Shown here: in pieces, positions 1 to 64,000 of the stretch
Layout: the number at the start of each line of letters is the position of its first letter
Position numbering within the stretch: position 1 is the stretch's first letter
Assembly: GCA_016932615.1 (NCBI GenBank)
Contig: JAFGCN010000018.1
Location: 3,495-67,494 of the forward strand
Source: Candidatus Aenigmatarchaeota archaeon
GTDB taxonomy: Archaea > Aenigmatarchaeota > Aenigmatarchaeia > QMZS01
Direction of reading: 5' to 3'
DNA: 64,000 bases
The notes under the pieces: model-generated
What the model was told of the DNA's origin: nothing
Databases searched by the model: none
Seen by the model: the letters and a program-made list of their open reading frames with translations, nothing else
Position numbers and translations under genes: made by a program

Positions 1-459
1 CCAGGCGCAGGGCTGAACCTTTATCTTGCTTGTCTTGAAGTCGAGCTCCCCGTAATCGTATCTAACTGTGCAGTTACGGCCGACCCCTCTTTCATCGACA
101 CCCTTGCCTACAAGATACCAGTCATCCCCCCTCAAAAACCAAATCTTATTGATGCAAAGGTCATAATCTCCATAAATCCTAAGGCCCTCAGGGTAAACCG
201 GCTCATTAAACGAAAAGACAATTTGCGCAGAAAGGTTCCAGCTTTGCTTCTCCCAGGAAGCGTGGTCTATTGGCGCTGTGCCGCAGTCCAGGTCAGAGTC
301 CGGAGCCCCTATTGCGTATTTTGCCTCATGGCCTAAAAGCTCGCTTGTCGCATCTGCGAAAAGCGCATACTGGCAGGTTTCCCCTGCATTTGCTGGAGAC
401 AGGCAAACCACAAATATTGCCAGAATAAGCAATTCCCGAAATCCTGCCCTTTCTTTCAT
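1..459 (-). CDS. secreted hypothetical protein, truncated by the window edge
   Basis: Own minus-strand translation from ATG at 459: MKERAGFRELLILAIFVVCLSPANAGETCQY..., with a signal-peptide-like N-terminus. The frame stays open to position 1. It is absent from the ORF track because it has no stop in the window. Confidence 0.55.
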   Translation of the reverse strand, partial: MKERAGFRELLILAIFVVCLSPANAGETCQYALFADATSELLGHEAKYAIGAPDSDLDCGTAPIDHASWEKQSWNLSAQIVFSFNEPVYPEGLRIYGDYDLCINKIWFLRGDDWYLVGKGVDERGVGRNCTVRYDYGELDFKTSKIKVQPCAW

Positions 460-489
460 AAGTGAAAATGAAATAAGGTATTAAGCCGC

Positions 490-1206
490 TCAGCCAGGAT
501 ACCTTACCATTATAGTCACATTTCTCATGAGAAATGATTCAGGGCCCTGTTCAACTGAGCTTTGCATCCCCACATAGACATCAATTTTCTTCCCTTTCTC
601 GCCGTGAAAAGTGTCACCAGTATGGAAAACCTTTGACTCCAAAAGCTCATTAACCCACGGCTCGTTATTCGCTGAATCTTTACCGAGGTCCAGAAATATT
701 ATTTCAGTTCCCTTTGGAAGCGGCGGGTTTACTGCAACGCTTGGCTTATCCCCCGTCCAGGGCACAAGCTCATTTTGGTAAGCCCCAATCGAACGTTTTT
801 CCAGATAGTAGGTTTTTCCGTCATCAAGCTGATAATCGTAATGCAGGTATTGCCCGGAGTTATTTATTTCGTCCCCTTTTCCAGAGCCGTCCACCATTGC
901 CTGCTCCAAAAAGTCCTCCCTGTAAAAGCCAAGGGAATTTCCAAACTCGTCAAATACCTCCACCTTCTTCCCACTGTACAGCCGCTCATCCAGGTTTTGG
1001 TAAGAAGTAACTGTCCAGCCACTGGAAACTTCATACCTGCCAGAAACTTCCGGTACCTCCCTTAATACAATAACGGGGCTGCTATCTGCGCCATCTAAAT
1101 CCAATACTGGGGCCGCTACTGACAGAATTATTGCTAAAACAATTGCTGCGCCCAGAACAATAAGCATATTGCCTGATGGCCCAAAATATTTTTTTGACCT
1201 CCCCAT
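490..1206 (-). CDS. membrane-anchored 3D-domain (MltA-like lytic transglycosylase fold) protein
   Basis: N-terminal TM (LIVLGAAIVLAIILSVAAPVL). The C-terminal stretch SVAVNPPLPKGTEIIF...TGDTFHGEKGKKIDVYVG resembles the 3D-domain signature (IAVDP..G..., GD.G..I.G..ID.Y). Confidence 0.5.
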   Translation of the reverse strand: MGRSKKYFGPSGNMLIVLGAAIVLAIILSVAAPVLDLDGADSSPVIVLREVPEVSGRYEVSSGWTVTSYQNLDERLYSGKKVEVFDEFGNSLGFYREDFLEQAMVDGSGKGDEINNSGQYLHYDYQLDDGKTYYLEKRSIGAYQNELVPWTGDKPSVAVNPPLPKGTEIIFLDLGKDSANNEPWVNELLESKVFHTGDTFHGEKGKKIDVYVGMQSSVEQGPESFLMRNVTIMVRYPG

Positions 1207-1236
1207 AATATTTATGTTAACTGTGCAGAAAATGCC

Positions 1237-2298
1237 TTATATTGGCTTACTGAGGAAAGAGCGTGTTGCCCTGAGGGAAGTTTCCACTGCGCTTATTTCT
1301 TCCTCTGACATCGAAGGGTAAATTGGAACCGAGACTGCCCTCCCTTGGGCCTTTTCGGTATTTGGAAAAATCCTGGCATTAAGCCCAAGGTAGCTGTGGA
1401 GAGGCCTGAAAATCGGCCTTGCGCACATCACTCCTCTCCTGCCCATTTCCCCGATGAAATTTTCCGGGTCTTCAACCTCCACAACATACCTGAAGCATAT
1501 GCTCCCTTCAGCCCTTTTTGGCGCCCGCCCAAACTCCTTAATAATCTTGTCATAGCGGGCTGCAATGGCCCTTCTTTTTTTTATAAAAGAGCCAAGCATT
1601 TTTAGCTGGCTTCTTCCCAGGGCCGCCTGAAAGTCAGTCATTGCCATATTGTAAGATACGAGGTAGCTTTCCCTCCCGTCATATTGCGTCATGTCTCTGA
1701 GTTTTTCAAGAATCTCTTTTGAGTGGGTTGTCACCATCCCGCCCTGCCCGGTGGTAAAGACCTTTGTCGCGTAAAATGAAAAAATCGACAGCTTTCCAAA
1801 GCTTCCAATCTTCTTTCCTTTAAACTCTCCCCCTACCGACTGGGCGCAGTCCTCGATTATCGGGACTTTTAGCTTAAGGAATTTATCAATCCTTGCTGGA
1901 GACCCAAACATGTGCGGGACAATTACTGCCTTTGTTTTTGAAGTAATTTTGCTCTCAACCGAGTCGGGGCTGATATTGTATCCTTCCTCCTCAATATCCG
2001 CTAAAACTGGCCTTGCGCCAGCAAGGTTTATTGCACTTAATACTGATGCGCAGACGTAGCTTGGAAGAATAACCTCATCGCCTTTTTTTATGCCAAGGGC
2101 TTTCAGCGAAAGAAAAAGCGCATTTGTGCCGGAGTTTACCGCAACTCCCCCAAGCGACCCGATATATCTGCTAAGCTCTTTTTCAAAAAATCCTGTTTCC
2201 TCCCCTGTCGCGATTTTTCCTCCCCGAAGGTTTGAGGCGGCTTTCTGCACATCATCTTCGCTTATTGTTGGCCTCGAGTGGGGAATTATTCGTTTCAT
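1237..2298 (-). CDS. DegT/DnrJ/EryC1-family PLP-dependent sugar aminotransferase
   Basis: 353 aa. Family-typical segments are NSGTNALFLSLKALGIKKGDEVILPSYV and FSFYATKVFTTGQGGMV (PLP lysine context). Confidence 0.8.
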   Translation of the reverse strand: MKRIIPHSRPTISEDDVQKAASNLRGGKIATGEETGFFEKELSRYIGSLGGVAVNSGTNALFLSLKALGIKKGDEVILPSYVCASVLSAINLAGARPVLADIEEEGYNISPDSVESKITSKTKAVIVPHMFGSPARIDKFLKLKVPIIEDCAQSVGGEFKGKKIGSFGKLSIFSFYATKVFTTGQGGMVTTHSKEILEKLRDMTQYDGRESYLVSYNMAMTDFQAALGRSQLKMLGSFIKKRRAIAARYDKIIKEFGRAPKRAEGSICFRYVVEVEDPENFIGEMGRRGVMCARPIFRPLHSYLGLNARIFPNTEKAQGRAVSVPIYPSMSEEEISAVETSLRATRSFLSKPI

Positions 2299-2300
2299 AA

Positions 2301-3086
2301 TTATCCTTCTATTGCCTTAACAACTTCAGCCATAAATCCCTCATAAATCTCCCTGCCCCTCCTGCTGTCAACGTGAATTTTCCCTTCTGCCAAAAAATCC
2401 AGTATCCGGCTTTCTTTTGCGTACCTTCCAAGCACCCAAAAATCCTTTCCGTACTTTCTCTCGCTATCTTCGAGAAACCAGAAACCCGAAAGGCCTAATA
2501 ACGGAGGCCATCTTCTCAGGGCTTCTTCAGGGCCTTTCTCTTTTGCAAATTTGTGGATTTCCCTCAAGCCCCCCTCTTTGAAGTGCCCAAGGTATTTCAG
2601 CAAAGAATGCTCCTCGTCACCAGCATGCATGCCAAATTCTTCCCCAGGAAAAACGCAGGCAGTTTCTATTCCAATCTTTTTCTGGATAATGCCTCCAAAA
2701 TCGCCAGGGATTCCTCCATGCCCAACCACAATGACTATCCTTAGGCCCTCCCCTCCAAACAGGCTTCCCTTTTGCAGTATTCTTGCATTTTCCTCAACTA
2801 CGGACTTCACAAATTTAAGGGACAGGGCGTAAAACTTTTCGAGTGGAAGGTATGCCGGCGCCCAGGATTTTGCGATATCTCCCACCCCGTCTGTAGTGAA
2901 TGGAATGTGCCCCGCATAAATTGCACCCGTTCTCCTGGCCGCATCAGTTGCAGCAGTCATGGCAAAAAAGGAATCGGTATCATGAAACAGCGCGGGCCCA
3001 TGAGCTTCCCCGCCATTCCCGATGCTAAAGACAAGAACATTTGAGTTCTTCTGCCTTGCCAGCATCTCGCCATACTTGACGCCCAT
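2301..3086 (-). CDS. creatininase-family-like metal amidohydrolase, paralog A
   Basis: GEAHGPALFHDTDS, VGHGGIP and GMHAGDEEHS resemble the creatininase/ArfB motifs E.HG...TD, GHGG and HAGE.ETS. It is clearly paralogous to the next gene. Confidence 0.45.
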   Translation of the reverse strand: MGVKYGEMLARQKNSNVLVFSIGNGGEAHGPALFHDTDSFFAMTAATDAARRTGAIYAGHIPFTTDGVGDIAKSWAPAYLPLEKFYALSLKFVKSVVEENARILQKGSLFGGEGLRIVIVVGHGGIPGDFGGIIQKKIGIETACVFPGEEFGMHAGDEEHSLLKYLGHFKEGGLREIHKFAKEKGPEEALRRWPPLLGLSGFWFLEDSERKYGKDFWVLGRYAKESRILDFLAEGKIHVDSRRGREIYEGFMAEVVKAIEG

Positions 3087-3088
3087 AA

Positions 3089-3886
3089 TTAGCTTTCAAT
3101 TGCCTTAACAACATCACTTACAAAACCTTCGTACGCCTTCTGGCCTTTCTGGGCATCGATGCGCAGGTTTTTGTCCTGTAAAAAAGCCTCGACCCGCTCA
3201 ACCTTCCCCGGCCTCCTGAGCATCTGGAAGTCATCTATATCAAAGCCATCAAGAGCGTAAGGATGCCTTTTCTTGACCTCATCGAAAATTCCTTCATCGT
3301 ACCAATAGCCGGAAAGCCCAAAAAGCTGAGGCCATCTGGCCAGCGCTTCCCTTGGTTCCCTCTGGGCGGTTTCCTGAACCTCGTCCAGGCCCTCCTTGCT
3401 GAAATAGTCCAGGTAAACCATCAGTGAATGCTCTTCGTCGCCCGCGTGCATTCCAAAATCCGCCCCGGGGAAAACGCACTTTGCATCCACCCCAAGCGCT
3501 TCATGTATGACTGTTTCAAGCTCCCTTGGGATGCCGCCATGGCCTGCAACGATAACCACCTCGGGCTTCCTGCCGGAAATTCCCTGATAATATTCCACAA
3601 TCGGCTTAAGGAAGCCCAAAGTGGAGCTGTAGAAGTCCTCAACTGGAAGGTACGCTGGCATCCAGGCCCTGGCAGCTTCGCCGACACGGTCTGTCGTGTA
3701 AGGTATGCGGCCGGCATAACGCGCGCCCGTTTTTTCCGCTGCCTCTATCGCAGCAGAAGTTGCAACATAAGAATCAGTATCCTCATACAATGCGCCGCCA
3801 TGGCATTCGCTTTCGTTTCCCATGCTAAACACCAAAGTCTCGGTATGCCCCAATTCCCTTAACATCTCCCCATAGGCGTCTTTCAT
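3089..3886 (-). CDS. creatininase-family-like metal amidohydrolase, paralog B
   Basis: SECHGGALYEDTDS, AGHGGIP and GMHAGDEEHS. It is collinear with 2301-3086 over its whole length (AYLP.E.FY, CVFPG..FGMHAGDEEHSL, RWP.LFGLSG.W). Confidence 0.45.
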   Translation of the reverse strand: MKDAYGEMLRELGHTETLVFSMGNESECHGGALYEDTDSYVATSAAIEAAEKTGARYAGRIPYTTDRVGEAARAWMPAYLPVEDFYSSTLGFLKPIVEYYQGISGRKPEVVIVAGHGGIPRELETVIHEALGVDAKCVFPGADFGMHAGDEEHSLMVYLDYFSKEGLDEVQETAQREPREALARWPQLFGLSGYWYDEGIFDEVKKRHPYALDGFDIDDFQMLRRPGKVERVEAFLQDKNLRIDAQKGQKAYEGFVSDVVKAIES

Positions 3887-4395
3887 ATTTCTTTATCCCC
3901 CAAATCCAAAAACCTTTCGTAAACCACCCTCATAAGCCCATCGGTTCCCGGGACAGTGCCCATCCTGGTGTAGCCCTGGCCTTCGTAAAGCATATTTGCC
4001 GCATTGTTTCCCGTCAGGGCCTTAAGCTCAAGGCGCCGTATGCCTTCCTTTTTGCATGCTTCGATATATAGCTCAAGCAGCTTTTTTCCAATTCCCGTTC
4101 TGCGTTGCTCTGAGCCCACAACAATCTTGTTAACCCTTGACGTAACCTCGTCAAACCTGGAGCCAATAATATAGCCCACAACACGCCCATCGATTTCAGC
4201 GGCAAAGCTTAGTTTCCACTTAAGGGGAATCTCCATAAGGAAGTTCTCCCTCGTCCAGGGAGTTTCGCCAAGGGCGGTCCAGTTGCACTCAAGCGCGAAA
4301 AAATCCTTCTCGTGCCTGATAAAATACTCTCTTGTAAGCTTCACAAAAGCCACTTTTTCGCTATGATTGGTTCCAGTTTTAATAGTAATCACCAT
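3883..4395 (-). CDS. GNAT-family N-acetyltransferase
   Basis: 170 aa. The acetyl-CoA motif is QRRTGIGKKLLE. Its stop overlaps the downstream start by 4 nt. Confidence 0.75.
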   Translation of the reverse strand: MVITIKTGTNHSEKVAFVKLTREYFIRHEKDFFALECNWTALGETPWTRENFLMEIPLKWKLSFAAEIDGRVVGYIIGSRFDEVTSRVNKIVVGSEQRRTGIGKKLLELYIEACKKEGIRRLELKALTGNNAANMLYEGQGYTRMGTVPGTDGLMRVVYERFLDLGDKEI

Positions 4396-4445
4396 AATAT
4401 AGTTATACCATCATTATATATTTCTATCCATAAATCTACAAGGAG

Positions 4446-5738
4446 TTACCACTTATTTCCCCAGTTTTTGCTCCTTCCCGTAAGAACCTCCAGCAAGACC
4501 CCGGAAAAGGACAGTATCCAAAGGGCGGAACTAAGGAACTTGAAGGCCATTATATGGTGATAATGGCGCGCGGTGTGCAGAAGCTCCCAAGGTATCTTCC
4601 TGGAGTCCCCTGAAAGCGCGGGCCCAAGCACCGGCGCGACGAAGGTAAGTGTAGTATCCCCTATCAGAAAATATGCTGCGTAAAGCGGATAAAAATAAAG
4701 GAGAAACGGAAAAAGCAATACCCCAACAGTATACACCGTAGCTTCTATCAGGCCGGGAAGGACGCTTAGGTATGCCAGCGACTTTGCTTTCGACCTCGGT
4801 CCAAAAATGCCCCTGCGTGTGTATATCACCTGCCAGGTTCCCTTGTACCACCGGTAGCTTTGCCGCAGCTGCCTTTGAAGGGTCGGGACATCCCCCGTGC
4901 TTACTATTGCGTCAGGCGCAAAGCTGATTTTGTATCCTTCTTCCTGCATCTTCCAGGTGTATGCCGTGTCCTCGGTCTGGACGTTCGTGGGTATAGGGAT
5001 TTTCCTTGCAATCTCAGAGCGGACCATAAACGAAGCCCCGCAGACGACGAAAACTCCCCGCCGGTAGCTTTGGGCGCTCTTCCTGAACTTGCTTATCCGG
5101 TTAATCCATTCTTTTCCAAAGTGGAAATATTTTGCGGCCCGGTTTTTGGGAGGTTTTACATATCCAAAAGAGGTTACAGCCGCAGCCCCCTCCAACTCAA
5201 TGCTTTCTACAAGCTTTCGTATAGTCCCGGAATGGAGTTTCAGCCCTGAATCAACAAAATAGACATACTCTCCCAGCTTTACTCCGGGGTCCCTTACAAG
5301 GGCGTTCAGCTTCTCTGATTTTGAGGTTATGCCCTTCCTGGACCAGTAATAGATTGCAGGAAACTCCTTCCTGAATCGGGCCAAGATGTTCTCCAGCTTT
5401 TCAACCTCTTCCCAGGTGTTATCCAGGTTTGAGTCCGAGACATAGATGTTCTTTATCGGGTAGTCCTGGCGAAGAACACTCCTTATCGACTTCTCGATAA
5501 TTCCTGATTCCCTGTGGGCAGAAATTACCACAGTAACTTCTCCCGCCTCACTAATGCTAACCCTGCCTGAAGGCCTCAGCTCTCCTTTCAGGTAGCCAGT
5601 GCCCTTTGGCTTAAGGGAAATTTTTCTGGATTTGACCCGGATATGATGGCAGGCCAAAGTCAAAACATCTATTGTAAGCGTTATAGGAAGCACAGCAAAA
5701 GGGACCGCAAGAAGCGCCAATAGTGCAGATAGGGACAT
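4446..5738 (-). CDS. membrane-embedded family 2 glycosyltransferase (processive type)
   Basis: N- and C-terminal TM helices. The GT-A core starts at VVISAHRESGIIEKSIRSVLRQDYP. LRQSYRWYKG is a Q(R/Q)xRW-like motif typical of processive beta-glycan synthases. Confidence 0.7.
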   Translation of the reverse strand: MSLSALLALLAVPFAVLPITLTIDVLTLACHHIRVKSRKISLKPKGTGYLKGELRPSGRVSISEAGEVTVVISAHRESGIIEKSIRSVLRQDYPIKNIYVSDSNLDNTWEEVEKLENILARFRKEFPAIYYWSRKGITSKSEKLNALVRDPGVKLGEYVYFVDSGLKLHSGTIRKLVESIELEGAAAVTSFGYVKPPKNRAAKYFHFGKEWINRISKFRKSAQSYRRGVFVVCGASFMVRSEIARKIPIPTNVQTEDTAYTWKMQEEGYKISFAPDAIVSTGDVPTLQRQLRQSYRWYKGTWQVIYTRRGIFGPRSKAKSLAYLSVLPGLIEATVYTVGVLLFPFLLYFYPLYAAYFLIGDTTLTFVAPVLGPALSGDSRKIPWELLHTARHYHHIMAFKFLSSALWILSFSGVLLEVLTGRSKNWGNKW

Positions 5739-5749
5739 TATCTGGCCCC

Positions 5750-6469
5750 TTATCCTATAATTTCCCCGGAAGCGGGAAGCCGGCCCAGGTTAAAAAGCGC
5801 GTCGATTGCAGACATGTAGGGCTCAAAACCCGGAAACCTTTGGGGGTATACCGGGTGCTTATAATCCTGAAACCTGACCTCTACATCCTTGAACAAGCCC
5901 AGGTCCATATAACACCTTCCTCCATCGCCGGACAGGTAGATTACCGCTCCGACAGCCCGGGAAATGTCTATCAGTGCCCTGGTTGCGCAAGTCGAGGAAA
6001 TATCCCCTTGAAGTTCTGAGAACAGGATTATCTTTGCTTTTATCCCAAAAGATTCCGCAAGGTACCTTATCAGTCTCAGGTTGAATTCTGCCAGGCTTTC
6101 GCCGGGATTTTCATATATTTCCTTCAGGCCAGGAAAGAATTTTTCAAAGAAAGGCGACTTCTTGTAGTTAGCCTCAATTTGCCTCAGGTGATATTGGTTC
6201 CAAGGGACATTTTTTATCCTTGCGTCCTTTTTTATCCTTATTGCGCTTAGGGGGGCCATCTTTTTCTCAATAGGCACATTAAGCCAAATCCAGCCATCGT
6301 TTATTCTGATTTTGTTCCTGTTATGAAAGTCGGACTCGACATACTGGCAGTCTTCCCTTATTACAAAAACTCCCGGCTCGCTGCCAAGCTCATCGACTGC
6401 CCTGAGCTTATCAAAAAAACCCAGGTATGGGAGAAAATTCGGCTGGTGCGCAGACATAACTTTTGACAT
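5750..6469 (-). CDS. WbqC-like family protein
   Basis: The N-terminus SAHQPNFLPYLGFFDKL matches the WbqC-family signature HQPNYLPWLGYF. Confidence 0.65.
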   Translation of the reverse strand: MSKVMSAHQPNFLPYLGFFDKLRAVDELGSEPGVFVIREDCQYVESDFHNRNKIRINDGWIWLNVPIEKKMAPLSAIRIKKDARIKNVPWNQYHLRQIEANYKKSPFFEKFFPGLKEIYENPGESLAEFNLRLIRYLAESFGIKAKIILFSELQGDISSTCATRALIDISRAVGAVIYLSGDGGRCYMDLGLFKDVEVRFQDYKHPVYPQRFPGFEPYMSAIDALFNLGRLPASGEIIG

Positions 6470-6477
6470 ATTCCACC

Positions 6478-7119
6478 CTAATCAAAATTCAGGATAAAAT
6501 GATTTGCAAAAAACGGCTCTGCATAAAAGTTTTCTCCAAGCTGCAGAGTTGAGGCATAATAGCTTGCGTCAATCTTTATCCTCCTTAAGTCAAGGTTATT
6601 GTATTTGGCAAGCTGGGACTTGAAAAGCTTTATTGTTTCTTCCTTTTTCCTCATATCCTCCTCATTTCCGACATGAAAAAGGTGGGGATGAAACTCAGAA
6701 ACTATTGTCGATGGGGACTTGTAGTTGAGTATTACCGGCACCCTCCTGCAGGCAATCGATGACGCCTTGGAGACCGTCCTATGGTCCTGGTGGGTATCCT
6801 TGCGAAAATGGGTATAAACGACATCGGGCTTTTCCATTTCGATAATTTTCTCAAGCATGTCTTTTACGGCAATGAGGTCTAAAAGATTAGCGTCTGGAAG
6901 GTGGAAGCAGTGCAGTTTTGCCAGCCCTAGCGACTTTGCGGAGCTTTCGGCCTCTTTTAGCCTTATTTGCGGGTCTCCGCCCCTCTCGCCATCAGTGCAG
7001 AGAACCCCCACAACATAATCGCCCTTTCTGATATGGTGTATTATCCTCATTCCTGCCCCTATCTCAAAGTCGTCAGGGTGCGCCCCTATGACCACCACTC
7101 TTGAAACCTTCCCTTCCAT
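6478..7119 (-). CDS. PIG-L/LmbE-family N-acetylglucosaminyl deacetylase
   Basis: VVVIGAHPDDFEIGAG is the PIG-L motif, and there is a downstream HQDH. The track start at 7134 is a TTG. The first ATG, at 7119, is used here. Confidence 0.75.
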   Translation of the reverse strand: MEGKVSRVVVIGAHPDDFEIGAGMRIIHHIRKGDYVVGVLCTDGERGGDPQIRLKEAESSAKSLGLAKLHCFHLPDANLLDLIAVKDMLEKIIEMEKPDVVYTHFRKDTHQDHRTVSKASSIACRRVPVILNYKSPSTIVSEFHPHLFHVGNEEDMRKKEETIKLFKSQLAKYNNLDLRRIKIDASYYASTLQLGENFYAEPFFANHFILNFD

Positions 7120-7238
7120 AGGGGTAATATGCAAGATATATATTTATACACTAGTTTCAAGTAGTAACTTATTGGTAATATCTTTCCTCAAGCGTAAACT
7201 CGCCTCATGGGCTTTTTAAGCCCGCCTGATGGCTGAAA

Positions 7239-9167
7239 CTAAGCCAACCTTTCCTTCAAATGTCTTATCTCGTCCCTAAGCTCTATTGCCTTCTCGAAGT
7301 CAAGCTCTTCTGAGGCCTGCTTCATCTGGCTTTCCAGCTCGACAAGCATGCCTGGAATGTCGGACTTGGGGATGTGCTTTGTGCCTTTCAGCTTTGTCTC
7401 GGCTTTCGGTATGGGCTTTATTATGGTCCTGGGCGTGATATGGTGGCGCTTGTTGTAGGCCATCTGAATTGTCCTCCTCCTTTCCGTCTCCTCTATCGCC
7501 CGCTTCATCGAGTCGGTCATCTTATCGGCGTAAAGGACGACTCTGGCGCTTGCGTTTCTCGAGGCCCTGCCGATAATCTGGATTAAGCTCTTTGTGTCCC
7601 GCAAAAAGCCCTCCTTGTCGGCGTCAAGTATCCCGATAAAGCCGACCTCAGGAATGTCGAGGCCTTCTCTCAGGAGGTTTATTCCGACCAGGACATCGAA
7701 CTCGCCAAGCCGAAGCTGGCGTATTATTTCGGTCCTTTCCAGGGTGTCGATTTCCGAGTGGAGGTACCTTGTCCTGATTTTCTTCGAGGCGAGGAAATCC
7801 GTAAGCTCTTCGGCAAGCTTCTTGGTAAGGGTGGTTAGAAGGACTCTTTCTCCCTTTTTGACTGTCTTTTCGATTTCCCTCATAGCGTCCTCAATCTGGC
7901 CTTCGGTCTTTCTCACTTCCAGTTCGGGGTCAAGAAGGCCGGTCGGGCGGATTATCTGCTCTACAACCTGGCCGGAATGGTTTAGCTCGTACTCAGCCGG
8001 CGTAGCTGAGACGAAAATAACCGACTTCATGAATTTTTCGAACTCGTGGAATTTTAACGGCCTGTTGTCAAAGGCGCTTGGAAGCCGGAAGCCATAGTCG
8101 ATTAATGCCTGCTTGCGTGACCTGTCGCCGTTGTACATCGCGTGAAGCTGGGGGATTGTCTGGTGGCTTTCGTCGATGAAAAGAAGGAAATCCTCAGAGA
8201 AATAGTCCAGAAGGCAGTAAGGCGGCTCGCCTGGCTTTCTGCCGTCGAAGTGGCGGGAGTAGTTTTCAATGCCGTTGCAGTAGCCGGTCTCCTGAATCAT
8301 CTCAAGGTCGTACAGCGTCCTTTGCTTTAGCCGGTGGGCTTCGACAAGGTCAAGCTCCGGCAGTCGAGCCTCAAGCTCCGCTTTTATGGAGTCAACCGCC
8401 CGGCTTATAGTGTCCTGGGGAGTCACAAAATGCCTTGCCGGAAAGACGAAAAAGGAGGGGTAGTCTGTTACCTGAGTTGCCGTGTTCTTGTCGATTTCCC
8501 TGATTCTCTCAATCTCGTCTCCGAACATCTCGATTCTTAGGATGTTCTTGAAGTAGCCCGGGATAAAGTCAACCGTGTCGCCCTTTACCCTGAATCTTCC
8601 GGGCATAAGCTCGACGTCGTTACGCTCGAACTGTATGTCGATTAGTTTCCTTAGAAGCTCGTTTCTCTGTATCTTCTGCCCTACCCGTAAGTCGAACCCC
8701 ATGCCTTCGTAATTTTTCGGGTCTCCAAGGCCGTATATGCAGGATACCGAAGCGATTATTATCGTGTCCCTCCCCGAAAGAAGCGAGGCGGTTGCTGAGA
8801 GGCGCATCTGCTCGATCTTCTGGTTAATCTTTGCGTCCTTTTCGATATACATGTCCTTTTGGGGAATGTAGGACTCCGGCTGGTAATAGTCGTAATACGA
8901 GACGAAATATTCCACCCGGTTGTTTGGGAAAAACTCCCTGAACTCGGTGTAAAGCTGTGAGGCAAGCGTCTTGTTGTGGGCGATTATAAGGGTGGGCCTT
9001 TGCGCCCTGTTGATGATGTTTGCCATCGTGAAGGTCTTGCCGCTCCCCGTAACTCCAAGGAGAGTCTGGCACCTCATCTTATTTTCAAGTCCCCTGACAA
9101 GCCCCTCTATAGCCTGCGGCTGTGAGCCCGCCGGCTTAAAAGAGGCAGATAATCTGAAATTCTCCAT
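7239..9167 (-). CDS. uvrB: excinuclease ABC subunit B
   Basis: 642 aa. Walker A GVTGSGKTFTMA, FVSYYDYYQPESYIP beta-hairpin region, helicase motifs, and a C-terminal UVR-like helix ELDFEKAIELRDEIRHLK. Confidence 0.95.
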   Translation of the reverse strand: MENFRLSASFKPAGSQPQAIEGLVRGLENKMRCQTLLGVTGSGKTFTMANIINRAQRPTLIIAHNKTLASQLYTEFREFFPNNRVEYFVSYYDYYQPESYIPQKDMYIEKDAKINQKIEQMRLSATASLLSGRDTIIIASVSCIYGLGDPKNYEGMGFDLRVGQKIQRNELLRKLIDIQFERNDVELMPGRFRVKGDTVDFIPGYFKNILRIEMFGDEIERIREIDKNTATQVTDYPSFFVFPARHFVTPQDTISRAVDSIKAELEARLPELDLVEAHRLKQRTLYDLEMIQETGYCNGIENYSRHFDGRKPGEPPYCLLDYFSEDFLLFIDESHQTIPQLHAMYNGDRSRKQALIDYGFRLPSAFDNRPLKFHEFEKFMKSVIFVSATPAEYELNHSGQVVEQIIRPTGLLDPELEVRKTEGQIEDAMREIEKTVKKGERVLLTTLTKKLAEELTDFLASKKIRTRYLHSEIDTLERTEIIRQLRLGEFDVLVGINLLREGLDIPEVGFIGILDADKEGFLRDTKSLIQIIGRASRNASARVVLYADKMTDSMKRAIEETERRRTIQMAYNKRHHITPRTIIKPIPKAETKLKGTKHIPKSDIPGMLVELESQMKQASEELDFEKAIELRDEIRHLKERLA

Positions 9168-9218
9168 ACAAATGTTAGAAGGGCTTTAAACTATATATAG
9201 CCCTGCTTTGCTAGCAAA

Positions 9219-10037
9219 CTAGAGATCATCGATAGGGCTTTTTATGCTTTTTATTGATGCCGAACTTACGTGAGTATAGATTTGGGTTGTCGAAATATTC
9301 TCATGGCCAAGAAGCTTTTGTATCAGCCTTATGTCAGTTCCCCCTTCAAGCAAGTGCGTAGCAAAAGAGTGCCTCAGTGTATGGCAAGTTGCCTTCTTCT
9401 TTATTCCGGCTTTCCTCGCGGAGTTCTCAAAGACTTTCTGTATCGTCTTTACCGGATATTTTCCGGACCTTCCCGAAAAAAGATAGGTTTCTGGCTTGTA
9501 GAGGCCAATATAATTAGCCAGGTCTTCCCTGAGAGTTTGGGGGAGCATCACATAGCGGTCTTTATTTCCCTTTGCTGAAACAATCTTAACCATGTCCCTG
9601 TCAAAATCTATGTCAAAAACCTTGAGGTTAGCCGCTTCAGAAACCCTTAAGCCCAGCCCGTAAAGGCACTTTAAAATGAGCTTATGCTTTGCGTTTTCAG
9701 TAGAGCTTATGATCTTTTTAACTTCCTCCTTTGACAAAACTGCTGGGAGGCGCTTCTCCCTTTTTGGCCTTGTTAACCCCAAGCAGGATTTTGTCTTCAG
9801 CACATCTCCAAGCCAGAAATTAAGAGCGCTTATCGCAAGGTTTGCAGTCAGGTTGGTATATTTTCTTTTCTCAATGAGGTAGGCCACATAAGATTTTACG
9901 TCCGCTCCATTAACCCCAGAAATATTTTTCCGTACGTATGCTGCAAAGTCCCTTGCAAAGAACAGGTATGCTTTCTTGGTCTTAGGGCTAAATCCCCTGG
10001 AATCAAGCTCGACAACAAGCCTCTCGAACTCATCCAT
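9219..10037 (-). CDS. tyrosine site-specific recombinase (XerA/XerC-like)
   Basis: 272 aa. Catalytic context is GLRVSE (Arg I), HTLRHSFATHLL (H-x-x-R), LLGHENISTTQIYTH (His/Tyr). There is no extra insertion of the kind found in integron integrases. Confidence 0.85.
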   Translation of the reverse strand: MDEFERLVVELDSRGFSPKTKKAYLFFARDFAAYVRKNISGVNGADVKSYVAYLIEKRKYTNLTANLAISALNFWLGDVLKTKSCLGLTRPKREKRLPAVLSKEEVKKIISSTENAKHKLILKCLYGLGLRVSEAANLKVFDIDFDRDMVKIVSAKGNKDRYVMLPQTLREDLANYIGLYKPETYLFSGRSGKYPVKTIQKVFENSARKAGIKKKATCHTLRHSFATHLLEGGTDIRLIQKLLGHENISTTQIYTHVSSASIKSIKSPIDDL

Positions 10038-10106
10038 AATTACAATGCTATTTCGTTAATACTCATAAAAGTTGAGGCAAAGGAGAATAAAGTTCGTTAA
10101 ACAGTT

Positions 10107-10171
10107 GTTATACGCAATTCGAAAACCCGCTCTTCTACGGAGCAAGCACAACGTAAGGGGGGGCGTTCTCC
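10107..10171. repeat. left arm of the imperfect inverted repeat flanking the R-M cassette
   Basis: The blocks gttatacgc..ttcgaaaacccgct..cggagcaag...gt..gggggggcgttctcc recur as the reverse complement, in the same order, at 12825-12958. Confidence 0.7.
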
Positions 10172-10174
10172 AAA

Positions 10175-11236
10175 CTAACACTTCAGTAGCTTTCTGAAAA
10201 TGTGCTTCAGGAATTCTTCTCTTTGGTCTTCATGCGTCAGAAGGGCAGTGAGGTTGTAAAAGTGTTTTATCGTTTTGTCTTTCTTGACTCTTTCCTCAAC
10301 TTCTGAGGTGATGCAGCTTGCCACAAAGATTGTAACGACTTCCCGATTTTGCCTTATTGCTTCTTCAAATGATTTCTTTGCGGCTCCATATCGTTCCAAA
10401 GCACCCGCAGGATCAGCACCGCCTTTTACCTCAATAACTGCTATAGTGGAACCATCTTTATCTATTATCGAAACATCAGGCTCACTTGAAAATATTACTG
10501 ATCTTTTGTTGCTAAGTGTAAATCCTTTGAACTCTCTAATCCTGTCTAGTTGAGACTTAGCCTTTTTCTTATCGAACTCCTCAATTCCTGAATGATTGTC
10601 CCTTAGCATGAATGCAGTGAGTTTGCATAAATCAATCGCTTCTTTGATTAGCAACTTCTGCACCACTTTTTCAGCTTCATCTCCTATCGCATTTCTCCAT
10701 GAGCCATCTATCTGAGCGCCAGTCGATGCAAACAAAAGACCTTTGATATGCTCAGTGCTAAAGTCTTCAAGGGCACTCTCAATTATCAAAGAGATGTGCT
10801 CATTAAACAGCTTAGATAGTTCCTTTGCCTGCACTTCAGAAAGGTTGTTTTTCTCTCCAAGCTCAAACCTCATTGTGTGAACTCCGCTTAGATAGCTTAC
10901 GGATTTTTGGGAAAGCGCAGCAACATTTCTGTAGTAAGCTATCAGAACGGGATGTTCTCTTAGGATTCTTGGATGAGAGAATACCTGTATCAAACTCAGA
11001 TTCGAATTCTTAATCTGCTCGAATGCTTCTTTTGTTATGCCCCAGGACTTATATTTCGTCCAGTCATAATCTTCAGACAAGGGAATCAGCTTTTGGATCG
11101 TTTCAGGAAACGTATAAGTGTTATACTCATGAAGTTTTCGGTAAAAGAAAGTAGACCTTAAGCGGTAATTGATTCTATGGGCCTCACTTAACAGCGCTTT
11201 TCTTTCTTCAGGGGACATACTCTTTTTCAGTGCCAT
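10175..11236 (-). CDS. type II restriction endonuclease (PD-(D/E)xK)
   Basis: 353 aa. EPDVSIIDKDGSTIAVIEVKGG fits a PD...(D/E)xK nuclease core. It lies 4 nt downstream of the methyltransferase gene. Confidence 0.6.
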   Translation of the reverse strand: MALKKSMSPEERKALLSEAHRINYRLRSTFFYRKLHEYNTYTFPETIQKLIPLSEDYDWTKYKSWGITKEAFEQIKNSNLSLIQVFSHPRILREHPVLIAYYRNVAALSQKSVSYLSGVHTMRFELGEKNNLSEVQAKELSKLFNEHISLIIESALEDFSTEHIKGLLFASTGAQIDGSWRNAIGDEAEKVVQKLLIKEAIDLCKLTAFMLRDNHSGIEEFDKKKAKSQLDRIREFKGFTLSNKRSVIFSSEPDVSIIDKDGSTIAVIEVKGGADPAGALERYGAAKKSFEEAIRQNREVVTIFVASCITSEVEERVKKDKTIKHFYNLTALLTHEDQREEFLKHIFRKLLKC

Positions 11237-11240
11237 AATA

Positions 11241-12782
11241 CTATTTCTCCCAATAATAGACGCATTTTCTCACCTCTTTTCTTCCATGCTTGCCCATCTG
11301 TTGGCTGCTGTTTCCTTTTCCGCTTGGAAGCTTATATATTTTTTTGATCTTTAAGCCAGACTTCGAGGCAAATTCCGACAAAATCAGATCGACAGGTATA
11401 ACTTCTCCGGCATATCTTACATTGTCATTTACATAGTAAATTCTACCTCCTTTTTTAAGAGTCCTTGCGAGTTCCATGATTACGAAGGCGTGTTCGTAGA
11501 AGTAATTTCTGACCATTCGGGATATACCGGGATTGTTCAGTTTCTTTTCAGTCTTGTATTGTTCAAGAATCGTCAAAACTTCTTGTAGTGCCTCATTAGA
11601 TTCAAATATCTTCTCCGCCTTCTTAAAATCCTCTTTTCTGCCCGCTTTCTCATATAGCGATCTTAAGTATTCTACCTTGTCCTTGTTTTCTACGGTTGCG
11701 GATAAGAGGGTCTGTCTTAGATTTCTTATGCCTTCTTCATCAATACCCAAATATGCTAATTCTAAGGCATAAGTTCGGGTATAATCATAGCGGTTACAAT
11801 AAGGGGGCGAAGAGACTACTAAGTCAATGGATTCGCCTTTTATTTTAGGGAGTATCTCTAGGCAAGATCCGGTCTTTAATTCAACTTCTGGACTTTTTCT
11901 ATTCCTTGAATCAAAGAGTTTCATGTTTCTCAAATCCCCAAGGATTTGATTTAACTGAGAAAAAAGCGCCTCTTCAAATCCATAAATCTTCCCCTTGTCA
12001 AAACTGCCCTTTCCTTTTTCTGCTCTGAGATCCCATCTTAGGCATTGGCCATCCTTTCGGGTATGACTTATTCGTTCAAGTATGCTAAAGCACGCGAAGC
12101 TAAAGACGTTCCTTAACTCTGGGTCTTCAGTGGTTGAGAGATAGTTTAGAAAACCATTGAGTTTTCTCTCAGTGATTTTTGGAAATGCCTTTTCAGTAAT
12201 TTTTATATGTTTGAAGGAAGTCTCCATCTTCTCAGGATACGTCTCGAAGTTCACGCTTTTTAGTTCTTTGATTTTTTCTGAGAGGTAATCGGGGTCCATT
12301 TTTTCTAGAGACAGTTTGGCTTTAAGTATGAAGTTGCCAAGGGGCATAAGCTCTATGCCGAGAGACGAAAATCCAACTTCCTTTGCACTCAGCAAAGTGG
12401 TGCATGATCCAGCAAATGGGTCAAAGACCAAGCCTTTTTTGTTCGGATAGTCTTGCATGAACAGCTTAACCATATCTGATGAGAAACCTTCCTTAAAGCT
12501 AAACCAGTTGTATATTGGGATTTTCTTATTTGCTTGGAAACTAACTAACTGACGATTTAGAAGCGAATAGGTTTCAATCAAGCCCTTGTATCTCTCTTCT
12601 AGTTTATCTCTTTCTGAATGTTCCGGCTCTTGAAGTTTAGAGTCGCCCATTGATATATCCTTAGCCATAAGTCCTTCTGTTTTTTGAGACAAAATATTAG
12701 AACTAGTGATCTGTGATTGTGTGCAAAGTTTATGTGCCTTCTCACAAGTAATCATATTTGGTTTAGCAGCAACCCTCACCAT
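11241..12782 (-). CDS. DNA methyltransferase (N4-C/N6-A class, SPPY catalytic motif)
   Basis: VFDPFAGSCTTLLSA is the SAM-binding motif I. About 200 aa downstream, VVSSPPYCNRYDY is catalytic motif IV. An alternative start (MAKDISMG) is at 12668. Confidence 0.8.
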   Translation of the reverse strand: MVRVAAKPNMITCEKAHKLCTQSQITSSNILSQKTEGLMAKDISMGDSKLQEPEHSERDKLEERYKGLIETYSLLNRQLVSFQANKKIPIYNWFSFKEGFSSDMVKLFMQDYPNKKGLVFDPFAGSCTTLLSAKEVGFSSLGIELMPLGNFILKAKLSLEKMDPDYLSEKIKELKSVNFETYPEKMETSFKHIKITEKAFPKITERKLNGFLNYLSTTEDPELRNVFSFACFSILERISHTRKDGQCLRWDLRAEKGKGSFDKGKIYGFEEALFSQLNQILGDLRNMKLFDSRNRKSPEVELKTGSCLEILPKIKGESIDLVVSSPPYCNRYDYTRTYALELAYLGIDEEGIRNLRQTLLSATVENKDKVEYLRSLYEKAGRKEDFKKAEKIFESNEALQEVLTILEQYKTEKKLNNPGISRMVRNYFYEHAFVIMELARTLKKGGRIYYVNDNVRYAGEVIPVDLILSEFASKSGLKIKKIYKLPSGKGNSSQQMGKHGRKEVRKCVYYWEK

Positions 12783-12824
12783 ATACTATCATATCAACTT
12801 ATACTTATATTGCAAAAACTTAAT

Positions 12825-12958
12825 GGAGAACGCCCCCCCACTACGACCATTGCTTCGCAAAGTTACGCCTTCCAGGCAAATATTACACAAGCGGGTTTTC
12901 GAACTTCTCAGCCTGCGGGCTTCGACCCTTCCGGCTAAATTGGCCTGGGGCGTATAAC
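12825..12958. repeat. right arm of the inverted repeat flanking the R-M cassette (expanded copy)
   Basis: ggagaacgccccccc...cgaccattgcttcg...agcgggttttcgaa...gcgtataac is the reverse complement of the blocks at 10107-10171, with two internal insertions of about 32 and 44 nt. Confidence 0.7.
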
Positions 12959-13055
12959 AGGAATTTAGCGGCTCCGCTTCGCTCCGACCCAAATTCCCTT
13001 GTCTAGCTATAACTTTGGTTATCGGTCTGGGAACTTCGCCAAATTCCATCAGGTA
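12904..13055. repeat. direct repeat copy A (downstream of the radical SAM gene)
   Basis: cttctcagcctgcgggcttcgacccttccggctaaat ... ggtctgggaacttcgccaaattccatcaggta. The same two blocks lie at 14003-14079. Copy A has about 80 extra nt between the blocks. Confidence 0.7.
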
Positions 13056-13078
13056 AACTCGATTGCAAATCTACGTAC

Positions 13079-13960
13079 TCAAGTCACTGGGTTGGCTAAA
13101 CGATTATTGCTCTCCAGCTCTGAGAATATTTTCTTGCAGACCGCACAATCTTTTGCTGTAAATAGGCTTTCATATTCACTAATGTCCGTTCCAGTAATTC
13201 GGGCGGCTCCCTTAGGACCTTTGGTGATTAAAGCATTAAGAACAGGATTTTGCCTCGATTTAATTATCAAGTCATCCACGGGATGGTATATCGCCGATCC
13301 TAGAGAAGCAGAGGGTTGTTCAAGCCCACATAAATAAACCTCCCCCCGCGGATTAACATTTATTTTCTCTAGCTTGGTTTGGGGTACTTCGCATCGATTA
13401 TACCCTCTTAGCTCGTGCGGTGGCAGATTTGCTGCTCTGCCCAAAGGGCATGGGTAATAGTTAAATCTATCACCAAAAGTCCACAGAATAGTCTTTCCCC
13501 CATAGATTTGCCCTACTTCTTCTTTCATATCCCTAAGGAATTGCGCAGAGAGAGGCGTAGCTTCCGGAGCATTTTTTCTGGCTGCTCTGACGTGAAACTT
13601 GTCAAAGCTAATCCCAATAACATACACATCATAGTAGTTCAATTTTTCAATCAAGTCATAGGCTCTACTTTCGTCTGTAAGCCAAAGCCCGTTTGTAAAA
13701 ACCCCTATTTCCTCCAGGTTTGGCATCATTTTCCGATTATCTTGGACATACTCTAAGCTACCAAATAATAGCTCTTCTGATTCGAAGGGCTCTCCTCCAG
13801 TCAGGATATATCTTTTCATGTTCTTGGGAAGGTTTGGCATTACTGCCAGAACAGTTTCAAGCTCTGGGACAAATCCGTCAGGAGTGCAACTGTAGACACA
13901 ATGATCACATACGAGACTGCATTTGTCAGTTATCCTGTGAAAGACATTCTCTCCTACCAT
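13079..13960 (-). CDS. radical SAM protein with a Cys-rich (SPASM/twitch-like) C-terminal region
   Basis: CSLVCDHC is CxxxCxxC near the N-terminus. LTGGEPF is the GGE SAM motif, followed by VFTNG. C-terminal cysteines are CPLG..., NRCEV, VNPRGEVYLCG and DCAVC. Confidence 0.75.
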   Translation of the reverse strand: MVGENVFHRITDKCSLVCDHCVYSCTPDGFVPELETVLAVMPNLPKNMKRYILTGGEPFESEELLFGSLEYVQDNRKMMPNLEEIGVFTNGLWLTDESRAYDLIEKLNYYDVYVIGISFDKFHVRAARKNAPEATPLSAQFLRDMKEEVGQIYGGKTILWTFGDRFNYYPCPLGRAANLPPHELRGYNRCEVPQTKLEKINVNPRGEVYLCGLEQPSASLGSAIYHPVDDLIIKSRQNPVLNALITKGPKGAARITGTDISEYESLFTAKDCAVCKKIFSELESNNRLANPVT

Positions 13961-14002
13961 AGAGTAATCACTATTTATTGAGTAAATAGTGTGCCCTCGT
14001 GG

Positions 14003-14079
14003 CTTCTCGGACTTCGTCCTTGACCCTTCCGGCTAAATCCGCTATAGACCCAGAAACTTCGCCATAGTTCCATCAGTTA
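14003..14079. repeat. direct repeat copy B (upstream of the radical SAM gene)
   Basis: cttctcggacttcgtccttgacccttccggctaaat..cgctatagacccagaaacttcgccatagttccatcagtta aligns with the two blocks of copy A. Confidence 0.7.
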
Positions 14080-14090
14080 TCTCTGAAAAA

Positions 14091-15446
14091 CTAGTTCCTC
14101 ATGCTTGTAACGGGTGCAGGAAAGCGCCCGCCCCGCTTCATGAAATCCCTTGCGGAATAGGGGTTTACCTTCATTATGGGCGCCTCGCCCAAAAGCCCAC
14201 CATAATTGACCGACTCGCCCGCTTCCTTTCTGGGAACCGGAATCACCCTCACGGCAGTTGTCTTGTTGTTGATAATCCCGATTGCAAGCTCGTCTGCGAT
14301 TATCGCGTTTATCGTTTCCTCAGGCGTGCTTCCGGGGATTGCAAACATATCAAGCCCCACAGAGCAGACTGCGGTAAGCGACTCAAGCTTGTCGAGCGTA
14401 AGCGCCCCTAGCTTTACCGCCTCTATCATCCCAAGGTCCTCGCTTACAGGTATGAAAGTGCCGCTAAGCCCACCTACATTTCCGCTCGCCATGGCGCCGC
14501 CCTTCTTGACAGCGTCCATCAAAAGCGCAAGTGCAAGAGTCGAGCCGTGAGTTCCTACCCGTTCGATGCCAAAGCGCTCGATTATCCTTGCAACGGAGTC
14601 GCCATTCGAGGTTGTCGAGGCAAGGGAAATGTCCACGACGCCAAAGGAAACCCCAAGGTTTCCTGCAAGCTCCCTCCCGACAAGCTCCCCACAGCGGGTA
14701 ATCTTGAATACTGTCCTCTTTATCACCTCAGAAAGCTGCGTAAGGTCGCACTCCCGGTTTTTTTCCACCACGCTTCTTATTACTCCAGGCCCGCTGATTC
14801 CGACGTTAAGCGCCATGTCCGCTTCGCCCACTCCGTGAAAAGCGCCTGCCATGAAGGGATTGTCTTCGGGGGCATTTACAAACACCACGAATTTTGCGCA
14901 CCCAACTGCGTCCTTGCTCAGCGCAGCGGTTTTCTTCAGCATCCCCCCCAGCAGGTTAACCGCATCCAGGTTCATGCCACTGGTGTTCGTCCCGACATTA
15001 AGAAAAGAGCACACTCTTTCAGTTTTAGAAAGCACATCGGGCAGGGACTCGACAAGCATCCGGTCAGAGGGGGTCATCCCCTTTTGCACCAGGGCGCCAA
15101 AGCCACCAATAAAGTCAATTCCAGCATCTTTTGCCGCCCTGTCCAGGGTTTCTGCCATCTGCAAAAACTTTTCTCTTTCGCAGTGGCCTTCCATTATCAG
15201 GCTGACCGGGGTTACGGAAACCCTCTTGTTTACGATAGGTATCCCATACTTGGACTCCAGTTTCCTTGCCTCCTCAACTAGCTTTTTAGCGTTAGGGCAG
15301 ACCTTGCCATACACTTTTTTCTTAAAATTCGCAAAGTCCGAATCGATGCAGTCCTTGAGATTTATGCCCAGAGTAACCGTGCGAATATCCAGGTTCTGGT
15401 GCAGTATCATGCTGTTAGTTTCATACACCTCCTCGACTGTTATCAT
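14091..15446 (-). CDS. UPF0210/DUF711-family protein
   Basis: 451 aa. The N-terminus is [26 protein letters not shown]. It pairs with an upstream small ACT-domain gene, the conserved UPF0237/UPF0210 arrangement. Confidence 0.7.
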
Positions 15447-15447
15447 A

Positions 15448-15726
15448 TTAAACCCTATGCATCATCTTGAAAATATTTTCATGCTGAAGCTGTACTTTTA
15501 GTCCCATCTGAAGGCCAATAGACTCCAAATCCGCCCGGAGCTTTTCCATGGGAACTTTGCAGTCCTTCACGTCCACAAGCATGGTCATGACAAAGTACCC
15601 CTCTACAACCTTCTGGCTTATGTCTTCGATATTGATGCCCTGCTCATACAGCAGGCCGGAAATCTTTGCGACAATCCCCTTTTTGTCCTCCCCAATTACA
15701 GTAATAAAAGACAACTCCTTGCCCAT
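15448..15726 (-). CDS. ACT-domain protein (UPF0237-like)
   Basis: 92 aa. [32 protein letters not shown] is an ACT fold signature. Its stop abuts the start of 14091-15446. Confidence 0.7.
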
Positions 15727-15757
15727 AATTAAGATAGTATATATACGGAGTCTAGTT

Positions 15758-16066
15758 ATGAAACCATTACTCCTTGCGCTGCTTTTGATGCTGCCTGTAG
15801 TAATCGGGGGCTATATAATTTACAGCGAAACCGCAGAATGCAACCTTATCACCCGAGAAGGATGTGAAAACCTGCCTCCTGCCTGCGACGATGGAGATAT
15901 TTTTTCGGAAAAAGATTGCACCTGTGTTCCCGACCCTTCCGGATGCAGCGGGCTTGATGAAGAATCCTGCGGCAAAAATCCCGACTGTTTCTCGTTTCAG
16001 AGAGGCGGCACATGCGCCTGCCCTTCGTGCGAAATTTACCTGAGTCACCAGTGCCTGCCAAAATAG
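15758..16066 (+). CDS. small Cys-rich secreted protein
   Basis: An internal ATG of track ORF 15548 gives MKPLLLALLLMLPVVIGG (signal/TM). Twelve cysteines follow (CNL..GCENLPPACDDG..CTCVPDPSGCSG..CGKNPDC..CACPSC). Confidence 0.5.
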   Translation: MKPLLLALLLMLPVVIGGYIIYSETAECNLITREGCENLPPACDDGDIFSEKDCTCVPDPSGCSGLDEESCGKNPDCFSFQRGGTCACPSCEIYLSHQCLPK

Positions 16067-16107
16067 CACCCCCCGAGATTGCTTTTGAGTTAACCCCTAA
16101 TATAATT

Positions 16108-16758
16108 ATGGCGCACCTCATCCCCGACAAAGAGCTTGCAAAAGTCCCTTTAAGGGACAATGGCGAAAAAATGGTTTCTGTCAAAGATGCCTGCCCCAAA
16201 ATCGCAATACGGCTTGGTCATTACATCAGAAAGGAAGGCAGGAAATTCTGCGAGGATGCGTGCCTGGTGAGAGAAAGTGTGGCGGAAAAGCTAAACCTTG
16301 CGCAGTCCCTCTTGCCAAACGGCCATCGCCTGCTTCTTCGCTGCGGATACCGTCCGCTTTCCATACAGATAAAAAGGTACAATTGGATGGAAAATAAACT
16401 AAAAAAGAAGCACCCTGACTGGAGCAAGGAAAAGCTAAAAGTGGAAACGGGCAAGTGTGTTGCGCCCCTCGACATAGTTCCTCCGCACTCGACTGGCGGG
16501 GCAGTTGACGTATCCATAATCGGGCCTGACGGGCGCCGGCTTGACATGGGGTCTCAACTGGGAAGGTTTACAGAAAAAACATACACCTGCTCAAAAAAGA
16601 TTTCCACCGAAGGGATAAAAAACCGGAAGATCCTTATAAGGGTAATGAAAAAGGCGGGCTTTGTCAATTACCCTACAGAATACTGGCACTGGTCCTACGG
16701 CGACCAGTACTGGGCAGCCATTCTGAAGAAGAAACACTCCATTTACAAAGGATTATAG
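16108..16758 (+). CDS. VanX/DdpX-like D-Ala-D-Ala dipeptidase (M15 family)
   Basis: CGYRPLSIQ, PPHSTGGAVDVSI and YPTEYWHWSYGD match the VanX-type motifs (Y.S...Q, HSTGGAVD, E.WH). The ATG at 16108 is chosen to avoid overlap with 15758-16066. Confidence 0.65.
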   Translation: MAHLIPDKELAKVPLRDNGEKMVSVKDACPKIAIRLGHYIRKEGRKFCEDACLVRESVAEKLNLAQSLLPNGHRLLLRCGYRPLSIQIKRYNWMENKLKKKHPDWSKEKLKVETGKCVAPLDIVPPHSTGGAVDVSIIGPDGRRLDMGSQLGRFTEKTYTCSKKISTEGIKNRKILIRVMKKAGFVNYPTEYWHWSYGDQYWAAILKKKHSIYKGL

Positions 16759-16780
16759 ATATAGAGACAAATATAGAATT

Positions 16781-18043
16781 ATGAACGAAGTCGAGATATT
16801 CCTGCGGCTCATTCTTGCAATCGGAATCGGCGCCCTGGTGGGAACAGAAAGGGAAAAGTTTGCCAAAAAAAGGGATGAGTATGTCTTTGGGGGGATAAGG
16901 ACATTCATATTAATTTCCCTGCTGGGAGCACTTTCCGGAATTTTCGCGCTTGAAGGAAATTTCGCCGTTTTCGCACTTGCCTTTCTTGCAACTTCTGCCC
17001 TTGTTGCCATAAGCTACCATTATTCAACAAAGCTCAGCGGAGGAAAAAGCATGGGGCTTGCAGGCGAAATTGGCGCTCTTCTTGTCTTCATTCTGGGACA
17101 TTTTGTTTTCACGGACCACCTCATCCTATCAGTAGCGCTATCCATACTGATTGCAACTGTCCTCTACCTTAAGGAAAAGTTGCATAAAACACTGCAGAGT
17201 ATCAGCGAGGAGGAGGTTTACGGAACGCTTGCCTTTGCCATAATCGCCTTTGTGGTTCTTCCATTTCTTCCAAACCAGGCATACGGGCCGCTTGAGGTCC
17301 TAAACCCCTACACAATCTGGCTGATGGTTGTTCTTATCTGCGCAATCGGGTATATCGGCTACCTTCTAACGCGGATTTTCGGCTCAAGAAATGGAATAGG
17401 CCTCACCGGATTTTTGGGTGGGCTTGTCTCAAGCACTGCCGTAACCCTGGCCATGGCTGAAAAGTCAAAGGATGAAAAAAACAAGACGCCGGCAAATATG
17501 CTCGTGCTTGGGGCAGTGGTTGCAAATACGGTTATGTTTATCAGAGTCGCTACCGCGGTGCTAATTGTCAACAGTTCCCTTTTGCCCGCTCTTCTCCCAG
17601 CGCTCCTTGTGATGGGGATTGTTGGCATTATTTTTGCCGGCCTTCTCTGGCAGTCTTCAGGGAAATCCTGCTGCGAAACTGAAGTTGAGCATAAAAGCCC
17701 CTTCCGGCTTGAGCCCGCCCTGACGTTTGGCGCCTTTTTCGCGGTTGTCCTTTTCGGCCTGAAAGCAGCCCAGGTGTATTTTGGAAGCGCAGGGATTTAC
17801 CTTGCAAGCGTCCTTTCGGGTTTCATCGATGTTGATGCAGTCACATTGTCTATGGCGACAATTGCAGGAAATGGCCTCACTGCCGAAATTGCTGCTTCAG
17901 CCATAATCCTTGCTGTAATGAGCAACACGATGATCAAGCTTGGCTACGCCTTTTTCTTTGGCTCAAGGGAATTTTCAAAGAAGCTCGGCCTCATCATGGG
18001 AATCATGATAGCCCTCGGACTTCTGGCGGTTTTCATGCTCTAG
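16781..18043 (+). CDS. MgtC/SapB-like plus DUF4010-type integral membrane protein
   Basis: 420 aa and polytopic. The N-terminus LILAIGIGALVGTEREK is an MgtC-family signature. Confidence 0.6.
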   Translation: MNEVEIFLRLILAIGIGALVGTEREKFAKKRDEYVFGGIRTFILISLLGALSGIFALEGNFAVFALAFLATSALVAISYHYSTKLSGGKSMGLAGEIGALLVFILGHFVFTDHLILSVALSILIATVLYLKEKLHKTLQSISEEEVYGTLAFAIIAFVVLPFLPNQAYGPLEVLNPYTIWLMVVLICAIGYIGYLLTRIFGSRNGIGLTGFLGGLVSSTAVTLAMAEKSKDEKNKTPANMLVLGAVVANTVMFIRVATAVLIVNSSLLPALLPALLVMGIVGIIFAGLLWQSSGKSCCETEVEHKSPFRLEPALTFGAFFAVVLFGLKAAQVYFGSAGIYLASVLSGFIDVDAVTLSMATIAGNGLTAEIAASAIILAVMSNTMIKLGYAFFFGSREFSKKLGLIMGIMIALGLLAVFML

Positions 18044-18080
18044 GCCTTTGTAAGCCCCCCTTTTCAATCATATCCCTGCG

Positions 18081-18947
18081 TCAGATAAAAACCGCCAAGG
18101 CAATGCTTGAAAAAATTGCAAGCGCTGCGCCAAGGTACTGGTGCCCGTTTATTTTTTCCCTATTCAGCCACACTCCCAGAAACAAAGCAACTGCAGGGTA
18201 GCTTTCCGTAATGGCCGTGACAATACCGACGCTTTCACCAAAAACCGCAAAAGAATAAAAAATCCAGGCAGCAGTGTCGATTATGCCCATTCCCAGCAAA
18301 AACCACCTAAACCGGGAGGCGTTCTTAACAAACCGAGGGAACTCTCCCCTCCGGTAAATTAGCGTAAGGCAGAATAGCGTAAGTATCAGCCACGGAGCCC
18401 AGACCGCCATAATAGGGGATATTGCCCGTGAAGTGGCGGAAGTCAGGAAGTTAATAAATCCCATCCCAATTGCGCCAATAACCGCCAAAATCACCCCTTT
18501 TTCCCAGCGGATGGCCCAATGTGAAAAAGACTTAGTCGCTACGAGCAAAATTCCGGCAAATATAAGGCCCACCATGAAAATCTGCATTGGTGCCAATACC
18601 TCATTGAAAAATAGGTACCCAAGCATTATCGTGATGGGAAGCTCAATCTCCATCAAAATGTCTACCGTGGAAAGCTTTGCCACACGTAAAGCTTCACAGT
18701 CAAACATCGCAGCCACAAAGGTCAGGACTCCAAGCACCAAAATTAAAGCAAGGTTAGAGGCAGAAAATATAAGGCCAAAATCCCGGATGACAAGCGGAAA
18801 AAGAGAGACAGTTCCAACGATTCCGATAACTGCAAGGGACTCTAGATTTCCAATTTTTCTTGTTGATTTTTGTACCAGAAAATCGGCAACAGCCCAGCAC
18901 AGCATTGCGGAGAACGCAGCAACCAGCACACCGGTCTCCAGAGCCAT
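18081..18947 (-). CDS. EamA/DMT-superfamily transporter
   Basis: 288 aa with about 10 TM helices in two similar halves, the typical EamA architecture. Confidence 0.6.
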   Translation of the reverse strand: MALETGVLVAAFSAMLCWAVADFLVQKSTRKIGNLESLAVIGIVGTVSLFPLVIRDFGLIFSASNLALILVLGVLTFVAAMFDCEALRVAKLSTVDILMEIELPITIMLGYLFFNEVLAPMQIFMVGLIFAGILLVATKSFSHWAIRWEKGVILAVIGAIGMGFINFLTSATSRAISPIMAVWAPWLILTLFCLTLIYRRGEFPRFVKNASRFRWFLLGMGIIDTAAWIFYSFAVFGESVGIVTAITESYPAVALFLGVWLNREKINGHQYLGAALAIFSSIALAVFI

Positions 18948-19213
18948 ACATAACTATTACAGAGAGATTTAATAAACCTCTGCCCATCTAAACTAAATAT
19001 CTATTTTTTCCGGAGCACAAAAAGAAAATGCCTGCATCGACCCGCACAAAGCGAAGCGAGACATTATTCAAAATAATTGAACATAGAGTCTAAAAAACAA
19101 AAATTATTTGATATTCAAATGAGCATTAGGCAAACCTAAAATATCCGCATGCGTTACGTATTTCATCGGTGATGCAAAGGCGAAACGCTTTTATAATATC
19201 ACCAAGTTTTGTT

Positions 19214-19393
19214 ATGGAAGAAGAAAATAAAAGAATGGATGAGACGTCAGAAACACCTTCAGAAAAAACGGCAGAAGAATCCTCTGAGGGGAATCCTGTA
19301 AGTCAGACAGAAGAGACTTCGGAAACGTCAGAAAGCCAAACGGAAGAGAAAAAAGAGGCTGTCGAAGACAGCCAAGAAACTGCTTCAATTTAA
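19214..19393 (+). CDS. small highly acidic low-complexity protein (hypothetical)
   Basis: MEEENKRMDETSETPSEKTAEESSEG...; E/S/T-rich, so it may not be a real gene. Confidence 0.25.
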   Translation: MEEENKRMDETSETPSEKTAEESSEGNPVSQTEETSETSESQTEEKKEAVEDSQETASI

Positions 19394-19525
19394 GAAAAAC
19401 AATTTCTGAAAATTAACTTTTTTATTTTTTTGTGTTTCATTCCACCCTGTGAAGAAAAACTACACTCTACTAAGAGCCCGGTTTCAGGCAGGAAGTTGAT
19501 TTATAAAATTCCGGAGAATCAATAT

Positions 19526-20443
19526 ATGGAGCAAAAGAGCATTTTGTTCGTCTGCACTGGAAACACTTTCCGAAGCGCGATTGCCGAGCAGTCATTCAGG
19601 AAGTATCTCAACGATAACAACATCCCAGGATGGAAGGTAGGTTCCGCAGGAATAATCGCAAGAAAAGATTCGATGGACCCAAAAACAGTAAGCTCACTTG
19701 AAATGCTTGGCGTCTCCAGCATCAAGCACAGGCAAAAAAAGCTGACCCGGAAGATGCTAAAGCGCCACGACATAATTGTCGCCATGGCTGAAAATCATGC
19801 AGAATTCATAAAGACAAAGCTCGGATTCAGCCGGGTTCTTCTATTTAATGAGCTGGCCACCAACAAAAAGACCTCTGTTCTGGACATTCAGGACGAGGTA
19901 AAGGATTACAGGACAAACCGCAGGGCGGTGGAAAGGAAAATCGAAAAGACGGCCTGCCACATTTTCAGAAACATTCCAAATCTTTTCAAAAACGCCTCCG
20001 AAAGGTACTACCTGTTTTCCGACTTTGTCGATGGGTACAAGACCCACCGAAACGGGTTTCCCTTCATACGACTCCACGAAACAAAAAACACGGTCTCGTT
20101 TATGTCCATAAACATCCCTTCAAAGGAGGACGGGCACATCCTGATTATTCCAAAGAAAAGATACCCCGACCTTTCGGAGATTCCAAAGAACGTCCTAAAT
20201 GAGCTTTCCCTATCAATCCAGCAGATAGGCGCTGCCATAAGCAAAAACCATGGCGGCTACAACCTCCTCCTGAACAATGGCATAGAAGCCGGGCAGTGGA
20301 TATACCACACACACTTCCACATCGTCCCAAGAAAATACAATGATGGGATAAAAATAGAAGTCTGGAAGCACCAGAACATTTCAATTAAAAAATTTATCTA
20401 TTTGAACCGGCGGCTCAGGCGCCAAATTCAGTCTGCCGGATAA
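19526..20443 (+). CDS. fusion protein: low-molecular-weight phosphotyrosine phosphatase/ArsC-like domain plus HIT (histidine triad) domain
   Basis: The internal ATG gives MEQKSILFVCTGNTFRSAIAE (CX5R(S/T) P-loop). The C-terminus has IYHTHFHIVPR (HxHxHxx histidine triad). Confidence 0.75.
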   Translation: MEQKSILFVCTGNTFRSAIAEQSFRKYLNDNNIPGWKVGSAGIIARKDSMDPKTVSSLEMLGVSSIKHRQKKLTRKMLKRHDIIVAMAENHAEFIKTKLGFSRVLLFNELATNKKTSVLDIQDEVKDYRTNRRAVERKIEKTACHIFRNIPNLFKNASERYYLFSDFVDGYKTHRNGFPFIRLHETKNTVSFMSINIPSKEDGHILIIPKKRYPDLSEIPKNVLNELSLSIQQIGAAISKNHGGYNLLLNNGIEAGQWIYHTHFHIVPRKYNDGIKIEVWKHQNISIKKFIYLNRRLRRQIQSAG

Positions 20444-20485
20444 GCCCGGTAAAAACCCTCCTCCCCTATCCTAGCAATACATATT

Positions 20486-21157
20486 ATGCTAAAGGTTATT
20501 GCTTTCGACTGGGATGATGTCATAACGCTTGGCGCCAAGGATGGTTATACCCGGTGCTACCATGAAACCCTGCAGGAACTTGGCGTAATCCTAAAACCCA
20601 AAGAAGAGAAAGCTCGGATTATGGCCAGATGGAGCGAGCCGCACAGGGAAAAATTCGGGAAGCTCCTGAAGGAAAATCCAACCCTACTGGATAAAGCTTG
20701 CAGAATATATGAAGAGAAGCTTCTTGGGGACACTTTTGTCAAAAACCTATCGTTAGTAAGTGGAGTAAACAAACTGCTCGAACGGCTCAGCAAAAAATAC
20801 ATACTTTGTGTTGCTACTGGCCAGCACCCGTACCTGCTGAAAAACAAGGTGATTCCTAAGTTTAGCATCCCAAATGTTTTCAGCCAGATTGTATCTTCCT
20901 ACGAAATCAACGACCCCGACAAGCACAAGCCGCATCCACATATCCTGAACCTGATTATGGAAAAGCAGAAAGTCCTGCCCGAAGAGATGATTTTTGTTGG
21001 GGACGCAAAGGGAGATGTACAGGCCGCCCGTGCAGCCGGCGTCGAGCCAGTTGTCGTCCTGACCGGCCACCTTACAAAAAGCCAGGCAGAAGAGCTTGGC
21101 GTCAGGCATATAATACAAGACGTCACAAAGCTAGAGGCAGTCCTCCCGAAAATCTAA
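20486..21157 (+). CDS. HAD-superfamily hydrolase
   Basis: VIAFDWDDVIT (DxD motif I) and FVGDAKGDVQAARAAG (motif IV). Confidence 0.75.
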   Translation: MLKVIAFDWDDVITLGAKDGYTRCYHETLQELGVILKPKEEKARIMARWSEPHREKFGKLLKENPTLLDKACRIYEEKLLGDTFVKNLSLVSGVNKLLERLSKKYILCVATGQHPYLLKNKVIPKFSIPNVFSQIVSSYEINDPDKHKPHPHILNLIMEKQKVLPEEMIFVGDAKGDVQAARAAGVEPVVVLTGHLTKSQAEELGVRHIIQDVTKLEAVLPKI

Positions 21158-21206
21158 AATGGCCCTTAGTGTATGGCTTTTTCAAGGAATTACCCCCGAC
21201 AGACCT

Positions 21207-22964
21207 CTATGCTGATTTACTCTCAGGCCCAGCCCCATAATATCCCTGCCATAGGCCGCTAAAGAAAGCCGCCGCATTTTCACCCAGAGAAACCGTATTG
21301 TACCCGCCCTCCTGAACAACAAGAGTAGGAATCCGAAGCGAGCCAATCAAAAGCCCAAGCTCCCGGAAATCTTTTGATTCAAACTTCCAGCTTCCGGTAG
21401 GGTCATTTTTCGAAGTGTCAAAACCCAAAGCCACCACCAGATGGTCTGGGGCAAACCGGGAAATCCTCTTCAATGCTTTTTCGAGAAAACCACGGTACTC
21501 TTCAAAAGACAGGTCTTCCTTCAGGGGAAAATTTAAGTTGTGCCCCTTACCCAGCCCTTCCCCTTTTTCCTCTGCAAAACCTGAAAAGTACGGGTAGGCA
21601 AAACTCGGGTGGCCGTGAAGGGAAATTGTCAGGACGTCTTTTCGGCCATAAAATATTACCTGCTGCCCGTTTCCGTGGTGGTAATCTATATCGAGAATTG
21701 CAACCTTTCCCGCCTTGCTAAGGTAATTTGCAGCAATTGCTGCTGAGTTAAGGTAACAAAACCCGCCAAAGGACTTTTTCTCCACATGGTGGCCTGGCGG
21801 CCTTGTCAGGGCATAAGCAAGCCCGCCATTAAGGTTCACCAGCTTCGCTCCAGTAAGGGCAGAATTAACCGCGCTTCTGGCTGCGATAAAAGCGTTGCGG
21901 TTTAGCGGGGTAAAAGTGTCTATGCAGTAATACCCTGCCCTTATGTCCAGGTCCTTTGGCTTTTTCACGCTGTTTCTTATAGGGAAGACATAGGGGTAAA
22001 TTGATTTTTCGGGTGGAGTATCGATGCAAATCTTCTTGAGATACCGGAAGAACTCGGGAGAATGGACTTCGAGAATGTGCCTGTCGGAAAAAACTTCTCT
22101 AGGAAATTTCCTGAAAAGAGGCATCTTTTCAATAGACGCAAGTATGCTCCTAATCCTTACCGGAGACTCGACGTACCCCCTTTCAGGCACGTGATGGAGC
22201 TTATGGTCCTCGTTTACTATCAGGGCAATTTTCTTTCTCTCCGGGACCTGCTGGTGATAGTCCTTGGAAGGCGTGCTGTACTTGTAGCTCCTTAGCCGGA
22301 CTGGATCTTCAGAGAATGAGGAGAGCACCATTTCATTGTACTTCGTGCCGCAGAGGTGCTCGTATTTTCTTTCAAGGATTCCCCTTACAACTTCCCTTGC
22401 GAAGTCCCTTGAAAGAGGCCTTCCGCTGTCCAGGTCATCATATACCAGGTAAGGGGGATTTTCCGGCTTTTTCGGGTTTACTGGAGTCTCATACTTAGTG
22501 CCTGCTATGGGCCTTGCGCCATACCTTTCATAAAACTTCAGGCGGGAAATATTCTGCCTCAGGATTTTAGGGTCAGAGCAAAGCTTAGGGTCATCCGGCA
22601 GGCACTCAAAAAAAAGCCCCTTGCAATTGCGTATTTTCGCCTCTTTTCTTATGACAGAATAAAGCGCGCCGCCGATCCCACGGCCGCCGTACTTCGGGTT
22701 TATTCCCATGAAGTCAAGGTAGCAAAAGCTGATTTTGGGAAAATAGGACAGGATTGCAAAGCCCCGAAGGTTTCCCCTTATTCCCTCCACGACAAAAAGT
22801 ATGGACCTAAAACCGTACTTTTCGGGGTGATTTAGCGCAAGGGCAATCTCTTCGGCCTTCTCCTTCTCCAGAGGGAAAAGGGCAAGCATAAGCGCTCGAA
22901 CATCCCCAATAATTTTCTTGCTCCGTTTTGAAGTGCCGTCATGGATTTTCCTTATCCTTATCAT
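21207..22964 (-). CDS. fusion protein: N-terminal GNAT acetyltransferase plus C-terminal histone-deacetylase-family (HDAC/AcuC/APAH) domain
   Basis: GNAT motif GGRGIGGALYSVIRKEAK. HDAC motifs RPPGHHVEKKSFGGFCYLNSAAIAA, DIDYHHGNGQQ and LVVALGFDT. The start is trimmed to MIRIRK (22964) to remove overlap with 23014-24297. Confidence 0.75.
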   Translation of the reverse strand: MIRIRKIHDGTSKRSKKIIGDVRALMLALFPLEKEKAEEIALALNHPEKYGFRSILFVVEGIRGNLRGFAILSYFPKISFCYLDFMGINPKYGGRGIGGALYSVIRKEAKIRNCKGLFFECLPDDPKLCSDPKILRQNISRLKFYERYGARPIAGTKYETPVNPKKPENPPYLVYDDLDSGRPLSRDFAREVVRGILERKYEHLCGTKYNEMVLSSFSEDPVRLRSYKYSTPSKDYHQQVPERKKIALIVNEDHKLHHVPERGYVESPVRIRSILASIEKMPLFRKFPREVFSDRHILEVHSPEFFRYLKKICIDTPPEKSIYPYVFPIRNSVKKPKDLDIRAGYYCIDTFTPLNRNAFIAARSAVNSALTGAKLVNLNGGLAYALTRPPGHHVEKKSFGGFCYLNSAAIAANYLSKAGKVAILDIDYHHGNGQQVIFYGRKDVLTISLHGHPSFAYPYFSGFAEEKGEGLGKGHNLNFPLKEDLSFEEYRGFLEKALKRISRFAPDHLVVALGFDTSKNDPTGSWKFESKDFRELGLLIGSLRIPTLVVQEGGYNTVSLGENAAAFFSGLWQGYYGAGPESKSA

Positions 22965-23013
22965 AACATAGACTGGAAGAGTTGGATATAATGTTTCGGG
23001 TGTTGCTAAAAAC

Positions 23014-24297
23014 CTAAACAACCTTGACTTTCTCCCCGGCAAGCTCGGACAGGAGGGACTCAAGCTTCATGCGCTCGACAAGATGCTTTCTTGAGGCAAT
23101 TTTTGAAAACTCACGTTTGTCCTCCTCCAAGACGCTCTTTTTCTCCTCCAGGTCTTTTATCTGGGCGTCCAGCCCATCAGTAACGACAGCTTTTCTGAGC
23201 CGCTCAATCTCACCTGAAATCTTCTTCTCGCAGCTTATTGTCTTCTGTAACTCTGCGGCAAGATTCATTACAGATTCGGCAGCCGAGGGCTTAACCTCAG
23301 CGGGCTTTTTCTTTTTCTTCTTTCCTGCGATTGCCTTAGAGGCAGCCGCCCGCTCTGCCTTCTTTAGAATCTGCTCATATGTGGGAAGTTGCGACAGGGA
23401 TTCTCCGGGATTTCTGAAAAACTCATCCAGGGCGGCAAGGTCCGATTTCTTTACGTCCTTATGGCTATGAAGATAAACCCCCACAAGCTTTTCTGTCCCG
23501 GCGACCTGAATATTGAGTTCCTTAAGCTGCGCTTCCTTCTCCCTGGCTATTTCCTCAAGCTCATCCTTGAGCCGCTCGTAATGCATATAATCCTTGGACT
23601 TGTAAACCTTGTCTCTCCGGGAATAGGCCTCATCCAAACTCCCCGAAACCTCATTGAGCGCTGCTTCAACTTTTGAAAGCTTCTTTCTGGCGGTTTCCTC
23701 CTCCTCCCTTGCCGCGATAAGCTCCTTTGCAACGCTTCTTGCCTCCTCAAGCCGGCTTACCCAGGAATAGTCCTTTCGAAGGACCTCCTCATAAAACTTG
23801 ATGTCTGTATAAAGGTCCTTAAGGTCATTCGTGATGTCCCGCATCTCGTCCTTGAAGGTTATGAGGATTATCTGGGCCTGCCTGGAGAAGCTGTTAAGCT
23901 TTTCAAAAGCATGGACAACCATGTCCCGGACTTTCTCCGGGTCATCCTGAACCTTTATATGCACAAGCGTGTCCTCAAGAAGCTTCTTTGAGGAAGTGCA
24001 GTAGTGCGCGCGGCTTGACCTCACTACCTCCGTAATGTCCCGGTTCGTTTCAAGCACAATTTTTTCTACATCTGCATCTTCGAGCTTTCCAAAGTCATCG
24101 ATAAGAAGGTTAAGCCGGTGCGCAAACCTTGACTTGTGGTGGTCAAGCTTGTCCCTAAATCCCGCGATATCGCCTTCGGTTCGCTCAAGTACAAATTTAT
24201 CGACCTCCTCAAGCCGGACCCTGCGCCCGCTGCCTGAGGGAATTGGCGCCTGCTCTTCTGGCTTATTCCTGGAAAAAAGCTTTTTCAGAAAGTCCAT
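23014..24297 (-). CDS. coiled-coil protein of unknown function
   Basis: 427 aa. Long heptad-like E/K/L-rich stretches and a poly-K tract (AGKKKKKKPAEVKP). Confidence 0.5.
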   Translation of the reverse strand: MDFLKKLFSRNKPEEQAPIPSGSGRRVRLEEVDKFVLERTEGDIAGFRDKLDHHKSRFAHRLNLLIDDFGKLEDADVEKIVLETNRDITEVVRSSRAHYCTSSKKLLEDTLVHIKVQDDPEKVRDMVVHAFEKLNSFSRQAQIILITFKDEMRDITNDLKDLYTDIKFYEEVLRKDYSWVSRLEEARSVAKELIAAREEEETARKKLSKVEAALNEVSGSLDEAYSRRDKVYKSKDYMHYERLKDELEEIAREKEAQLKELNIQVAGTEKLVGVYLHSHKDVKKSDLAALDEFFRNPGESLSQLPTYEQILKKAERAAASKAIAGKKKKKKPAEVKPSAAESVMNLAAELQKTISCEKKISGEIERLRKAVVTDGLDAQIKDLEEKKSVLEEDKREFSKIASRKHLVERMKLESLLSELAGEKVKVV

Positions 24298-24420
24298 AAT
24301 TATAGTGCCAGATATGGCTTATATAGTTTGGAAAATCGCTTTTGAAAAAGCCCCTGAAGTGAAAAAATACCGTCAGAAGCAATTATGTGGTCTTTTTAAG
24401 TTATTTTGCAAGAAGGTTTT

Positions 24421-24720
24421 ATGGCACGATTAGGTCACGGCAAGATCAGCAAGGCAAGGAAAAAGCTGATCAGGCCAAAGGAGAAGAAGGGGATAACAAA
24501 ATACCTTAAAGAGCTTGAAGTAGGCCAAAAAGCGGTCGTAAAGCTGGATTCCTCTTCCCAGAATTACCCTCACCCAAGGCACCAGGGGCTTATCGGCGAA
24601 ATAGTCGAAAAAAGGGGAAGGGGCTATGTTTTGAAGGTAAGGGTTGGAAACAGCTACAAGAAGATAATCACCTCCCCCGAGCACTTAAAGGAAATTCAGG
24701 CGCAACAGGCCAAAAAATAG
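24421..24720 (+). CDS. rpl21e: 50S ribosomal protein L21e
   Basis: MARLGHGKISKARKKL... and PHPRHQGLIGEIVEKRGRGYVLKV are typical eL21. It is followed by rpoF and DUF655, as in most archaea. Confidence 0.8.
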   Translation: MARLGHGKISKARKKLIRPKEKKGITKYLKELEVGQKAVVKLDSSSQNYPHPRHQGLIGEIVEKRGRGYVLKVRVGNSYKKIITSPEHLKEIQAQQAKK

Positions 24721-24822
24721 ACGGGACTCTCTAAATCCATTTATAGGCAGACCTTCCTAGAACTGGGCTAAAATCCCACAAACGGCGGTAATTGGTTAAT
24801 TTAAACTTATCTAAGGTAAATT

Positions 24823-25143
24823 ATGATAATAAAGAATAAGGTTCCAATATCCAACGCGGAAGGGCTTAAGATTCTCTCCGACAAGATGAAAAAAAGAGAG
24901 TTGGCCGCCGAGCAGCAGCAGGCATACGATTTCCTCAAAGACACGGTAAAACTAAAGGAAAGCCAGGCAGCTAAGCTCAAGGGAGAATTGGCCGATTTCG
25001 GGCTTGCAGAGGAGGAAGTCCTGAATATCCTAAACATTCTTCCCTCAGACGAGACCCTCCTCAAGCTGATTCTAAAGGAGGAAAAAGACCAGAAAAAGGA
25101 AACCTTAAAGAAGATTTTGGACATTGTATCCAAGTACGCATAA
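24823..25143 (+). CDS. rpoF: DNA-directed RNA polymerase subunit F (Rpo4/Rpb4-like)
   Basis: 106 aa, helical. The call rests on position in the conserved rpl21e-rpoF-DUF655 order and on an Rpb4-like C-terminus (EEEVLNILNILPSDETLLKLIL). Confidence 0.65.
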   Translation: MIIKNKVPISNAEGLKILSDKMKKRELAAEQQQAYDFLKDTVKLKESQAAKLKGELADFGLAEEEVLNILNILPSDETLLKLILKEEKDQKKETLKKILDIVSKYA

Positions 25144-25216
25144 GCACTATGGCAGGATTTTTGGCAGTTTTGTACAGAGTAATTCTGAAATATATACTTA
25201 ATAGCCCGGGTAATAT

Positions 25217-25753
25217 ATGAATATGAGAGAGAGAAAAGTAATTGTTTTGGATTATCTTCCTAATGGATATCCCGGGATGAGAAAGATTGAGCCGATAGTG
25301 CAAAGCATCGGCTTCAGCCATTTTACGCTTCTTGAGCTTAGCACCGGAAATGACATAAAGCCGGGAGACACGCTTTCCCTGGAAGACCCGGAAAAGGTAA
25401 CTGGAATCAGGAGAAAGCTTACTGAAAAAGAGCTTACAAACTATGCAAAGGGGCAGTTGGAAAAGGTAATCGCCGGGATTGTCAAGGAAAGAGAACCCGA
25501 ATTCGTGACATTCTTCAACAAAGCCACTCGCTTATCTATACGGACACACCAGCTTGAGCTTCTTCCGGGCATCGGAAAAAAGCACATTCAGATAATACTT
25601 CGGGAAAGGAAAACCCCATTCAATTCATTTGAAGACATAAAAAAGAGGACCGGGATGACTGTGGAGATTGAAAAGCTAATAGCCAAGAGAATTGCAGATG
25701 AGCTTGCAGGAGACGAAAAAACATTCCTGTTTATACCCAAAAGGATGCCTTAA
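25217..25753 (+). CDS. DUF655-family putative RNA-binding protein
   Basis: VIVLDYLPNGYPG at the N-terminus, a helix-hairpin-helix-like LLPGIGKK, and conserved synteny. Confidence 0.6.
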   Translation: MNMRERKVIVLDYLPNGYPGMRKIEPIVQSIGFSHFTLLELSTGNDIKPGDTLSLEDPEKVTGIRRKLTEKELTNYAKGQLEKVIAGIVKEREPEFVTFFNKATRLSIRTHQLELLPGIGKKHIQIILRERKTPFNSFEDIKKRTGMTVEIEKLIAKRIADELAGDEKTFLFIPKRMP

Positions 25754-25833
25754 GCAAGCGGCTTGAAACTATCCAAAGGCAGGATTTTTAATTTGGCTGA
25801 ACCTTCTGAAAATTAAATCTTATTCTTGCCTGA

Positions 25834-27453
25834 TTATTCCCCGACTCCAGCGTCAGACATGAGCTTCTTTACCAGAACCCCATAAAAATCTGACCCCTCG
25901 GTTGCAAGATATGGGGTTGCGATTCTGTCAGCAAAGTTGTGCTCATAGGGGCCGTGGCGGTACATAACAAACGGAAAGCCAAAAACATCGGAAACCTTTT
26001 TCCAGCCGTTCTTTACGGGCGAAAAGTTAAGATAATTTTTCAGCTTTTCCCTCGCGGCGCTTGCTTTCCCGGCGGCGCCTTCTTTGTTTTCCTGCTCCTT
26101 CCATTTCTTGACTATGGCTTCAAGCTCCTTGTCAGAGGCCTTTCCTTCAGCATTCGAATATCCGATGAGCTGGTCGATATAATCATCAAACTCCTTCTGT
26201 ATTGCCTTGAGCCGTATGAGAAGCACCATGAGCGTGTTCTGGCTGAAAAAATACATTTTCGGCGTAAAGGTGACGTCATCACATTCGCTGCCGTCCGGCA
26301 GCCGTATGATTGTCCTGTTATACTTGAGCCGGAGAAATGCATAGTAGAGGTCTGTCTTCTTGAATGAATCCGACTTCTTTAGCTCTTCTGCAGTTGAATT
26401 TGCCCATTCCTTAGTAATCCAGGGGTGAAGGCCCTTGAGCCCGATTCCATAGGTCTTGCCGCCGATTTTCACCTTTTCGGCAAGTACTATATTGTCTCTT
26501 ACAAAATCGTCAAAGGGGTCTATGCCAAAGCCATCGGACCTCGAAACTTCCATGCTGCCCGTCCTTGCGTACATTCCCATCATCGACTGCCAGCCCCATA
26601 CCTCAAAGTCATTGGAGGATATTGCCTGCGCGGGGGAATTAAATGTCCCAAAGGCCATTCCTAGTGCCCCGCCCCGCTCGCCTATGCTTTCCTTCAGCAT
26701 CTTGTGCCTCGTAACAACAGGCCGGAGCCACTCCCGGTACTCCTTTATTGTCATCTCCCTCGAGTTCTTGAGCGCAAGAATCCTGTGGCAGCGGTTTCTC
26801 ACCTCGCCTCCAAACATCTCCTTCCAGTTCAGGTAGAGCCGCTGCTTTGTCGAAAGTATCACCGCTTCAGCCCTTGAAACCCCAATCTCTTTTGAAATCT
26901 TATCAACATCAACGAGCCCTCTTGTCTCGGGCTTGTCGCCAAGCTTCAGGAAGTCTGAAACCATCGTGGGCCACCGTGCAATCATCGTCTTTATCGCATT
27001 GTTCCCTGTGCTGATGTCCACCTCATCCATGAAAGTTGCCCTGAGAGAGTGCTCGTCTCCTGTCTCAAGCATCTTCAAAAAGCCGGCGTATTTCCGGAAG
27101 TCGTGGGAAACAAGCTCAAAGTCAGCGACCGCCTGGGCAACAGATCCAAGCCCCTGCTTAATTTTTCCCTCCAGGTCCTCTTTCTGGCGGATAGTCAGGT
27201 TGTAATATCCCTGGTCAACCGGCGAAATGTCCAGAGTTTCATCGACCTTAACTTGCTTGTAGCCCTTATTGTCCAGAAAAGACATTAGCCCAATCCAGAT
27301 GCCGCTCCCTTTGCCTTTTGTAAGCGTGAAATTGAAAACCTCATCCTGCCCAAGCGGCGGAACTGCGACAAGCTTTCCTAAAAATGGCTTCTGGTAGGTC
27401 GCCATCTCTGGAAGCATCCTGAATAAGGCATCATTGTCTCCGACGACGCTCAT
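25834..27453 (-). CDS. large hypothetical protein (no recognisable domain)
   Basis: 539-aa uninterrupted ORF with protein-like composition. All overlapping antisense ORFs are short. I found no recognisable motif. Confidence 0.6.
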   Translation of the reverse strand: MSVVGDNDALFRMLPEMATYQKPFLGKLVAVPPLGQDEVFNFTLTKGKGSGIWIGLMSFLDNKGYKQVKVDETLDISPVDQGYYNLTIRQKEDLEGKIKQGLGSVAQAVADFELVSHDFRKYAGFLKMLETGDEHSLRATFMDEVDISTGNNAIKTMIARWPTMVSDFLKLGDKPETRGLVDVDKISKEIGVSRAEAVILSTKQRLYLNWKEMFGGEVRNRCHRILALKNSREMTIKEYREWLRPVVTRHKMLKESIGERGGALGMAFGTFNSPAQAISSNDFEVWGWQSMMGMYARTGSMEVSRSDGFGIDPFDDFVRDNIVLAEKVKIGGKTYGIGLKGLHPWITKEWANSTAEELKKSDSFKKTDLYYAFLRLKYNRTIIRLPDGSECDDVTFTPKMYFFSQNTLMVLLIRLKAIQKEFDDYIDQLIGYSNAEGKASDKELEAIVKKWKEQENKEGAAGKASAAREKLKNYLNFSPVKNGWKKVSDVFGFPFVMYRHGPYEHNFADRIATPYLATEGSDFYGVLVKKLMSDAGVGE

Positions 27454-27529
27454 AAATATACTTGAATTATATCACTAAAAAACTCTATAGGAAAGAATAT
27501 CCTCTCGCTCAGGCATAAATCACCAGTGG

Positions 27530-27892
27530 CTAAAACAAAAGCCAGTAGATCCCAAAAAAGGTAGAGAAAAGCCCCAGGAAGAATCCGAGCCAGAAAAAGC
27601 CCTCCGGCTGCCAGTCAGAGGAGGTCGGAAACTTGGTAAGCATGAAAAAGCCAAAGGCAAACAGGACAAATCCCACGAACTTTTTCAGTATCACCCAGAA
27701 TCCAAAAAAGTGTACCAGTATAAGCGCCGTAAGCGCAATCGCCCCTATCGCAAATATTACCAGCCCCCATGCCTGCTGGTGGCCATGCTTCGGGTGTCCC
27801 TTGTACCCTTCAGAGAAGAAAACCTTGCCAAGGACGTAGAAAGCAAGAGTCAGAAGAAGCGCAACAAGGATGCCTACAAGGTTCTCCCACAT
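27530..27892 (-). CDS. small integral membrane protein
   Basis: 120 aa with about 4 hydrophobic helices. Confidence 0.5.
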   Translation of the reverse strand: MWENLVGILVALLLTLAFYVLGKVFFSEGYKGHPKHGHQQAWGLVIFAIGAIALTALILVHFFGFWVILKKFVGFVLFAFGFFMLTKFPTSSDWQPEGFFWLGFFLGLFSTFFGIYWLLF

Positions 27893-27935
27893 AATTATCT
27901 AAGCTATTATATCCTTGTTTTAATTGAAACCGATT

Positions 27936-29474
27936 TTACTGGCACTCGGAAAGTTCCCTTAGCCGCTCGACAACCTTTTCCCGACCAAGTATCAGGACAA
28001 GGACTCCAAACCGGGGACCCCGGTCCTTGCCTATCAGGGTGCGGTATAGGAAAGTAAACATTTCTTTTGGCTTGAGGCCCGCGGACTTTATCGTCTCGTA
28101 AGTGACGTTCAAAATCTCTTCTTCCCCGTCAAGCCCGATTATGTTTTCGGCGATTTGCTTCAGGAGAAGCTTTTGCGGCTCGTCAAGAGAAACCGGCTCC
28201 TCAATAAGCGAAAGCTGCATGTCTTTAGGCGCGTAGTTTTCAAGCCAGAATCTCGCCTTGTCCATGCGAGAAAGTGCCCTGCCCAGGTCTGAGAAGTCTG
28301 CCTGGCTGTCTTTCTGCTTCAGGAGCGCTTCTGCCTGGTCCTGAAGCTTGTCTGGGGAGACTGTCTGGAGTAAGTTTACCAGCTCAGAAAACGAAATCCG
28401 CACAGGGCAGCGCTCGTAGTTTTCAAGCCGGCTAAGCTCGTACCTCCTCTTGGTTTCGTCTTCTGACTCTGCAAGGCCATAGTGCCCCTTTTCGGCGCAG
28501 TCAAAGGAGTCATAGATTGAATAAATATCCGTGTCAAAAGGCACGAAAACCGCCTTTTTGAGCCGCTGTGTGTACATGAACCGCACAACTTCCGGCTCGT
28601 AAATCTCAAGAAGCGTGGTGAGAGTTGCCACATTTCCCTTGGACTTGCTCATCTTCTCCTCCTGCCCCTTAAGGTAGATAAACTCGTACATTGTGCCGAC
28701 AGGCGGCTCGTAGCCAAAAACTTCCTTCGAGATGAGAGTGCCTGTGTCCCAGGAGCCGCCCGATGCCATGTGGTCTTTCCCTGCGCTCTCGAAATCAACT
28801 CCAAAATAAGCCCACCTAGAAGGCCAGTCCACCCTCCACTTGAGCTTTACAATTCCAACCTTCCTGAAGTCAATCTTGTTTGAAAACCCGCACTCGCAGG
28901 AATATTCTATTTCATATCCTCCGGGGTATTTTACCTTAGTGTTGTCTTTTCCGCACTTTTCGCAGTAAACGGTGACTGGGAGCCATTCAGGCGTCAGGAC
29001 TTCAGCCCTTGCGGCATTAAGAACCTTCTTTATCTCCTCGGTCTTTTCAAGCGCAGTCTTTATGTTCTCGGCAAACTTGCACTTTCCATAAAGCTCCGCT
29101 GCAGAAATAAACTCTGTCTCGACTCCGATTAGTTTTAGCTCCTTTACAAGGCCCTCCTTGTAGTGGTCAGCGTACGTCTTGTGGCAGCCAAAAGGGTCAG
29201 GAACCCTTGAGACAGGAAGGCCCAGATGCGCCCCAAAGCTTTCAGGCACGCCGCTTGGAACCTTTCTAAACCTGTCAAAATCATCCCACACATACTGGAA
29301 AGTGGACTTTCTTCCAAGGTCCAAAAGCGCCCTATGCACAAAATACTGAGTCATTATCTCCCTTGCATTTCCTATGTGAACTATCCCTGAGGGAGTAATC
29401 CCGCTCTCTACGACAAAACGGTCTTTCTGGCGGGTTTCGGTTATTTCCTTTGCAAAACTGTCTGCCCAGTGCAT
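27936..29474 (-). CDS. lysK: lysine--tRNA ligase, class I
   Basis: ITPSGIVHIGNAREI (HIGH-type) and EKMSKSKGN (KMSKS). The architecture is archaeal class I LysRS. The start is trimmed to MHWADSF (29474). Confidence 0.9.
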   Translation of the reverse strand: MHWADSFAKEITETRQKDRFVVESGITPSGIVHIGNAREIMTQYFVHRALLDLGRKSTFQYVWDDFDRFRKVPSGVPESFGAHLGLPVSRVPDPFGCHKTYADHYKEGLVKELKLIGVETEFISAAELYGKCKFAENIKTALEKTEEIKKVLNAARAEVLTPEWLPVTVYCEKCGKDNTKVKYPGGYEIEYSCECGFSNKIDFRKVGIVKLKWRVDWPSRWAYFGVDFESAGKDHMASGGSWDTGTLISKEVFGYEPPVGTMYEFIYLKGQEEKMSKSKGNVATLTTLLEIYEPEVVRFMYTQRLKKAVFVPFDTDIYSIYDSFDCAEKGHYGLAESEDETKRRYELSRLENYERCPVRISFSELVNLLQTVSPDKLQDQAEALLKQKDSQADFSDLGRALSRMDKARFWLENYAPKDMQLSLIEEPVSLDEPQKLLLKQIAENIIGLDGEEEILNVTYETIKSAGLKPKEMFTFLYRTLIGKDRGPRFGVLVLILGREKVVERLRELSECQ

Positions 29475-29553
29475 AATTAAACAGCTTTTGAAAAATAAAG
29501 CCAAGTTGCCTTCACAGCTTAAGTATAAATACTCCTGAAATGTAGTAACTGTT

Positions 29554-29982
29554 ATGGGAAAAAGCAAAGGCAGTTATTGGGTGGAAGTTGGACACCGATT
29601 CGACAGAGAGCCGGAATCTGTCCGCAAAATATCCTCTGCAAAAGGTCCCCTACAACTGAATCTTTATCAGATACCCCCCTCCTTGAAGGAGGCAAACAAA
29701 ATACTCCGGGGGGAAAATGGCAGAGGGGCAGGGACCCATTTGGGGACAAGATACCGAATAGAGTGGACAGGAAATGGTCCCGCGTCTGCTGTGCATGGAT
29801 ATATCCTTGACGGTAGCGGCGAACCTTATCCCGCAATAGAGTTAACTCTCCCAAAAACAACCCTTGGACCCAACAATCTTGCCACCGTCGGGCGGGCGCT
29901 TTTTGATATGGATGGGCGGTTGAGAGACCATATTGAACAGACACAAGTTTACAGAGGAAATAAACTACCCTCTGCCTTTTAA
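29554..29982 (+). CDS. hypothetical protein
   Basis: 142 aa. Its composition is more protein-like than that of the antisense ORF. An A/T-rich box (aagtataaatac) lies about 30 nt upstream. Confidence 0.4.
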   Translation: MGKSKGSYWVEVGHRFDREPESVRKISSAKGPLQLNLYQIPPSLKEANKILRGENGRGAGTHLGTRYRIEWTGNGPASAVHGYILDGSGEPYPAIELTLPKTTLGPNNLATVGRALFDMDGRLRDHIEQTQVYRGNKLPSAF

Positions 29983-30000
29983 GAAATCATCTATTTTTAT

Positions 30001-30374
30001 GGGCCCGTAGCTCAGTCCGTATCCCTTTCTTTCCAAAAGAAAGGTCTAAGGGTCACCCCAAAGAAAGGGTTTCCCTTGGCTAATTTGGTCAGGAGAATAG
30101 GATACGGGAGCAATTTGGATAGAGCGCTTGGCTTCGGTTGAGCCCTTTTCTCGCGAGAAAAGGTTTCAATCCCAAAAGAGGCATATTCCTGCTTCGCAGA
30201 AAGAATGCCTCAGGGGAAGGACTTGTTCAGCCAAAATGCCTGCATTCGTCCAGAAGTATCAGAAGGTACCAGGAGGTCGGGGGTTCAAAGTCAGGCTTTC
30301 TTTCTAAAGAAAGAACGCCCGACACCTCTAAGAAAGAACTCTTCTTGGAGAAGATGAAAATCCTCCCGGGCTCA
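30001..30374 (+). tRNA. tRNA-Arg(TCG) interrupted by three introns
   Basis: Exons are approximately 30001-30016 GGGCCCGTAGCTCAGT, 30115-30137 TTGGATAGAGCGCTTGGCTTCGG, 30268-30289 ACCAGGAGGTCGGGGGTTCAAA and 30361-30374 TCCTCCCGGGCTCA. Joined, they give a 75-77 nt cloverleaf. The acceptor GGGCCCG/CGGGCTC has one G-U, the anticodon stem is CTTGG/CCAGG, the T arm is GGGGG-TTCAAAT-CCTCC, and the anticodon TCG is at 30134-30136. Confidence 0.85.
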
Positions 30375-30381
30375 TTTTTTT
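30375..30381 (+). terminator. oligo-T tract directly after the tRNA-Arg 3' end
   Basis: ttttttt immediately follows the discriminator A. Archaeal RNAP terminates on T-runs. Confidence 0.4.
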
Positions 30382-30435
30382 AAAAAATTTGACATATGCC
30401 AGATTCCTTCAGAACGACAATTTGAGAGTGGGTTT

Positions 30436-30495
30436 TTCTTTGGGGTTGTCAGCCCTTTCTTTTTAGTGAAACTCCCGGAAAAGAAAGGTATGACC
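30436..30495 (-). repeat. solo copy of the tRNA-intron hairpin element (subfamily 1)
   Basis: ttctttggggttgtcagccctttcttt..(loop insertion)..aaagaaaggtatga is the reverse complement of the TCATCC-CTTTCTT-loop-AAGAAAGG-TCTGACAACCCCAAAGAA consensus. No tRNA exons surround it. Confidence 0.7.
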
Positions 30496-30556
30496 CCGGG
30501 CTTATATTTTAAAAACTGCAACCGAGGAAAACACACAAAAATACCCCTTAAGCAGT

Positions 30557-30606
30557 TTTCTTCTGGGGTTGTTAGACCTTTTCTTTTTCTAAAGAAAGGG
30601 GCTGAC
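30557..30606 (-). repeat. second solo copy of the tRNA-intron hairpin element (subfamily 1)
   Basis: ttcttctggggttgttagaccttttctttttctaaagaaaggggctgac has the same block order as the 30436-30495 copy. Confidence 0.65.
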
Positions 30607-30633
30607 TTTTAAGCTTTTAATCCTGAATTATCT

Positions 30634-30927
30634 ATGAAAAAGGAGGCAAAGGACCAATCAACCGAGGAAAAGGTCGCCCAATTGATGAAAAATTATGAAG
30701 CTTATGCTGACGAGGAGGGAATCCGGCTCAACCCAAACAAGGTAATCGTCGAGGCGGTAATCCGGCGGCTCGTCCATAACGAAAATATTTACGGCTGCGC
30801 CTATTGCCCCTGCCGGAAAGTCACCGGAAAAAAGGCGGAAGACAAGAAAATTATCTGCCCCTGCATATTTCACAGGGACGAAATCCGGGAAAAAGGCCAT
30901 TGCCACTGCATGCTGTTTGTAAGGTGA
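30634..30927 (+). CDS. ferredoxin-thioredoxin reductase catalytic-subunit-like protein
   Basis: CAYCPCR...IICPCIFH...GHCHCMLF is the CPC-x-CPC-x-CHC cysteine pattern of FTR catalytic chains. Confidence 0.7.
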   Translation: MKKEAKDQSTEEKVAQLMKNYEAYADEEGIRLNPNKVIVEAVIRRLVHNENIYGCAYCPCRKVTGKKAEDKKIICPCIFHRDEIREKGHCHCMLFVR

Positions 30928-30954
30928 TTTAAAAACATTTTTGCAGATTAAGGT

Positions 30955-32157
30955 ATGGCTTACCAACCGCCCCAAAAAATTCTAGACAAATACGCTGATT
31001 TATTGGTAAATTTTGCGCTGGGTGGAGGAAAAGGTGTAAAGCCGGGGGAAGTAGTATTCCTTCAGGTGCCTGAATGCGCTAAGCCCATGCTTGCCCCACT
31101 TCAGAGGGCGGTCCTCAAGGCAAAAGCGCATGCGATAATCCAGTACCTGCCTGAAGGCATTTCGAGGGATTTTTTTGAGATAGGAAGCGAAAAGCAGTTC
31201 ACATATTTCCCAAAAAAATTTATGAAGTCGCGAGTCGATACAATAGACCACAACATAAGCATTATTTCTGAAACAAATCCGCATGAGCTTGAGGGAATAA
31301 ACCCGAAAAAGATAATGGCCCGGCAGAATGCCTGGAAACCGTACCTGGACTGGATTAACGAAAAGGAAAACAAAAAGAAATTCACCTGGACTCTTGCACT
31401 CTATGGTACAGAAGGCATGGCAAAGGAGGCTAAAATGACCCTTAAGGAGTATTGGGCGGAGATCATAAAAGCATGCTACCTTGACAATCCAAATCCAATA
31501 AAGAAATGGAAGGAAATCTCGGCAGAGGTCAACAGAATAAAAAGCAAGCTGGATAAGCTCAAGATAAAAAAAGTCAGAGTCGAGGCCAGAGGAACAGACC
31601 TGACCATTGGAATCGGAAAAAAGCGCAAGTGGTGTGGCTGCGAAGGAAGAAACATTCCAAGCTTCGAGATCTATACAAGCCCCGACTGCAGAGACATAAA
31701 CGGACACATATCCTTCAATGTTCCGCTTTACAGATTTGGAAATCTCATTAAAGATATCCAGCTCGACATTGAACACGGGAAAATCGTAAGGGCAAAAGCA
31801 AAGCAAGGAGAAAAATTCCTGAAAGAAATGATAAAAACGCCTGGAGGAGACCACATCGGAGAGTTTTCCATGACTGACAAGAGACTTTCAAGAATCACAA
31901 AATATATGGCAACCACCCTATTTGACGAAAATGTTGGAGGAAAATTTGGGAATTCTCACTTAGCTCTTGGAAAATCCCTATGGAACACCTATGACGGCGA
32001 CCTGTCAAAAACCTCTAAAGGTGCGCTAATGAAGCTTGGCTTCAATGATTCCCCAATTCACGTAGACATCTTCAACACAGAAAACAGAAAAGTCACCGCA
32101 ACGCTCGAAGGTGGAAAAGAAGTCGTAATTTACAAAGACGGAAAATTCCAAGTCTGA
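30955..32157 (+). CDS. M29-family (AmpS/PepS-like) aminopeptidase
   Basis: 400 aa. The N-terminus KYADLLVNFALGGGKGVKPGEVVFL and the overall length are typical of M29 aminopeptidases. Confidence 0.6.
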   Translation: MAYQPPQKILDKYADLLVNFALGGGKGVKPGEVVFLQVPECAKPMLAPLQRAVLKAKAHAIIQYLPEGISRDFFEIGSEKQFTYFPKKFMKSRVDTIDHNISIISETNPHELEGINPKKIMARQNAWKPYLDWINEKENKKKFTWTLALYGTEGMAKEAKMTLKEYWAEIIKACYLDNPNPIKKWKEISAEVNRIKSKLDKLKIKKVRVEARGTDLTIGIGKKRKWCGCEGRNIPSFEIYTSPDCRDINGHISFNVPLYRFGNLIKDIQLDIEHGKIVRAKAKQGEKFLKEMIKTPGGDHIGEFSMTDKRLSRITKYMATTLFDENVGGKFGNSHLALGKSLWNTYDGDLSKTSKGALMKLGFNDSPIHVDIFNTENRKVTATLEGGKEVVIYKDGKFQV

Positions 32158-32193
32158 CCCTTGTATAAAACTCGCCGACGAGTTTATTGATTC

Positions 32194-32817
32194 TTATTTG
32201 TATAGGGTTTCTGCCCAGGCCTTCGCAAGCTCTTTACTTCCCATTTGAAAAGGGTAGTTAAGCCCTTCAAGCTCTTTTATCAATGCCTGCATCCCGTGAG
32301 GCCGGACAGGCATCAGCATTGTTTCAAGTTCCTCTGGCTCTTTCATGCGCTTCATCACGAGATAGTGCAGGTAAAATTCTGCAAATTCCTTTTTGGAAAG
32401 GGGCGTTGAGGAGTAAACCTTCGAGGCAATAAGCTCGACAAAAAACTGCTTCATAATCTTGAGGTACCCGTGCTTTGCCGCCCGAAGGTCAGCAAAAAAA
32501 TCCTGAACCTGCGGCACCAGGCGCGGGCAGTCTATCCTTTCCTGGATTTCCTTATTCACGCCTTCCTTTTCGTTCAGCAAAAGAAAGATAAACCGCACAA
32601 AGTAGCCCCGGAAAAGCTGGCGGTTTTTCACCTTTTCGTTTTCTGGGTTTACGAAAATCTCCATGTCCTTTCCGGTGTCTCCTTTCAGGAACTCGACCTT
32701 GCAGCTTTGGGTTATAATTATTCTCTCGAATCTTAGCGGGTAATCTAATTTTGTAATAAGGTCGGCAATCTCTTGCTTAAGAGACTCGTCGTCCATCTCA
32801 AAAACAAGATGGGTCAT
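32194..32817 (-). CDS. hypothetical protein
   Basis: 207-aa ORF with no recognised motif. Confidence 0.45.
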   Translation of the reverse strand: MTHLVFEMDDESLKQEIADLITKLDYPLRFERIIITQSCKVEFLKGDTGKDMEIFVNPENEKVKNRQLFRGYFVRFIFLLLNEKEGVNKEIQERIDCPRLVPQVQDFFADLRAAKHGYLKIMKQFFVELIASKVYSSTPLSKKEFAEFYLHYLVMKRMKEPEELETMLMPVRPHGMQALIKELEGLNYPFQMGSKELAKAWAETLYK

Positions 32818-32862
32818 AATATTCTTCTTCTGGTAATCTTAAGTGTTTAATCGCTCGTGTAG

Positions 32863-33729
32863 CTACTCCCGCCTGCAAAAAATATAGCTTAGGAAAGCAT
32901 ATACCAGCTTTGCTGCCAGGAAATCGGGCGCCTTGTTCTGAGGATTTGGCGAAAGCTCAACAAGGTCAAACCCCACAATTTCTTTTTCCTCGGCGAGCCG
33001 CTTTAAGAACTTAAGAACTTGGTACCACTGGAGCCCGCCCGGCTCGGGAGAGCCCGTCGAAGGCATGATTCCTGTGTCAAAAACGTCCAAATCAATTGTC
33101 ACATAGACCTTCTGCCCTGCGGACCTGACTGCCTCTTCAATCCAGCTCTCAGTATTCCAGAGGTCTTTGGCGTAGAAGATTTTTCCGGTTTCCGTTTTTT
33201 CGAGTTCCGTGTCATCCATGCTCCGGATTCCAACCTGAACAATATCTGCAACTTCCCTTGCCCTTGCCATCACGCTGGCGTGGCTTAAGGGATCTTCATT
33301 GTATTCGTCCCTCAGGTCCGTGTGGGCGTCAAGCTGGACAACCGTCAGGACGCCCTGTTTTGCGTGAGCCCTTATCGCGCCGATGCTCACGGTGTGCTCG
33401 CCTCCAAGAATCACAGTAAACTTGCCCTTTGAAGAAAGCCGCGCCACTTCAGCTTCAACTGTTTCCACAAGCTCTTTTGAACTATCCGCACCAATCGGCT
33501 CGGCTGTATAAATTCCCTTTTCACAAACTGAAAAATCCGTCTCGATGTCGTAAAGCTCCATGTACTGGGAGGCCTTGATTATCGCCTCAGGACCTTTTTC
33601 AGAGCCCTCTGTCCAGCCCCGAAGCCAAAAGCTGGTCTTATCAAACGGAACGGGAAGAATTACAATCTTGGCTTTTTCCAGCTCAGAATATTCTCCGGTA
33701 AGCCCTGCAAAGTTGAGTTTTTCTTCCAT
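32863..33729 (-). CDS. speB: agmatinase (arginase/ureohydrolase family)
   Basis: ILGGEHTVSIGA, QLDAHTDLRDEY and YVTIDLDVFD are the Mn-binding ureohydrolase motifs. Confidence 0.85.
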   Translation of the reverse strand: MEEKLNFAGLTGEYSELEKAKIVILPVPFDKTSFWLRGWTEGSEKGPEAIIKASQYMELYDIETDFSVCEKGIYTAEPIGADSSKELVETVEAEVARLSSKGKFTVILGGEHTVSIGAIRAHAKQGVLTVVQLDAHTDLRDEYNEDPLSHASVMARAREVADIVQVGIRSMDDTELEKTETGKIFYAKDLWNTESWIEEAVRSAGQKVYVTIDLDVFDTGIMPSTGSPEPGGLQWYQVLKFLKRLAEEKEIVGFDLVELSPNPQNKAPDFLAAKLVYAFLSYIFCRRE

Positions 33730-33797
33730 AATAATAGCGCCTAGGAAAGCTCAAAAAAAGAGTAAAACTCAATGAGGATGCAGTAAGCACAGTACTG

Positions 33798-34208
33798 CTA
33801 GAACTGAATTTTTCTGGCAGTACCTAGAACCAAGTCTCTCATTGGACATATCTGACAATCCGAATTTTCAGATAGATACTTTATTTGTTTATCCCTAATC
33901 TCCATAACATCTCCTGTTTCCAAGGGCAAAACTCCCGTGTGTTTTAATTGATTAAACAGATTGTACGTTGCTCCACAGGAATCGCAAATATCCCCCCTCC
34001 ATTTGAGGTAACTAACTTCGGCAATCTCTTTAGCAAAACTTGCGGTATCTAATCCGCCTAATCCTGAAGCATCACACCACCTCTCATAGGTATCACCGGG
34101 AAGTAATTTTAGATTAAGCGCCTGCCGCTCCAGAATTCTTTCTGGGGTCTTCTTGCCCGGCCTTCCGCACATCACAGGTTCGCCATCGCCAGAATATTCA
34201 AAAACCAT
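33798..34208 (-). CDS. hypothetical Cys-containing protein
   Basis: 136 aa. The pairs DICDSCG and DCQICP suggest a Zn site. Family unknown. Confidence 0.4.
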   Translation of the reverse strand: MVFEYSGDGEPVMCGRPGKKTPERILERQALNLKLLPGDTYERWCDASGLGGLDTASFAKEIAEVSYLKWRGDICDSCGATYNLFNQLKHTGVLPLETGDVMEIRDKQIKYLSENSDCQICPMRDLVLGTARKIQF

Positions 34209-34225
34209 AATCGCACCTCAAAAAC

Positions 34226-34492
34226 CTAAATTACGCCAAGCTTAACGGCAATATCTCCTGCAGGGCTTTCTGGCTTCAATTTAACGATTGCCTTCTTGCT
34301 CCCTGTCCGGTCAATAAGCGTGTTAACCTTTTCCACTTTGACCTTGAATTCCTCTTCAAAGGCCTGCTTTACCACCATCCGGGGCGTTTTAAGGACTTTC
34401 AGCTTGAAAATCAGCTTGTTTTCGCTCTCTATGAGCCGAACCGCCTTTTCGCTCGTAACCGGATGCTCCACTAGCTCCCAAAATGATACCAT
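34226..34492 (-). CDS. rpl23: 50S ribosomal protein L23 (uL23)
   Basis: 88 aa. HPVTSEKAVRLIESENKLIFKL...KVEKVNTL...KKAIVKL is a typical uL23. Confidence 0.85.
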   Translation of the reverse strand: MVSFWELVEHPVTSEKAVRLIESENKLIFKLKVLKTPRMVVKQAFEEEFKVKVEKVNTLIDRTGSKKAIVKLKPESPAGDIAVKLGVI

Positions 34493-34570
34493 AAGATAAA
34501 TAGCAAAAGATTAAAAGGGTCTAAAAGGCAAAAAATTCGCCCCTCTTGTATATTATAGCAGATATGTATT

Positions 34571-35344
34571 ATGGCTGATTCCTCAGCAAAAGGAGCATAT
34601 TCTGGATACTCTGAAAATAAAGGTGCGAAGGCACGGTCGGCAGGCAATGTCAATCCCCCCGTTGGCTTTGACCCAAATTACTTCAGGCAGACCTCCAAAG
34701 GAGATGCTAATAACCCGGAGGCAAAAAAAGCCGCCGAGGAATTATACGAGGCGCTTCCCCCAGCAATCCAAAACTATCTTGCCCGGGAGCAGGCGGCAAC
34801 TTCAAGAGCAAACTACGGCCCACCCACAAACCACAAAATCATGTCTGGTGTAGATGCGGCATATATGAAGCAGGGCTCAAAAAGCCCAGTTAACTATGCC
34901 GCCACTCCTGGAAAATCGCCGGGGCAGATGCAGGTCGCGCCAAATTATGATAGCAAAATGGCGCAGCAGCTGGGCCCGGGCAAGGGGCCAAATCCTCAGA
35001 TGCCCGTCCCCCCAAGCCCCGGACGAATGCTGGCTTCCATGTTTATCCCCTTAATCCCCTCAGCACTTGTTTACAAAGCCGGATTCAACATAGCCCAGTC
35101 AGCATTCCCTGGATTGGCATACTCTAGTCTACCCTATATTGGGAGTCTAGGAGGACCCGGAGGACTCGCCCTGGGAATCGGCATGGCCTACGGACTAACC
35201 AAGGTATCTGGAGCAGTTTTCAAGGGCGCAAGCAAAGTCGTCCAGAAAGTGTACCAGAAAAAAGACAAGCTGAATAAGGGCTACGAAGCCCTTCAAAAGC
35301 CAGGCGCCGCGCCGGCAGGCCCGATGCCTGCAAGAGGAATATGA
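34571..35344 (+). CDS. P1: protein with a P/G/A/N-rich disordered N-terminus, two Gly-rich TM helices and a basic C-terminal helix (unknown family)
   Basis: 257 aa. It is paralogous to 36427-37233: YDSKMAQQLGPGKGPNPQMP vs YDSGMASQLKANPQVP, and KVSGAVFKGASKVVQKVYQKK...GYEALQKPGAAP vs RVSGRIFKGVMKYSSGIMKK...GYERLAKAAALP. Confidence 0.6.
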   Translation: MADSSAKGAYSGYSENKGAKARSAGNVNPPVGFDPNYFRQTSKGDANNPEAKKAAEELYEALPPAIQNYLAREQAATSRANYGPPTNHKIMSGVDAAYMKQGSKSPVNYAATPGKSPGQMQVAPNYDSKMAQQLGPGKGPNPQMPVPPSPGRMLASMFIPLIPSALVYKAGFNIAQSAFPGLAYSSLPYIGSLGGPGGLALGIGMAYGLTKVSGAVFKGASKVVQKVYQKKDKLNKGYEALQKPGAAPAGPMPARGI

Positions 35345-35904
35345 CCGAAGGAGAAATCAAGGCAGGAGGAAAAACAATCCTGGAAAATGTGCAGGGTGCG
35401 TACCGACAGGAAAAATCAGCTCCACCTGTAGTGAATCGGGCAGGAATGGCGCAATACAACTCCTCAATTGCTTCGCCCTACCTGGCAAACACAGCCCCAT
35501 ACTCTGCTTTCCCCCCACCAGGCGCAAAGCCCGCCCAGCTATCCAAAAAAGCGCAGCTTGGAGTTTACCTTGCAATCGGAGCGCCAATTACATATTGGAT
35601 TGGCGCAAAAATCGCCCAAAAAAGCGAACCTGTGGCAGAATACCTGCAGGAACATGGAGGTGTTCTTGGAAGGGATTGGATTGGGCTCGAGCCGCTAGCC
35701 ATTGGAATCCCGACAATCCTTGGGCTTTACCTTGCAACAGATAAAATCGTCGAGCGCCTTAGGCCAACTGCAGAAAAAATTGCAAAAGGCCCTGCAAAAA
35801 AGCTTGTAGACGGATACAAAAAGCTGGAAGACCGCGCGGCAGATTCCCTTTTGGCCGCAGATTCCATAGTGCAAAAGGCCAAAAAAGCGCAGGAAAGGAG
35901 ATAA
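35341..35904 (+). CDS. P2: shorter protein with the same architecture (disordered N-terminus, two TM helices, basic helical tail)
   Basis: 187 aa. ATGA start/stop overlap with P1. TM segments are LGVYLAIGAPITYWIGAKIA and LAIGIPTILGLYLA. Confidence 0.55.
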   Translation: MTEGEIKAGGKTILENVQGAYRQEKSAPPVVNRAGMAQYNSSIASPYLANTAPYSAFPPPGAKPAQLSKKAQLGVYLAIGAPITYWIGAKIAQKSEPVAEYLQEHGGVLGRDWIGLEPLAIGIPTILGLYLATDKIVERLRPTAEKIAKGPAKKLVDGYKKLEDRAADSLLAADSIVQKAKKAQERR

Positions 35905-35907
35905 ATA

Positions 35908-36300
35908 CTACTCAAGAATTTTTCTGAGCCGTCCCGCTTTTCCCTCGCTAAGCTTCTTGTCGATCTCACCGGAAAGAATTTCAAAAAATTTCATCTGCCC
36001 ATCTATGAATTCTTCAGCTGCCTTCAACCCTTCCTTATCGTCTTTTGCGCATTTCTTTAGTGCCTTTTTAACCTCAGCAAAATATTCTATCCATGTCTCT
36101 GAAACCCCTTTTGCAACCTTCAGCCGCTCAAGATCTCCCTCTCGCTCTGCCTCGTCAATCGCCCTCAAAAGAACAGTAACCTGCTCGTTATACCTGCCTT
36201 CTGTTTCCTTGAGAAGCTGGTCAAAATCAATCTGAATGGGAGAAAAATCCTCCATTGGGCACGAGGTCTTCCTTGAAGCCCTCTTTTTACAGGCAGCCAT
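35908..36300 (-). CDS. H1: small all-helical protein, paralog of 37262-37654
   Basis: The start is trimmed to MAACKKRASRK (36300), giving 130 aa, the same length as H2. Shared blocks are LLRAIDEAEREGDLERLKVAKGVSETWIEYF and FFEILSGEIDKKL. It is convergent with P2, 3 nt apart. Confidence 0.6.
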   Translation of the reverse strand: MAACKKRASRKTSCPMEDFSPIQIDFDQLLKETEGRYNEQVTVLLRAIDEAEREGDLERLKVAKGVSETWIEYFAEVKKALKKCAKDDKEGLKAAEEFIDGQMKFFEILSGEIDKKLSEGKAGRLRKILE

Positions 36301-36426
36301 AACTTTCCTAAGGAAATATATATTCAAGACAGGTAAAGCTTGTTCGCAGATCCTTGCTTTCCTGCAAACCTCCCCAAACCACTCTGACAAACCAAAACCG
36401 CTTAAGTACTCCCGCCAGCTAATATT

Positions 36427-37233
36427 ATGGAAAGCCCGCCCAAAAAGGGAACTCCTGGCAATATTCAGGATATAACTGGGCCATATATCGCTTCTTTAGC
36501 TTTACCGCAAGGAAAATACACTTCAACTGCAGCCGCTCCGCCCACAGGCGCAAGCTATAATTCTTCCGGGAGCTCCGCAACTTCCGGAAACACAATTGTA
36601 AACAATACCATGGCTCAGTATGAAAACGCCACTGGCAAAACTGCAGTTCCTGTTTCTGCTTCCGGACAGTATAACGGCGCTCATGCTCCAGGAAGCAGGC
36701 AAAGCATAGTTTCAGGCGTTAATGGCACATATTCTTCGGGAGGAATTCAAAGCCCCGTTGCAGGGCGTCCGGGCGCGCCTGCTTACGATAGTGGTATGGC
36801 TTCCCAGTTAAAAGCGAACCCTCAGGTTCCAGGAAGAAGGTCTCCAGCGAGCAGTGGAACCCAAATGGCAGGAACTGCACTAAAAACCTTTCTTCCGGTA
36901 GGGCTTGGGCTAATGGCTTCTTCTGCCTGGTACGGAATTGCAATTAAGGGCTCCTATGCAGCATCCAAGGATGCAGCCACCTCGCCCCAGTTTGCCGAAT
37001 TTATGAGCCAGCACAGCTGGTTTGCCCCTGCACCCCTTATTGCAGGAACCGTAGCGATATACCTTGGCTCAAGGGTTTCAGGCCGGATTTTCAAAGGGGT
37101 CATGAAATATTCCTCAGGCATTATGAAAAAAATAGAAAACAAAAAAGCCGCCAGAGAGCTTGAAGCGGGCTATGAGCGGCTTGCAAAGGCCGCGGCACTT
37201 CCCGTCACTCCAAAAGCAGCCCCAATTTCCTAA
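36427..37233 (+). CDS. P3: paralog of P1
   Basis: 268 aa. S/G/A/P/N-rich N-terminus, TM segments FLPVGLGLMASSAWYGIAI and APAPLIAGTVAIYLG, and a basic tail collinear with P1. Confidence 0.6.
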   Translation: MESPPKKGTPGNIQDITGPYIASLALPQGKYTSTAAAPPTGASYNSSGSSATSGNTIVNNTMAQYENATGKTAVPVSASGQYNGAHAPGSRQSIVSGVNGTYSSGGIQSPVAGRPGAPAYDSGMASQLKANPQVPGRRSPASSGTQMAGTALKTFLPVGLGLMASSAWYGIAIKGSYAASKDAATSPQFAEFMSQHSWFAPAPLIAGTVAIYLGSRVSGRIFKGVMKYSSGIMKKIENKKAARELEAGYERLAKAAALPVTPKAAPIS

Positions 37234-37261
37234 AAATTAAGAGCCCATAAAGCATTACGGC

Positions 37262-37654
37262 TTATTCCAGAACTGCCCTGAATCGTCCTGTACTGAGATC
37301 ATGAAGCTTTTTGTCTATCTCACCTGAAAGTATTCTGAAAAAATGAACCTGCTCGTCAATAAAGCTGTTTACAACACTTATGCCTTCCCTATCTTTTCCC
37401 GCCATATCCTTCGCTCCGCTTTTCAGCGCCTCAAAATATTTTATCCAGGACTCCGCAATCGACTTTGAAATCTGAAGCTTTTCCCTGTTGCCCTCACGTT
37501 CCGCCTCCTCGATGAACCTGAGAAGAATTGTTACCTGCCCGTCATATTTTTCCTGGGCAAGGCGCACAAATTTTTCAGAATCGACCTCGACAAACTTTTC
37601 CGAGTTTTTAGCAGGTTTTTTCCTGCAAGCCGCTCTTTTTACCAAAGCGCCCAT
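37262..37654 (-). CDS. H2: small all-helical protein, paralog of H1
   Basis: 130 aa. LLRFIEEAEREGNREKLQISKSIAESWIKYF and FFRILSGEIDKKL. It is convergent with P3, 28 nt apart. Confidence 0.6.
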   Translation of the reverse strand: MGALVKRAACRKKPAKNSEKFVEVDSEKFVRLAQEKYDGQVTILLRFIEEAEREGNREKLQISKSIAESWIKYFEALKSGAKDMAGKDREGISVVNSFIDEQVHFFRILSGEIDKKLHDLSTGRFRAVLE

Positions 37655-37723
37655 AATATTTGCTAAATCGATATACTTAATAGCCGCCCTGCACAGACTG
37701 CAATCAAAAAAATCCCATTCAAA

Positions 37724-38521
37724 TTACTTCCACTTGCCGACCTGCTCTATTGCGGACTTTGTCCACACGGTCAGCCGGCCCGCATGCGCTCCTGGAGCCA
37801 AAAGCTCGGCGTTAAGCTGGTCAACGGTTGAAATATCAAGCCCCGCAATGTTTCTTGCAGCTTTCTGAAGCTCGCATTTCTTTGAGACAATCACCAAAGG
37901 GCCTTTTTTCTTCTTGTACCGCCTTCCCCTCATTGTTCCGATTCCCTGCCGGACCTTTTTTTCCTTTGACCTCTCAAGCTCCTCAACCAAGCCCAGGGAA
38001 ACCAGAGCGCCATAAGCATCCTTGGTTTTGTCAATCTGCTCAAAATCATCGACAAGCACAAGAGGAATTTCCTTAAGGGCTTCAACCTTGTGGCCCCTTT
38101 TAAGAACAATATCCTTATTGGCGGAAGCTGCAATCGCGGACATGATGGCAAGCTTTTTCTCTTTCTTGTTCAGGTCCTTGCTCCAGTCCTTCTCAGCTAC
38201 AGGCGGGTGGCATTCCCTGCCCTTTACTGCCTGAGGCACAAATCTTGCGACAAACAGGAGCGGGCCTTCGCCGTGGATTCTCGACATTCTTGCCATCTCC
38301 CTTTTCGCCATCTTTGCCCTCCCGTAAACATGGGAAGAGCCGTGGTAGTGGGCAGAAGTCCTCTTTCCTGCCAAAGGGTCAGCTCCATAACGTTTCCTCT
38401 TGTTTGACTGCTGTGAAACTACTACTTTTCTTATAAGGTCTGCCCTAAGAGGAGTTTTGAACACCTCTCCAAGCTTTACTGTCCCTACTTTCTCGCCCTT
38501 TAGCGAATAAACATTAGCCAT
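37724..38521 (-). CDS. rpl4: 50S ribosomal protein L4 (uL4)
   Basis: 265 aa. MANVYSLKGEKVGTVKL..., QSNKRKRYGADPLAGKRTSAHYHGS and GTMRGRRYKKKKGPLIV are typical archaeal uL4. Confidence 0.85.
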   Translation of the reverse strand: MANVYSLKGEKVGTVKLGEVFKTPLRADLIRKVVVSQQSNKRKRYGADPLAGKRTSAHYHGSSHVYGRAKMAKREMARMSRIHGEGPLLFVARFVPQAVKGRECHPPVAEKDWSKDLNKKEKKLAIMSAIAASANKDIVLKRGHKVEALKEIPLVLVDDFEQIDKTKDAYGALVSLGLVEELERSKEKKVRQGIGTMRGRRYKKKKGPLVIVSKKCELQKAARNIAGLDISTVDQLNAELLAPGAHAGRLTVWTKSAIEQVGKWK

Positions 38522-38614
38522 AAACTACCTAGATAAAAATTAAAATAGGTGTATTGTGTTGATGAAAATAGAGAAATAGAGTTATTTTAGTGCCAGCCCA
38601 CATAATCCAAACCT

Positions 38615-39319
38615 CTATATCCTAAAACCTAAAGGTAGTACTCTTTTTGCAGGAGGTGGTCTTATGCCAGTTCTTTCCAGAACAACACTTGCTTTGATGG
38701 GACGACCTATCAGAGAAAGACCTCGCTTCGCCCTCTCTTCCTCTTCCATAGCTCCCGTAAAGACTTCCTGTCCAAACTCTGGCTGCCTTATCTCACCACC
38801 AGAATACCTTAAGTCAAGCTTAAACCTACCCTCAGGGGTCCTGCTTCTTCCAACTACATCAAACCTAAGCAAAACATCGCGGTATTTAAGATATATCTCC
38901 TTTCCCATATCGCCCCGATACAAAAGATTACCTCCACTCAAAAAAGCCCCCTCCAGCTTGCTTGCCGGGTCTGAGCCAAGAATATGCCTCATTGCGGGGT
39001 CATCCCCACGGTAGTCGGACTCACCAAAAGCATAGTAAAAAGCCCTTTCAACCAACCCTGGATTATGCCCCGATTCATTGGAAGGGACAGTAACCTGTAC
39101 TTCATACCGACCCGGGCGATATATCCACCCTTTGCCTTTTAGGTAATCATATTTCCCAGGGGGGCGCCTTTTTTTCAGGGAAGGGGGAGGATCATAACCA
39201 TTATATGTATCAAACGCTTCTGTTGGAGCAGGTATCATCAGCATCCAGCACCGTATCCTGACATAATAAACTACTTGGATAAAAAATAAAATACACAATC
39301 GGGCAGAACCCGGGGGCAT
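38615..39319 (-). CDS. hypothetical protein (start uncertain)
   Basis: The track ORF starts at a GTG (39346). The first ATG is at 39319, with others at 39244 and nearby. N-terminal hydrophobic segment; no recognised motif. It occupies the position where rpl3 would normally precede rpl4. Confidence 0.4.
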   Translation of the reverse strand: MPPGSARLCILFFIQVVYYVRIRCWMLMIPAPTEAFDTYNGYDPPPSLKKRRPPGKYDYLKGKGWIYRPGRYEVQVTVPSNESGHNPGLVERAFYYAFGESDYRGDDPAMRHILGSDPASKLEGAFLSGGNLLYRGDMGKEIYLKYRDVLLRFDVVGRSRTPEGRFKLDLRYSGGEIRQPEFGQEVFTGAMEEEERAKRGLSLIGRPIKASVVLERTGIRPPPAKRVLPLGFRI

Positions 39320-39405
39320 CCCAACTCCAATAACACAAGCAACCACACCAGTTATAACAATTAAAGTGAACCACCCTCATGTCAAGAACACGGAGAGTTC
39401 AAGGA

Positions 39406-39651
39406 TTAGAATAGGCGTCTTCCGAAAAAAGCTACTGACGTCAGTCCATTAAGCCAGTTGGAAGCGCACCTGCACCCTCCAACAGTGGTATCTGTTAGGC
39501 CAAAAAACAGGGGAAAGGCAAAAACCGAAACTCCGGAAAGGGCTAAAATAGTACCCATAGTAATTCTTGTAAGCCCCCTGCCCAATTGATATACCGGGTT
39601 TTTTGGGAGTGGCCTGACAAGCTCAAAAAGCCGCCTTATATGCTCAAACAT
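39406..39651 (-). CDS. small membrane protein (hypothetical)
   Basis: The track start (39660) is a GTG and the first ATG is at 39651. One clear TM (ILALSGVSVFAFPLFFGL). Confidence 0.3.
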   Translation of the reverse strand: MFEHIRRLFELVRPLPKNPVYQLGRGLTRITMGTILALSGVSVFAFPLFFGLTDTTVGGCRCASNWLNGLTSVAFFGRRLF

Positions 39652-39735
39652 AATCTTCACCAGATAATTGGTTTACCATTCAGGGCTTAAATACTTTTCT
39701 TAGAACGGCAATAGTCGATAATCTGGGAATTCTGC

Positions 39736-40085
39736 CTATTTCCAGGTCTTGTCCAGCCCGGTTACGATCCCAAGTGTTGCGGAAATTCCCCCATAAAATC
39801 CGCTGTGCTCGCATCCATAATTGACGATATCCCAAAATGTTGCCGTTTGGTCCATCGCGGCCTCAACAGCGCAGAGGACTCCAAATGATGCAAGCCCTAC
39901 CGGGAGGGCATATCTAGTGAACTTAAGATCCCACTGCTGATCTTCATCCAGGTCATGAAACTTTGGAATTCGGGAGCCAATTTCCCCGGCAGCTCATTTC
40001 TGGGCGTTCCTGCCCCATAGAGAGAGGTACTCCTCCACAAGTCAAGCCCATGTCGCAACTTATCAGTAATGTATGCTTCCCCCAT
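39736..40085 (-). pseudogene. possible frameshifted small gene
   Basis: Frame A runs from ATG 40085 to the stop at 39897 (MGEAYITDKLRHGLDLWRSTSLYGAGTPRNE...). A second frame is open from about 39990 to the stop at 39736 and looks protein-like (..IPKFHDLDEDQQWDLKFTRYALPVGLASFGVLCAVEAAMDQTATFWDIVNYGCEHSGFYGG..) but has no start codon of its own. Confidence 0.25.
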
Positions 40086-40099
40086 AAATAGCAAATGGC

Positions 40100-40110
40100 T
40101 TATTTTTAAA
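40100..40110 (+). promoter_or_regulatory. TATA-box-like element upstream of tRNA-Leu(TAG)
   Basis: ttatttttaaa is centred about 26 nt upstream of the tRNA 5' end. A near-identical box precedes tRNA-Leu(CAA). Confidence 0.45.
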
Positions 40111-40130
40111 CAAAATTGAGCTTAAGTTAT

Positions 40131-40468
40131 GCGGGGGTCGCCAAGTCTGGTCTCATCCCTTTCTTAAAAGAAAGGTCTTACAACCCCAAAGAACGGGATA
40201 CCAGAAAAAGGTGCAAGGCTTAGGTGTCTTACCGGCACCTGCAGGTGCAATGCCCAGGAGCTTGGCTGAGAAACCTTGTGGGTAAATCTTTTTCTTTGGA
40301 AAAGAAAAAGCTTTAATCCAAAAAGAAATAAGATTCCACAATAGTCCCTACGTGAGTTCGAATGAAGCTTTTTCTCGCAAGAAAAAGCTCCAGGACCAAA
40401 AAGAGGCAGTTTCACCGCTTCGCGGATAAAACTTGCCGAATTGGTTTACGAAAGTCTCACCCCCCGCA
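40131..40468 (+). tRNA. tRNA-Leu(TAG) interrupted by three, and apparently four, intervening sequences
   Basis: Exons are approximately 40131-40152 GCGGGGGTCGCCAAGTCTGGTC, 40203-40224 AGAAAAAGGTGCAAGGCTTAGG (anticodon TAG 40221-40223), 40273-~40285 ACCTTGTGGGTAA, ~40336-40362 ..CCACAATAGTCCCTACGTGAGTTCGAA and 40455-40468 TCTCACCCCCCGCA. The acceptor GCGGGGG/CCCCCGC is perfect, the anticodon stem is CAAGG/CCTTG, and the T arm is GTGAG-TTCGAAT-CTCAC. Boundaries of the variable-arm insertion are uncertain. Confidence 0.8.
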
Positions 40469-40498
40469 TTATCTTTTAAGCCCTGCCAAGTACTGTAA

Positions 40499-40891
40499 CT
40501 ATTCAATTGTTTCGTTCGGGCTCGGAACCGCCGGAATCCAGACGCACTTGTTCTGACGGCACTTAATCTCAGTCTCCTTCGGCCCGGTTCCGCACTGATA
40601 GCTGCACTCCGCGCATTCCTCCCGATATTCAAGAACAGACTCTTCCAAGCGGGTAATGTTTGCATCAAGACTAACCAGGGTGTGGCAGCCAAAGGGGCAG
40701 CCAAATGAAGCAACGCTACAGTCAGAATCGCTCTGGCAGTGATTTTCCTCGCCCAGAAGCGCAAATAGATCATCCTGGCGGCCCTGGCAGGCGGTTTGTG
40801 ACACCTGCCCCGCAAAGTGCCCAATCAAGAATATAGCGCCAACCGCCATAAGAAAGACAAAAGAAACCGCAAAAAACACCTTTTTGCCCAT
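40499..40891 (-). CDS. small Cys-rich secreted or membrane-anchored protein
   Basis: The internal ATG (40891) gives MGKKVFFAVSFVFLMAVGAIFLIGHF (signal/TM). A Cys-rich domain follows (CQG..CQSDSDCSVASFGCPFGC..CAECSYQCG..CRQNKC). Confidence 0.5.
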   Translation of the reverse strand: MGKKVFFAVSFVFLMAVGAIFLIGHFAGQVSQTACQGRQDDLFALLGEENHCQSDSDCSVASFGCPFGCHTLVSLDANITRLEESVLEYREECAECSYQCGTGPKETEIKCRQNKCVWIPAVPSPNETIE

Positions 40892-40990
40892 AATTCTCTT
40901 ACCGCAGGATATAATTACCATTCGGTGCCTTATTGCCCCTAATAGATAGGTCAGAAGAAACCTAGCTTTAATATATCTGCAAGGGAAATT

Positions 40991-41515
40991 ATGAGACCTG
41001 AAATCGACTTGATTCCCCTTGATAATGTAGACCAAACGACCGTCGAGGAGCTTAAGCGCTCTCTCAAGGAGAAAGGGTGCATTGTACGGCTTTATGCAAG
41101 GACACACAGCCCTAAAACGGCAGAGAACCTCTACAGAAAGCAGTGCCTTGTAGACGTGATTGTCGACGCCCTGAAGGGGCTTTCAGGAAAGGTCATCGCC
41201 ATAACAGACAAGGACCTATACTCAAACAAGCTTAATTTCGTATTTATGTCGGTCCAGCCAAACGGGCCTGTAGTCCTTTCTACCCATCGGCTAAGGCCGG
41301 AATTTTATCAGGAAAGGCCGAACAATGACCGGACAACAAGCCGTCTCCTGAAAGAAACAATCTACTGCATAGGAAAGATGAATGGGATTGGTGACTGCCC
41401 TAATCCCAGGTGCATAATGCACAAGTCCGCTTCAGCCAGGGACATAGACTTCAAGTCCGAGGAATTCTGCAAGGACTGCAAGATAAACAATATTGTAGAC
41501 AATATGAGATTATGA
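40991..41515 (+). CDS. archaemetzincin (M54)-like protein lacking the HExxH catalytic motif
   Basis: VIAITDKDLYSNKLNFVFMSV...VLSTHRLRPEFY... is collinear with AmzA. The canonical HExxHxxGxxxC-x4-CxM-x16/17-CxxC site reads YCIGKMNGIGDC-PNPR-CIM-...-CKDC. The Cys4 site is kept, but H, E and H are replaced by Y, C and K. Confidence 0.65.
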   Translation: MRPEIDLIPLDNVDQTTVEELKRSLKEKGCIVRLYARTHSPKTAENLYRKQCLVDVIVDALKGLSGKVIAITDKDLYSNKLNFVFMSVQPNGPVVLSTHRLRPEFYQERPNNDRTTSRLLKETIYCIGKMNGIGDCPNPRCIMHKSASARDIDFKSEEFCKDCKINNIVDNMRL

Positions 41516-42372
41516 GCGCAAAAAAACAGTCCGGAACAAAGAAAAGAGCAAAGGCTGTCGACTTTGAGGAAAGTGCAAGTTTTTCCGAAGAGGAAGAAAC
41601 TGCAGAGGTTTTGAAAAGCGCCAAAAAGCCAAAGGGCGTGAGCAAAAAGAAAGAAACCGGGGCAAAGACAAAAAAGGCCAAAGCTCAGGAAGAAGCCACC
41701 ATTGACGAAGAATTTGCTGAAGAACGGGATGATGATTCCGGTGAGGAAGAAACAGACGAAGATTACGGGGAAGGAGATTACGACGAGGCAAAGCCAAAAG
41801 TATTCCAGGAAGAGCCGTTTTCAAAAGCCCCAAAAAAAGTCTATTCCGGAAAATTCTTTGAAAACAAAGTCCACATCTGGGGAAAGCAGGACGCCGAGGA
41901 GATTTATGACCTTGGCTGCTTTGGAAAGGTAGACGAGGAAAAAAATGAGCTTTCCTTTGAGGAAGCCCTTTTGCTGATGAGGCGAAACAAGCTTCGGGTT
42001 TCAAAAGATGGCACGGAGGTAAGCTCTGAAGAATTCTACCAGATTGCCTGCAATGCCGACAAAGAGTTTCCCTGGAAGTTCAAGGTTTACGAGGAGCTTA
42101 GGGGAAGAGGCCTTCTTGTCAGGACTGGCTTCAAGTTCGGCACCCATTTCAGGGTTTACGGCAGGGGAGTCAAGCTGAAGAGAGGGCCAAAGTCAGTAAA
42201 GGAGCACACAAAGTGGATTGTCCATGCAGTCCCCGAGAACTACACCTGCTCATTTCCAGAGCTTTCCAGAGCCGTCCGGCTGGCGCACAACATCCGGGCA
42301 AAGATGCTCTGGGCAGTTGTTGACGAGGAGGGAGATGTGACCTATTACGAGGTTTTAAGGAAGACTCCTTAA
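41512..42372 (+). CDS. endA: tRNA-splicing endonuclease EndA with a roughly 110-aa K/E/D-rich N-terminal extension
   Basis: The C-terminal GLLVRTGFKFGTHFRVYGRG...KEHTKWIVHAVPE...LSRAVRLAHNIRAKMLWAVV carries the EndA catalytic Tyr/His/Lys contexts. The N-terminus is MSAKKQSGTKKRAKAVDFEE...KKKETGAKTKKAKAQEE...DDDSGEEETDEDYGEGDYDE. Its ATG overlaps the upstream stop (ATGA). Confidence 0.85.
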   Translation: MSAKKQSGTKKRAKAVDFEESASFSEEEETAEVLKSAKKPKGVSKKKETGAKTKKAKAQEEATIDEEFAEERDDDSGEEETDEDYGEGDYDEAKPKVFQEEPFSKAPKKVYSGKFFENKVHIWGKQDAEEIYDLGCFGKVDEEKNELSFEEALLLMRRNKLRVSKDGTEVSSEEFYQIACNADKEFPWKFKVYEELRGRGLLVRTGFKFGTHFRVYGRGVKLKRGPKSVKEHTKWIVHAVPENYTCSFPELSRAVRLAHNIRAKMLWAVVDEEGDVTYYEVLRKTP

Positions 42373-42390
42373 ATAGCGGCTAATTAGATT

Positions 42391-42954
42391 ATGGATTTGA
42401 TTGCTTTGCTGCAGAATACGCTCTACTTTTTTGTAGCTTCTGGAATCATAGCTTTGTTGATTAAGTCATTGATTAAATTATACTTGGATAAAGACTTGGA
42501 AGCTTATAAAGAGAAACTGAAGCAAGAAACGATACGGTATTCAAAACTGCACGAAAAGAGAGCAGATGCTATAGAGGAACTATTTGAAAAACTTGTTGAT
42601 TATAAGAATTATGCTGAAGGTGTGAAATGGGCTAAGGAAAGTAATATTTCTGGAAAAGAATTGAAGGAAATCGAAGAAAATTTCAGGATAGCACATAGAA
42701 CATTTTTGGATTGTTTGAATAAAAAAGGCAATCTTTATTTCGGCGGCAAGACTCCAGAGCTTTTGGAAGCACTACACTTTGAAATAATGCGAACCAAAAC
42801 ACACACCGAGGCAAAATGCAAAGATGGAAAGAACATGGACTTTACAAGCTTAAAGAACATTCTCGAGGATATCAAAAACGCAGAAAAGGCAGTAGCAAAC
42901 TCAGAAAAAGAATTAATCAATGAATTTCAAACCATCTTGGGTGTCAAAAACTAA
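42391..42954 (+). CDS. hypothetical protein with an N-terminal TM and a coiled-coil region
   Basis: 187 aa. LYFFVASGIIALLIKSLIKL is a TM. The coding sequence is visibly A/T-rich compared with its neighbours. Confidence 0.45.
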   Translation: MDLIALLQNTLYFFVASGIIALLIKSLIKLYLDKDLEAYKEKLKQETIRYSKLHEKRADAIEELFEKLVDYKNYAEGVKWAKESNISGKELKEIEENFRIAHRTFLDCLNKKGNLYFGGKTPELLEALHFEIMRTKTHTEAKCKDGKNMDFTSLKNILEDIKNAEKAVANSEKELINEFQTILGVKN

Positions 42955-42970
42955 GCCCAAGAATCTTCAG

Positions 42971-43144
42971 CTAGTCGTACTTCACTTTCCAGGCCGAATA
43001 CGCCTTGTCTTTTCTCTCTTTCTCATTCCACCTTGTCAGTTCCATCAGCCGCACCCAATTCCTGCCCACCCTTTCCTCTCCCACCTGCCTGAAATCTCGC
43101 CTACTCGCTAAATCCCTCCCAACATCCACAACCTCAGCGCCCAT
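42971..43144 (-). CDS. unlisted 57-aa ORF (hypothetical, R/E/K/W-rich)
   Basis: Own translation: MGAEVVDVGRDLASRRDFRQVGEERVGRNWVRLMELTRWNEKERKDKAYSAWKVKYD. It falls just under the 60-aa cutoff of the track. A ttaaata box lies about 30 nt upstream, in the divergent promoter region shared with cbf5. Confidence 0.3.
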   Translation of the reverse strand: MGAEVVDVGRDLASRRDFRQVGEERVGRNWVRLMELTRWNEKERKDKAYSAWKVKYD

Positions 43145-43231
43145 ATGCGGCTTTATCTGTCGGGGTATTTAAGCTAAACTCCGGAAGGGAGCAAATGTCG
43201 AAATTTTTGGCTTCTAATTTGAAGATATTTT

Positions 43232-44002
43232 ATGGTATCAGGCCTCATTATTCTCGATAAACCCTCAGGCCCCACAAGCTTTGACTGCGTCGAGAGAGTC
43301 GGGAAAATATTTGGGGAAAAACGGTGCGGCCACACCGGGACACTTGACCCGAAAGTCACTGGGGTCCTGCTGGTCTTGGTTGGCGAGGCAAGAAAGCTCG
43401 TTCCCTTTTTCGAAAAAGCTGACAAGACCTACACAGGCATAATGCATATGCACTCCGAATTTGATACAGATAAACTACACGAGATAATTTACGAGTTTAC
43501 CGGAGACATAACGCAACTTCCGCCCCGGCTTTCAAGAGTAAAAAGAGTTGAGAGGCAAAGGACAATCCACTGCATGAAAATTGACAGAATTGAGGGGCAG
43601 GACGCAACAATAATAATCCACTGCCAGCACGGGACTTACGTCAGGAAGCTCTTCCATGACATGGGCGAAAAGCTTGGGACGGGCGCGCACATGAAATACC
43701 TTCGGAGAATCGCAGCCGGAAAATTCGGGATTGATGAAGCAGTAACTTTCGAGGAACTGGAAAAAGCCCCGGAAAAGCACCTAATACCTATGGAAGAGGT
43801 TATCGAACGGCTTGGAATAAAAAAGCTGGTTTTGCCAAAGGAAATGGAAAAGCAGGTTTCAAATGGTGTTCCGATAGTGCTTGAAACTCCAGAAGACTAC
43901 CCGTCAGAAGAGAAAATTGCAATATTCGTAGAAGAGAATCTAAGGGCACTTGGAAAGGAAAGGGGTAGAAAAGTGGCAATAGAGCGGCTTATTTTAATAT
44001 AA
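43232..44002 (+). CDS. tRNA/rRNA pseudouridine-55 synthase, TruB/Cbf5 family (short form)
   Basis: GLIILDKPSGPTSFDCVERV...CGHTGTLDPKVTGVLLVLVGEARKL (catalytic Asp in TLDP). At 256 aa it is shorter than typical archaeal Cbf5. Confidence 0.8.
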   Translation: MVSGLIILDKPSGPTSFDCVERVGKIFGEKRCGHTGTLDPKVTGVLLVLVGEARKLVPFFEKADKTYTGIMHMHSEFDTDKLHEIIYEFTGDITQLPPRLSRVKRVERQRTIHCMKIDRIEGQDATIIIHCQHGTYVRKLFHDMGEKLGTGAHMKYLRRIAAGKFGIDEAVTFEELEKAPEKHLIPMEEVIERLGIKKLVLPKEMEKQVSNGVPIVLETPEDYPSEEKIAIFVEENLRALGKERGRKVAIERLILI

Positions 44003-44015
44003 ATAGCCAAAAACC

Positions 44016-44171
44016 CTAGAAGATTATCCTCGAAAGAACCAAAATAAGGCAGATTCCAAAACCAAGAGCCAGAACGACTTCCGGCTTCAGGTTAATCCCT
44101 TCTTCAACCTCATCGCTGTAGTTTATAAGCCCTGCCATTGTCTGAGGCATCCTCTTTTTTTCCTGCGCCAT
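44016..44171 (-). CDS. preprotein translocase subunit Sec61beta
   Basis: Own translation (51 aa, not in the track): MAQEKKRMPQTMAGLINYSDEVEEGINLKPEVVLALGFGICLILVLSRIIF. This matches the archaeal Sec61beta pattern: basic N-terminus, AGL..Y.de, then a single C-terminal TM. Confidence 0.6.
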   Translation of the reverse strand: MAQEKKRMPQTMAGLINYSDEVEEGINLKPEVVLALGFGICLILVLSRIIF

Positions 44172-44221
44172 AATAGATAATCTCAGCAATAACTATATAA
44201 AAAAGAGGCAAAAACAAAAAA

Positions 44222-44440
44222 TTACTCCTTGGAAGAAGCAGGCCTGCTTTGGTACGGCTCTGGGTACTTGTTATCTCCTCCAAGGTATGCGCCGACATGC
44301 GCTCCTGCACCCACGCCCAAAGCTGTGTATAGGGCGTCCGAAGCAGTGACACCATCCGAAAGGTACGCCACAACACCGGCACCGACCAAGGCAAGCAAGG
44401 CCGTAGGCAGATAGTTTATGTGGTTAGATATTTTTCCCAT
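44222..44440 (-). CDS. small double glycine-zipper protein, family member 1
   Basis: 72 aa. ALLALVGAGVVAYL and LGVGAGAHVGAYLGG (small-xxx-small repeats). Confidence 0.5.
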   Translation of the reverse strand: MGKISNHINYLPTALLALVGAGVVAYLSDGVTASDALYTALGVGAGAHVGAYLGGDNKYPEPYQSRPASSKE

Positions 44441-44568
44441 ATTCTGCTTTCGATCAATGTATATTTGATATAAATGTAGCCCTCACTACAGAAGTAGTTC
44501 AATTGTAATGGAAGATAGCTCCCGCTGAATGGATGAAATAAGCAAAAATAAAGCAAAAAGAAAAGACC

Positions 44569-44853
44569 TTATGCCTTAGCCGCTGCTGGGTAAGCTGAGT
44601 ATGCCTTTGGACCAGACACGGCGTTCTCCGCGTAGCTTCCGACGGTACCACCGATAAGGGTGGCTGCACCTGCGTACAGGGCGTTCATGAAGCTAAGAGG
44701 GTCGACTGCCTCTGTGGTTGTTGCAGCGGTTGTTGCTCCCTCTGCGACGGTTTTTGCAGCCTCTACTGCGGTTGCAGGGTCAATAAGTGATGCGACTGCG
44801 TAAAGACCTGCCAAAGCACCCAAGGTTGCTCCGATGTATCCTATTTTTGTCAT
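44569..44853 (-). CDS. small double glycine-zipper protein, family member 2
   Basis: ATG at 44853 is preceded by a GGTGA Shine-Dalgarno-like box. (The track start at 44862 is the GTG inside that box.) IGATLGALAGLYAV and AGAATLIGGTVGSYA. Confidence 0.55.
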   Translation of the reverse strand: MTKIGYIGATLGALAGLYAVASLIDPATAVEAAKTVAEGATTAATTTEAVDPLSFMNALYAGAATLIGGTVGSYAENAVSGPKAYSAYPAAAKA

Positions 44854-45062
44854 TTTTGTCACCTAAATTTAATAGTATATTTTAAATAAATAGTTTTCGC
44901 CTGTGGAGTTACACTATAGTGCCTTTGTAGTTCAAAAGCATTACAAAAGTAATGTTTTTTTGGAACATATGCTCCTCTAGCCCACCAAATACCCTTTAAA
45001 GCCAAAAAAGCGCATGGCGCCAAAGACACTAAAAAAACCAAAAACAAGCCAAAATAAAACAA

Positions 45063-45329
45063 TTATGCTGTGGCCTTTGCTGACTCAACGCCGGGGTAAG
45101 CCATCGCGTAAGAAGGAGGGCGACTGTCGCCTCCGGCAACATACTCGCCAACCTTGTAGCCAAGTATGCCTGCAGCAGCGGCCTCCAGGGCCTGCCAGTA
45201 TCCAAGAGGGTCTGCTCCGGCAACGCCATCCACAATCTCTGGCCCTATAAGGTAAGCAGCGCCAAGCGCAGCCAGGCCGCCAACCACAAGCCCTGCAATA
45301 GTAGGACTTCCGCCATTATTTCTTGCCAT
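45063..45329 (-). CDS. small double glycine-zipper protein, family member 3
   Basis: 88 aa. IAGLVVGGLAALGAAYLIG and AAAAGILGYKVGEYVAGG. A GGTGA box lies 5-6 nt upstream of the ATG. Confidence 0.55.
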   Translation of the reverse strand: MARNNGGSPTIAGLVVGGLAALGAAYLIGPEIVDGVAGADPLGYWQALEAAAAGILGYKVGEYVAGGDSRPPSYAMAYPGVESAKATA

Positions 45330-45426
45330 TTTAGTTCACCTTTTTTTATAAGGCAATTCTGGTATTTATTGTTTTATTATTTTATCGTCACAATGCGCAT
45401 AGTAACTGCCAAACCTCAAAAAATGA

Positions 45427-45780
45427 TGCAGGAGGGCGGATTTTCGCCTATCCCTTTCTTTAAAAAGAAAGGTCTGTGGGTCACCCCAAAGAAAAAACTT
45501 TTCGTTCTTCCCAGGTGCCACATTATCCCCGTTCTGGTTAAAGAACGGAGATTACTTCGAACCGCCGAACTTACTAAAAGACTGGATGTCTCAATCGCCA
45601 TCGTTTCTGCGAAGCGAATTTGCTTCTTGGGGTTGTCAGACCTTCTTGCAAGAAGGGATGACCTTGAGTCCAGCGCCTTTTTCTGGTATACTATAACCCA
45701 AATTTTTGTTTCTTTGGGGTTGTCAGACCTTCTTTCTTTTCAAAGAAAGAAGGGATGAGACCAGACTTGGCTACTCCTGC
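45427..45780 (-). tRNA. tRNA-Leu(CAA) interrupted by three introns
   Basis: Minus-strand exons are approximately 45780-45759 GCAGGAGTAGCCAAGTCTGGTC, 45684-45661 AGAAAAAGGCGCTGGACTCAAGGT (anticodon CAA = + strand ttg 45664-45666), 45587-45556 (A)TCCAGTCTTTTAGTAAGTTCGGCGGTTCGAA and 45440-45427 TCCGCCCTCCTGCA. The acceptor GCAGGAG/CTCCTGC is perfect, the anticodon stem is CTGGA/TCCAG, the variable arm is long, and the T arm is GGCGG-TTCGAAT-CCGCC. Confidence 0.85.
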
Positions 45781-45800
45781 ATAAACTTAGTAGTAGATTC

Positions 45801-45810
45801 TTAAAAATAG
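45801..45810 (-). promoter_or_regulatory. TATA-box-like element upstream of tRNA-Leu(CAA)
   Basis: On the minus strand, ctatttttaa is centred about 25 nt upstream of the tRNA 5' end. Confidence 0.45.
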
Positions 45811-45838
45811 CCCTAAAAGATTAAGCAATTCTAAAATA

Positions 45839-46468
45839 ATGATAAAGGCGGTGCTTTTCGACTTTGACCTGACACTTGTCGATTCAGAGCAGGCACTTGA
45901 ATGTGCGCTTCTCGAATTCGAAAAAGCTCACGGACTTTCAGGAAAAAAACTGACAACTGATGAAAAGTGGGGAAATACCCTGAAGGGTTTCCTGACAAGA
46001 TTGGCAGAACTAAATGGAAATCCCATTAGGATTGAAGAACTTGAGAAAAAATGGGAAGCTTGCATAACAAAAACCTACAAGGAATGCGAGATAAGGGAAA
46101 GGGAATATCTAAAGCGCCTTTCAGAAAGAGGGATACTCTTGGGCATAATCTCAGGGTGTGGGGCTAAGCGGATACGCAAAGTTCTGGGCACAGAGAAAAA
46201 CAAAGGGCTGACGTTTGAAATCGTTTTCGGTGGAGAAAAAGGGATAAAAAAGCCGGAACTAATCAGGGAAGCTCTTACGAAACTTGAAGTAAAGCCGGAA
46301 GAAGCAATATATGTTGGAGACCACCCAAAGGACATAGTCGCATCAAAGGAAGCGGGAGTAATTCCTGTTTCGATAACAACGGGCTTTTACAGCAAAAGCC
46401 AGCTTGAAGAATATAAGCCCGCACAAATAATAGATATGCTGGAAGAGCTTGAGCCAATGCTAAAATAA
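45839..46468 (+). CDS. HAD-superfamily hydrolase
   Basis: AVLFDFDLTLVDS (DxD motif I) and YVGDHPKDIVASKEAG (motif IV). Confidence 0.75.
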   Translation: MIKAVLFDFDLTLVDSEQALECALLEFEKAHGLSGKKLTTDEKWGNTLKGFLTRLAELNGNPIRIEELEKKWEACITKTYKECEIREREYLKRLSERGILLGIISGCGAKRIRKVLGTEKNKGLTFEIVFGGEKGIKKPELIREALTKLEVKPEEAIYVGDHPKDIVASKEAGVIPVSITTGFYSKSQLEEYKPAQIIDMLEELEPMLK

Positions 46469-46655
46469 ATATATAAATAATGCTAACAGTTATGAAGCCC
46501 CTTTTGGTGCTCATCGGAGTAATCCTTCTTGTTGCCACAGTAATTGCATAAGGCATCTATCTGCTTTTCAGGCCGTGCATAACTCTGGCAGCATCGGATT
46601 GTAAGAATTTGCAAAGAGCCAGCAGGCAGGAGTATATCTTCCGTACATCTCTATT

Positions 46656-47234
46656 ATGAAAAAACTCATTTTGCTTTTTGGGATATTGCTTATGTTTGGA
46701 GTTTGCTATGCAGTGGAGTGCCCCTTTGGAGAGGTAAACTGCGAAGGAAAGTGTGGAATGTTTGTCGACGAAAACAATAACGGAATATGCGACCTCTCTG
46801 AGAGTCCTGAAGAAGACCTTATCGGAGAGAAGCAGTCTGGCGTAGTTGATACCTTAACAGGTAATGTGTCAGGAAAACAGACCCAAACCCGTACCAGAGG
46901 AACGGAGTATTATCTCATATCCTTGACGCTTATTCTCTGCGCTCTTTATGCCTTGACCTACTTCCTTACTAAAAAAGGCACTCTGGCTATGGTGACCCAC
47001 AGGAAAGTATGGAATATAATTCTTCTTCTAAGCTTTGTTGTTTGCGGCCTCACTGGAATGATAATTGCAATGAACCTCGACCTCGGTCTTGGCATAAGCG
47101 TCCCCTTCAATCTTTCATTCTGGCACTATGAAAGCGGAATCGTCATGACTGTCGTTTCTGTCTTCCACACGCTCTGGCACACCAGCTATTATAAAGCCAT
47201 TTTTACGGGCGGCAAAAAAAGAAAGCAGGACTAG
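46656..47234 (+). CDS. membrane protein with a Cys-rich N-terminal ectodomain
   Basis: Signal peptide MKKLILLFGILLMFGVCYA, then CPFGEVNCEGKCGMFVDENNNGICD, three TM helices, and His residues in the last TM (FHTLWH). Confidence 0.5.
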   Translation: MKKLILLFGILLMFGVCYAVECPFGEVNCEGKCGMFVDENNNGICDLSESPEEDLIGEKQSGVVDTLTGNVSGKQTQTRTRGTEYYLISLTLILCALYALTYFLTKKGTLAMVTHRKVWNIILLLSFVVCGLTGMIIAMNLDLGLGISVPFNLSFWHYESGIVMTVVSVFHTLWHTSYYKAIFTGGKKRKQD

Positions 47235-47236
47235 TT

Positions 47237-47659
47237 ATGAAAACAACCTACAGCGCGGGCGGAATAGTAGTGGGGCCCGGCGAAAAAATACTTGTGGTAA
47301 ACCAAAACGGAAATTCCTGGTCGCTTCCCAAAGGCCACATCGACCCCGGAGAAGATGCGCTCACTGCAGCAAGGCGCGAGATTTACGAGGAGTCTGGAGT
47401 GAGCGAACTTGGGCTTGTAAGTGACCTTGGCTCTTACTCTAGGTTCAAGATTGGAAAAGGCGGCCAGGGTGATGACGAACATGAAACAAAAAACATCCAC
47501 ATGTTTCAGTTCAGGACAAGCCAGGAAACGCTCAAGCCTATTGACCCACTTAATCCTGAGGCAAAGTGGGTTGAAAAGGGAAAGGTTGCGTCCCTTCTGA
47601 CCCACCCAAAAGACAAGCATTTTTTTGAGGGTTGGCTTAAATGCAACACTGAGAAGTGA
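47237..47659 (+). CDS. NUDIX hydrolase
   Basis: GHIDPGEDALTAARREIYEESGV is the Nudix box GX5EX7REUXEEXGU. Confidence 0.85.
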   Translation: MKTTYSAGGIVVGPGEKILVVNQNGNSWSLPKGHIDPGEDALTAARREIYEESGVSELGLVSDLGSYSRFKIGKGGQGDDEHETKNIHMFQFRTSQETLKPIDPLNPEAKWVEKGKVASLLTHPKDKHFFEGWLKCNTEK

Positions 47660-47743
47660 AGTACTCATTATGTCCTGACCAGATTCACGACAGAAATTAA
47701 GTATCTTAAATACCAAAATGCACTAATTAATTCAGGTGAAAGC

Positions 47744-48097
47744 ATGATTGTACGTGAAATAAGGACTTCAGGAACAACGCTTGTCGTATCTGAAGGTAAA
47801 GACAAAAGCGCAACAAAAGAGTACACCTTAGACACCCTTGCAGGCACGCTGAAATCTTATGAAAAGGAGGTAAGAAGCGGAAAGTACGGAGAAGAAACGC
47901 TAAGAAACCTCGCCCAACTTGAGGGCCTGCTTGAACAGGCAAAGCTATACACAAAGGACAAGCACAGCTTGGCTTATTCCCCCGTATCCTCCAGAAAATG
48001 GGGCCTCTTAAAAGACTATGCTGAAGAAATAATCGAATGGGTCGAGCAATCCATCAAGCTGGATTCACTGAGCCGTCAGGCAGATTCAGTTTACTAA
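47744..48097 (+). CDS. hypothetical protein
   Basis: 117-aa ORF, helical composition, no motif. Confidence 0.4.
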   Translation: MIVREIRTSGTTLVVSEGKDKSATKEYTLDTLAGTLKSYEKEVRSGKYGEETLRNLAQLEGLLEQAKLYTKDKHSLAYSPVSSRKWGLLKDYAEEIIEWVEQSIKLDSLSRQADSVY

Positions 48098-48150
48098 CCT
48101 CTTCTAGGTATTGCCTAAATAGTTTTCTCGACAAATAGTCATGACGCAAA

Positions 48151-49395
48151 ATGCAGATAAAATCAATTAAGGCAGATTGGATAGCGGATTCTGAACTGAA
48201 TAAAACTGTGGGCGTATGGATTGAGACGGATGATGGAACATTTTTTGGTTCGGCGCCTCAGGGAACTTCAGACGGAGACTACGAAGCGGTTGCAGCCCCG
48301 GTTGACGAAGCGGTCAAAAACATACGGGAGATTGTGCCAAAGCTGATGCTCTTCGACCCTTCAGACCTGAAAACGCTTGACGAGTACCTTGTGCAGCTTG
48401 GAGGCCACCAGATGCAAAGTTTTGGCGGAAACGCATCGGTCGCGCTGAGCTCTGCCTGGGCAAAAATGGCGGCGCACTCGAAAGGAGTTAGCGTCCCGGA
48501 GTACCTTGCAGAGGAGCTTGGAACAAGAATGAGAATGCCTGTGCCCTGCTTCAACATAATAAACGGCGGGCTTCACGGCGCTCTCGACCCATCGGGAAAG
48601 CCATACAACCCCATACAGGAGTTGATGCTCGTTCCCGCCTCTGCAGAAAGCTTCGAGGAGGGCTACTGCATGGTAATGCAGGTCTTCAAGAACCTGAGAA
48701 ATGCCACGGGAGAAGCACTGGTCGGAAAAGAAGGTGGGTTCTCCCCGGCACAGCACCTGGACTGGTCTATTGGCAAGGTAAAAGAAGCAATAGAAATGTC
48801 GGGCTATGAGACCAAAGATTTCCGGCTGGCTCTTGACTGCGCGGCAAGCGAGTTCTTCAAGGACGGGCTGTACACACCGGTTGCTGGCGACAAGCAAAGA
48901 AACGTTGAGGAAATGGTAGAGTTCTACAAAGGCCTGATTTCAAATTCCCCAATAAAGGTAATGTCCATAGAAGACCCTCTTGACCAGAATGATTTCAGGG
49001 GATTTGCAGAAGTTACAAAGGCCCTTGATGGAATGATGATTGTCGGCGACGACCTGTATGTCACACAGCTTGAGAGAGTAAAAAAAGGAGTCGAGCAGAA
49101 ATCCACCAATGCGGTTCTCGTCAAGATAAACCAGAACGGAACCGTAACTGGAACACTGGACACCATCAGGTTCGGTCTTGAAAACCGGCTCCTCCACATG
49201 ATTTCCCACAGGAGCAAAAGGGCGCCGGGAGATTTCATAGACGCATACCTCTCGGTTGCCGTCGGGCAGTTCATAAAGCACGGCTCAAGCAGGGGCGAAA
49301 GGGTGGAAATCTACAACGAGCTGCTCAGGATAGAAAGAGAGGCAAAAGAGATGAACCGCCCACTTCCTTATGCTGGAAGAAGCCTCGTCAAGTAA
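48151..49395 (+). CDS. eno: enolase (divergent)
   Basis: ALDCAASEF, MSIEDPLDQNDF, IVGDDLYVT, LVKINQNGTVT, SHRS and GERVEIYNELLRIE match the enolase metal and catalytic motifs. PSGASTG and SGETED are divergent (PQGTSDG, SKRAPGD). Confidence 0.8.
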   Translation: MQIKSIKADWIADSELNKTVGVWIETDDGTFFGSAPQGTSDGDYEAVAAPVDEAVKNIREIVPKLMLFDPSDLKTLDEYLVQLGGHQMQSFGGNASVALSSAWAKMAAHSKGVSVPEYLAEELGTRMRMPVPCFNIINGGLHGALDPSGKPYNPIQELMLVPASAESFEEGYCMVMQVFKNLRNATGEALVGKEGGFSPAQHLDWSIGKVKEAIEMSGYETKDFRLALDCAASEFFKDGLYTPVAGDKQRNVEEMVEFYKGLISNSPIKVMSIEDPLDQNDFRGFAEVTKALDGMMIVGDDLYVTQLERVKKGVEQKSTNAVLVKINQNGTVTGTLDTIRFGLENRLLHMISHRSKRAPGDFIDAYLSVAVGQFIKHGSSRGERVEIYNELLRIEREAKEMNRPLPYAGRSLVK

Positions 49396-49494
49396 ATTCA
49401 AATTACAAATTTTATTTTTCATTTCATTATCTCACATGCCTGGACGCTATACCCAATCCTTGCAAAAAGCAATACTATATCAAAAGAGTAGTTT

Positions 49495-49872
49495 ATGGAA
49501 AAAGGATTGGTAATCATTTCGGTCCTCCTGCTTGTCTGCCTTATCGCATTTAGCGGTTGCACTGAAAAGCCCCCGGTAGAAAACCAGACCCAAGGGCCGG
49601 AAAAGACTCCAGAAGAGTTGTACCTTGAAACCCTTGTGGATGCCTGCGTGCAGGAATGCAAAAACGCAAAACTTCTGGATAAGGACCTCTCAAACGGGCC
49701 ATGCCTTCTTGACCCGATGCCGCAAAACAAATCCTGGGTTTGCGATGTAGCTCATGTGCCAAGAATCGCAGCTGACGCAAGGGCTGAAAATCAGTGCCTG
49801 TCTTTCCGGCAGGAACTTGCAACGCACTTCATTGAAGTCGACCCGGAGTGCAATTACCTGAGGAAGTGGTAA
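49495..49872 (+). CDS. putative lipoprotein or secreted Cys-containing protein
   Basis: MEKGLVIISVLLLVCLIAFSGC has a lipobox-like end. Six further cysteines follow. Confidence 0.5.
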   Translation: MEKGLVIISVLLLVCLIAFSGCTEKPPVENQTQGPEKTPEELYLETLVDACVQECKNAKLLDKDLSNGPCLLDPMPQNKSWVCDVAHVPRIAADARAENQCLSFRQELATHFIEVDPECNYLRKW

Positions 49873-49896
49873 AGCATATTTGATAGATGTACCTTT

Positions 49897-50925
49897 ATGG
49901 CAAGAGTGTATTTCAGACCGGTCGATTCCTATGAAAAGACCTGTGAGGTTAGCAAAGCTGCCAGGGGGCTGCTAGAGAGGGTTATTTCAGAAGAAAAAAT
50001 CCCTCTTGAAAAGAGCATTCCTGTGAAAGTCCACTTTGGCGAAAAAGGAAATGTCACCTTCATCGAGCCAAAAAACTTCAAAGGGCTTTTAGATTTCCTG
50101 AAGGAAAAGAAAATAGACTCCTGCTTTATCGAGACAAATGCCTTGTATGTCGGCTCAAGAAACACCAAAGAGAAGCATGTGCAAACCGCTCTGGAACACG
50201 GCTTTACTGCCCTTCCAATTGTTATTGCTGATGGAGAGAATGGCGAGGAAGTTTCTGAAGTAGAGATAAATAAGCGCCGCTTCAAAAAGTGCAAAATCGG
50301 AAAAGCTATTGCTGAAAGCAGGCAGTTAATAGTCCTGTCCCACTTCAAGGGCCATTCCTTTTCAGGTTTTGGCGGAGCCATAAAGCAGCTCGGCATGGGT
50401 TGCAGCGCAAGAAGCGGAAAGCTTGACCAACACGCCAATTCACACCCAACGCTAAATCCCCTCAAATGCAAAAAGTGCGGCCTTTGTGTAAAGAACTGCC
50501 CTGGAGACGCTATTGAGCTGGGGCTTGTTCCCAGGGTAAACACAAAGAAATGCCTTGGATGCGCCCGGTGCATTAGCGTCTGCCCAAATGGCGCAATGGA
50601 TATAAACTGGCTTTCAACCATGCCAAAAACCTTTCATGAAAAGTTGGCGGAGTACGCCTATGCCGCCCATCAGGGAAAGAAAAATATCTATATAAGCTTC
50701 CTCCTGAGAATCGCAAAGGACTGCGACTGCTGGGGGTGCAAGCAGGACATCGTCGCCAAAGATATTGGAGTTTTCGCTTCCACTGACCCGGTTGCCATTG
50801 ACAAGGCGTGCTGGGACCTGCTAAACAAAATGGAAGGCAGAAAGGTCTTTGGCGGGGAGGACATCTTTGAATATGCTGAAAATATTGGCCTAGGTACTTC
50901 CCAGTATGAGTTGATTGAAATATAG
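49897..50925 (+). CDS. DUF362-family protein with an inserted 2x[4Fe-4S] ferredoxin domain
   Basis: CKKCGLCVKNCP and CLGCARCISVCP are CxxCxxCxxxCP motifs. The flanks resemble DUF362. Confidence 0.65.
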   Translation: MARVYFRPVDSYEKTCEVSKAARGLLERVISEEKIPLEKSIPVKVHFGEKGNVTFIEPKNFKGLLDFLKEKKIDSCFIETNALYVGSRNTKEKHVQTALEHGFTALPIVIADGENGEEVSEVEINKRRFKKCKIGKAIAESRQLIVLSHFKGHSFSGFGGAIKQLGMGCSARSGKLDQHANSHPTLNPLKCKKCGLCVKNCPGDAIELGLVPRVNTKKCLGCARCISVCPNGAMDINWLSTMPKTFHEKLAEYAYAAHQGKKNIYISFLLRIAKDCDCWGCKQDIVAKDIGVFASTDPVAIDKACWDLLNKMEGRKVFGGEDIFEYAENIGLGTSQYELIEI

Positions 50926-50932
50926 CCTTACT

Positions 50933-51244
50933 CTATTTCATCGCCCTTTTCGCCAAAACTATTACCGGAATTGCCAAGTAAACCATAACATCCCAAAAGC
51001 TGAATAGGCCCGTGTAAGAGGCAACTGCAAAAACTCCCAAAAGCCAGCCCAGACTATAACTTGTACTCCAGTACTTCATCCCGGCCAGGAGGACAACTAG
51101 ACCAACTATCAAAAGCGCCTTGAAAAGCAAAATATATTCTGCCGGAAGAAAGTATGCCGCTATGCCTTCAATAATAAGCAGAGTAATAACTCCCATCACA
51201 GCTTCACCAACTCCCCTGAAAAGCCCGCCCTTGACCCGGCCCAT
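50933..51244 (-). CDS. small integral membrane protein
   Basis: 103 aa with 3 hydrophobic helices. Confidence 0.45.
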   Translation of the reverse strand: MGRVKGGLFRGVGEAVMGVITLLIIEGIAAYFLPAEYILLFKALLIVGLVVLLAGMKYWSTSYSLGWLLGVFAVASYTGLFSFWDVMVYLAIPVIVLAKRAMK

Positions 51245-51308
51245 AAAATCATGGGCTTCAAAGGCTTATGTTTGGAAAAACTAAGAATATTCAATATTTA
51301 CACTACTT

Positions 51309-51968
51309 ATGGAAAGATACGGGGTAGATCTGATTAATCTTGGCAGAGTTATTGAGGAAACTCTTAGGGGTTATGAGTCTGCATACTTTACACAGAACCT
51401 GAACTTTGGGCAATTATCCGGACCAACCTATGTTGAAGGAAAACCTTACTCATTAAGGGGGGAAGCTTCAGTTTCTTTAGGGGAAACTCCTCTTGGCAAT
51501 ATGACTGTTGTGGGCTTACTCCCTGGCGAAGCAACCGGAAAAGAACCTCGGCCAAAGGAGGATCTTTTTGCTGAAGCATGTTTGCCCCTATTTTCTGTTA
51601 CAGGTGTTGGAAAAATAAATCACAATCTAATTTCCCTGGCGGAAATGGTTCCAAATGATCGCTCTGAAGGAATTCGCAAGGGTTGGGATTTAGGCGTTTA
51701 TCTAGGCCGTTATGGATTAAATCTGACTTTGGGGTTATCAGTAGAACCTCGCATTTACTATACGGTGGGATATGCAAATTGCGGCCAAAGGTTTGGAGAC
51801 TTACACTTCATAAAAAACGAAACCAAAGAATTGCAATTTGCAGGATTTATTCCGATAACAAGGGAAAGCGGTCTGCAGAACAATGCCTCCATTCAGGGTT
51901 GGATGAGGTATTGGGATTTTCCTGAAGGATATAGAACTATCCGGATACCAATTCCGACTAAAGAGTGA
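51309..51968 (+). CDS. hypothetical protein
   Basis: 219-aa ORF, no motif recognised. Confidence 0.4.
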   Translation: MERYGVDLINLGRVIEETLRGYESAYFTQNLNFGQLSGPTYVEGKPYSLRGEASVSLGETPLGNMTVVGLLPGEATGKEPRPKEDLFAEACLPLFSVTGVGKINHNLISLAEMVPNDRSEGIRKGWDLGVYLGRYGLNLTLGLSVEPRIYYTVGYANCGQRFGDLHFIKNETKELQFAGFIPITRESGLQNNASIQGWMRYWDFPEGYRTIRIPIPTKE

Positions 51969-51974
51969 CGTTCC

Positions 51975-53120
51975 CTAAACCCTTACATTCTTGTAAGCAA
52001 CCTTGTCGCCACTTACCTTAAGAATTCCTGCCTGCCCTTCGACGATAGCCCCCGCGTTATAGAACAAGCTGTCTACAAAGGTGTTCTCGGGCACGGGCTT
52101 TTCGTACAGGTCGTTTGCATGCCCTGCACTTTCGTGTATGTGGCCGTTAACCGCTTTTTTTATTCCAAGCTCCTTGTAGATTTTTGCCAGCGCCTCGCTT
52201 CCGACGTTTCCATAATCGATTGACATCGGGGCGCCAAGGGATTTCAGTTCAGCAGCCATTTCTTTCGAACAGACCGACCCCTTTTCTATTGCATACATCG
52301 GCTGAACCGCTTCAGCTCCGGCTTTCTTAAGTTTTTCGGCTGTCTTGCTGGCGCCTTCAGCGGAGTCGATTGCAACATACTCGATGGCCATGTCCTTGTA
52401 CTGCACCGCCCAGACCTCAAAACTTTTTTCGGCCTTTCCGTAAGCGGCATAGTCAACAGAAGTAGAAGCCGTGAATTTTGGAGGTATATGCGACACTACT
52501 ATTGTTTTGCTTGGGTCGGTCACAAGCCGCCTCAAATCATCCATGTTTGATACATGCATAAGGTCAACCATCACAACTTTTTCGGCAGTTTCGCCTTCCC
52601 CCTCCTTCTCACCAGCTTTGCCTTTTTTCTTGGTTTCTTTCTTATTTCCTTCTTCTCGGGGGGACTCTTCATCGCCCGCTTCAGCAAGCTTTGCCATAAT
52701 GGGAACATATCCTGAGCCAGCTCCGGGCCTGTCTACCAGATAATAACCGCTTCCGCTCCCGACATCCGCCCCGGGAAGGAAAACTATCTCGTGGTCTTTT
52801 TCTGTAAGTTTTGGCTCAAGCAAGGCGTCGTGAATGTTCGAGTATTTCTTTAGTGCCTCCTTCATTGCAGAGCCATAAATAACTGTAGTTTCGTGGTTTC
52901 CGGGAAGAACATAGGTTGGGATTTTACTTTTTCCTGCCGCCTCCAGAACCGAAGCAAGGTAGTTCTGGCTCTCCTCAGGTGTCATTCCGCTGTCGCTAAG
53001 GTCACCATTAAGGACTAGGTAGTTGATTCCCTCCTTTTTGAGCATATCTATCGCTTTTGGCACTTTCTCTTCCATAGTGTGCGCATCTGAAATAAACCCG
53101 TATTTTGTTTCGACGGACAT
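51975..53120 (-). CDS. calcineurin-like metallophosphoesterase with an internal K/E-rich insertion
   Basis: FISDAHT, LVLNGDLSD, LPGNHET and NGHIHES are metallophosphoesterase motifs. The insertion is EAGDEESPREEGNKKETKKKGKAGEKEGEGETAEK. Confidence 0.7.
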   Translation of the reverse strand: MSVETKYGFISDAHTMEEKVPKAIDMLKKEGINYLVLNGDLSDSGMTPEESQNYLASVLEAAGKSKIPTYVLPGNHETTVIYGSAMKEALKKYSNIHDALLEPKLTEKDHEIVFLPGADVGSGSGYYLVDRPGAGSGYVPIMAKLAEAGDEESPREEGNKKETKKKGKAGEKEGEGETAEKVVMVDLMHVSNMDDLRRLVTDPSKTIVVSHIPPKFTASTSVDYAAYGKAEKSFEVWAVQYKDMAIEYVAIDSAEGASKTAEKLKKAGAEAVQPMYAIEKGSVCSKEMAAELKSLGAPMSIDYGNVGSEALAKIYKELGIKKAVNGHIHESAGHANDLYEKPVPENTFVDSLFYNAGAIVEGQAGILKVSGDKVAYKNVRV

Positions 53121-53322
53121 AATAATACTCTTACAGGTATAAATACTTTTATTACTACCTTAAAGATACAACTTTACTCTTATTATTCTAGCACACTCCC
53201 TCTACGGCCAGCCAATCCTGCCCTGGCTGCATACTGCTTCTCCAAGGGCCGCTTTTCTAAACAAAAGCCCAAAAAGGCCTATAGCAAATATATACCTTGC
53301 CTTCCTAATTACTATAAAGAAA

Positions 53323-54006
53323 ATGACTATGAAGATAAACTCCCCTCTCCTGATTGCCCTGCTGGTTCTTGCCATGCCCCTGGCCTTATGCCACCAGCCA
53401 AGAATTGTGTTTGATAGGGAGGCCTCTTTTGAAAACCCCGTAATTGTCAGCCAGCCGGAAATATCAAAAGCTTACTACGGGCAGCTTAACGGAAGCCCGG
53501 AGTATTACCGTATATACAGCCCAGTGAGCTTTAAGCTCTATGCAGGGCTTCTTTCCCCCAACATCAGCGGCTCCAGAACAGACTTCATAGCGGAAGTATC
53601 CAATAAAAGCAGGATTATCCTGATTCTAAACGGGCCTGCCCGGAACTGGACACCCTATTACGAGGAATTCGCGGGAGACTACTACCTCAGGGGCCCTGAC
53701 TCAGAGAAGGTGGTTCCTTCGGGGACATATTATATACGCGTTTTCAACAGGGACAACCAGGGAAAATACATTCTGGCCATAGGCAAGGAAGAGTCATTCA
53801 CGCCCGACGAGATGGCAAGGACGGTCTTTACGCTGCCCCGGATAAAACGGGAATTTTTTGGAAAGCCCGGCTACGAGGCATTTTTCAACTTCACGGGCGT
53901 TTTCCTGCTGATTGTCCTGTCAATTATCGCCATAATCTCCTACCTCATCTGCAAAGCCGCCTCGAAGCTCAAAAAAGAGGAAACTTGTGATGGAGAGTTA
54001 TTTTAG
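53323..54006 (+). CDS. secreted protein with a C-terminal TM anchor (hypothetical)
   Basis: Signal peptide MKINSPLLIALLVLAMPLALC. The C-terminal TM is VFLLIVLSIIAIISYLI. Confidence 0.5.
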   Translation: MTMKINSPLLIALLVLAMPLALCHQPRIVFDREASFENPVIVSQPEISKAYYGQLNGSPEYYRIYSPVSFKLYAGLLSPNISGSRTDFIAEVSNKSRIILILNGPARNWTPYYEEFAGDYYLRGPDSEKVVPSGTYYIRVFNRDNQGKYILAIGKEESFTPDEMARTVFTLPRIKREFFGKPGYEAFFNFTGVFLLIVLSIIAIISYLICKAASKLKKEETCDGELF

Positions 54007-54084
54007 GGCTAAAGCCCACTTTTCCAAAATCGCCAAAAATACCAAAATGTATGAATTTCCTACTCTACTAAAGAATCCTTTCGA

Positions 54085-54261
54085 TTAAAATCTCTTCTTT
54101 TTCGCGTAGCACGCTCTGCATAAGACTGGTTTGCCCTCGGTTGGCTTGAAAGGAACTTCGCATTCCTCTCCGCATTCCGTGCAAGTCGCCTTGTGCATTT
54201 CCCTGGGACCGAAACTTTTTCCAGACCCACCCCGGTTGAAACCGGTTCTTCTCTGTTCCAT
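54085..54261 (-). CDS. small RGG plus CxxC...CxxC zinc-ribbon protein
   Basis: ATG at 54261 (the track start is a TTG). MEQRRTGFNRGGSGKSFG...CTECGEECEVPFKPTEGKPVLCRACYAKKKRF. Confidence 0.5.
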   Translation of the reverse strand: MEQRRTGFNRGGSGKSFGPREMHKATCTECGEECEVPFKPTEGKPVLCRACYAKKKRF

Positions 54262-54294
54262 TGAATAATTCAAGATTATGTCTTTAGTATCCCT

Positions 54295-54744
54295 TTAAAA
54301 AGCCCTAAAACGCCTGTATTTACCCATCAGCACTGCCTCTGCAAGCACATGGCCAGACATGGACCTTAAAAGGTCCTGCTTTCTTGCGCCTTCCCTAAGC
54401 CCCACTGCCTTATCCAGGGCATAAAGCCGAAAGAAATACCTGTGTGCGCCCGAAGGCGGGGCGGGCCCTCCATACTCAAGCCGCCCAAAATCATTCATGC
54501 CCAGTACCGCTCCAATCGGAATCTCCCCTTCCTCGATCCTTTTGGTGGCTGGAGAGATATTCCAAACCAGCCAGTGTGTCCAGGAGCCGGAAGGCGCATC
54601 TGGGTCATCCACAATTACAACAAGCGACTCTGCTTTTCCCGGCACTCCCTCTATCTCAAGAGGCGGGCTTACGTCAAGCCCATCGCACGTGTAAATGTCC
54701 GGAATCATGGAATCGTCCTTGAACGCAGGGCTTGTCAGTTTCAT
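54295..54744 (-). CDS. YbhB/YbcL-family PEBP (Raf kinase inhibitor-like) protein
   Basis: VVIVDDPDAPSGSWTHWLVWNI and GPAPPSGAHRYFFRLYAL are PEBP signatures. Confidence 0.8.
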   Translation of the reverse strand: MKLTSPAFKDDSMIPDIYTCDGLDVSPPLEIEGVPGKAESLVVIVDDPDAPSGSWTHWLVWNISPATKRIEEGEIPIGAVLGMNDFGRLEYGGPAPPSGAHRYFFRLYALDKAVGLREGARKQDLLRSMSGHVLAEAVLMGKYRRFRAF

Positions 54745-54863
54745 AATATATTCTTACAGCCAATAGGTATGTGCATTCCAGAGGCAGTCTAGAAAATAGC
54801 ACCCGCATAGCCCCCTTAAGGTTTTCTAAAAGTAAACAAAAAAACAAACTAAAATTCCTGGTA

Positions 54864-55040
54864 TTACAAGTCGTAGCCTCTAAGTGTTTTCCTGCCGTTT
54901 GCCTTTGCCCTGTTGCCTGCTTCCTTGATCATTCCCTCAACTTTCTTTGAAAGCACTTCGGCAAAGTCGCCGGACATGTTGACGTCCATTTTTCTGGCTA
55001 TGTCCTTGATTTTTGATTGTACTACAAGGATTTCTACCAT
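54864..55040 (-). CDS. DUF1931-type histone-fold protein
   Basis: Own translation (58 aa, not in the track): MVEILVVQSKIKDIARKMDVNMSGDFAEVLSKKVEGMIKEAGNRAKANGRKTLRGYDL. The C-terminal RAKANGRKT..DL resembles the histone-fold alpha3 region. Confidence 0.55.
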   Translation of the reverse strand: MVEILVVQSKIKDIARKMDVNMSGDFAEVLSKKVEGMIKEAGNRAKANGRKTLRGYDL

Positions 55041-55288
55041 AAAATAACTCTAAAGGTATATTTAAAGGCATTTAAACAGCGTTTGGGGAATGCTAAAGAA
55101 TATGTCTTTAGTAGGTAAATATTGATGGTACTTTATAATAGTTTATTTTTCGAGAATATCTTTCATGAAGTGCTGGGCACTAAACGCTCAATCATTCTTC
55201 GGACTACAAAGAAGACCTGCCAATATCTCCAGACGAGTGTAGATAATTGACGATAATTTAATAGTATTTACTATCTGAATATTGAATT

Positions 55289-56401
55289 ATGGCGGAAATT
55301 AAAAAATCGCAAGCCGGGAAACCAAAAAAAGAGGACATTATCGGCTTTCTGGAAGAAACAAAGCCGGAAGTCGACAAAACCATAGAGAAGTACCTCCCAA
55401 AAAAAGTGAGCAGGAAATGGCTGGAAATGGTTTTTGGAAAGCCCCGGTACGAGTACAGCATCGAATCTGCACAGAAGTCGCTTTTAGACCCTTTATGGGA
55501 CCTTCTTGAGAGGGGCGGAAAAAGATGGAGGCCTGCGTTATTCCTGCTCGTTGCCGAAGCGGTCGGTGGAGACACAAAACGGCTGAAAGACTTTGCCATA
55601 ATACCGGAGATCGTCCATAATGGAACGCTTATGATTGATGATATCGAGGACATGGGCGAGCTCAGGCGGGGACTTCCATGCACTCACAAAAAATTCGGTG
55701 AAGATATTGCGATAAACGCAGGAAACTTCATGTATTATTTCCCACTTATCGTCCTGATGAGGCGAAAGAGTGAGTTCAAAAAAGACCGGGTGGTCAAAGC
55801 TTACGAGGTTTACGTGCAGGAAATGATTAATATAAGCCTGGGGCAGGGCACTGACATTTATTGGCACAGGGGACAGGCAGAAAGCATAAAGGAAGCCGAA
55901 TACCTCCAGATGTGCGCCTACAAGACCGGGTGCCTGTCAAGAATGTCTGCAAAGCTTGCGGCAGCCCTTTCGGGATGCAACAGCGAAAAGATTGAAAAGC
56001 TAGGCGCATTTGCCGAAGCCATCGGAGTCGCATTCCAGGTTCAGGATGATGTGCTTGACATAGCCCTGGACGAAAAAGAGAGATTGGAGTTTGGAAAGCC
56101 GTTTGGAAACGACATAAAGGAAGGAAAAAGAACGCTGATGGTAATACACGCACTTGAAAAAGCAGACAAAAAAGACAGGGCACGGCTTTTGGAAATATTA
56201 AACAAGCACACCGATGACCTAAAGGAAAGAAAAGAAGCAATAGGCATAATCAAAAAATACGGGGGTCTGGAGCATGCAAAAGGAGTTGCAAAATTAATTG
56301 TAACTAATGCCTGGAAAGATGCAGACAAAATTCTGGAAGAAAGCCCTGCAAAGGAAAAGCTGAGGAGCTTTGCAAATTATTTGATTGAACGAAAAGTTTA
56401 G
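55289..56401 (+). CDS. polyprenyl (geranylgeranyl) diphosphate synthase
   Basis: LMIDDIEDMGELRRG is the first DDxxD motif. FQVQDDVLD is the second DDxxD motif. Confidence 0.85.
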   Translation: MAEIKKSQAGKPKKEDIIGFLEETKPEVDKTIEKYLPKKVSRKWLEMVFGKPRYEYSIESAQKSLLDPLWDLLERGGKRWRPALFLLVAEAVGGDTKRLKDFAIIPEIVHNGTLMIDDIEDMGELRRGLPCTHKKFGEDIAINAGNFMYYFPLIVLMRRKSEFKKDRVVKAYEVYVQEMINISLGQGTDIYWHRGQAESIKEAEYLQMCAYKTGCLSRMSAKLAAALSGCNSEKIEKLGAFAEAIGVAFQVQDDVLDIALDEKERLEFGKPFGNDIKEGKRTLMVIHALEKADKKDRARLLEILNKHTDDLKERKEAIGIIKKYGGLEHAKGVAKLIVTNAWKDADKILEESPAKEKLRSFANYLIERKV

Positions 56402-56458
56402 CGCTAAAGGTGTCCTTAATCCAATACTCTAAAAATATTAATCTAAATTACCACCATT

Positions 56459-57061
56459 ATGTTACAAGAAAATTCAAACCCGGAATCACCCGATAAAGCA
56501 TATATCGCCCTTATCGAAAATGCTCCACTCACCCTGTCTGACAGAATTGATACTTTATTAGTCTACTGCCAGGAAAAGCCAGCGACGGAAGTCATGATTT
56601 ACAAAACAGAAGACTCTAGCCCTATTGGAAAAGCATGCCCCCTGGATGAGGGGCAAATTGAAGAAGTGGCTTCAATACTGGAAAAACTGGGATTATTTTA
56701 CAAAGTGGGAGACATGCGTTCCTGGAAAAGGGGGCAGTACGGGCCTGTTGAATTCGTGGATATCGCCCTGGCCAGGGATGAAAGTACTCTTTCAAGATTC
56801 GCAAAAGCAAAAGAAAATGGCGACGAACGTGAACTTGAGCGGCTTTATGGATTTCCTGAATCCGCAATCAGCGCTTATTTAGGTGAAGTTCCTGCTTGCC
56901 GATATGAAGAAATCCTGGATTATATTGGCCCAAGCCCGCTGGCATTTTTTACAAACTATGTTTTCTCAAGGGAAAAATATGAGGAGGAAATAGAAAACAC
57001 TTCAAAAAGGTGGCATGAAGCAGTTAAAAGATTAAGCCCAAAGCTTTACGAAATGATATAA
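56459..57061 (+). CDS. hypothetical protein
   Basis: 200-aa ORF, no motif recognised. Confidence 0.4.
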   Translation: MLQENSNPESPDKAYIALIENAPLTLSDRIDTLLVYCQEKPATEVMIYKTEDSSPIGKACPLDEGQIEEVASILEKLGLFYKVGDMRSWKRGQYGPVEFVDIALARDESTLSRFAKAKENGDERELERLYGFPESAISAYLGEVPACRYEEILDYIGPSPLAFFTNYVFSREKYEEEIENTSKRWHEAVKRLSPKLYEMI

Positions 57062-57113
57062 TTCCTATCAAGACCGAAAAAATTATCTTTAAGCTATTTT
57101 TCTAAATTTTTAA

Positions 57114-58076
57114 ATGGACCTCCTTCCACTCATTATAACGGTAATTGGTTTGTGTATCTTCGAAACAATCAGCAGCATAGACAATGCGATAATAAATGCA
57201 GATGTGCTTTCGACAATGAAAGCAAAATACCGAAGATGGTTTCTTATATGGGGACTTCTTTTCGCGGTATTCATCATAAGAGGCGTTCTTCCCTGGCTGA
57301 TTGTCTGGGCCACAAACCCCTCACTTGGGCCTGTAGGCGCTTTTATGAGCACGCTTAGCAGCGACCCCAAGGTAATTGAAACAATAGAAAGCACCGCGCC
57401 AATACTTCTCATTGCAGGTGGAACCTTCCTGGTTTTCCTTTTCTTCCACTGGCTTTTTTTGGAGCCAAAGCATTACGGACTCAAGGGCGAAAAGTATATA
57501 GGCGAGCAAGGTGTCTGGTTTTACGCGATAGTTTCACTCCTGCTGCTGGTTCTTGTATGGGAAGCCATACAGATTAACTCCTTAATGGCACTCGGAGCCG
57601 TCGCGGGGTCAACCGCATTTTTCATAACCCACGGCTTCAAGCAAAACGCCGAGGCAAGCGAGAAGAAGCTCATGCACGGCAATGCCTCAGACATAAGCAA
57701 GATACTGTATCTTGAGGTAATAGATGCCACCTTTTCCATAGACGGCGTTATCGGAGCTTTTGCCTTTACTCTCTCGGTTCCTCTAATACTAATCGGAAAC
57801 GGGCTTGGCGCTTTCGTCGTAAGGGAAATGACAATAAAAAACGTAGAAAATATCAAAAAGTTCAAATACCTCAAAAATGGGGCAATGTATTCGATACTCT
57901 GCCTTGGGACAATCATGATTCTCGATAGCTTCGGCTACCACATACCTTACTGGGTTTCTCCAAGCATAACCTTCCTGGTAGTGGGCTATTTCCTGTACAA
58001 GTCCTTTTGTGAGATGAAGCCGGATAGCAAAAAGGAAACCGCAATAAAGAAAAAGAAACGCCAATCTAAAAAATAA
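57114..58076 (+). CDS. TerC/DUF475-like integral membrane protein
   Basis: ISSIDNAIINADVL at the N-terminus, a second FSIDGVIGAFA repeat, and about 8 TM helices. Confidence 0.55.
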   Translation: MDLLPLIITVIGLCIFETISSIDNAIINADVLSTMKAKYRRWFLIWGLLFAVFIIRGVLPWLIVWATNPSLGPVGAFMSTLSSDPKVIETIESTAPILLIAGGTFLVFLFFHWLFLEPKHYGLKGEKYIGEQGVWFYAIVSLLLLVLVWEAIQINSLMALGAVAGSTAFFITHGFKQNAEASEKKLMHGNASDISKILYLEVIDATFSIDGVIGAFAFTLSVPLILIGNGLGAFVVREMTIKNVENIKKFKYLKNGAMYSILCLGTIMILDSFGYHIPYWVSPSITFLVVGYFLYKSFCEMKPDSKKETAIKKKKRQSKK

Positions 58077-58094
58077 GAGATTGAATAAAAATCA

Positions 58095-59339
58095 TTACCG
58101 GGTCCCTCGCCTGCAAACCGGAGGCAATGAAAGCTTATGCAGGTTTGATCTTTTTCGCAGGATTATCGATTCTACCTTTTCTAAGGGTACGGCTGTCAGG
58201 CGGGAAATTTCTTTTGCGCTAAATCCCAGGGAAAGCATCTTAAGGACAGTGTCTATGCCAAAATAGCTTAGCCCTATCTCGCCCTCGTCAGTCTGCCCTT
58301 CCCAAAGCCCTGCAGAAGGAGTGCTCTGGATAATTTCTTCAGGCACGCCAATCTTCCTCGCAAGAGCAAAAAGTTCCGACTTGTAGAGGTCAGCAATCGG
58401 CTCAATGTCGGCCCCGCCGTCGCCATATTTTGTAAAGTATCCCAGCTCCATCTCCGAGCGGTTCGTAGTCCCCATGACCAAAAGCCCTCCCTGGTTTGCA
58501 AAATAATACAGTGCGCACATCCGAAGGCGCGACTGGAGGTTTCCTCTTGAAACGGGATTCCCATTTGGAAGGGCCTTAATGAAAGTTTCATAAACCCCCT
58601 CCAGCGAAAGAGTTTTTATCTCGAGCATTTCCGAAAGAAGCTTTATGCTAGGGCAGGGCTTTTCACCAAAAGGAATATAGACAAAAAAAGCTTTGTCTCC
58701 AAGTGCCTTTTTTGCTAAGAGGGCTGTTACCGCAGAGTCCACTCCGCCACTCACTCCAACAATGCAGCCCTTCGCCCCAGAGTCCGAAACTGCGCCCCGG
58801 ATAAAAGAAACTATCTTTTTTTCGGGAGAGGCAGAAAGATTGCGGATTCTTGAAATTCCGCCGATGCTTTCTACAAATCTTGCAGTGGCTTTCGAGACCA
58901 TATGCTTCCACTTAAGCCCCCTGGCAATTTTTGAGCGCACTTGGGTTGCCGAAAGCCCAAAGTAAAGCGGGTTTTTTATGACCCTTATTCCCGCGCCATC
59001 AAGGCAGCGCTTCGTCCAGCTGTTTCGGGTGTGAACGATAATGTTCCTGGTGCCTGCAAGGGAAATGAGCTTTTCCGACCATTGCGTATCGTCATTATAG
59101 TCGGGAATGCCAAATATGCGGAAGTCTATTATCCCCTGCTCTTCAAGCGCAATTTCAAGCATTTTTTTCCGCTGCCAAAAATCCAGTGGGTTTTCGTAAG
59201 TGCCTGACTCCTGCATTGAGCCAATAGCAATTGCAAACTCTCCGCCCGCGGAAAGCTGCTTTATTACCTCCATATGCCCCAGATGAAGCGGCTGGAACCT
59301 CCCTACAAATACAGGAAGCAGTTCTTTGGTGCGGACCAT
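58095..59339 (-). CDS. fusion protein: archaeal-type NMN/NaMN adenylyltransferase (NadM-like) plus NH3-dependent NAD+ synthetase (NadE)
   Basis: The N-terminal FVGRFQPLHLGH is the nucleotidyltransferase (H/T)xGH motif. The C-terminal half has IVGVSGGVDSAV (PP-loop SGGxDS) and a typical NadE tail. Confidence 0.75.
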   Translation of the reverse strand: MVRTKELLPVFVGRFQPLHLGHMEVIKQLSAGGEFAIAIGSMQESGTYENPLDFWQRKKMLEIALEEQGIIDFRIFGIPDYNDDTQWSEKLISLAGTRNIIVHTRNSWTKRCLDGAGIRVIKNPLYFGLSATQVRSKIARGLKWKHMVSKATARFVESIGGISRIRNLSASPEKKIVSFIRGAVSDSGAKGCIVGVSGGVDSAVTALLAKKALGDKAFFVYIPFGEKPCPSIKLLSEMLEIKTLSLEGVYETFIKALPNGNPVSRGNLQSRLRMCALYYFANQGGLLVMGTTNRSEMELGYFTKYGDGGADIEPIADLYKSELFALARKIGVPEEIIQSTPSAGLWEGQTDEGEIGLSYFGIDTVLKMLSLGFSAKEISRLTAVPLEKVESIILRKRSNLHKLSLPPVCRRGTR

Positions 59340-59410
59340 AAAATAAGAAAAAGCAAGAAAAAGAAGGCCATTCTCCGGAGCCGCTTAAAGAATCTGATCC
59401 ATGCCCCGGA

Positions 59411-59749
59411 CTAGAATTCCGGCGGCTGAATCCACCCCGCAAGAATTAATATGACCACAAGAAGGGTGTAAACCAGGGATATTGCAAGATCTTTTGACAT
59501 TTCCCGCCGGTTTTCTTTTTCTCTCAGTTCTGAAAAGCCCCAGTGCATCAGGACAAAGCCAAGCACATTCGTAAGCCAGTAACCCAGAACCATTGCCGGA
59601 AGAAACAAGTCCCTGGAAAGGAAAGTAAAAGGCATGGCAAAAAGGTAGGCCAGAGGTATGTTTATGAGAAGGTCATTCCACCAGGACAGTGGAGAAAGCA
59701 GATAGCCCGCGCACATCAAAACTCCGCCGCGAATCTTCCTCTGGGACAC
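59411..59749 (-). CDS. small integral membrane protein
   Basis: 112 aa with 3 TM helices. The track start is a GTG. The first ATG is at 59716. Confidence 0.4.
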   Translation of the reverse strand: MSQRKIRGGVLMCAGYLLSPLSWWNDLLINIPLAYLFAMPFTFLSRDLFLPAMVLGYWLTNVLGFVLMHWGFSELREKENRREMSKDLAISLVYTLLVVILILAGWIQPPEF

Positions 59750-59907
59750 AATATTGCTTGCACTTCCATTAAGTACCTCCTGGTGCTTAAAGGCAGATTT
59801 CAGCTTATTGCAAGTGCCCTCTGCCTATTACGAAAAGAGTCTCAAGCGAACACGGGTCTGCTAAGAAATATAGCAATGTGATGCAAATTATATCAAGGTG
59901 AAGCATT

Positions 59908-60378
59908 ATGGTAAAATTCGACCCGGGGTCTCCAAAAACCTATTTTATGAAGACGTTACCCGAGGTTTTAAGTCAAGAAGTGCCAACACCATTCTTAATC
60001 TATGACGTAACTGGTCCAAGCCCGGAGATAACACTCAGCCCAACAATGGTTGCCAAGCATTCAAGCCCCATTGAAAGATTGTCAATGGGCCAAACATACG
60101 CTATTGTAGCCGAGGGAAATGCCAAGAGGGAATACTCCTTTGAATATATTCCAAAAGAGCGCCCAAAAGAGCAGATTTCCATAAGCACCATTATCCCAGG
60201 TCCAGCAGGAGTAACAATAACCGGCATGGCAGTGCCTGTAAAAGGCGGAAAAACAAAACCAGCCCGGCTAGTACTTGCATACGACGAAGCCAATGAACTG
60301 CTTTTTCCCAAGAAAAACTCTATTTGGGACAAACTGGGGGTTGACCACTCCTGTTACAATCTAGATTTTGACCCCTAA
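59908..60378 (+). CDS. hypothetical protein
   Basis: 156-aa ORF, no motif recognised. Confidence 0.4.
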   Translation: MVKFDPGSPKTYFMKTLPEVLSQEVPTPFLIYDVTGPSPEITLSPTMVAKHSSPIERLSMGQTYAIVAEGNAKREYSFEYIPKERPKEQISISTIIPGPAGVTITGMAVPVKGGKTKPARLVLAYDEANELLFPKKNSIWDKLGVDHSCYNLDFDP

Positions 60379-60425
60379 GACTCAATTTTAGGGCCCTTGG
60401 ATTTCGAAGACTAAAGAGTTCAGTT

Positions 60426-61166
60426 TTGCTCTATGTCCTAGACCTAAAGCCACGGTCAGCAGAAGAAACAAAAGCAATTTTGGCTGAATTACTAATGGTG
60501 AAAATATGCGCGACAACGGTGCTGGCCATACTGTGCGTGGCGGCAAGCTTGTATGCCTGGAACTCAGGAGACCCCGACCAGTTTGTCAGGGATTACGGAT
60601 ACTCGACCGTAAATATGCTCTCAGGAAATTTTTACGTGCTTTTGACATCGATATTTCTCCATTCCGATTTCAGCCACCTTATCTCAAACATATTCGTGCT
60701 TACGATATTCGGGCTGACGCTTGAAGGCGAAATCGGGTGCCGGCGGTTTTTGCTCCTGTTCTTCGGGGGGGCTTTTTTCGGCGACCTTCTTTCGTCCCTC
60801 ATATACAACCCGGCAGTCCCGGCAATCGGGGCTTCAGGAGGAGTTTTCGCGATAATTGCGGCAACTATGCTCATAAAGCCAATTCCAACAGACTATTATT
60901 TCCCGATGCCTCTCGGAGTTATAGCCATCGGCTACCTCATTTATGCCCTTGCAGGGCTTATTACAAACTACCCGCCAAACGTCTCCCACATCGCCCACCT
61001 TGGTGGAGCCCTTGTCGGTCTTATCTACGGCTGCCAAAGGCAGGGGCTTAAAAAGACCCTCCAGATTCTGATGGTGGTTACAGTAATCCTTCTGGCAGTG
61101 CCGATAATATGGAATTTCTGGTCCATACTCCTTGGCTTAATCACCGGCTCAATATCTCTTTCCTGA
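60426..61166 (+). CDS. rhomboid-family intramembrane serine protease
   Basis: GASGGVFAI (GxSG catalytic Ser), AHLGGALVG (catalytic His context) and 6 TM helices. The track start is a TTG. The first ATG is at 60495. Confidence 0.8.
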   Translation: MLYVLDLKPRSAEETKAILAELLMVKICATTVLAILCVAASLYAWNSGDPDQFVRDYGYSTVNMLSGNFYVLLTSIFLHSDFSHLISNIFVLTIFGLTLEGEIGCRRFLLLFFGGAFFGDLLSSLIYNPAVPAIGASGGVFAIIAATMLIKPIPTDYYFPMPLGVIAIGYLIYALAGLITNYPPNVSHIAHLGGALVGLIYGCQRQGLKKTLQILMVVTVILLAVPIIWNFWSILLGLITGSISLS

Positions 61167-61255
61167 TGCCCTCCAGCCCATTTAGAAAGTAAAATGCCCT
61201 GTTGGAAGATAAACTATTTATTGGTTAAATACAATATCTATTTGTTGAATTACTT

Positions 61256-63583
61256 ATGGCTGAAGAAGTTAAATTGAAGGTAGGGGAACTAACCAACAGG
61301 GAAGAGTTCGGAAAGGGCATAGCCCGCCTTGGAACAAGTTTCATGCAAAAAATTGGTGTCCGTGAAGGGGGTTACATTCAACTTGAAGGCGCCAAAAAAA
61401 CATACTCTATAGCGGTCAGGTCGTACCCGTCAGACATAGGGCTTGATGTAGTCAGGATTGATGGAATTTCGAGAAAAAACTGCAATACGGGCGTAGGGGA
61501 AACCGTTTCCGTAAAAAAGGCCAGTATCAAGGAAGCCCAAAAGATAACACTTGCGCCCGCTCAGGAAGGGATGATGATTCATGTTGACCCCGATTACATG
61601 AAACAAAACCTTTTTAAAAGGCCATTTGCAAAAGGGGATATCGTGGTGCCTAACCCTGTAAGCAAAAGAAGGCAATCCCAGGAAGACATTTTTGACGAAG
61701 ACCTGCCTGAACTGTTTAAGACCATGCTTGCCCCTTTCGGTGAGATGCGGGAAATACGGCTCGACAATCTCTTCGGGGGAATGAAATTTATTGTTGTGGA
61801 CGTTTCGCCCAAGGAAGGCGGCTACATAGGAGAAACTACAGAACTTGAAGTCCTTTCAAAGGCAGTCGAAATTAAGGAAGAGCAGATTCCGGAAGTTACC
61901 TATGATAATGTGGGGGGGCTTAAAGAAGAGATAAATGCAGTAAGGGAAGTAATCGAGCTTCCTATGCGCCATCCGGAATTGTTCCAGCGGCTTGGAATAA
62001 AGCCGCCCAAGGGTGTGCTTATGCATGGGCCCCCAGGGACTGGAAAGACGCTTCTTGCCAAAGCCCTTGCAAATGAAAGCGGGGCAAATTTCTATTCCAT
62101 TGCAGGCCCTGAGATAATGAGCAAATATTATGGACAGTCGGAAGAAAATCTGAGGAAAAAATTCGACGAGGCGGAGAAAAACGCGCCTTCGATAATATTC
62201 ATAGATGAGATTGACGCAATTGCCCCCAAGAGAGAGGAGGTGACTAACGAAGTCGAAAGGAGAGTTGTTTCGCAGCTCCTAACTATGATGGATGGGCTTA
62301 AAAGCAGGGGACAGGTGATTGTGATTGGCGCGACGAACAGGCCGGATTCGCTTGACCCTGCACTTAGAAGGCCGGGAAGATTCGACCGGGAAATTGTTAT
62401 CGGAGTTCCAAACCAGGAAGGCCGGCTTGAGATTTTGCAGATACACTCCAGAAATATGCCTCTGGCTGAAGATGTAGACCTAAAAAGCATATCAGAAAAA
62501 ACCTATGGCTTCGTTGGAGCTGACCTCGAGGCCCTTTGCAAGGAAGCGGCAATGCATGCCCTTAGAAGAGTCGTGCCCGACCTTTCGATGCTTAAGGGGC
62601 AGGAAACGCTGCCAAAGGAAACAATAGAAAAACTCATGGTTACGCAGAAAGATTTCGAGGATGCTATGAAAAAGGTTGAGCCCTCGGCAATGAGGGAAGT
62701 TCTTGTGGAAGTTCCAAACGTTCACTGGAGCGACATTGGTGGGCTTGAAGGCGTCAAGCAGCAGCTTGTGGAAGTGGTCGAGTGGCCTCTCAAGTACTCA
62801 GAAAAGTTTGGTCAGCTCAATATCAAGCCGCCAAGAGGGGTTCTCCTATATGGCCCTCCGGGAACTGGAAAAACTATGCTTGCAAAAGCCGTTGCAAATG
62901 AAAGCGGGGCAAACTTTATCACCGTAAAAGGACCTGAGCTTCTAAGCAAATGGGTCGGCGAAAGCGAGAAAAAGCTCAGGGAGATATTCAAGAAAGCAAA
63001 GCAGGCAGCACCCTCAGTAATCTTCTTTGATGAAATTGACGCAATGACTAAGACTAGGGGTGGCAGCTCAGCTGGAAGAAGTGACGTTGTCGACAGCATA
63101 GTCTCCCAGCTTCTGACCGAACTTAGCGGAATCGAAGAGCTTAAAGGTGTCGTCGTAATGGCTGCCACAAACAGGCCTGACCTTATAGACTCTTCTCTAA
63201 TGAGGCCTGGAAGGTTTGACCGGCACATACTGGTCCCGAACCCCGACAAGGCCGCCCGGCTTCAGATACTTAAAATCCACTCGAAGGGCGTCCCTCTCGA
63301 CAAGGACGTAAACCTCGAAGACATCGCTGAAAAGGCCAACGGCTACTCAGGTGCGGACTTGGAGGCGCTTGTAAGGGAAGCTGCAATACTGGTTCTTCGT
63401 GACAGCATAAAGGACAACAAAGACGTCAAAAAGGTCAGCAAAAAAGAGTTTGAAAAAGTAATGAAGACAGTCCGGCCATCAGTCCCGGAAAAGCTCAGCA
63501 AGTGGTATGAGGACTTCGAAAAAACCATTAAGACCCCGGACGAGGAAAAAAAGAAAGCTTCAACGCCGGAATATACTAATTAA
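61256..63583 (+). CDS. cdc48: CDC48/VCP-like AAA+ ATPase
   Basis: 775 aa. N-terminal double-psi barrel region and two AAA modules, each with GPPGTGKT and a DEID Walker B ([18 protein letters not shown]). Confidence 0.95.
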
Positions 63584-64000
63584 ATGGGATTACCCAAAGG
63601 TATACTCTTTATAGATATCTCTAGTATGGCCACCAGAAATATTGAGCCAATAAGCTTCATACGCAAAGATTACGGCGACGCAAGTCTCCTGAGAGAACTT
63701 TCCAGCCGATCCAAAACAAGTTCCCCAATGACGGTTTCCGAACTGCAGGAACAACTAAACCCTGGAGTTTTTAATGAAATTTTCGATTTTCCAGGAACTG
63801 TTATCGATGAAACAGAGAAAACAGTATATCTTCCAAGCAGGACCCTTTATGAAAAAATCTGGGATATTCAGGAAAGAGAAGATAGTCTTGGCTCAAAGGG
63901 GCTCATTGAAAAAGCTCTTTTCTATAGATATTCGCCTTTTCGCCCAATCAACTACTTGTCAAGAAAAATAATTGAAAAGGGTGAGAAAAGCATTCCTGTC
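63584..64000 (+). CDS. hypothetical protein, truncated by the window edge
   Basis: Own translation from ATG 63584, which overlaps the cdc48 stop (TAAATG): MGLPKGILFIDISSMATRNIEPISFIRKDYGD... The frame is open to position 64000. Confidence 0.45.
   Translation, partial: MGLPKGILFIDISSMATRNIEPISFIRKDYGDASLLRELSSRSKTSSPMTVSELQEQLNPGVFNEIFDFPGTVIDETEKTVYLPSRTLYEKIWDIQEREDSLGSKGLIEKALFYRYSPFRPINYLSRKIIEKGEKSIPV

Follow-up and report, generated by a model that had tools for sequence, protein, structure and literature searches.

Between the genes for ribosomal proteins L4 and L23, which abut in a Nanohaloarchaeal comparison locus, the window (the whole stretch of 64,000 nt that was analysed) carries a module of five ORFs in two adjacent units (Table 1). 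The first unit consists of P1 and P2, whose stop and start overlap by 4 nt (ATGA), and of H1 on the opposite strand; the second consists of P3 and H2. The ORF list and the sequence agree with the initial annotation on the positions of all five ORFs and on the gaps of 3 nt and 28 nt that separate the stops of the convergent P and H genes. H1 has an alternative longer start (a TTG at 36390) without homology support. The GC content of the module (0.48-0.49) shows no anomaly relative to its surroundings (0.44-0.50), and there are no flanking repeats around it beyond chance. Each module gene appears to have a separate predicted AT-rich promoter box. The region between the starts of H1 and P3 is presumed to hold putative promoters for both genes, and an AT-rich TATA-like box lies there upstream of the H1 ATG. 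Since archaea use oligo-T terminators and TATA boxes, the run of seven T residues on the minus strand of the spacer between rpL4 and H2 can be read as a putative archaeal-type terminator after rpL4, followed by a TATA-like TATTAAGTATAT upstream of H2.

Table 1. Features of the locus between rpL23 and rpL4, in window coordinates
Feature	Coordinates	Strand	Length	Basis or remark
rpL23 (ribosomal protein L23)	34226..34492	-		Pfam Ribosomal_L23 E=4e-9; low-coordinate flank
Divergent intergenic region, L23/P1	34493-34570		78 nt	Sequence
P1	34571..35344	+	257 aa	ORF, paralogy, hydropathy, codon-usage frame test
P2	35341..35904	+	187 aa	Short 'canonical' P architecture
Stop-to-stop gap, P2/H1	35905-35907		3 nt	
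H1	35908..36300	-	130 aa	Counted from ATG
Divergent intergenic region, H1 start/P3 start	36301..36426		126 nt	Sequence
TATA-like box	36318-36328	-		AATATATATTT, about 20-28 nt upstream of H1 ATG
P3	36427..37233	+	268 aa	
P3 motif A	36703-36732			Residues 93-102, SIVSGVNGTY
P3 motif B	36784-36810			Residues 120-128, YDSGMASQL
P3 hydrophobic segment	36865-36945			Residues 147-173
P3 hydrophobic segment	37015-37071			Residues 197-215
P3 C-terminal motif	37156-37182			Residues 244-252, ELEAGYERL
Stop-to-stop gap, P3/H2	37234-37261		28 nt	
H2	37262..37654	-	130 aa	
H2 bundle	37268-37579			Residues 26-129
H2 basic N-tail	37580-37654			Residues 1-25
Spacer rpL4/H2	37655..37723	-	69 nt	Sequence
T7 run	37706-37712	-		Putative terminator
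rpL4 (ribosomal protein L4)	37724..38521	-		Pfam Ribosomal_L4 E=1.1e-36; high-coordinate flank

The two units are paralogous well beyond chance, and all of the motif blocks on which the initial annotation had based this claim are found. H1 and H2 are 43% identical over 129 aa (E=3e-38), P1 and P3 are 32% identical over 191 aa (E=1e-12), and P2 matches P3 at E=5e-6. When the paralogous DNA is compared in six frames, the annotated frames of P1 and P3 score 62.8 bits against at most 28.1 bits for other frames, and those of H1 and H2 score 115 bits against 87.8. Codon usage, expressed as log-odds with 31 confident window genes as the training set (mean 0.31 bits/codon, sd 0.07), gives the annotated frame of every one of the five ORFs the highest score of the six (H1 0.36, H2 0.27, P1 0.17, P2 0.23 and P3 0.08 bits/codon). 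The low-complexity P ORFs, whose coding signal the initial annotation had singled out for checking, have the annotated frame as the best of six by both measures, and no competing opposite-strand ORF of at least 80 aa lies wholly inside any P gene. The five ORFs are real genes. The true start of P3 may lie further downstream than annotated, as its first ~146 codons carry a near-zero codon-usage signal (-0.05 bits/codon).

P is the fast-evolving partner of the pair. Its variable, disordered N-region, rich in Tyr, Ser and Gly, contains two short conserved motifs, motif A, I-(L/V)-S-x-(V/I)-x-x-(A/T/S)-Y, and motif B, Y-x-S-(G/S)-(M/L/F)-(A/S)-x-x-L; hydrophobic segments follow, and a C-tail that is net basic by charge count ends in an amphipathic (K/E)-L-x-x-x-Y-E-x-L helix. 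In P1, the N-region is polar and disordered (62% G/A/S/P/N/Q/T), the motif A/B block spans residues 89-137, the Gly-rich hydrophobic segments span residues 151-175 and 190-217, and the basic C-tail ends KLNKGYEALQK. P2 begins motif A at residue 12, has hydrophobic segments at 71-91 and 113-137, and carries KKLVDGYKKLE in its basic tail. An AlphaFold model of P3 is uninformative (pLDDT 39). The presumed TM helices are Gly/Ala-rich and of marginal hydrophobicity (Kyte-Doolittle 17-residue maxima of 1.2-1.6), so the insertion of P into the membrane, predicted from these segments, is likely but not certain. The initial description of P as a two-TM protein holds, marginally, for the window proteins but not for all relatives, since the P-like proteins of loci L012 and L013 possess just one hydrophobic segment, at the C-terminus. 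Because P lacks a signal peptide and its C-tail is basic, the long disordered N-region more probably lies in the cytoplasm than on the cell surface. For the single-segment proteins of L012 and L013, a cytoplasmic N-region would place the C-tail outside the cell, a topology that misfits the docking of H on the C-terminal helix.

H is the soluble, conserved partner and has neither a signal peptide nor a TM segment. The AlphaFold2 model of H2 (pLDDT 84.3, pTM 0.67) is a three-helix bundle with helices at residues 26-54, 57-84 and 89-129, and H is modelled as an antiparallel bundle of ~104 residues preceded by a Lys-rich tail whose length varies. In H1, a short N-tail (five K+R, three D+E) precedes a three-helix core of ~104 aa. 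An exhaustive hmmsearch with a two-sequence H profile against 1.84 billion cluster representatives (cut-off E<=1e-3) returns 20 matches, comprising H2 itself, 18 true relatives and one spurious repeat protein. The relatives are small (79-174 aa), and all contain a conserved core with the signature Y..VT.LLR.I..AE...D...L ... W(I)xYF ... FIxxQIxFF. Where a match has a source name, it is that of an Aenigmarchaeota MAG or of a MAG labelled Nitrospirota, and one Aenigmarchaeota MAG carries at least five divergent H paralogs. Among the 19 members with an N-tail, 15 have a net basic one, with up to 26 K/R and no D/E, while the core is charge-neutral (K+R about equal to D+E).

A P-H module is defined here as an H-type core next to an ORF with motif A, motif B, one or more Gly-rich segments and a C-terminal LxxxYxxL, and both window units fall within this definition. 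P and H homologs might never have been adjacent in other genomes, an outcome the initial annotation had taken as refuting the unit, yet in other archaeal contigs H nearly always adjoins a P-like gene. Most H homologs whose context can be read have an unannotated ORF directly upstream. A same-strand upstream gene abuts or overlaps H in L002 (two pairs), L004, L005, L007, L009, L012 and L013, which amounts to 8 of the 13 H genes examined; the overlap is 4 nt in L004, L005 and L009. P motifs occur in six partners (two in L002, one each in L004, L005 and L012, and one in a divergent L009 pair), and these pairs too fall within the module definition. In L011, H stands alone between rpS7 and rpL7Ae with no recognisable P, the partial ORF upstream of H in L008 does not look P-like, and the 237-aa ORF upstream of H in L009 has no hydrophobic segment. 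The convergent, possibly antisense-overlapping layout that had been offered as a property of the module is confined to the window; in the relatives the two genes mostly lie compactly on one strand, where they abut or overlap by 4 nt. The recurrence of the pairing in other such archaea makes it very likely that P and H act jointly, and the convergent layout of the window shows that their co-translation is not obligatory.

The homology among P-like partners rests on short motifs. Two motif profiles built only from the relatives' partner proteins were searched against 424 window ORF segments, and P1 and P3 rank first and second with both the N-motif profile (E=0.0047 and 0.12) and the C-terminal profile (E=0.26 and 0.69). 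When the relatives are compared with the window P proteins by hhalign, the motif A/B region can be aligned (P=0.007), with an hhalign probability of only 5%. A seven-row P alignment has invariant I6, Y14, Y32, S34, L157, Y161 and L164. A full-length profile of P1-P3 recovers no partner protein of the relatives at E<10.

In line with the initial annotation, which recognised no family for either component, sequence-profile and Foldseek searches of P and H against Pfam, NCBIfam, PHROGs, PADLOC, PDB (sequences and structures) and BFVD yield no known family, and no family recurs when all members are scanned. The functional classes then proposed (toxin/immunity, holin-like, secretion-accessory and cell-surface systems) find no support, as there is no toxin, defence or phage match and the neighbours of the module (rpL4, rpL23, agmatinase and similar), like those of the other contexts, are archaeal housekeeping genes. 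For toxins, antitoxins, immunity and defence, P1-P3 and H1-H2 give only scattered sub-threshold noise at E<=0.1 in Pfam, NCBIfam and PADLOC. A holin or lysis cassette is rejected, with no match in PHROGs and none in IMG/VR, and with P proteins of 187-268 aa that are mostly disordered; no relative lies on a viral contig of IMG/VR, and no viral or mobile-element match occurs at the contexts. A Sec accessory (SecE, Sec61-beta or SecG) is rejected because P1-P3 and seven P-like relatives have no such match in Pfam or NCBIfam, the sole link to Sec being a P-H pair that follows SecE in L004. H is not assigned as a ribosomal protein either, given that it has no such match in Pfam or NCBIfam and a neutral core; only its position between L4 and L23 is typical of one.

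The duplicated two-component unit of the initial annotation is real. The reading favoured here, held at somewhat better than even confidence, is that it represents a lineage-restricted module of two genes, not described before, in archaea with small genomes (DPANN, Aenigmarchaeota-like), and that its products most likely work as a single complex on the cytoplasmic side of the membrane. One or two Gly/Ala-zipper segments would anchor P in the membrane and would probably drive its oligomerisation. H would dock on a conserved cytoplasmic motif of P, most simply by accepting the C-terminal amphipathic helix of P as a fourth helix, and its basic tail could then contact a polyanionic partner (acidic lipid or nucleic acid). 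Historically, one pair may have been placed at the rpL4|rpL23 junction with H inverted relative to P. A tandem duplication of the unit would then have followed, and a further duplication of P would account for P1 and P2. H1 and H2 of the window form one sister pair and L002Ha and P0006 a separate one, and the tandem duplication is independent in the window and in another lineage.

An unlikely alternative is that H is a stand-alone housekeeping factor of translation or protein targeting, for example one that binds ribosomes or RNA through its Lys-rich tail, with the P genes as variable neighbours whose products are dispensable to it and at most tether it to the membrane. H lies at most three genes from ribosomal protein genes in four of nine independent loci, namely the window (L4, L23), L011 (S7, L7Ae), L013 (L29-SUI1, S8) and L007 (P1/L12 stalk protein, L19e), which gives a binomial p of ~0.03 if a background of 15%, itself an assumed estimate, is used. 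This proximity is nevertheless weak evidence because information-processing genes abound in DPANN genomes and the ribosomal protein clusters of this lineage are scrambled. The L004 pair that follows SecE would also suit such a factor, and the H tails look like the basic extensions seen in proteins that bind nucleic acids, but the H core is charge-neutral, unlike ribosomal proteins. The presence of at least five divergent H paralogs in one small genome would be unusual for a core translation factor, and the abutting same-strand partners, several with 4-nt overlaps, argue for a stoichiometric partner instead.

It is also quite improbable that the P-H pair is a selfish or conflict cassette (toxin-antitoxin-like, or a membrane toxin with its immunity protein) that spreads and duplicates within genomes. 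Several properties would be expected of such an element: translational coupling links the two genes in relatives, the pair is multi-copy within one genome, tandem duplication occurred independently in two lineages, one partner evolves fast, the insertion lies at an otherwise conserved operon junction, and the H gene of L011 has an rve-family integrase gene two genes upstream of it. However, no toxin, antitoxin or defence model is matched in Pfam, NCBIfam or PADLOC, there are no viral-contig relatives or PHROGs matches, and neither a GC anomaly nor flanking repeats beyond chance mark the module. P also differs from the known small membrane toxins in being large and for the most part disordered, and the window P and H genes are not co-transcribed. 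The view that the P ORFs are spurious low-complexity frames opposite or beside real and solely functional H genes has very little chance of being right, since their composition, their codon-usage scores below the training range (P3 and above all its first 146 codons), the poor P3 model and the lack of a database homolog by full-length profile are outweighed by the best-of-six annotated frame, the conserved motif order of three paralogs, the recurrence of the P motifs in H-adjacent partner ORFs of unrelated contigs and the lack of a competing opposite-strand ORF.

Beyond the favoured reading of a membrane-associated P-H complex, a more specific and distinctly doubtful proposal is that the pair builds a so far undescribed type of membrane scaffold specific to DPANN archaea. 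Gly-zipper hairpins of P would oligomerise in the membrane, their prion-like Tyr/Ser/Gly-rich cytoplasmic regions would cluster, and H, as a 'mini-BAR'-like bundle with a polybasic tail, would bridge P to acidic lipid or to ribosomes or the nucleoid. In the first case the scaffold might shape or partition the membrane of very small cells, and in the second it might tether translation or DNA to the membrane. Such a scaffold would make the recurrent position beside genes for exit-tunnel ribosomal proteins (L4/L23, L29) and SecE meaningful.

DPANN archaea have an unusually large share of unannotated genes (PMC6393860). Very few of these unannotated families come with any functional handle. Here, five anonymous ORFs become a defined two-component module with a signature that combines the H core with motifs A and B of P and its C-terminal helix, with conserved gene linkage and repeated duplication, and with a confident predicted fold for one partner, H. 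This makes the P-H pair a tractable target that can be searched for across DPANN genomes. By the tests run, the module cannot be assigned to any described family; its newness is claimed for family assignment and not for mechanism. A scaffold or tether, if correct, would bear on the organisation of the envelope or of translation in very small host-dependent cells, and a selfish cassette would be a new archaeal type.

Among known systems, the MIT/MIM interaction of ESCRT-III and Vps4 offers a likeness in manner of working only, pairing a small three-helix bundle with a membrane partner whose terminus is a short amphipathic helix. The (K/E)LxxxYExL C-terminus of P loosely recalls MIM1, the consensus of which is (D/E)xxLxxRLxxL(K/R). 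The H helices, of 28-41 residues, are probably longer than those of MIT domains, and P differs from the ESCRT-III core in having hydrophobic hairpin segments and a disordered N-region. Membership of MIT/ESCRT-III is rejected, with no match in Pfam, PDB sequence profiles or the top 50 Foldseek PDB hits, and no ESCRT-III or Vps4 gene is adjacent to H in any locus examined. BAR proteins such as APPL1 combine a helical coiled-coil bundle with a basic membrane-facing element, as H does. Helices 2-3 of H show a weak local resemblance to APPL1 (WIxYFxxL ... FIxxQIxFF against HYFCAL ... YMQAQISFF), with a PDB profile match to its BAR domain at E=0.015, below significance. Pfam BAR_4 matches one of 20 H members at E=0.024, likewise below significance, and the other 19 have no BAR match. 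The BAR superfamily is rejected on these sub-significant best matches and on the lack of a Foldseek BAR match with E<0.4; APPL1 BAR constructs have 265-280 residues compared with ~104 for the H core. P resembles Gly-zipper hairpin proteins such as MICOS Mic10 in its two adjacent Gly/Ala-rich (small-xxx-small) segments, pairs of which drive the oligomerisation of hairpin membrane proteins. It differs from them in lacking sequence or profile similarity, in its added long disordered N-region and basic C-tail, and in the single segment of some relatives. Within DPANN archaea, H fits the description of cluster cls.004340 (NEQ484-like), which is alpha-helical, DPANN-restricted, set in a housekeeping neighbourhood and uncharacterised, the likeness being one of description only (PMC6393860).

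The P-H gene pair, in which P is a low-complexity protein with putative transmembrane segments and H is a small helical protein (130 aa in the window), is real, conserved and repeatedly duplicated, and no relation to a described family could be detected. An ORF call on the window returned the five ORFs of the initial annotation with the positions and lengths it gave, as well as the convergent gaps it described, which are 3 nt between the stops of P2 and H1 and 28 nt between those of P3 and H2. P1 and P2 share 4 nt (ATGA), and the starts of H1 and P3 are divergent and 126 nt apart. H1 and H2 are 43% identical over 129 residues (E=3e-38), P1 and P3 are 32% identical over 191 residues (E=1e-12), P2 resembles P3 (E=5e-6), and all of the motif blocks quoted earlier were found. 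Judged from sequence, paralogy within the module is beyond doubt.

Features of the P-H module, its surroundings in the window, and two loci elsewhere (L009 and L011, numbered by contig)
Feature	Location	Strand	Remarks
Tyrosine recombinase	9219-10037	-	XerC/D or phage-integrase type
Restriction endonuclease	10175-11236	-	XcyI/BsoBI-like; beside the recombinase
DNA methylase	11241-12782	-	N6/N4
Fusion protein	19430-20443		Low-molecular-weight phosphotyrosine phosphatase + HIT domain, 337 aa
Fusion protein	21207-23063		GNAT acetyltransferase + histone-deacetylase-family domain, 618 aa
Cys-rich ORF	33798-34208		136 aa; no family match; adenylate-kinase lid weak, below cutoff (E=0.0043)
rpL23	34226-34492	-	Flanks module
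P1	34571-35344	+
P2	35341-35904	+
H1	35908-36300	-
P3	36427-37233	+
H2	37262-37654	-
12-nt inverted repeat	37174-37185 / 37624-37635		Exact; brackets H2
14-nt inverted repeat	36417-36430 / 37651-37664		93% complementary; start-codon contexts of P3 and H2
rpL4	37724-38521	-	Flanks module
ORF	38615-39346		243 aa; weak codon signal; no family match
L009, P/H array	2551-5387		Five genes
L011, 3.1-kb contig	394-2460		rve-family integrase gene two genes upstream of H

P proteins contain two short conserved blocks in their N-region, motif A, I(L/V)S..(V/I)..(A/T/S)Y, and motif B, Y.S(G/S)(M/L/F)(A/S)..L. In P2 the architecture is the short one that typifies relatives, with motif A close to the N-terminus, while P1 and P3 carry about 90 extra N-terminal residues relative to this form. 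The Gly/Ala-rich segments that had been read as two transmembrane helices are present but only marginally hydrophobic (KD-17 maxima of 1.2-1.6), and an AlphaFold model of P3 alone is uninformative (pLDDT 39). Searches of P1-P3 and H1-H2 against Pfam, NCBIfam, PHROGs and PADLOC gave isolated sub-threshold noise only, which bears out the initial failure to recognise a family, and single scans of 20 H-family members and 7 P-like relatives revealed no recurring family.

Word-indexed searches with H and P profiles returned nothing beyond the window's own proteins. An H1/H2 profile run exhaustively with hmmsearch over 1.84 billion representatives returned 20 proteins at E<=1e-3, consisting of the window's H2, an artefact (P0019) and 18 relatives of 79-174 aa that have the core Y..VT.LLR.I..AE...D...L...W(I).YF...FI..Q(I).FF..L..E in common. 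P0019 (2761 aa, 19 repeats) was rejected since its score results from adding up 19 domain scores, each insignificant (bias 93.6), and it is also gone when the family profile is used. The family profile added just three members, and a metagenome scan with a tightened H alignment re-found one known contig only. The named relatives are each a 'hypothetical protein' of a Candidatus Aenigmarchaeota MAG, which has at least five H paralogs (JW727_01710, _02255, _02635, _03140 and _04475). One further match lies on a contig (L011) binned as Nitrospirota together with S7 and L7Ae genes; the L7Ae gene indicates an archaeal origin, and the contig is probably mis-binned. On this sequence evidence H is a real, narrow family. 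By description, it would fit the DPANN cluster cls.004340 (NEQ484-like) of Makarova et al. (PMC6393860).

The AlphaFold2 model of H2, based on a 20-sequence alignment, is a three-helix bundle (residues 26-54, 57-84 and 89-129; mean pLDDT 84, pTM 0.67) with a flexible N-tail in front. Foldseek comparison of the H model with PDB and BFVD found generic three-helix bundles only (best E=0.41 and 0.15). The H family profile searched against all PDB sequences gave two weak matches only, one to a designed protein and one to the APPL1 BAR domain, the latter (E=0.015) spanning H helices 2-3. The core of H is charge-neutral, and the tail, 7 to 69 residues long, is net basic in 15 of the 19 members having one, with a maximum of 26 K/R and no D/E. 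The homolog P0013 (locus L008) bears an automated JGI label, 'soluble cytochrome b562', that probably stems from helical-bundle resemblance. The match P0017 (163 aa) was considered as a fusion of P motifs A and B to H and was discarded because the motif profile is unsupportive (E=1.3).

P-like genes are found beside H in loci of other genomes, the adjacency on which the initial annotation had staked its decisive test. Genomic context was read for thirteen H genes, which lie in ten distinct loci (L002 and L003 are identical in the P/H-module genes, as are L005 and L006). An unannotated ORF lies directly upstream of H on the same strand in L002 (two pairs), L004, L005, L007, L009 (one pair), L012 and L013, and in these pairs the stop and start abut or overlap by 4-11 nt. 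The second H of L009 is divergent from a P-like gene with 26 nt between them, the H of L011 stands alone with rpS7 on one side and rpL7Ae on the other, and the contig of L008 is too short for judgement. Both pairs in the window are convergent, but this possibly antisense layout, proposed as a trait of the module, is peculiar to the window, the pairs in other loci being same-strand or divergent.

The partners in other loci are very divergent, and none was recovered with a full-length P profile from the window; P-family homology therefore rests on short motif-block profiles. Six partners (two in L002, those of L004, L005 and L012, and the divergent one in L009) have the architecture of P in the same order, with motif A, motif B and Gly/Ala-rich hydrophobic segment(s), and most of them also have a C-terminal (K/E)L...Y(E).L helix. 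To keep the test unbiased, two small profiles made from the relatives' partners only, with all window sequences excluded, were searched against 424 stop-to-stop window segments. Of the 424, P1 came first and P3 second with the N-motif profile (E=0.0047 and 0.12), and the C-terminal profile gave the same ranking (E=0.26 and 0.69); hhalign aligned the motif A/B region at P=0.007. These results link P-like and H proteins across genomes, and it is highly probable that the two form a co-functional module.

Locus L009 originates from the sequencing run that yielded the Aenigmarchaeota MAG, and its array is a more elaborate form of the tandem module seen in the window. In order, the array consists of a 202-aa ORF (+; possibly P-like, by eye), a P-like 218-aa gene (-), H' (+), a 237-aa gene (+) and H (+). 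The 237-aa gene product is A/G/E-rich and has an FKG motif and no hydrophobic segment, and HIT-domain genes lie near the array.

The window is archaeal chromosome and encodes class I LysRS, tRNA-splicing endonuclease, Cbf5/TruB, DUF655, CDC48, enolase and UvrB; no tRNA genes or Rfam families at gathering threshold were found in the entire 64 kb. An rpL4-seeded GTDB scan yielded a sole result, a 43%-identical Nanohaloarchaeal locus that is a canonical reference and not a close relative. In this reference the series L3-L4-L23-L2-S19-L22-S3 is uninterrupted and L4 overlaps L23, so the module interrupts a normally tight junction. The r-protein cluster of the window is broadly scrambled, with neither L3 nor L2 flanking L4 and L23 and their usual places taken by the 243-aa ORF and the Cys-rich ORF, and L013, from an Aenigmarchaeota sample, is scrambled too (L29-SUI1, S8 and L14 are dispersed). 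R-protein genes lie no more than three genes from H in four of nine loci (p about 0.03, background assumed), and SecE is near it in a fifth, which suggests that H may be associated with translation or protein targeting; however, these genomes are scrambled and rich in r-protein and Sec-type genes.

The GC content of the module is unremarkable, and no significant flanking repeats marking insertion were found. AT-rich TATA-like boxes about 15-30 nt upstream of the module's start codons may act as promoters, and putative functional signals include a T7 run just after rpL4 and a T6 run downstream of H1, within the 3' end of P2. The 12-nt repeat was rejected as an inversion scar because chance alone would give about 0.4 such repeats per region. 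The start contexts of P3 and H2 have AATATTATGG in common, and the 14-nt repeat may reflect this common initiation context. Elsewhere in the window, the recombinase, endonuclease and methylase genes (GC 0.40-0.42 versus about 0.47 elsewhere) are probably an acquired restriction-modification island, and two unusual fusions are encoded.

In a neighbour-joining tree the H1 and H2 of the window are sisters, as are the two L002 copies, which implies that tandem duplication occurred independently in two lineages; the Aenigmarchaeota MAG paralogs are scattered over the tree and are thus old. The most economical history of the window would begin when a collinear P->H pair entered the L4|L23 junction and continue with inversion of H, duplication of the unit (H1/H2 DNA identity is still 66% over 245 bp) and duplication of P to give the translationally coupled P1-P2. 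Gene coupling, multiple copies and duplications would also fit a selfish cassette of the toxin-antitoxin type, but toxin and defence models, viral contigs and composition all lack support for it, and the toxin/immunity function suggested earlier drew nothing from them.

The reading of P as a non-gene is contradicted by motif conservation across genomes and by two independent tests that answer an early doubt about its coding signal: six-frame translation of paralogous DNA, in which the annotated frame had the top paralog score for every pair, and a log-odds model of codon usage, trained on 31 confident window genes, in which that frame ranked first of six in all five ORFs. H1 and H2 score like ordinary genes and the P genes lower, as expected from their unusual composition. 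Codon signal is essentially zero over the first ~146 codons of P3, which suggests that its true start may be downstream of the annotated one.

For the co-functional P-H module, a specific model can be put forward tentatively. P would be anchored in the membrane with both ends cytoplasmic, and the soluble three-helix H would dock on a peptide conserved in P, for which the C-terminal amphipathic helix is the simplest candidate, while its basic tail engaged a polyanion, either acidic lipid or nucleic acid. In relatives the two genes are translationally coupled, which speaks for a stoichiometric complex. The pair is a well-defined part of DPANN dark matter, and the interaction hypothesis can be tested. 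No membership test run against known systems placed the module in one of them. By analogy, the module would work most like an adaptor and membrane-anchor pair, and it loosely recalls MIT/MIM pairs, BAR-type coiled coils and glycine-zipper hairpins such as Mic10.

Follow-up and report, generated by a model that had tools for sequence, protein, structure and literature searches.

According to the paper describing tRNAscan-SE 2.0, an archaeal tRNA gene can contain as many as three introns, and a review from 2014 also gives three as the maximum. The earlier note on the DNA analyzed here had given the same limit for published surveys, which is correct for reviews and for the tRNAscan-SE 2.0 paper but not for Supplementary Data 4 of Valentin-Alvarado et al. 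(2024; PMC11291895), where columns for a fourth intron are provided and Asgard genes with four are listed. Four introns are given there for Arg(TCT) and Ile2(CAT) of Freyarchaeia by tRNAscan-SE and R2DT, and by R2DT for Leu(GAG) of Freyarchaeia and Trp(CCA) of Atabeyarchaeia-2; 92-95% of the tRNA genes of Freyarchaeia and Atabeyarchaeia are interrupted (PMC11291895). Like the gene described here, these are predicted four-intron tRNA genes. However, they belong to another superphylum, they are rows of a supplementary table without junction analysis or genome comparison, and by their listed coordinates they are shorter (143-231 nt, against 338 nt here). A four-intron archaeal tRNA gene has a precedent, and the tRNA-Leu(UAG) gene presented below is not a first. 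Full-text literature searches for four introns in archaeal tRNAs yielded no paper claiming it, and no four-intron tRNA gene was found reported for DPANN in the literature searched.

The Thermoproteales (Pyrobaculum, Caldivirga, Thermofilum) likewise carry several introns per tRNA gene, similar introns at different positions and in different genes, and an endonuclease with an extra loop (PMC4033280, PMC4090602, PMC8450103). They differ in having at most three introns per gene in surveys, in belonging to the Thermoproteota and not to the DPANN, and in their enzyme, which is an (alpha-beta)2 endonuclease with a crenarchaeal loop whereas a single alpha unit with a DPANN-type loop is encoded here. 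Typical Thermoproteales introns are also shorter than those of our window (48-130 nt) and, unlike them, most introns of the window share a hairpin and purine-box module. In the red alga Cyanidioschyzon merolae, too, disrupted nuclear tRNA genes have BHB-type introns that can be multiple and ectopic; they interrupt the D-loop, the 37/38 position and the T-loop, one lies in a variable arm, and their stepwise removal has been demonstrated by RT-PCR (PMC3728597). This alga is nevertheless a eukaryote; its tRNA genes have no more than three introns each, and some are permuted as well. Among archaea with related enzymes, the tRNA genes of N. equitans are split and its endonuclease is of the alpha-beta type, and that of ARMAN-2 has three units, whereas the genes studied here are colinear and the enzyme is apparently a single unit. 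We read the present locus, with a probability of roughly 85%, as a working tRNA-Leu(UAG) gene of an Aenigmatarchaeota-like DPANN archaeon with five colinear exons and four protein-spliced BHB introns. Its interest lies in a conserved variable-loop intron with covariation, a series of intron numbers among relatives, a recurring intron family, and DPANN tRNA genes that are missed by gene finders.

Layout and intron count of the tRNA-Leu(UAG) locus

The window, i.e. the whole 64-kb stretch of DNA that was analyzed, contains three tRNA genes with ten introns in total (48-130 nt). The tRNA-Leu(UAG) gene occupies positions 40131-40468 of the plus strand (338 nt, five exons, four introns). The features of this locus and the two other tRNA genes are as follows.

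40100..40111, plus strand: TATA-like element TTATTTTTAAAC, with its centre some 26 nt 5' of the first tRNA base; putative promoter element, read from the sequence
40131..40152, plus strand: exon 1, 22 nt, with the 5' acceptor strand, the 5' strand of the D stem and the D-loop up to GGTC; ends at 40153 in register A
40153..40206, plus strand: intron 1 (I1), D-loop, 54 nt, register B, central helix CTGG/CCAG
40154-40205, plus strand: I1 in the alternative register A, 52 nt, central helix TGGT/ACCA and contiguous inner helix ATCCC/GGGAT
40207..40224, plus strand: exon 2, end of the D-loop, 3' strand of the D stem, 5' strand of the anticodon stem and anticodon loop up to G37; anticodon TAG at 40221-40223
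40225..40272, plus strand: intron 2 (I2), canonical 37/38 position, 48 nt, full hBHBh' motif
40273..40283, plus strand: exon 3 (ACCTTGTGGGT), A38, 3' strand of the anticodon stem, 5' strand of the variable stem and first base of the variable loop
40284..40341, plus strand: intron 3 (I3), within the variable loop, 58 nt, HBh' motif
40285-40340, plus strand: I3 in an alternative register, 56 nt
40342..40362, plus strand: exon 4 (TAGTCCCTACGTGAGTTCGAA), rest of the variable loop, 3' strand of the variable stem, 5' strand of the T stem and T loop up to A59
40363..40454, plus strand: intron 4 (I4), T-loop 59/60 position, 92 nt, hBH motif
40455..40468, plus strand: exon 5, T60, 3' strand of the T stem, 3' acceptor strand and discriminator A73, with no CCA encoded at the 3' end
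40469..40477, plus strand: T-rich stretch TTATCTTTT directly 3' of the discriminator; a likely transcription stop
30001-30374, plus strand: tRNA-Arg(TCG), three introns of 98, 130 and 71 nt
45780-45427, minus strand: tRNA-Leu(CAA), three introns of 76-78, 75 and 115 nt

We analyzed the unspliced window with ARAGORN and Rfam. With default settings, including the intron options, ARAGORN called no tRNA anywhere in the 64 kb; a run with intron options and a lowered threshold gave 139 implausible calls and was discarded. No Rfam family reached its gathering score in the window, and positions 39000-42000 gave only chance-level matches (E >= 0.85); among the matches listed up to E 10 was a ciliate telomerase RNA, caused by CAACCCCAAA, which we rejected. 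Self-splicing group I or group II introns were dismissed on the same Rfam result and on the size of the insertions (48-92 nt), and a split or permuted gene on the five exons being colinear, on a single strand and within 338 nt. For tRNA-Arg(TCG), an interpretation with four introns, one of them in the anticodon stem, was abandoned, the BHB scan giving a single canonical intron of 130 nt.

The scan applied a BHB rule of a 4-bp helix with a 3-nt bulge on each strand and a cut after the second bulge base. It returned one strong candidate at each of the four insertion places. At all four junctions we observed four of four central pairs and 3-nt bulges, with boundaries that restore the tRNA, and each was accompanied by a flanking helix: h' of 5 bp for I1 in register A, h of 7 bp and h' of 3 bp for I2, h' of 6 bp and h of 2 bp for I3, and h of 5 bp for I4. 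The motif is strict in I2 only (central helix CTTA/TGAG), I1 and I3 being HBh' and I4 hBH. In I3, the central helix GTGG/CCAC lies between a 5' bulge GT^A and a 3' bulge AA^T (^ marks the cut), with the inner helix AATCTT/AAGATT and an outer helix limited to 2 bp. In I4, the T stem itself serves as the outer helix next to the central helix TTCG/CGAA, and there is no contiguous inner helix.

Removal of the four introns restored a cloverleaf in which every stem is intact. The spliced product has the variable arm T-GGG-TTAGT-CCC-TAC, the anticodon TAG, A73 and the D stem GCC/GGT, as found in class II tRNA-Leu, and ARAGORN called it tRNA-Leu(tag), of 86-90 nt, in all four combinations of registers. 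The paralogous Leu(CAA) has the variable arm T-CTT-TTAGT-AAG-TTC, and its loop TTAGT is the same as in the spliced Leu(UAG).

To determine the intron count, we enumerated all non-overlapping BHB-compatible sets of up to five introns leaving 80-94 nt, which gave 22,434 combinations. Acceptance by ARAGORN proved too permissive as a filter of these combinations, 45 and 112 of them passing with wrong anticodons, and the scoring was instead done with a profile HMM for which 83 distinct intronless Leu(UAG) genes were taken from the fetched loci. A four-intron set came out on top with 65.7 bits, followed at 61.6 bits by the same set with the variable-loop intron moved by one base. The best sets with five, three and two introns reached 54.2, 44.3 and 28.9 bits, respectively, the three-intron set being the best of all those with three or fewer. 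Register B of I1 had initially been filtered from the enumeration, its inner helix being offset by one base; it raised the four-intron product from 65.7 bits (register A) to 73.3 bits over the full 86 profile positions. This register also yields the D-loop of intronless homologues and keeps four central pairs in two related loci, L215 and L230 (see below). Because of these three properties, we preferred 40153-40206 as the boundaries of I1; register A is the one present in the minimum-energy fold. I1 and I3 each have two motif-satisfying registers 1 nt apart, so the junctions are not fixed, and the mature tRNA would measure 86 nt in the preferred registers or 88-90 nt with the alternatives. Overall, the sequence is best interpreted as containing four introns, with one in the variable arm.

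The earlier note, made from the sequence before this analysis, had arrived at a similar picture. The exon pieces that it had assembled (GCGGGGG/CCCCCGC, CAAGG/CCTTG with TAG, and GTGAG-TTCGAAT-CTCAC) are all where it had placed them, and each of the four insertion sites that it had named, the variable arm included, has a BHB junction with a 4-bp central helix. Its central claim, four introns, is borne out by the 73.3 bits of the four-intron product against 44.3 bits for the best set of three or fewer and by covariation in eight loci. The insertion that it had seen in the variable arm exists, but its bounds of about 40286-40335 had to be corrected to the 58 nt of 40284-40341, the AA after TGGGT and the CCACAA before TAGTCCC being intron bases. 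The short variable arm that it had ascribed to Leu(CAA) is there, and the product is of class II as it had expected, at a preferred 86 nt and not at 88-91 nt. Two of the checks that it had suggested agreed with it as well: ARAGORN found the tRNA after removal of the four introns and nothing before, and folding of the variable-arm junction gave an HBh' type of BHB motif with GTGG/CCAC and an inner helix.

We then estimated how often such junctions arise by chance. With fixed boundaries and shuffled introns, a central helix together with the observed inner helix was obtained at frequencies of 5e-5 for I3, 1e-4 for I1 in register A, 1.35e-3 for I2 and 0.028 for I4, while four of four central pairs alone occurred at 0.018-0.063 per intron. 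The quality of I3 was reached by 359 of 7.1 million pairs of positions on the plus strand of the window. For the 338-nt precursor, the folding energy is -115.9 kcal/mol (z = -5.26 relative to shuffled sequences), and the minimum-energy structure contains the acceptor stem and the I1, I3 and I4 motifs together.

A higher number of introns was also considered, in which I1 or I4 would consist of two nested or adjacent introns removed stepwise. Archaea are known to remove closely spaced introns step by step (PMC8450103) and, in the related locus L220, whose D-loop insertion lacks the strict motif, the best solution splits this insertion into BHB-like segments of 65 and 14 nt. In the window, however, five-intron sets stayed at 54.2 bits against 65.7 bits for the four-intron set, and I1 and I4 each have a complete outer pair of cut sites. 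We consider more than four introns in this gene highly unlikely.

The variable-loop intron in related loci

We searched for relatives of the locus in genomes and metagenomes. The genome scan with an exon-1 pattern returned tRNA-Leu matches from many phyla; among the matches listed, two were useful. The first, L005, is an Aenigmatarchaeota MAG from Guaymas with a syntenic tRNA-Leu / archaemetzincin / EndA / TruB region at 65-71% nucleotide identity, whose Leu(CAA) is interrupted by three introns, in the D-loop, at 37/38 and at 59/60, as in the window. The second, L088, a Methanomethylicaceae MAG, has an intronless Leu(UAG) with exons near-identical to those of the window gene. The metagenome scan with an anticodon-arm pattern gave L220, L215 and L230, at 72-84% identity across the tRNA locus and its flanking genes, then L128, L126 and L234 as more distant relatives, and L171 and L228 as a third lineage.

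All eight of these metagenomic loci carry an insertion at the same site of the variable loop, with the consensus TGGGT^A...CCAC(or CCAT/CCAA)NN^(T/A)AGTCCC, and the sequence of exon 3 is identical across all eight aligned orthologues. The length of I3 varies from 28 nt in L126 and L234 to 36 nt in L128, 47 nt in L171, 48 nt in L220, 58 nt in the window, 96 nt in L215 and 119 nt in L228, the copy of L230 being cut by the contig end. In the minimum-energy fold of every complete I3, (T)GTGG pairs with CCAC(A), and the HBh' form, with a 3-nt 5' bulge before the inner helix, was observed in all complete cases but L128, where the bulge has 2 nt. In the alignment of the junction (eight sequences), 88.5% of the cells were paired, compared to 32-52% when the 3' partners were slid. 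Four inner-helix pairs have changed on both sides (AATCTT/AAGATT, CGCGT/ACGCG, ACCC/GGGT and AGCC/GGCT), and none of 500 shuffles reached this covariation score.

We next compared the conservation of exons and introns. Exon identity between the window and its relatives is 91-97%, and that of the introns 17-77% (38-58% for I3); this contrast speaks against a retained long variable arm as well as against a pseudogene. The 3' part of I2 is 92% identical to that of L215 over 39 nt. The scan did not find the strict I1 motif in L220 or L215, with a weak one in L215, and by hand inspection the D-loop junction of L220 has three of four central pairs.

The four insertions in an 86-nt gene, all with repeat-like modules, look like insertional decay, and other Leu(UAG) genes may lie outside the 64-kb window; the locus could accordingly be a decaying or silent pseudogene overrun by insertions. 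We judged this very improbable. Beside the contrast in identity between exons and introns, all stems of the spliced product are intact, every insertion has kept a junction predicted to be cleavable, and the two other tRNA genes of the window are built alike. Promoter-like and T-rich flanks are kept in all orthologues, with A/T-rich boxes at an equal distance upstream in L220, L215, L128 and L126 and T-rich tails likewise at the 3' side. From these features, the tRNA-Leu(UAG) gene is most likely functional.

That the gene has three introns and keeps the 58-nt segment as an extra-long variable arm of the mature tRNA, a possibility already raised in the earlier note, is hardly credible: class II tRNAs do tolerate long variable arms, the segment folds alone into a stable stem and the 3' cut site of I3 is the least well defined of the eight, with its 2-bp outer helix, but retention of the segment splits the alignment to the profile into two parts, of 38.8 and 13.2 bits (its removal gives 73.3 bits), and leaves ARAGORN without a call, the segment ranges from 28 to 119 nt in length at 38-58% identity in orthologues while the flanking exon bases and GTGG/CCAC are fixed and the inner helix covaries, as in an intron, the segment of L230 is 95% identical over 43 nt to a T-loop intron of L215, and its removal leaves the TTAGT loop of the Leu(CAA) paralogue.

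The sets of introns differ among the relatives. Four long introns are present in the window, L220 and L215; L128, L126 and L234 have an 11-nt D-loop insertion with I2, I3 and I4; L171 and L228 have I2 and I3 only; and an additional locus, L172, has D-loop and 37/38 introns and no I3. Because L171 and L228 carry only I2 and I3, the variable-loop intron is at least as old as the split between their lineage and that of the window, and older than I1 and I4 in Leu(UAG). Relatives with two, three plus a mini-intron, and four introns at fixed sites form a natural series for the study of intron gain in archaeal tRNAs.

A recurring module in the introns

Nine of the ten introns of the three tRNA genes contain the same module: a hairpin whose 5' strand consists of pyrimidines and whose 3' strand consists of purines (e.g. 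CCTTTCTT-AA-AAGAAAGG), then a linker of 7-13 nt and a purine box (CCCCAAAGAA, for example). It is present in I1 with its hairpin and purine box, and I4 contains the hairpin module and a second hairpin with a CTTCG loop. One copy is antisense (45453-45493, in the T-loop intron of Leu(CAA)), and two copies on the minus strand lie outside any recognised gene (30436-30488 and 30558-30597); no further strong copies were found elsewhere in the window. Scans of viral contigs for the module and for the I3 junction gave no matches. We discarded by eye the readings as K-turn, C/D-box or H/ACA RNA, as CUGA is not conserved and neither a C box nor a pseudouridylation pocket is present.

The distribution of the module suggested an origin of the introns, which complements the main reading of the gene. 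On this account, the introns would be copies of a mobile DNA element of about 45-55 nt, inserted in either orientation, which BHB splicing allows to persist. The nearly ubiquitous occurrence of the module, its antisense copy and its two free-standing copies point in this direction, as do near-identical introns at different positions or in different genes: intron 3 of the window tRNA-Arg is 94% identical over 49 nt to I4 of Leu(UAG) in L220 and 90% over 40 nt to a D-loop intron of L230, in addition to the match between L215 and L230 given above. I4 of Leu(UAG) itself matches intron 2 of the window tRNA-Arg, with 75% identity over 69 nt. Moreover, L126 and L234, which are 98.4% identical, differ by a 53-nt indel in the T-loop intron, and the exact linker and box variant of the window genome is absent from all 240 fetched loci and from the viral contigs scanned. 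On the other hand, we identified no transposase, and neither terminal repeats nor target-site duplications; the similarities could equally result from common descent or from gene conversion between introns; and the two free-standing copies could be the remains of a decayed gene. RNAalifold, run on a MAFFT alignment of 19 module copies, predicted no pairs and hence no consensus structure, because stem and loop lengths differ.

We therefore hold this origin as tentative, at somewhat less than even odds. The recurrence of intron sequences resembles the intron transposition of Thermoproteales, and a small mobile element acting at the DNA level may be involved. The introns might then serve as vehicles or landing pads for an undescribed element which spreads between positions, between tRNA genes, into introns and into intergenic DNA, a proposal that we also regard as rather less probable than its opposite. 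If true, such an element would explain four introns in an 86-nt gene.

The splicing endonuclease and the consequences of four introns

A gene for the splicing enzyme lies about 1 kb downstream of tRNA-Leu(UAG).

41512..42372, plus strand: EndA, tRNA splicing endonuclease, 286 aa from the probable start Met

The open reading frame (41410-42372) contains both endonuclease domains, Pfam PF01974 and PF02778, and the probable start Met at 41512 lies just before the stop of the archaemetzincin gene at 41515. EndA consists of a low-complexity N-terminus of about 110 aa, rich in Lys, Glu and Asp, followed by one complete alpha unit; it matches TIGR00324 end to end and, in the PDB, the EndA of M. jannaschii, the alpha subunit of N. 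equitans and the EndA of ARMAN-2. This is the only EndA unit within the window, and the order tRNA-Leu / archaemetzincin / EndA / TruB is kept in L220 as in L005. Between the catalytic Tyr and His, we observed an insertion, KLKRGPKS, which is absent from M. jannaschii EndA and aligns without gaps to the N. equitans alpha subunit and to ARMAN-2 EndA.

Kaneta et al. (2018) described a loop L3 common to Nanoarchaea and ARMAN-2 and present in the single-unit endonucleases of several DPANN lineages, linked this class to more disrupted tRNA genes in DPANN, and expected the tRNAs that seem to be lacking in DPANN genomes to be encoded by disrupted genes that escape detection (PMC5829648). The long charged N-terminal extension of the present EndA is not described there. 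We infer that the KLKRGPKS loop corresponds to L3, and the enzyme would then have the broad specificity that allows relaxed motifs to be cut. Three of the four motifs of tRNA-Leu(UAG) need such an enzyme, because the outer helix of I3 is limited to 2 bp and I4 has no contiguous inner helix, and a DPANN-type loop in EndA would fit this need.

Under the main reading, a 338-nt precursor would be transcribed from the TATA box about 26 nt upstream. At each junction, four exon bases and four intron bases would form a 4-bp helix flanked by 3-nt bulges, and EndA, encoded 1 kb downstream, would cut both bulges of all four motifs. An RtcB-type ligase would join the exons and probably circularise the introns, and CCA would be added after exon ligation. 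I2 and I3 would probably be removed one after the other, because G43 of the anticodon stem takes part in the central helix of I3. One tRNA would thus need four cut-and-join events, three of them at relaxed motifs. The variable loop, which I3 interrupts, is reportedly a recognition element of leucyl-tRNA synthetase in some archaea, as in work on Haloferax.

In the 64 kb analyzed, three tRNA genes with ten introns were invisible to ARAGORN and to the Rfam tRNA model. As a consequence, genomes of this DPANN clade will seem to lack tRNAs; the 2018 endonuclease paper had asked for manual curation of such genes (PMC5829648). An apparent loss of tRNAs of this kind can distort both estimates of genome completeness and claims of dependence on a host.

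Further interrupted tRNA genes

Besides Leu(UAG), two tRNA genes of the window are interrupted, and both were delimited as follows.

Interrupted tRNA genes (window positions)
30001-30374, + strand: tRNA-Arg(TCG) gene, with three bulge-helix-bulge (BHB) introns
30016-30113, + strand: tRNA-Arg(TCG) D-loop intron, 98 nt
30138-30267, + strand: tRNA-Arg(TCG) 37/38 intron, 130 nt
30290-30360, + strand: tRNA-Arg(TCG) 59/60 intron, 71 nt
45427-45780, - strand: tRNA-Leu(CAA) gene, with three introns

The tRNA-Arg(TCG) gene was missed by both ARAGORN and Rfam. In tRNA-Leu(CAA), introns of 76-78 nt, 75 nt and 115 nt were observed in the D-loop, at 37/38 and at 59/60, respectively, and the variable loop has no intron.

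A shared hairpin and purine-box module

We observed a module composed of a pyrimidine/purine hairpin, a linker and a purine box, with a second hairpin carrying a CTTCG loop in some copies. It is common to introns of the window and to relatives (L220, L215, L230, L128, L172, L171 and L228), where it lies at differing positions and in differing tRNA genes with up to 95% identity, and no Rfam family was matched by it. The 5' strand of the hairpin could pair with either of two sequences, since the purine box downstream is almost a repeat of the hairpin's 3' strand. An antisense copy lies within the T-loop intron of tRNA-Leu(CAA), at 45453-45493 on the + strand. Two further copies are free-standing.

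Free-standing module copies
30436-30488 and 30558-30597, - strand: hairpin plus GGTCTAACAACCCCAGAAGAA / GGGCTGACAACCCCAAAGAA

Both lie in the interval separating the tRNA-Arg gene from the following ORF, in the opposite orientation and outside recognisable RNA genes, with a TATA-like A/T-rich box between them. Modules of the same kind were also present in two other interrupted tRNA genes of the relatives, one in L172 (400-660, - strand; introns in the D-loop and T-loop) and another in L171, downstream of Leu(UAG).

The splicing endonuclease and flanking ORFs

In the tRNA splicing endonuclease EndA (41512-42372, + strand), the N-terminus is extended by about 110 residues, nearly all Lys, Glu, Asp, Ala and Ser, for which no match was found in PDB or Pfam. 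The extension is followed by a single alpha unit, which carries a Lys-rich insertion ahead of the catalytic His.

ORFs around the Leu(UAG) gene (187-268 aa)
40499-41107, - strand
38615-39346, - strand
36427-37233, + strand
42391-42954, + strand

None of these four ORFs was matched in Pfam or NCBIfam. The first of these (40499-41107), which overlaps the archaemetzincin gene at its start, may be spurious.

Conservation and change of Leu(UAG) introns

We compared the canonical 37/38 intron (40225-40272) with the same intron in L215, L220, L128, L126 and L171. Its 3' half (GTGCRAWGCYCAGR...TTGGCT) is far better conserved than the other introns, reaching 92% over 39 nt between the window and L215. 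Within this half, CTTGGC is complementary to GCCAAG of the exon 1 D-arm, and the two may pair specifically in the precursor.

Metagenome contigs L126 (2831-3091) and L234 (4910-5117) share 98.4% identity over 508 aligned bases and are separated by a sole indel of 53 nt within the T-loop intron of Leu(UAG); it is a recent insertion or deletion inside an intron. An 11-nt D-loop insertion was observed in L128 (GGTCAA|ATATAGGCTAA|AGG) as well as in L126 and L234 (GGTCAA|AGATAGGCTAA|AGG), with a potential 4-bp GGTC/GGCT helix around a 7-nt loop. Such an insertion would represent a mini-intron of the bulge-helix-loop type, placed where the window has its 54-nt intron.
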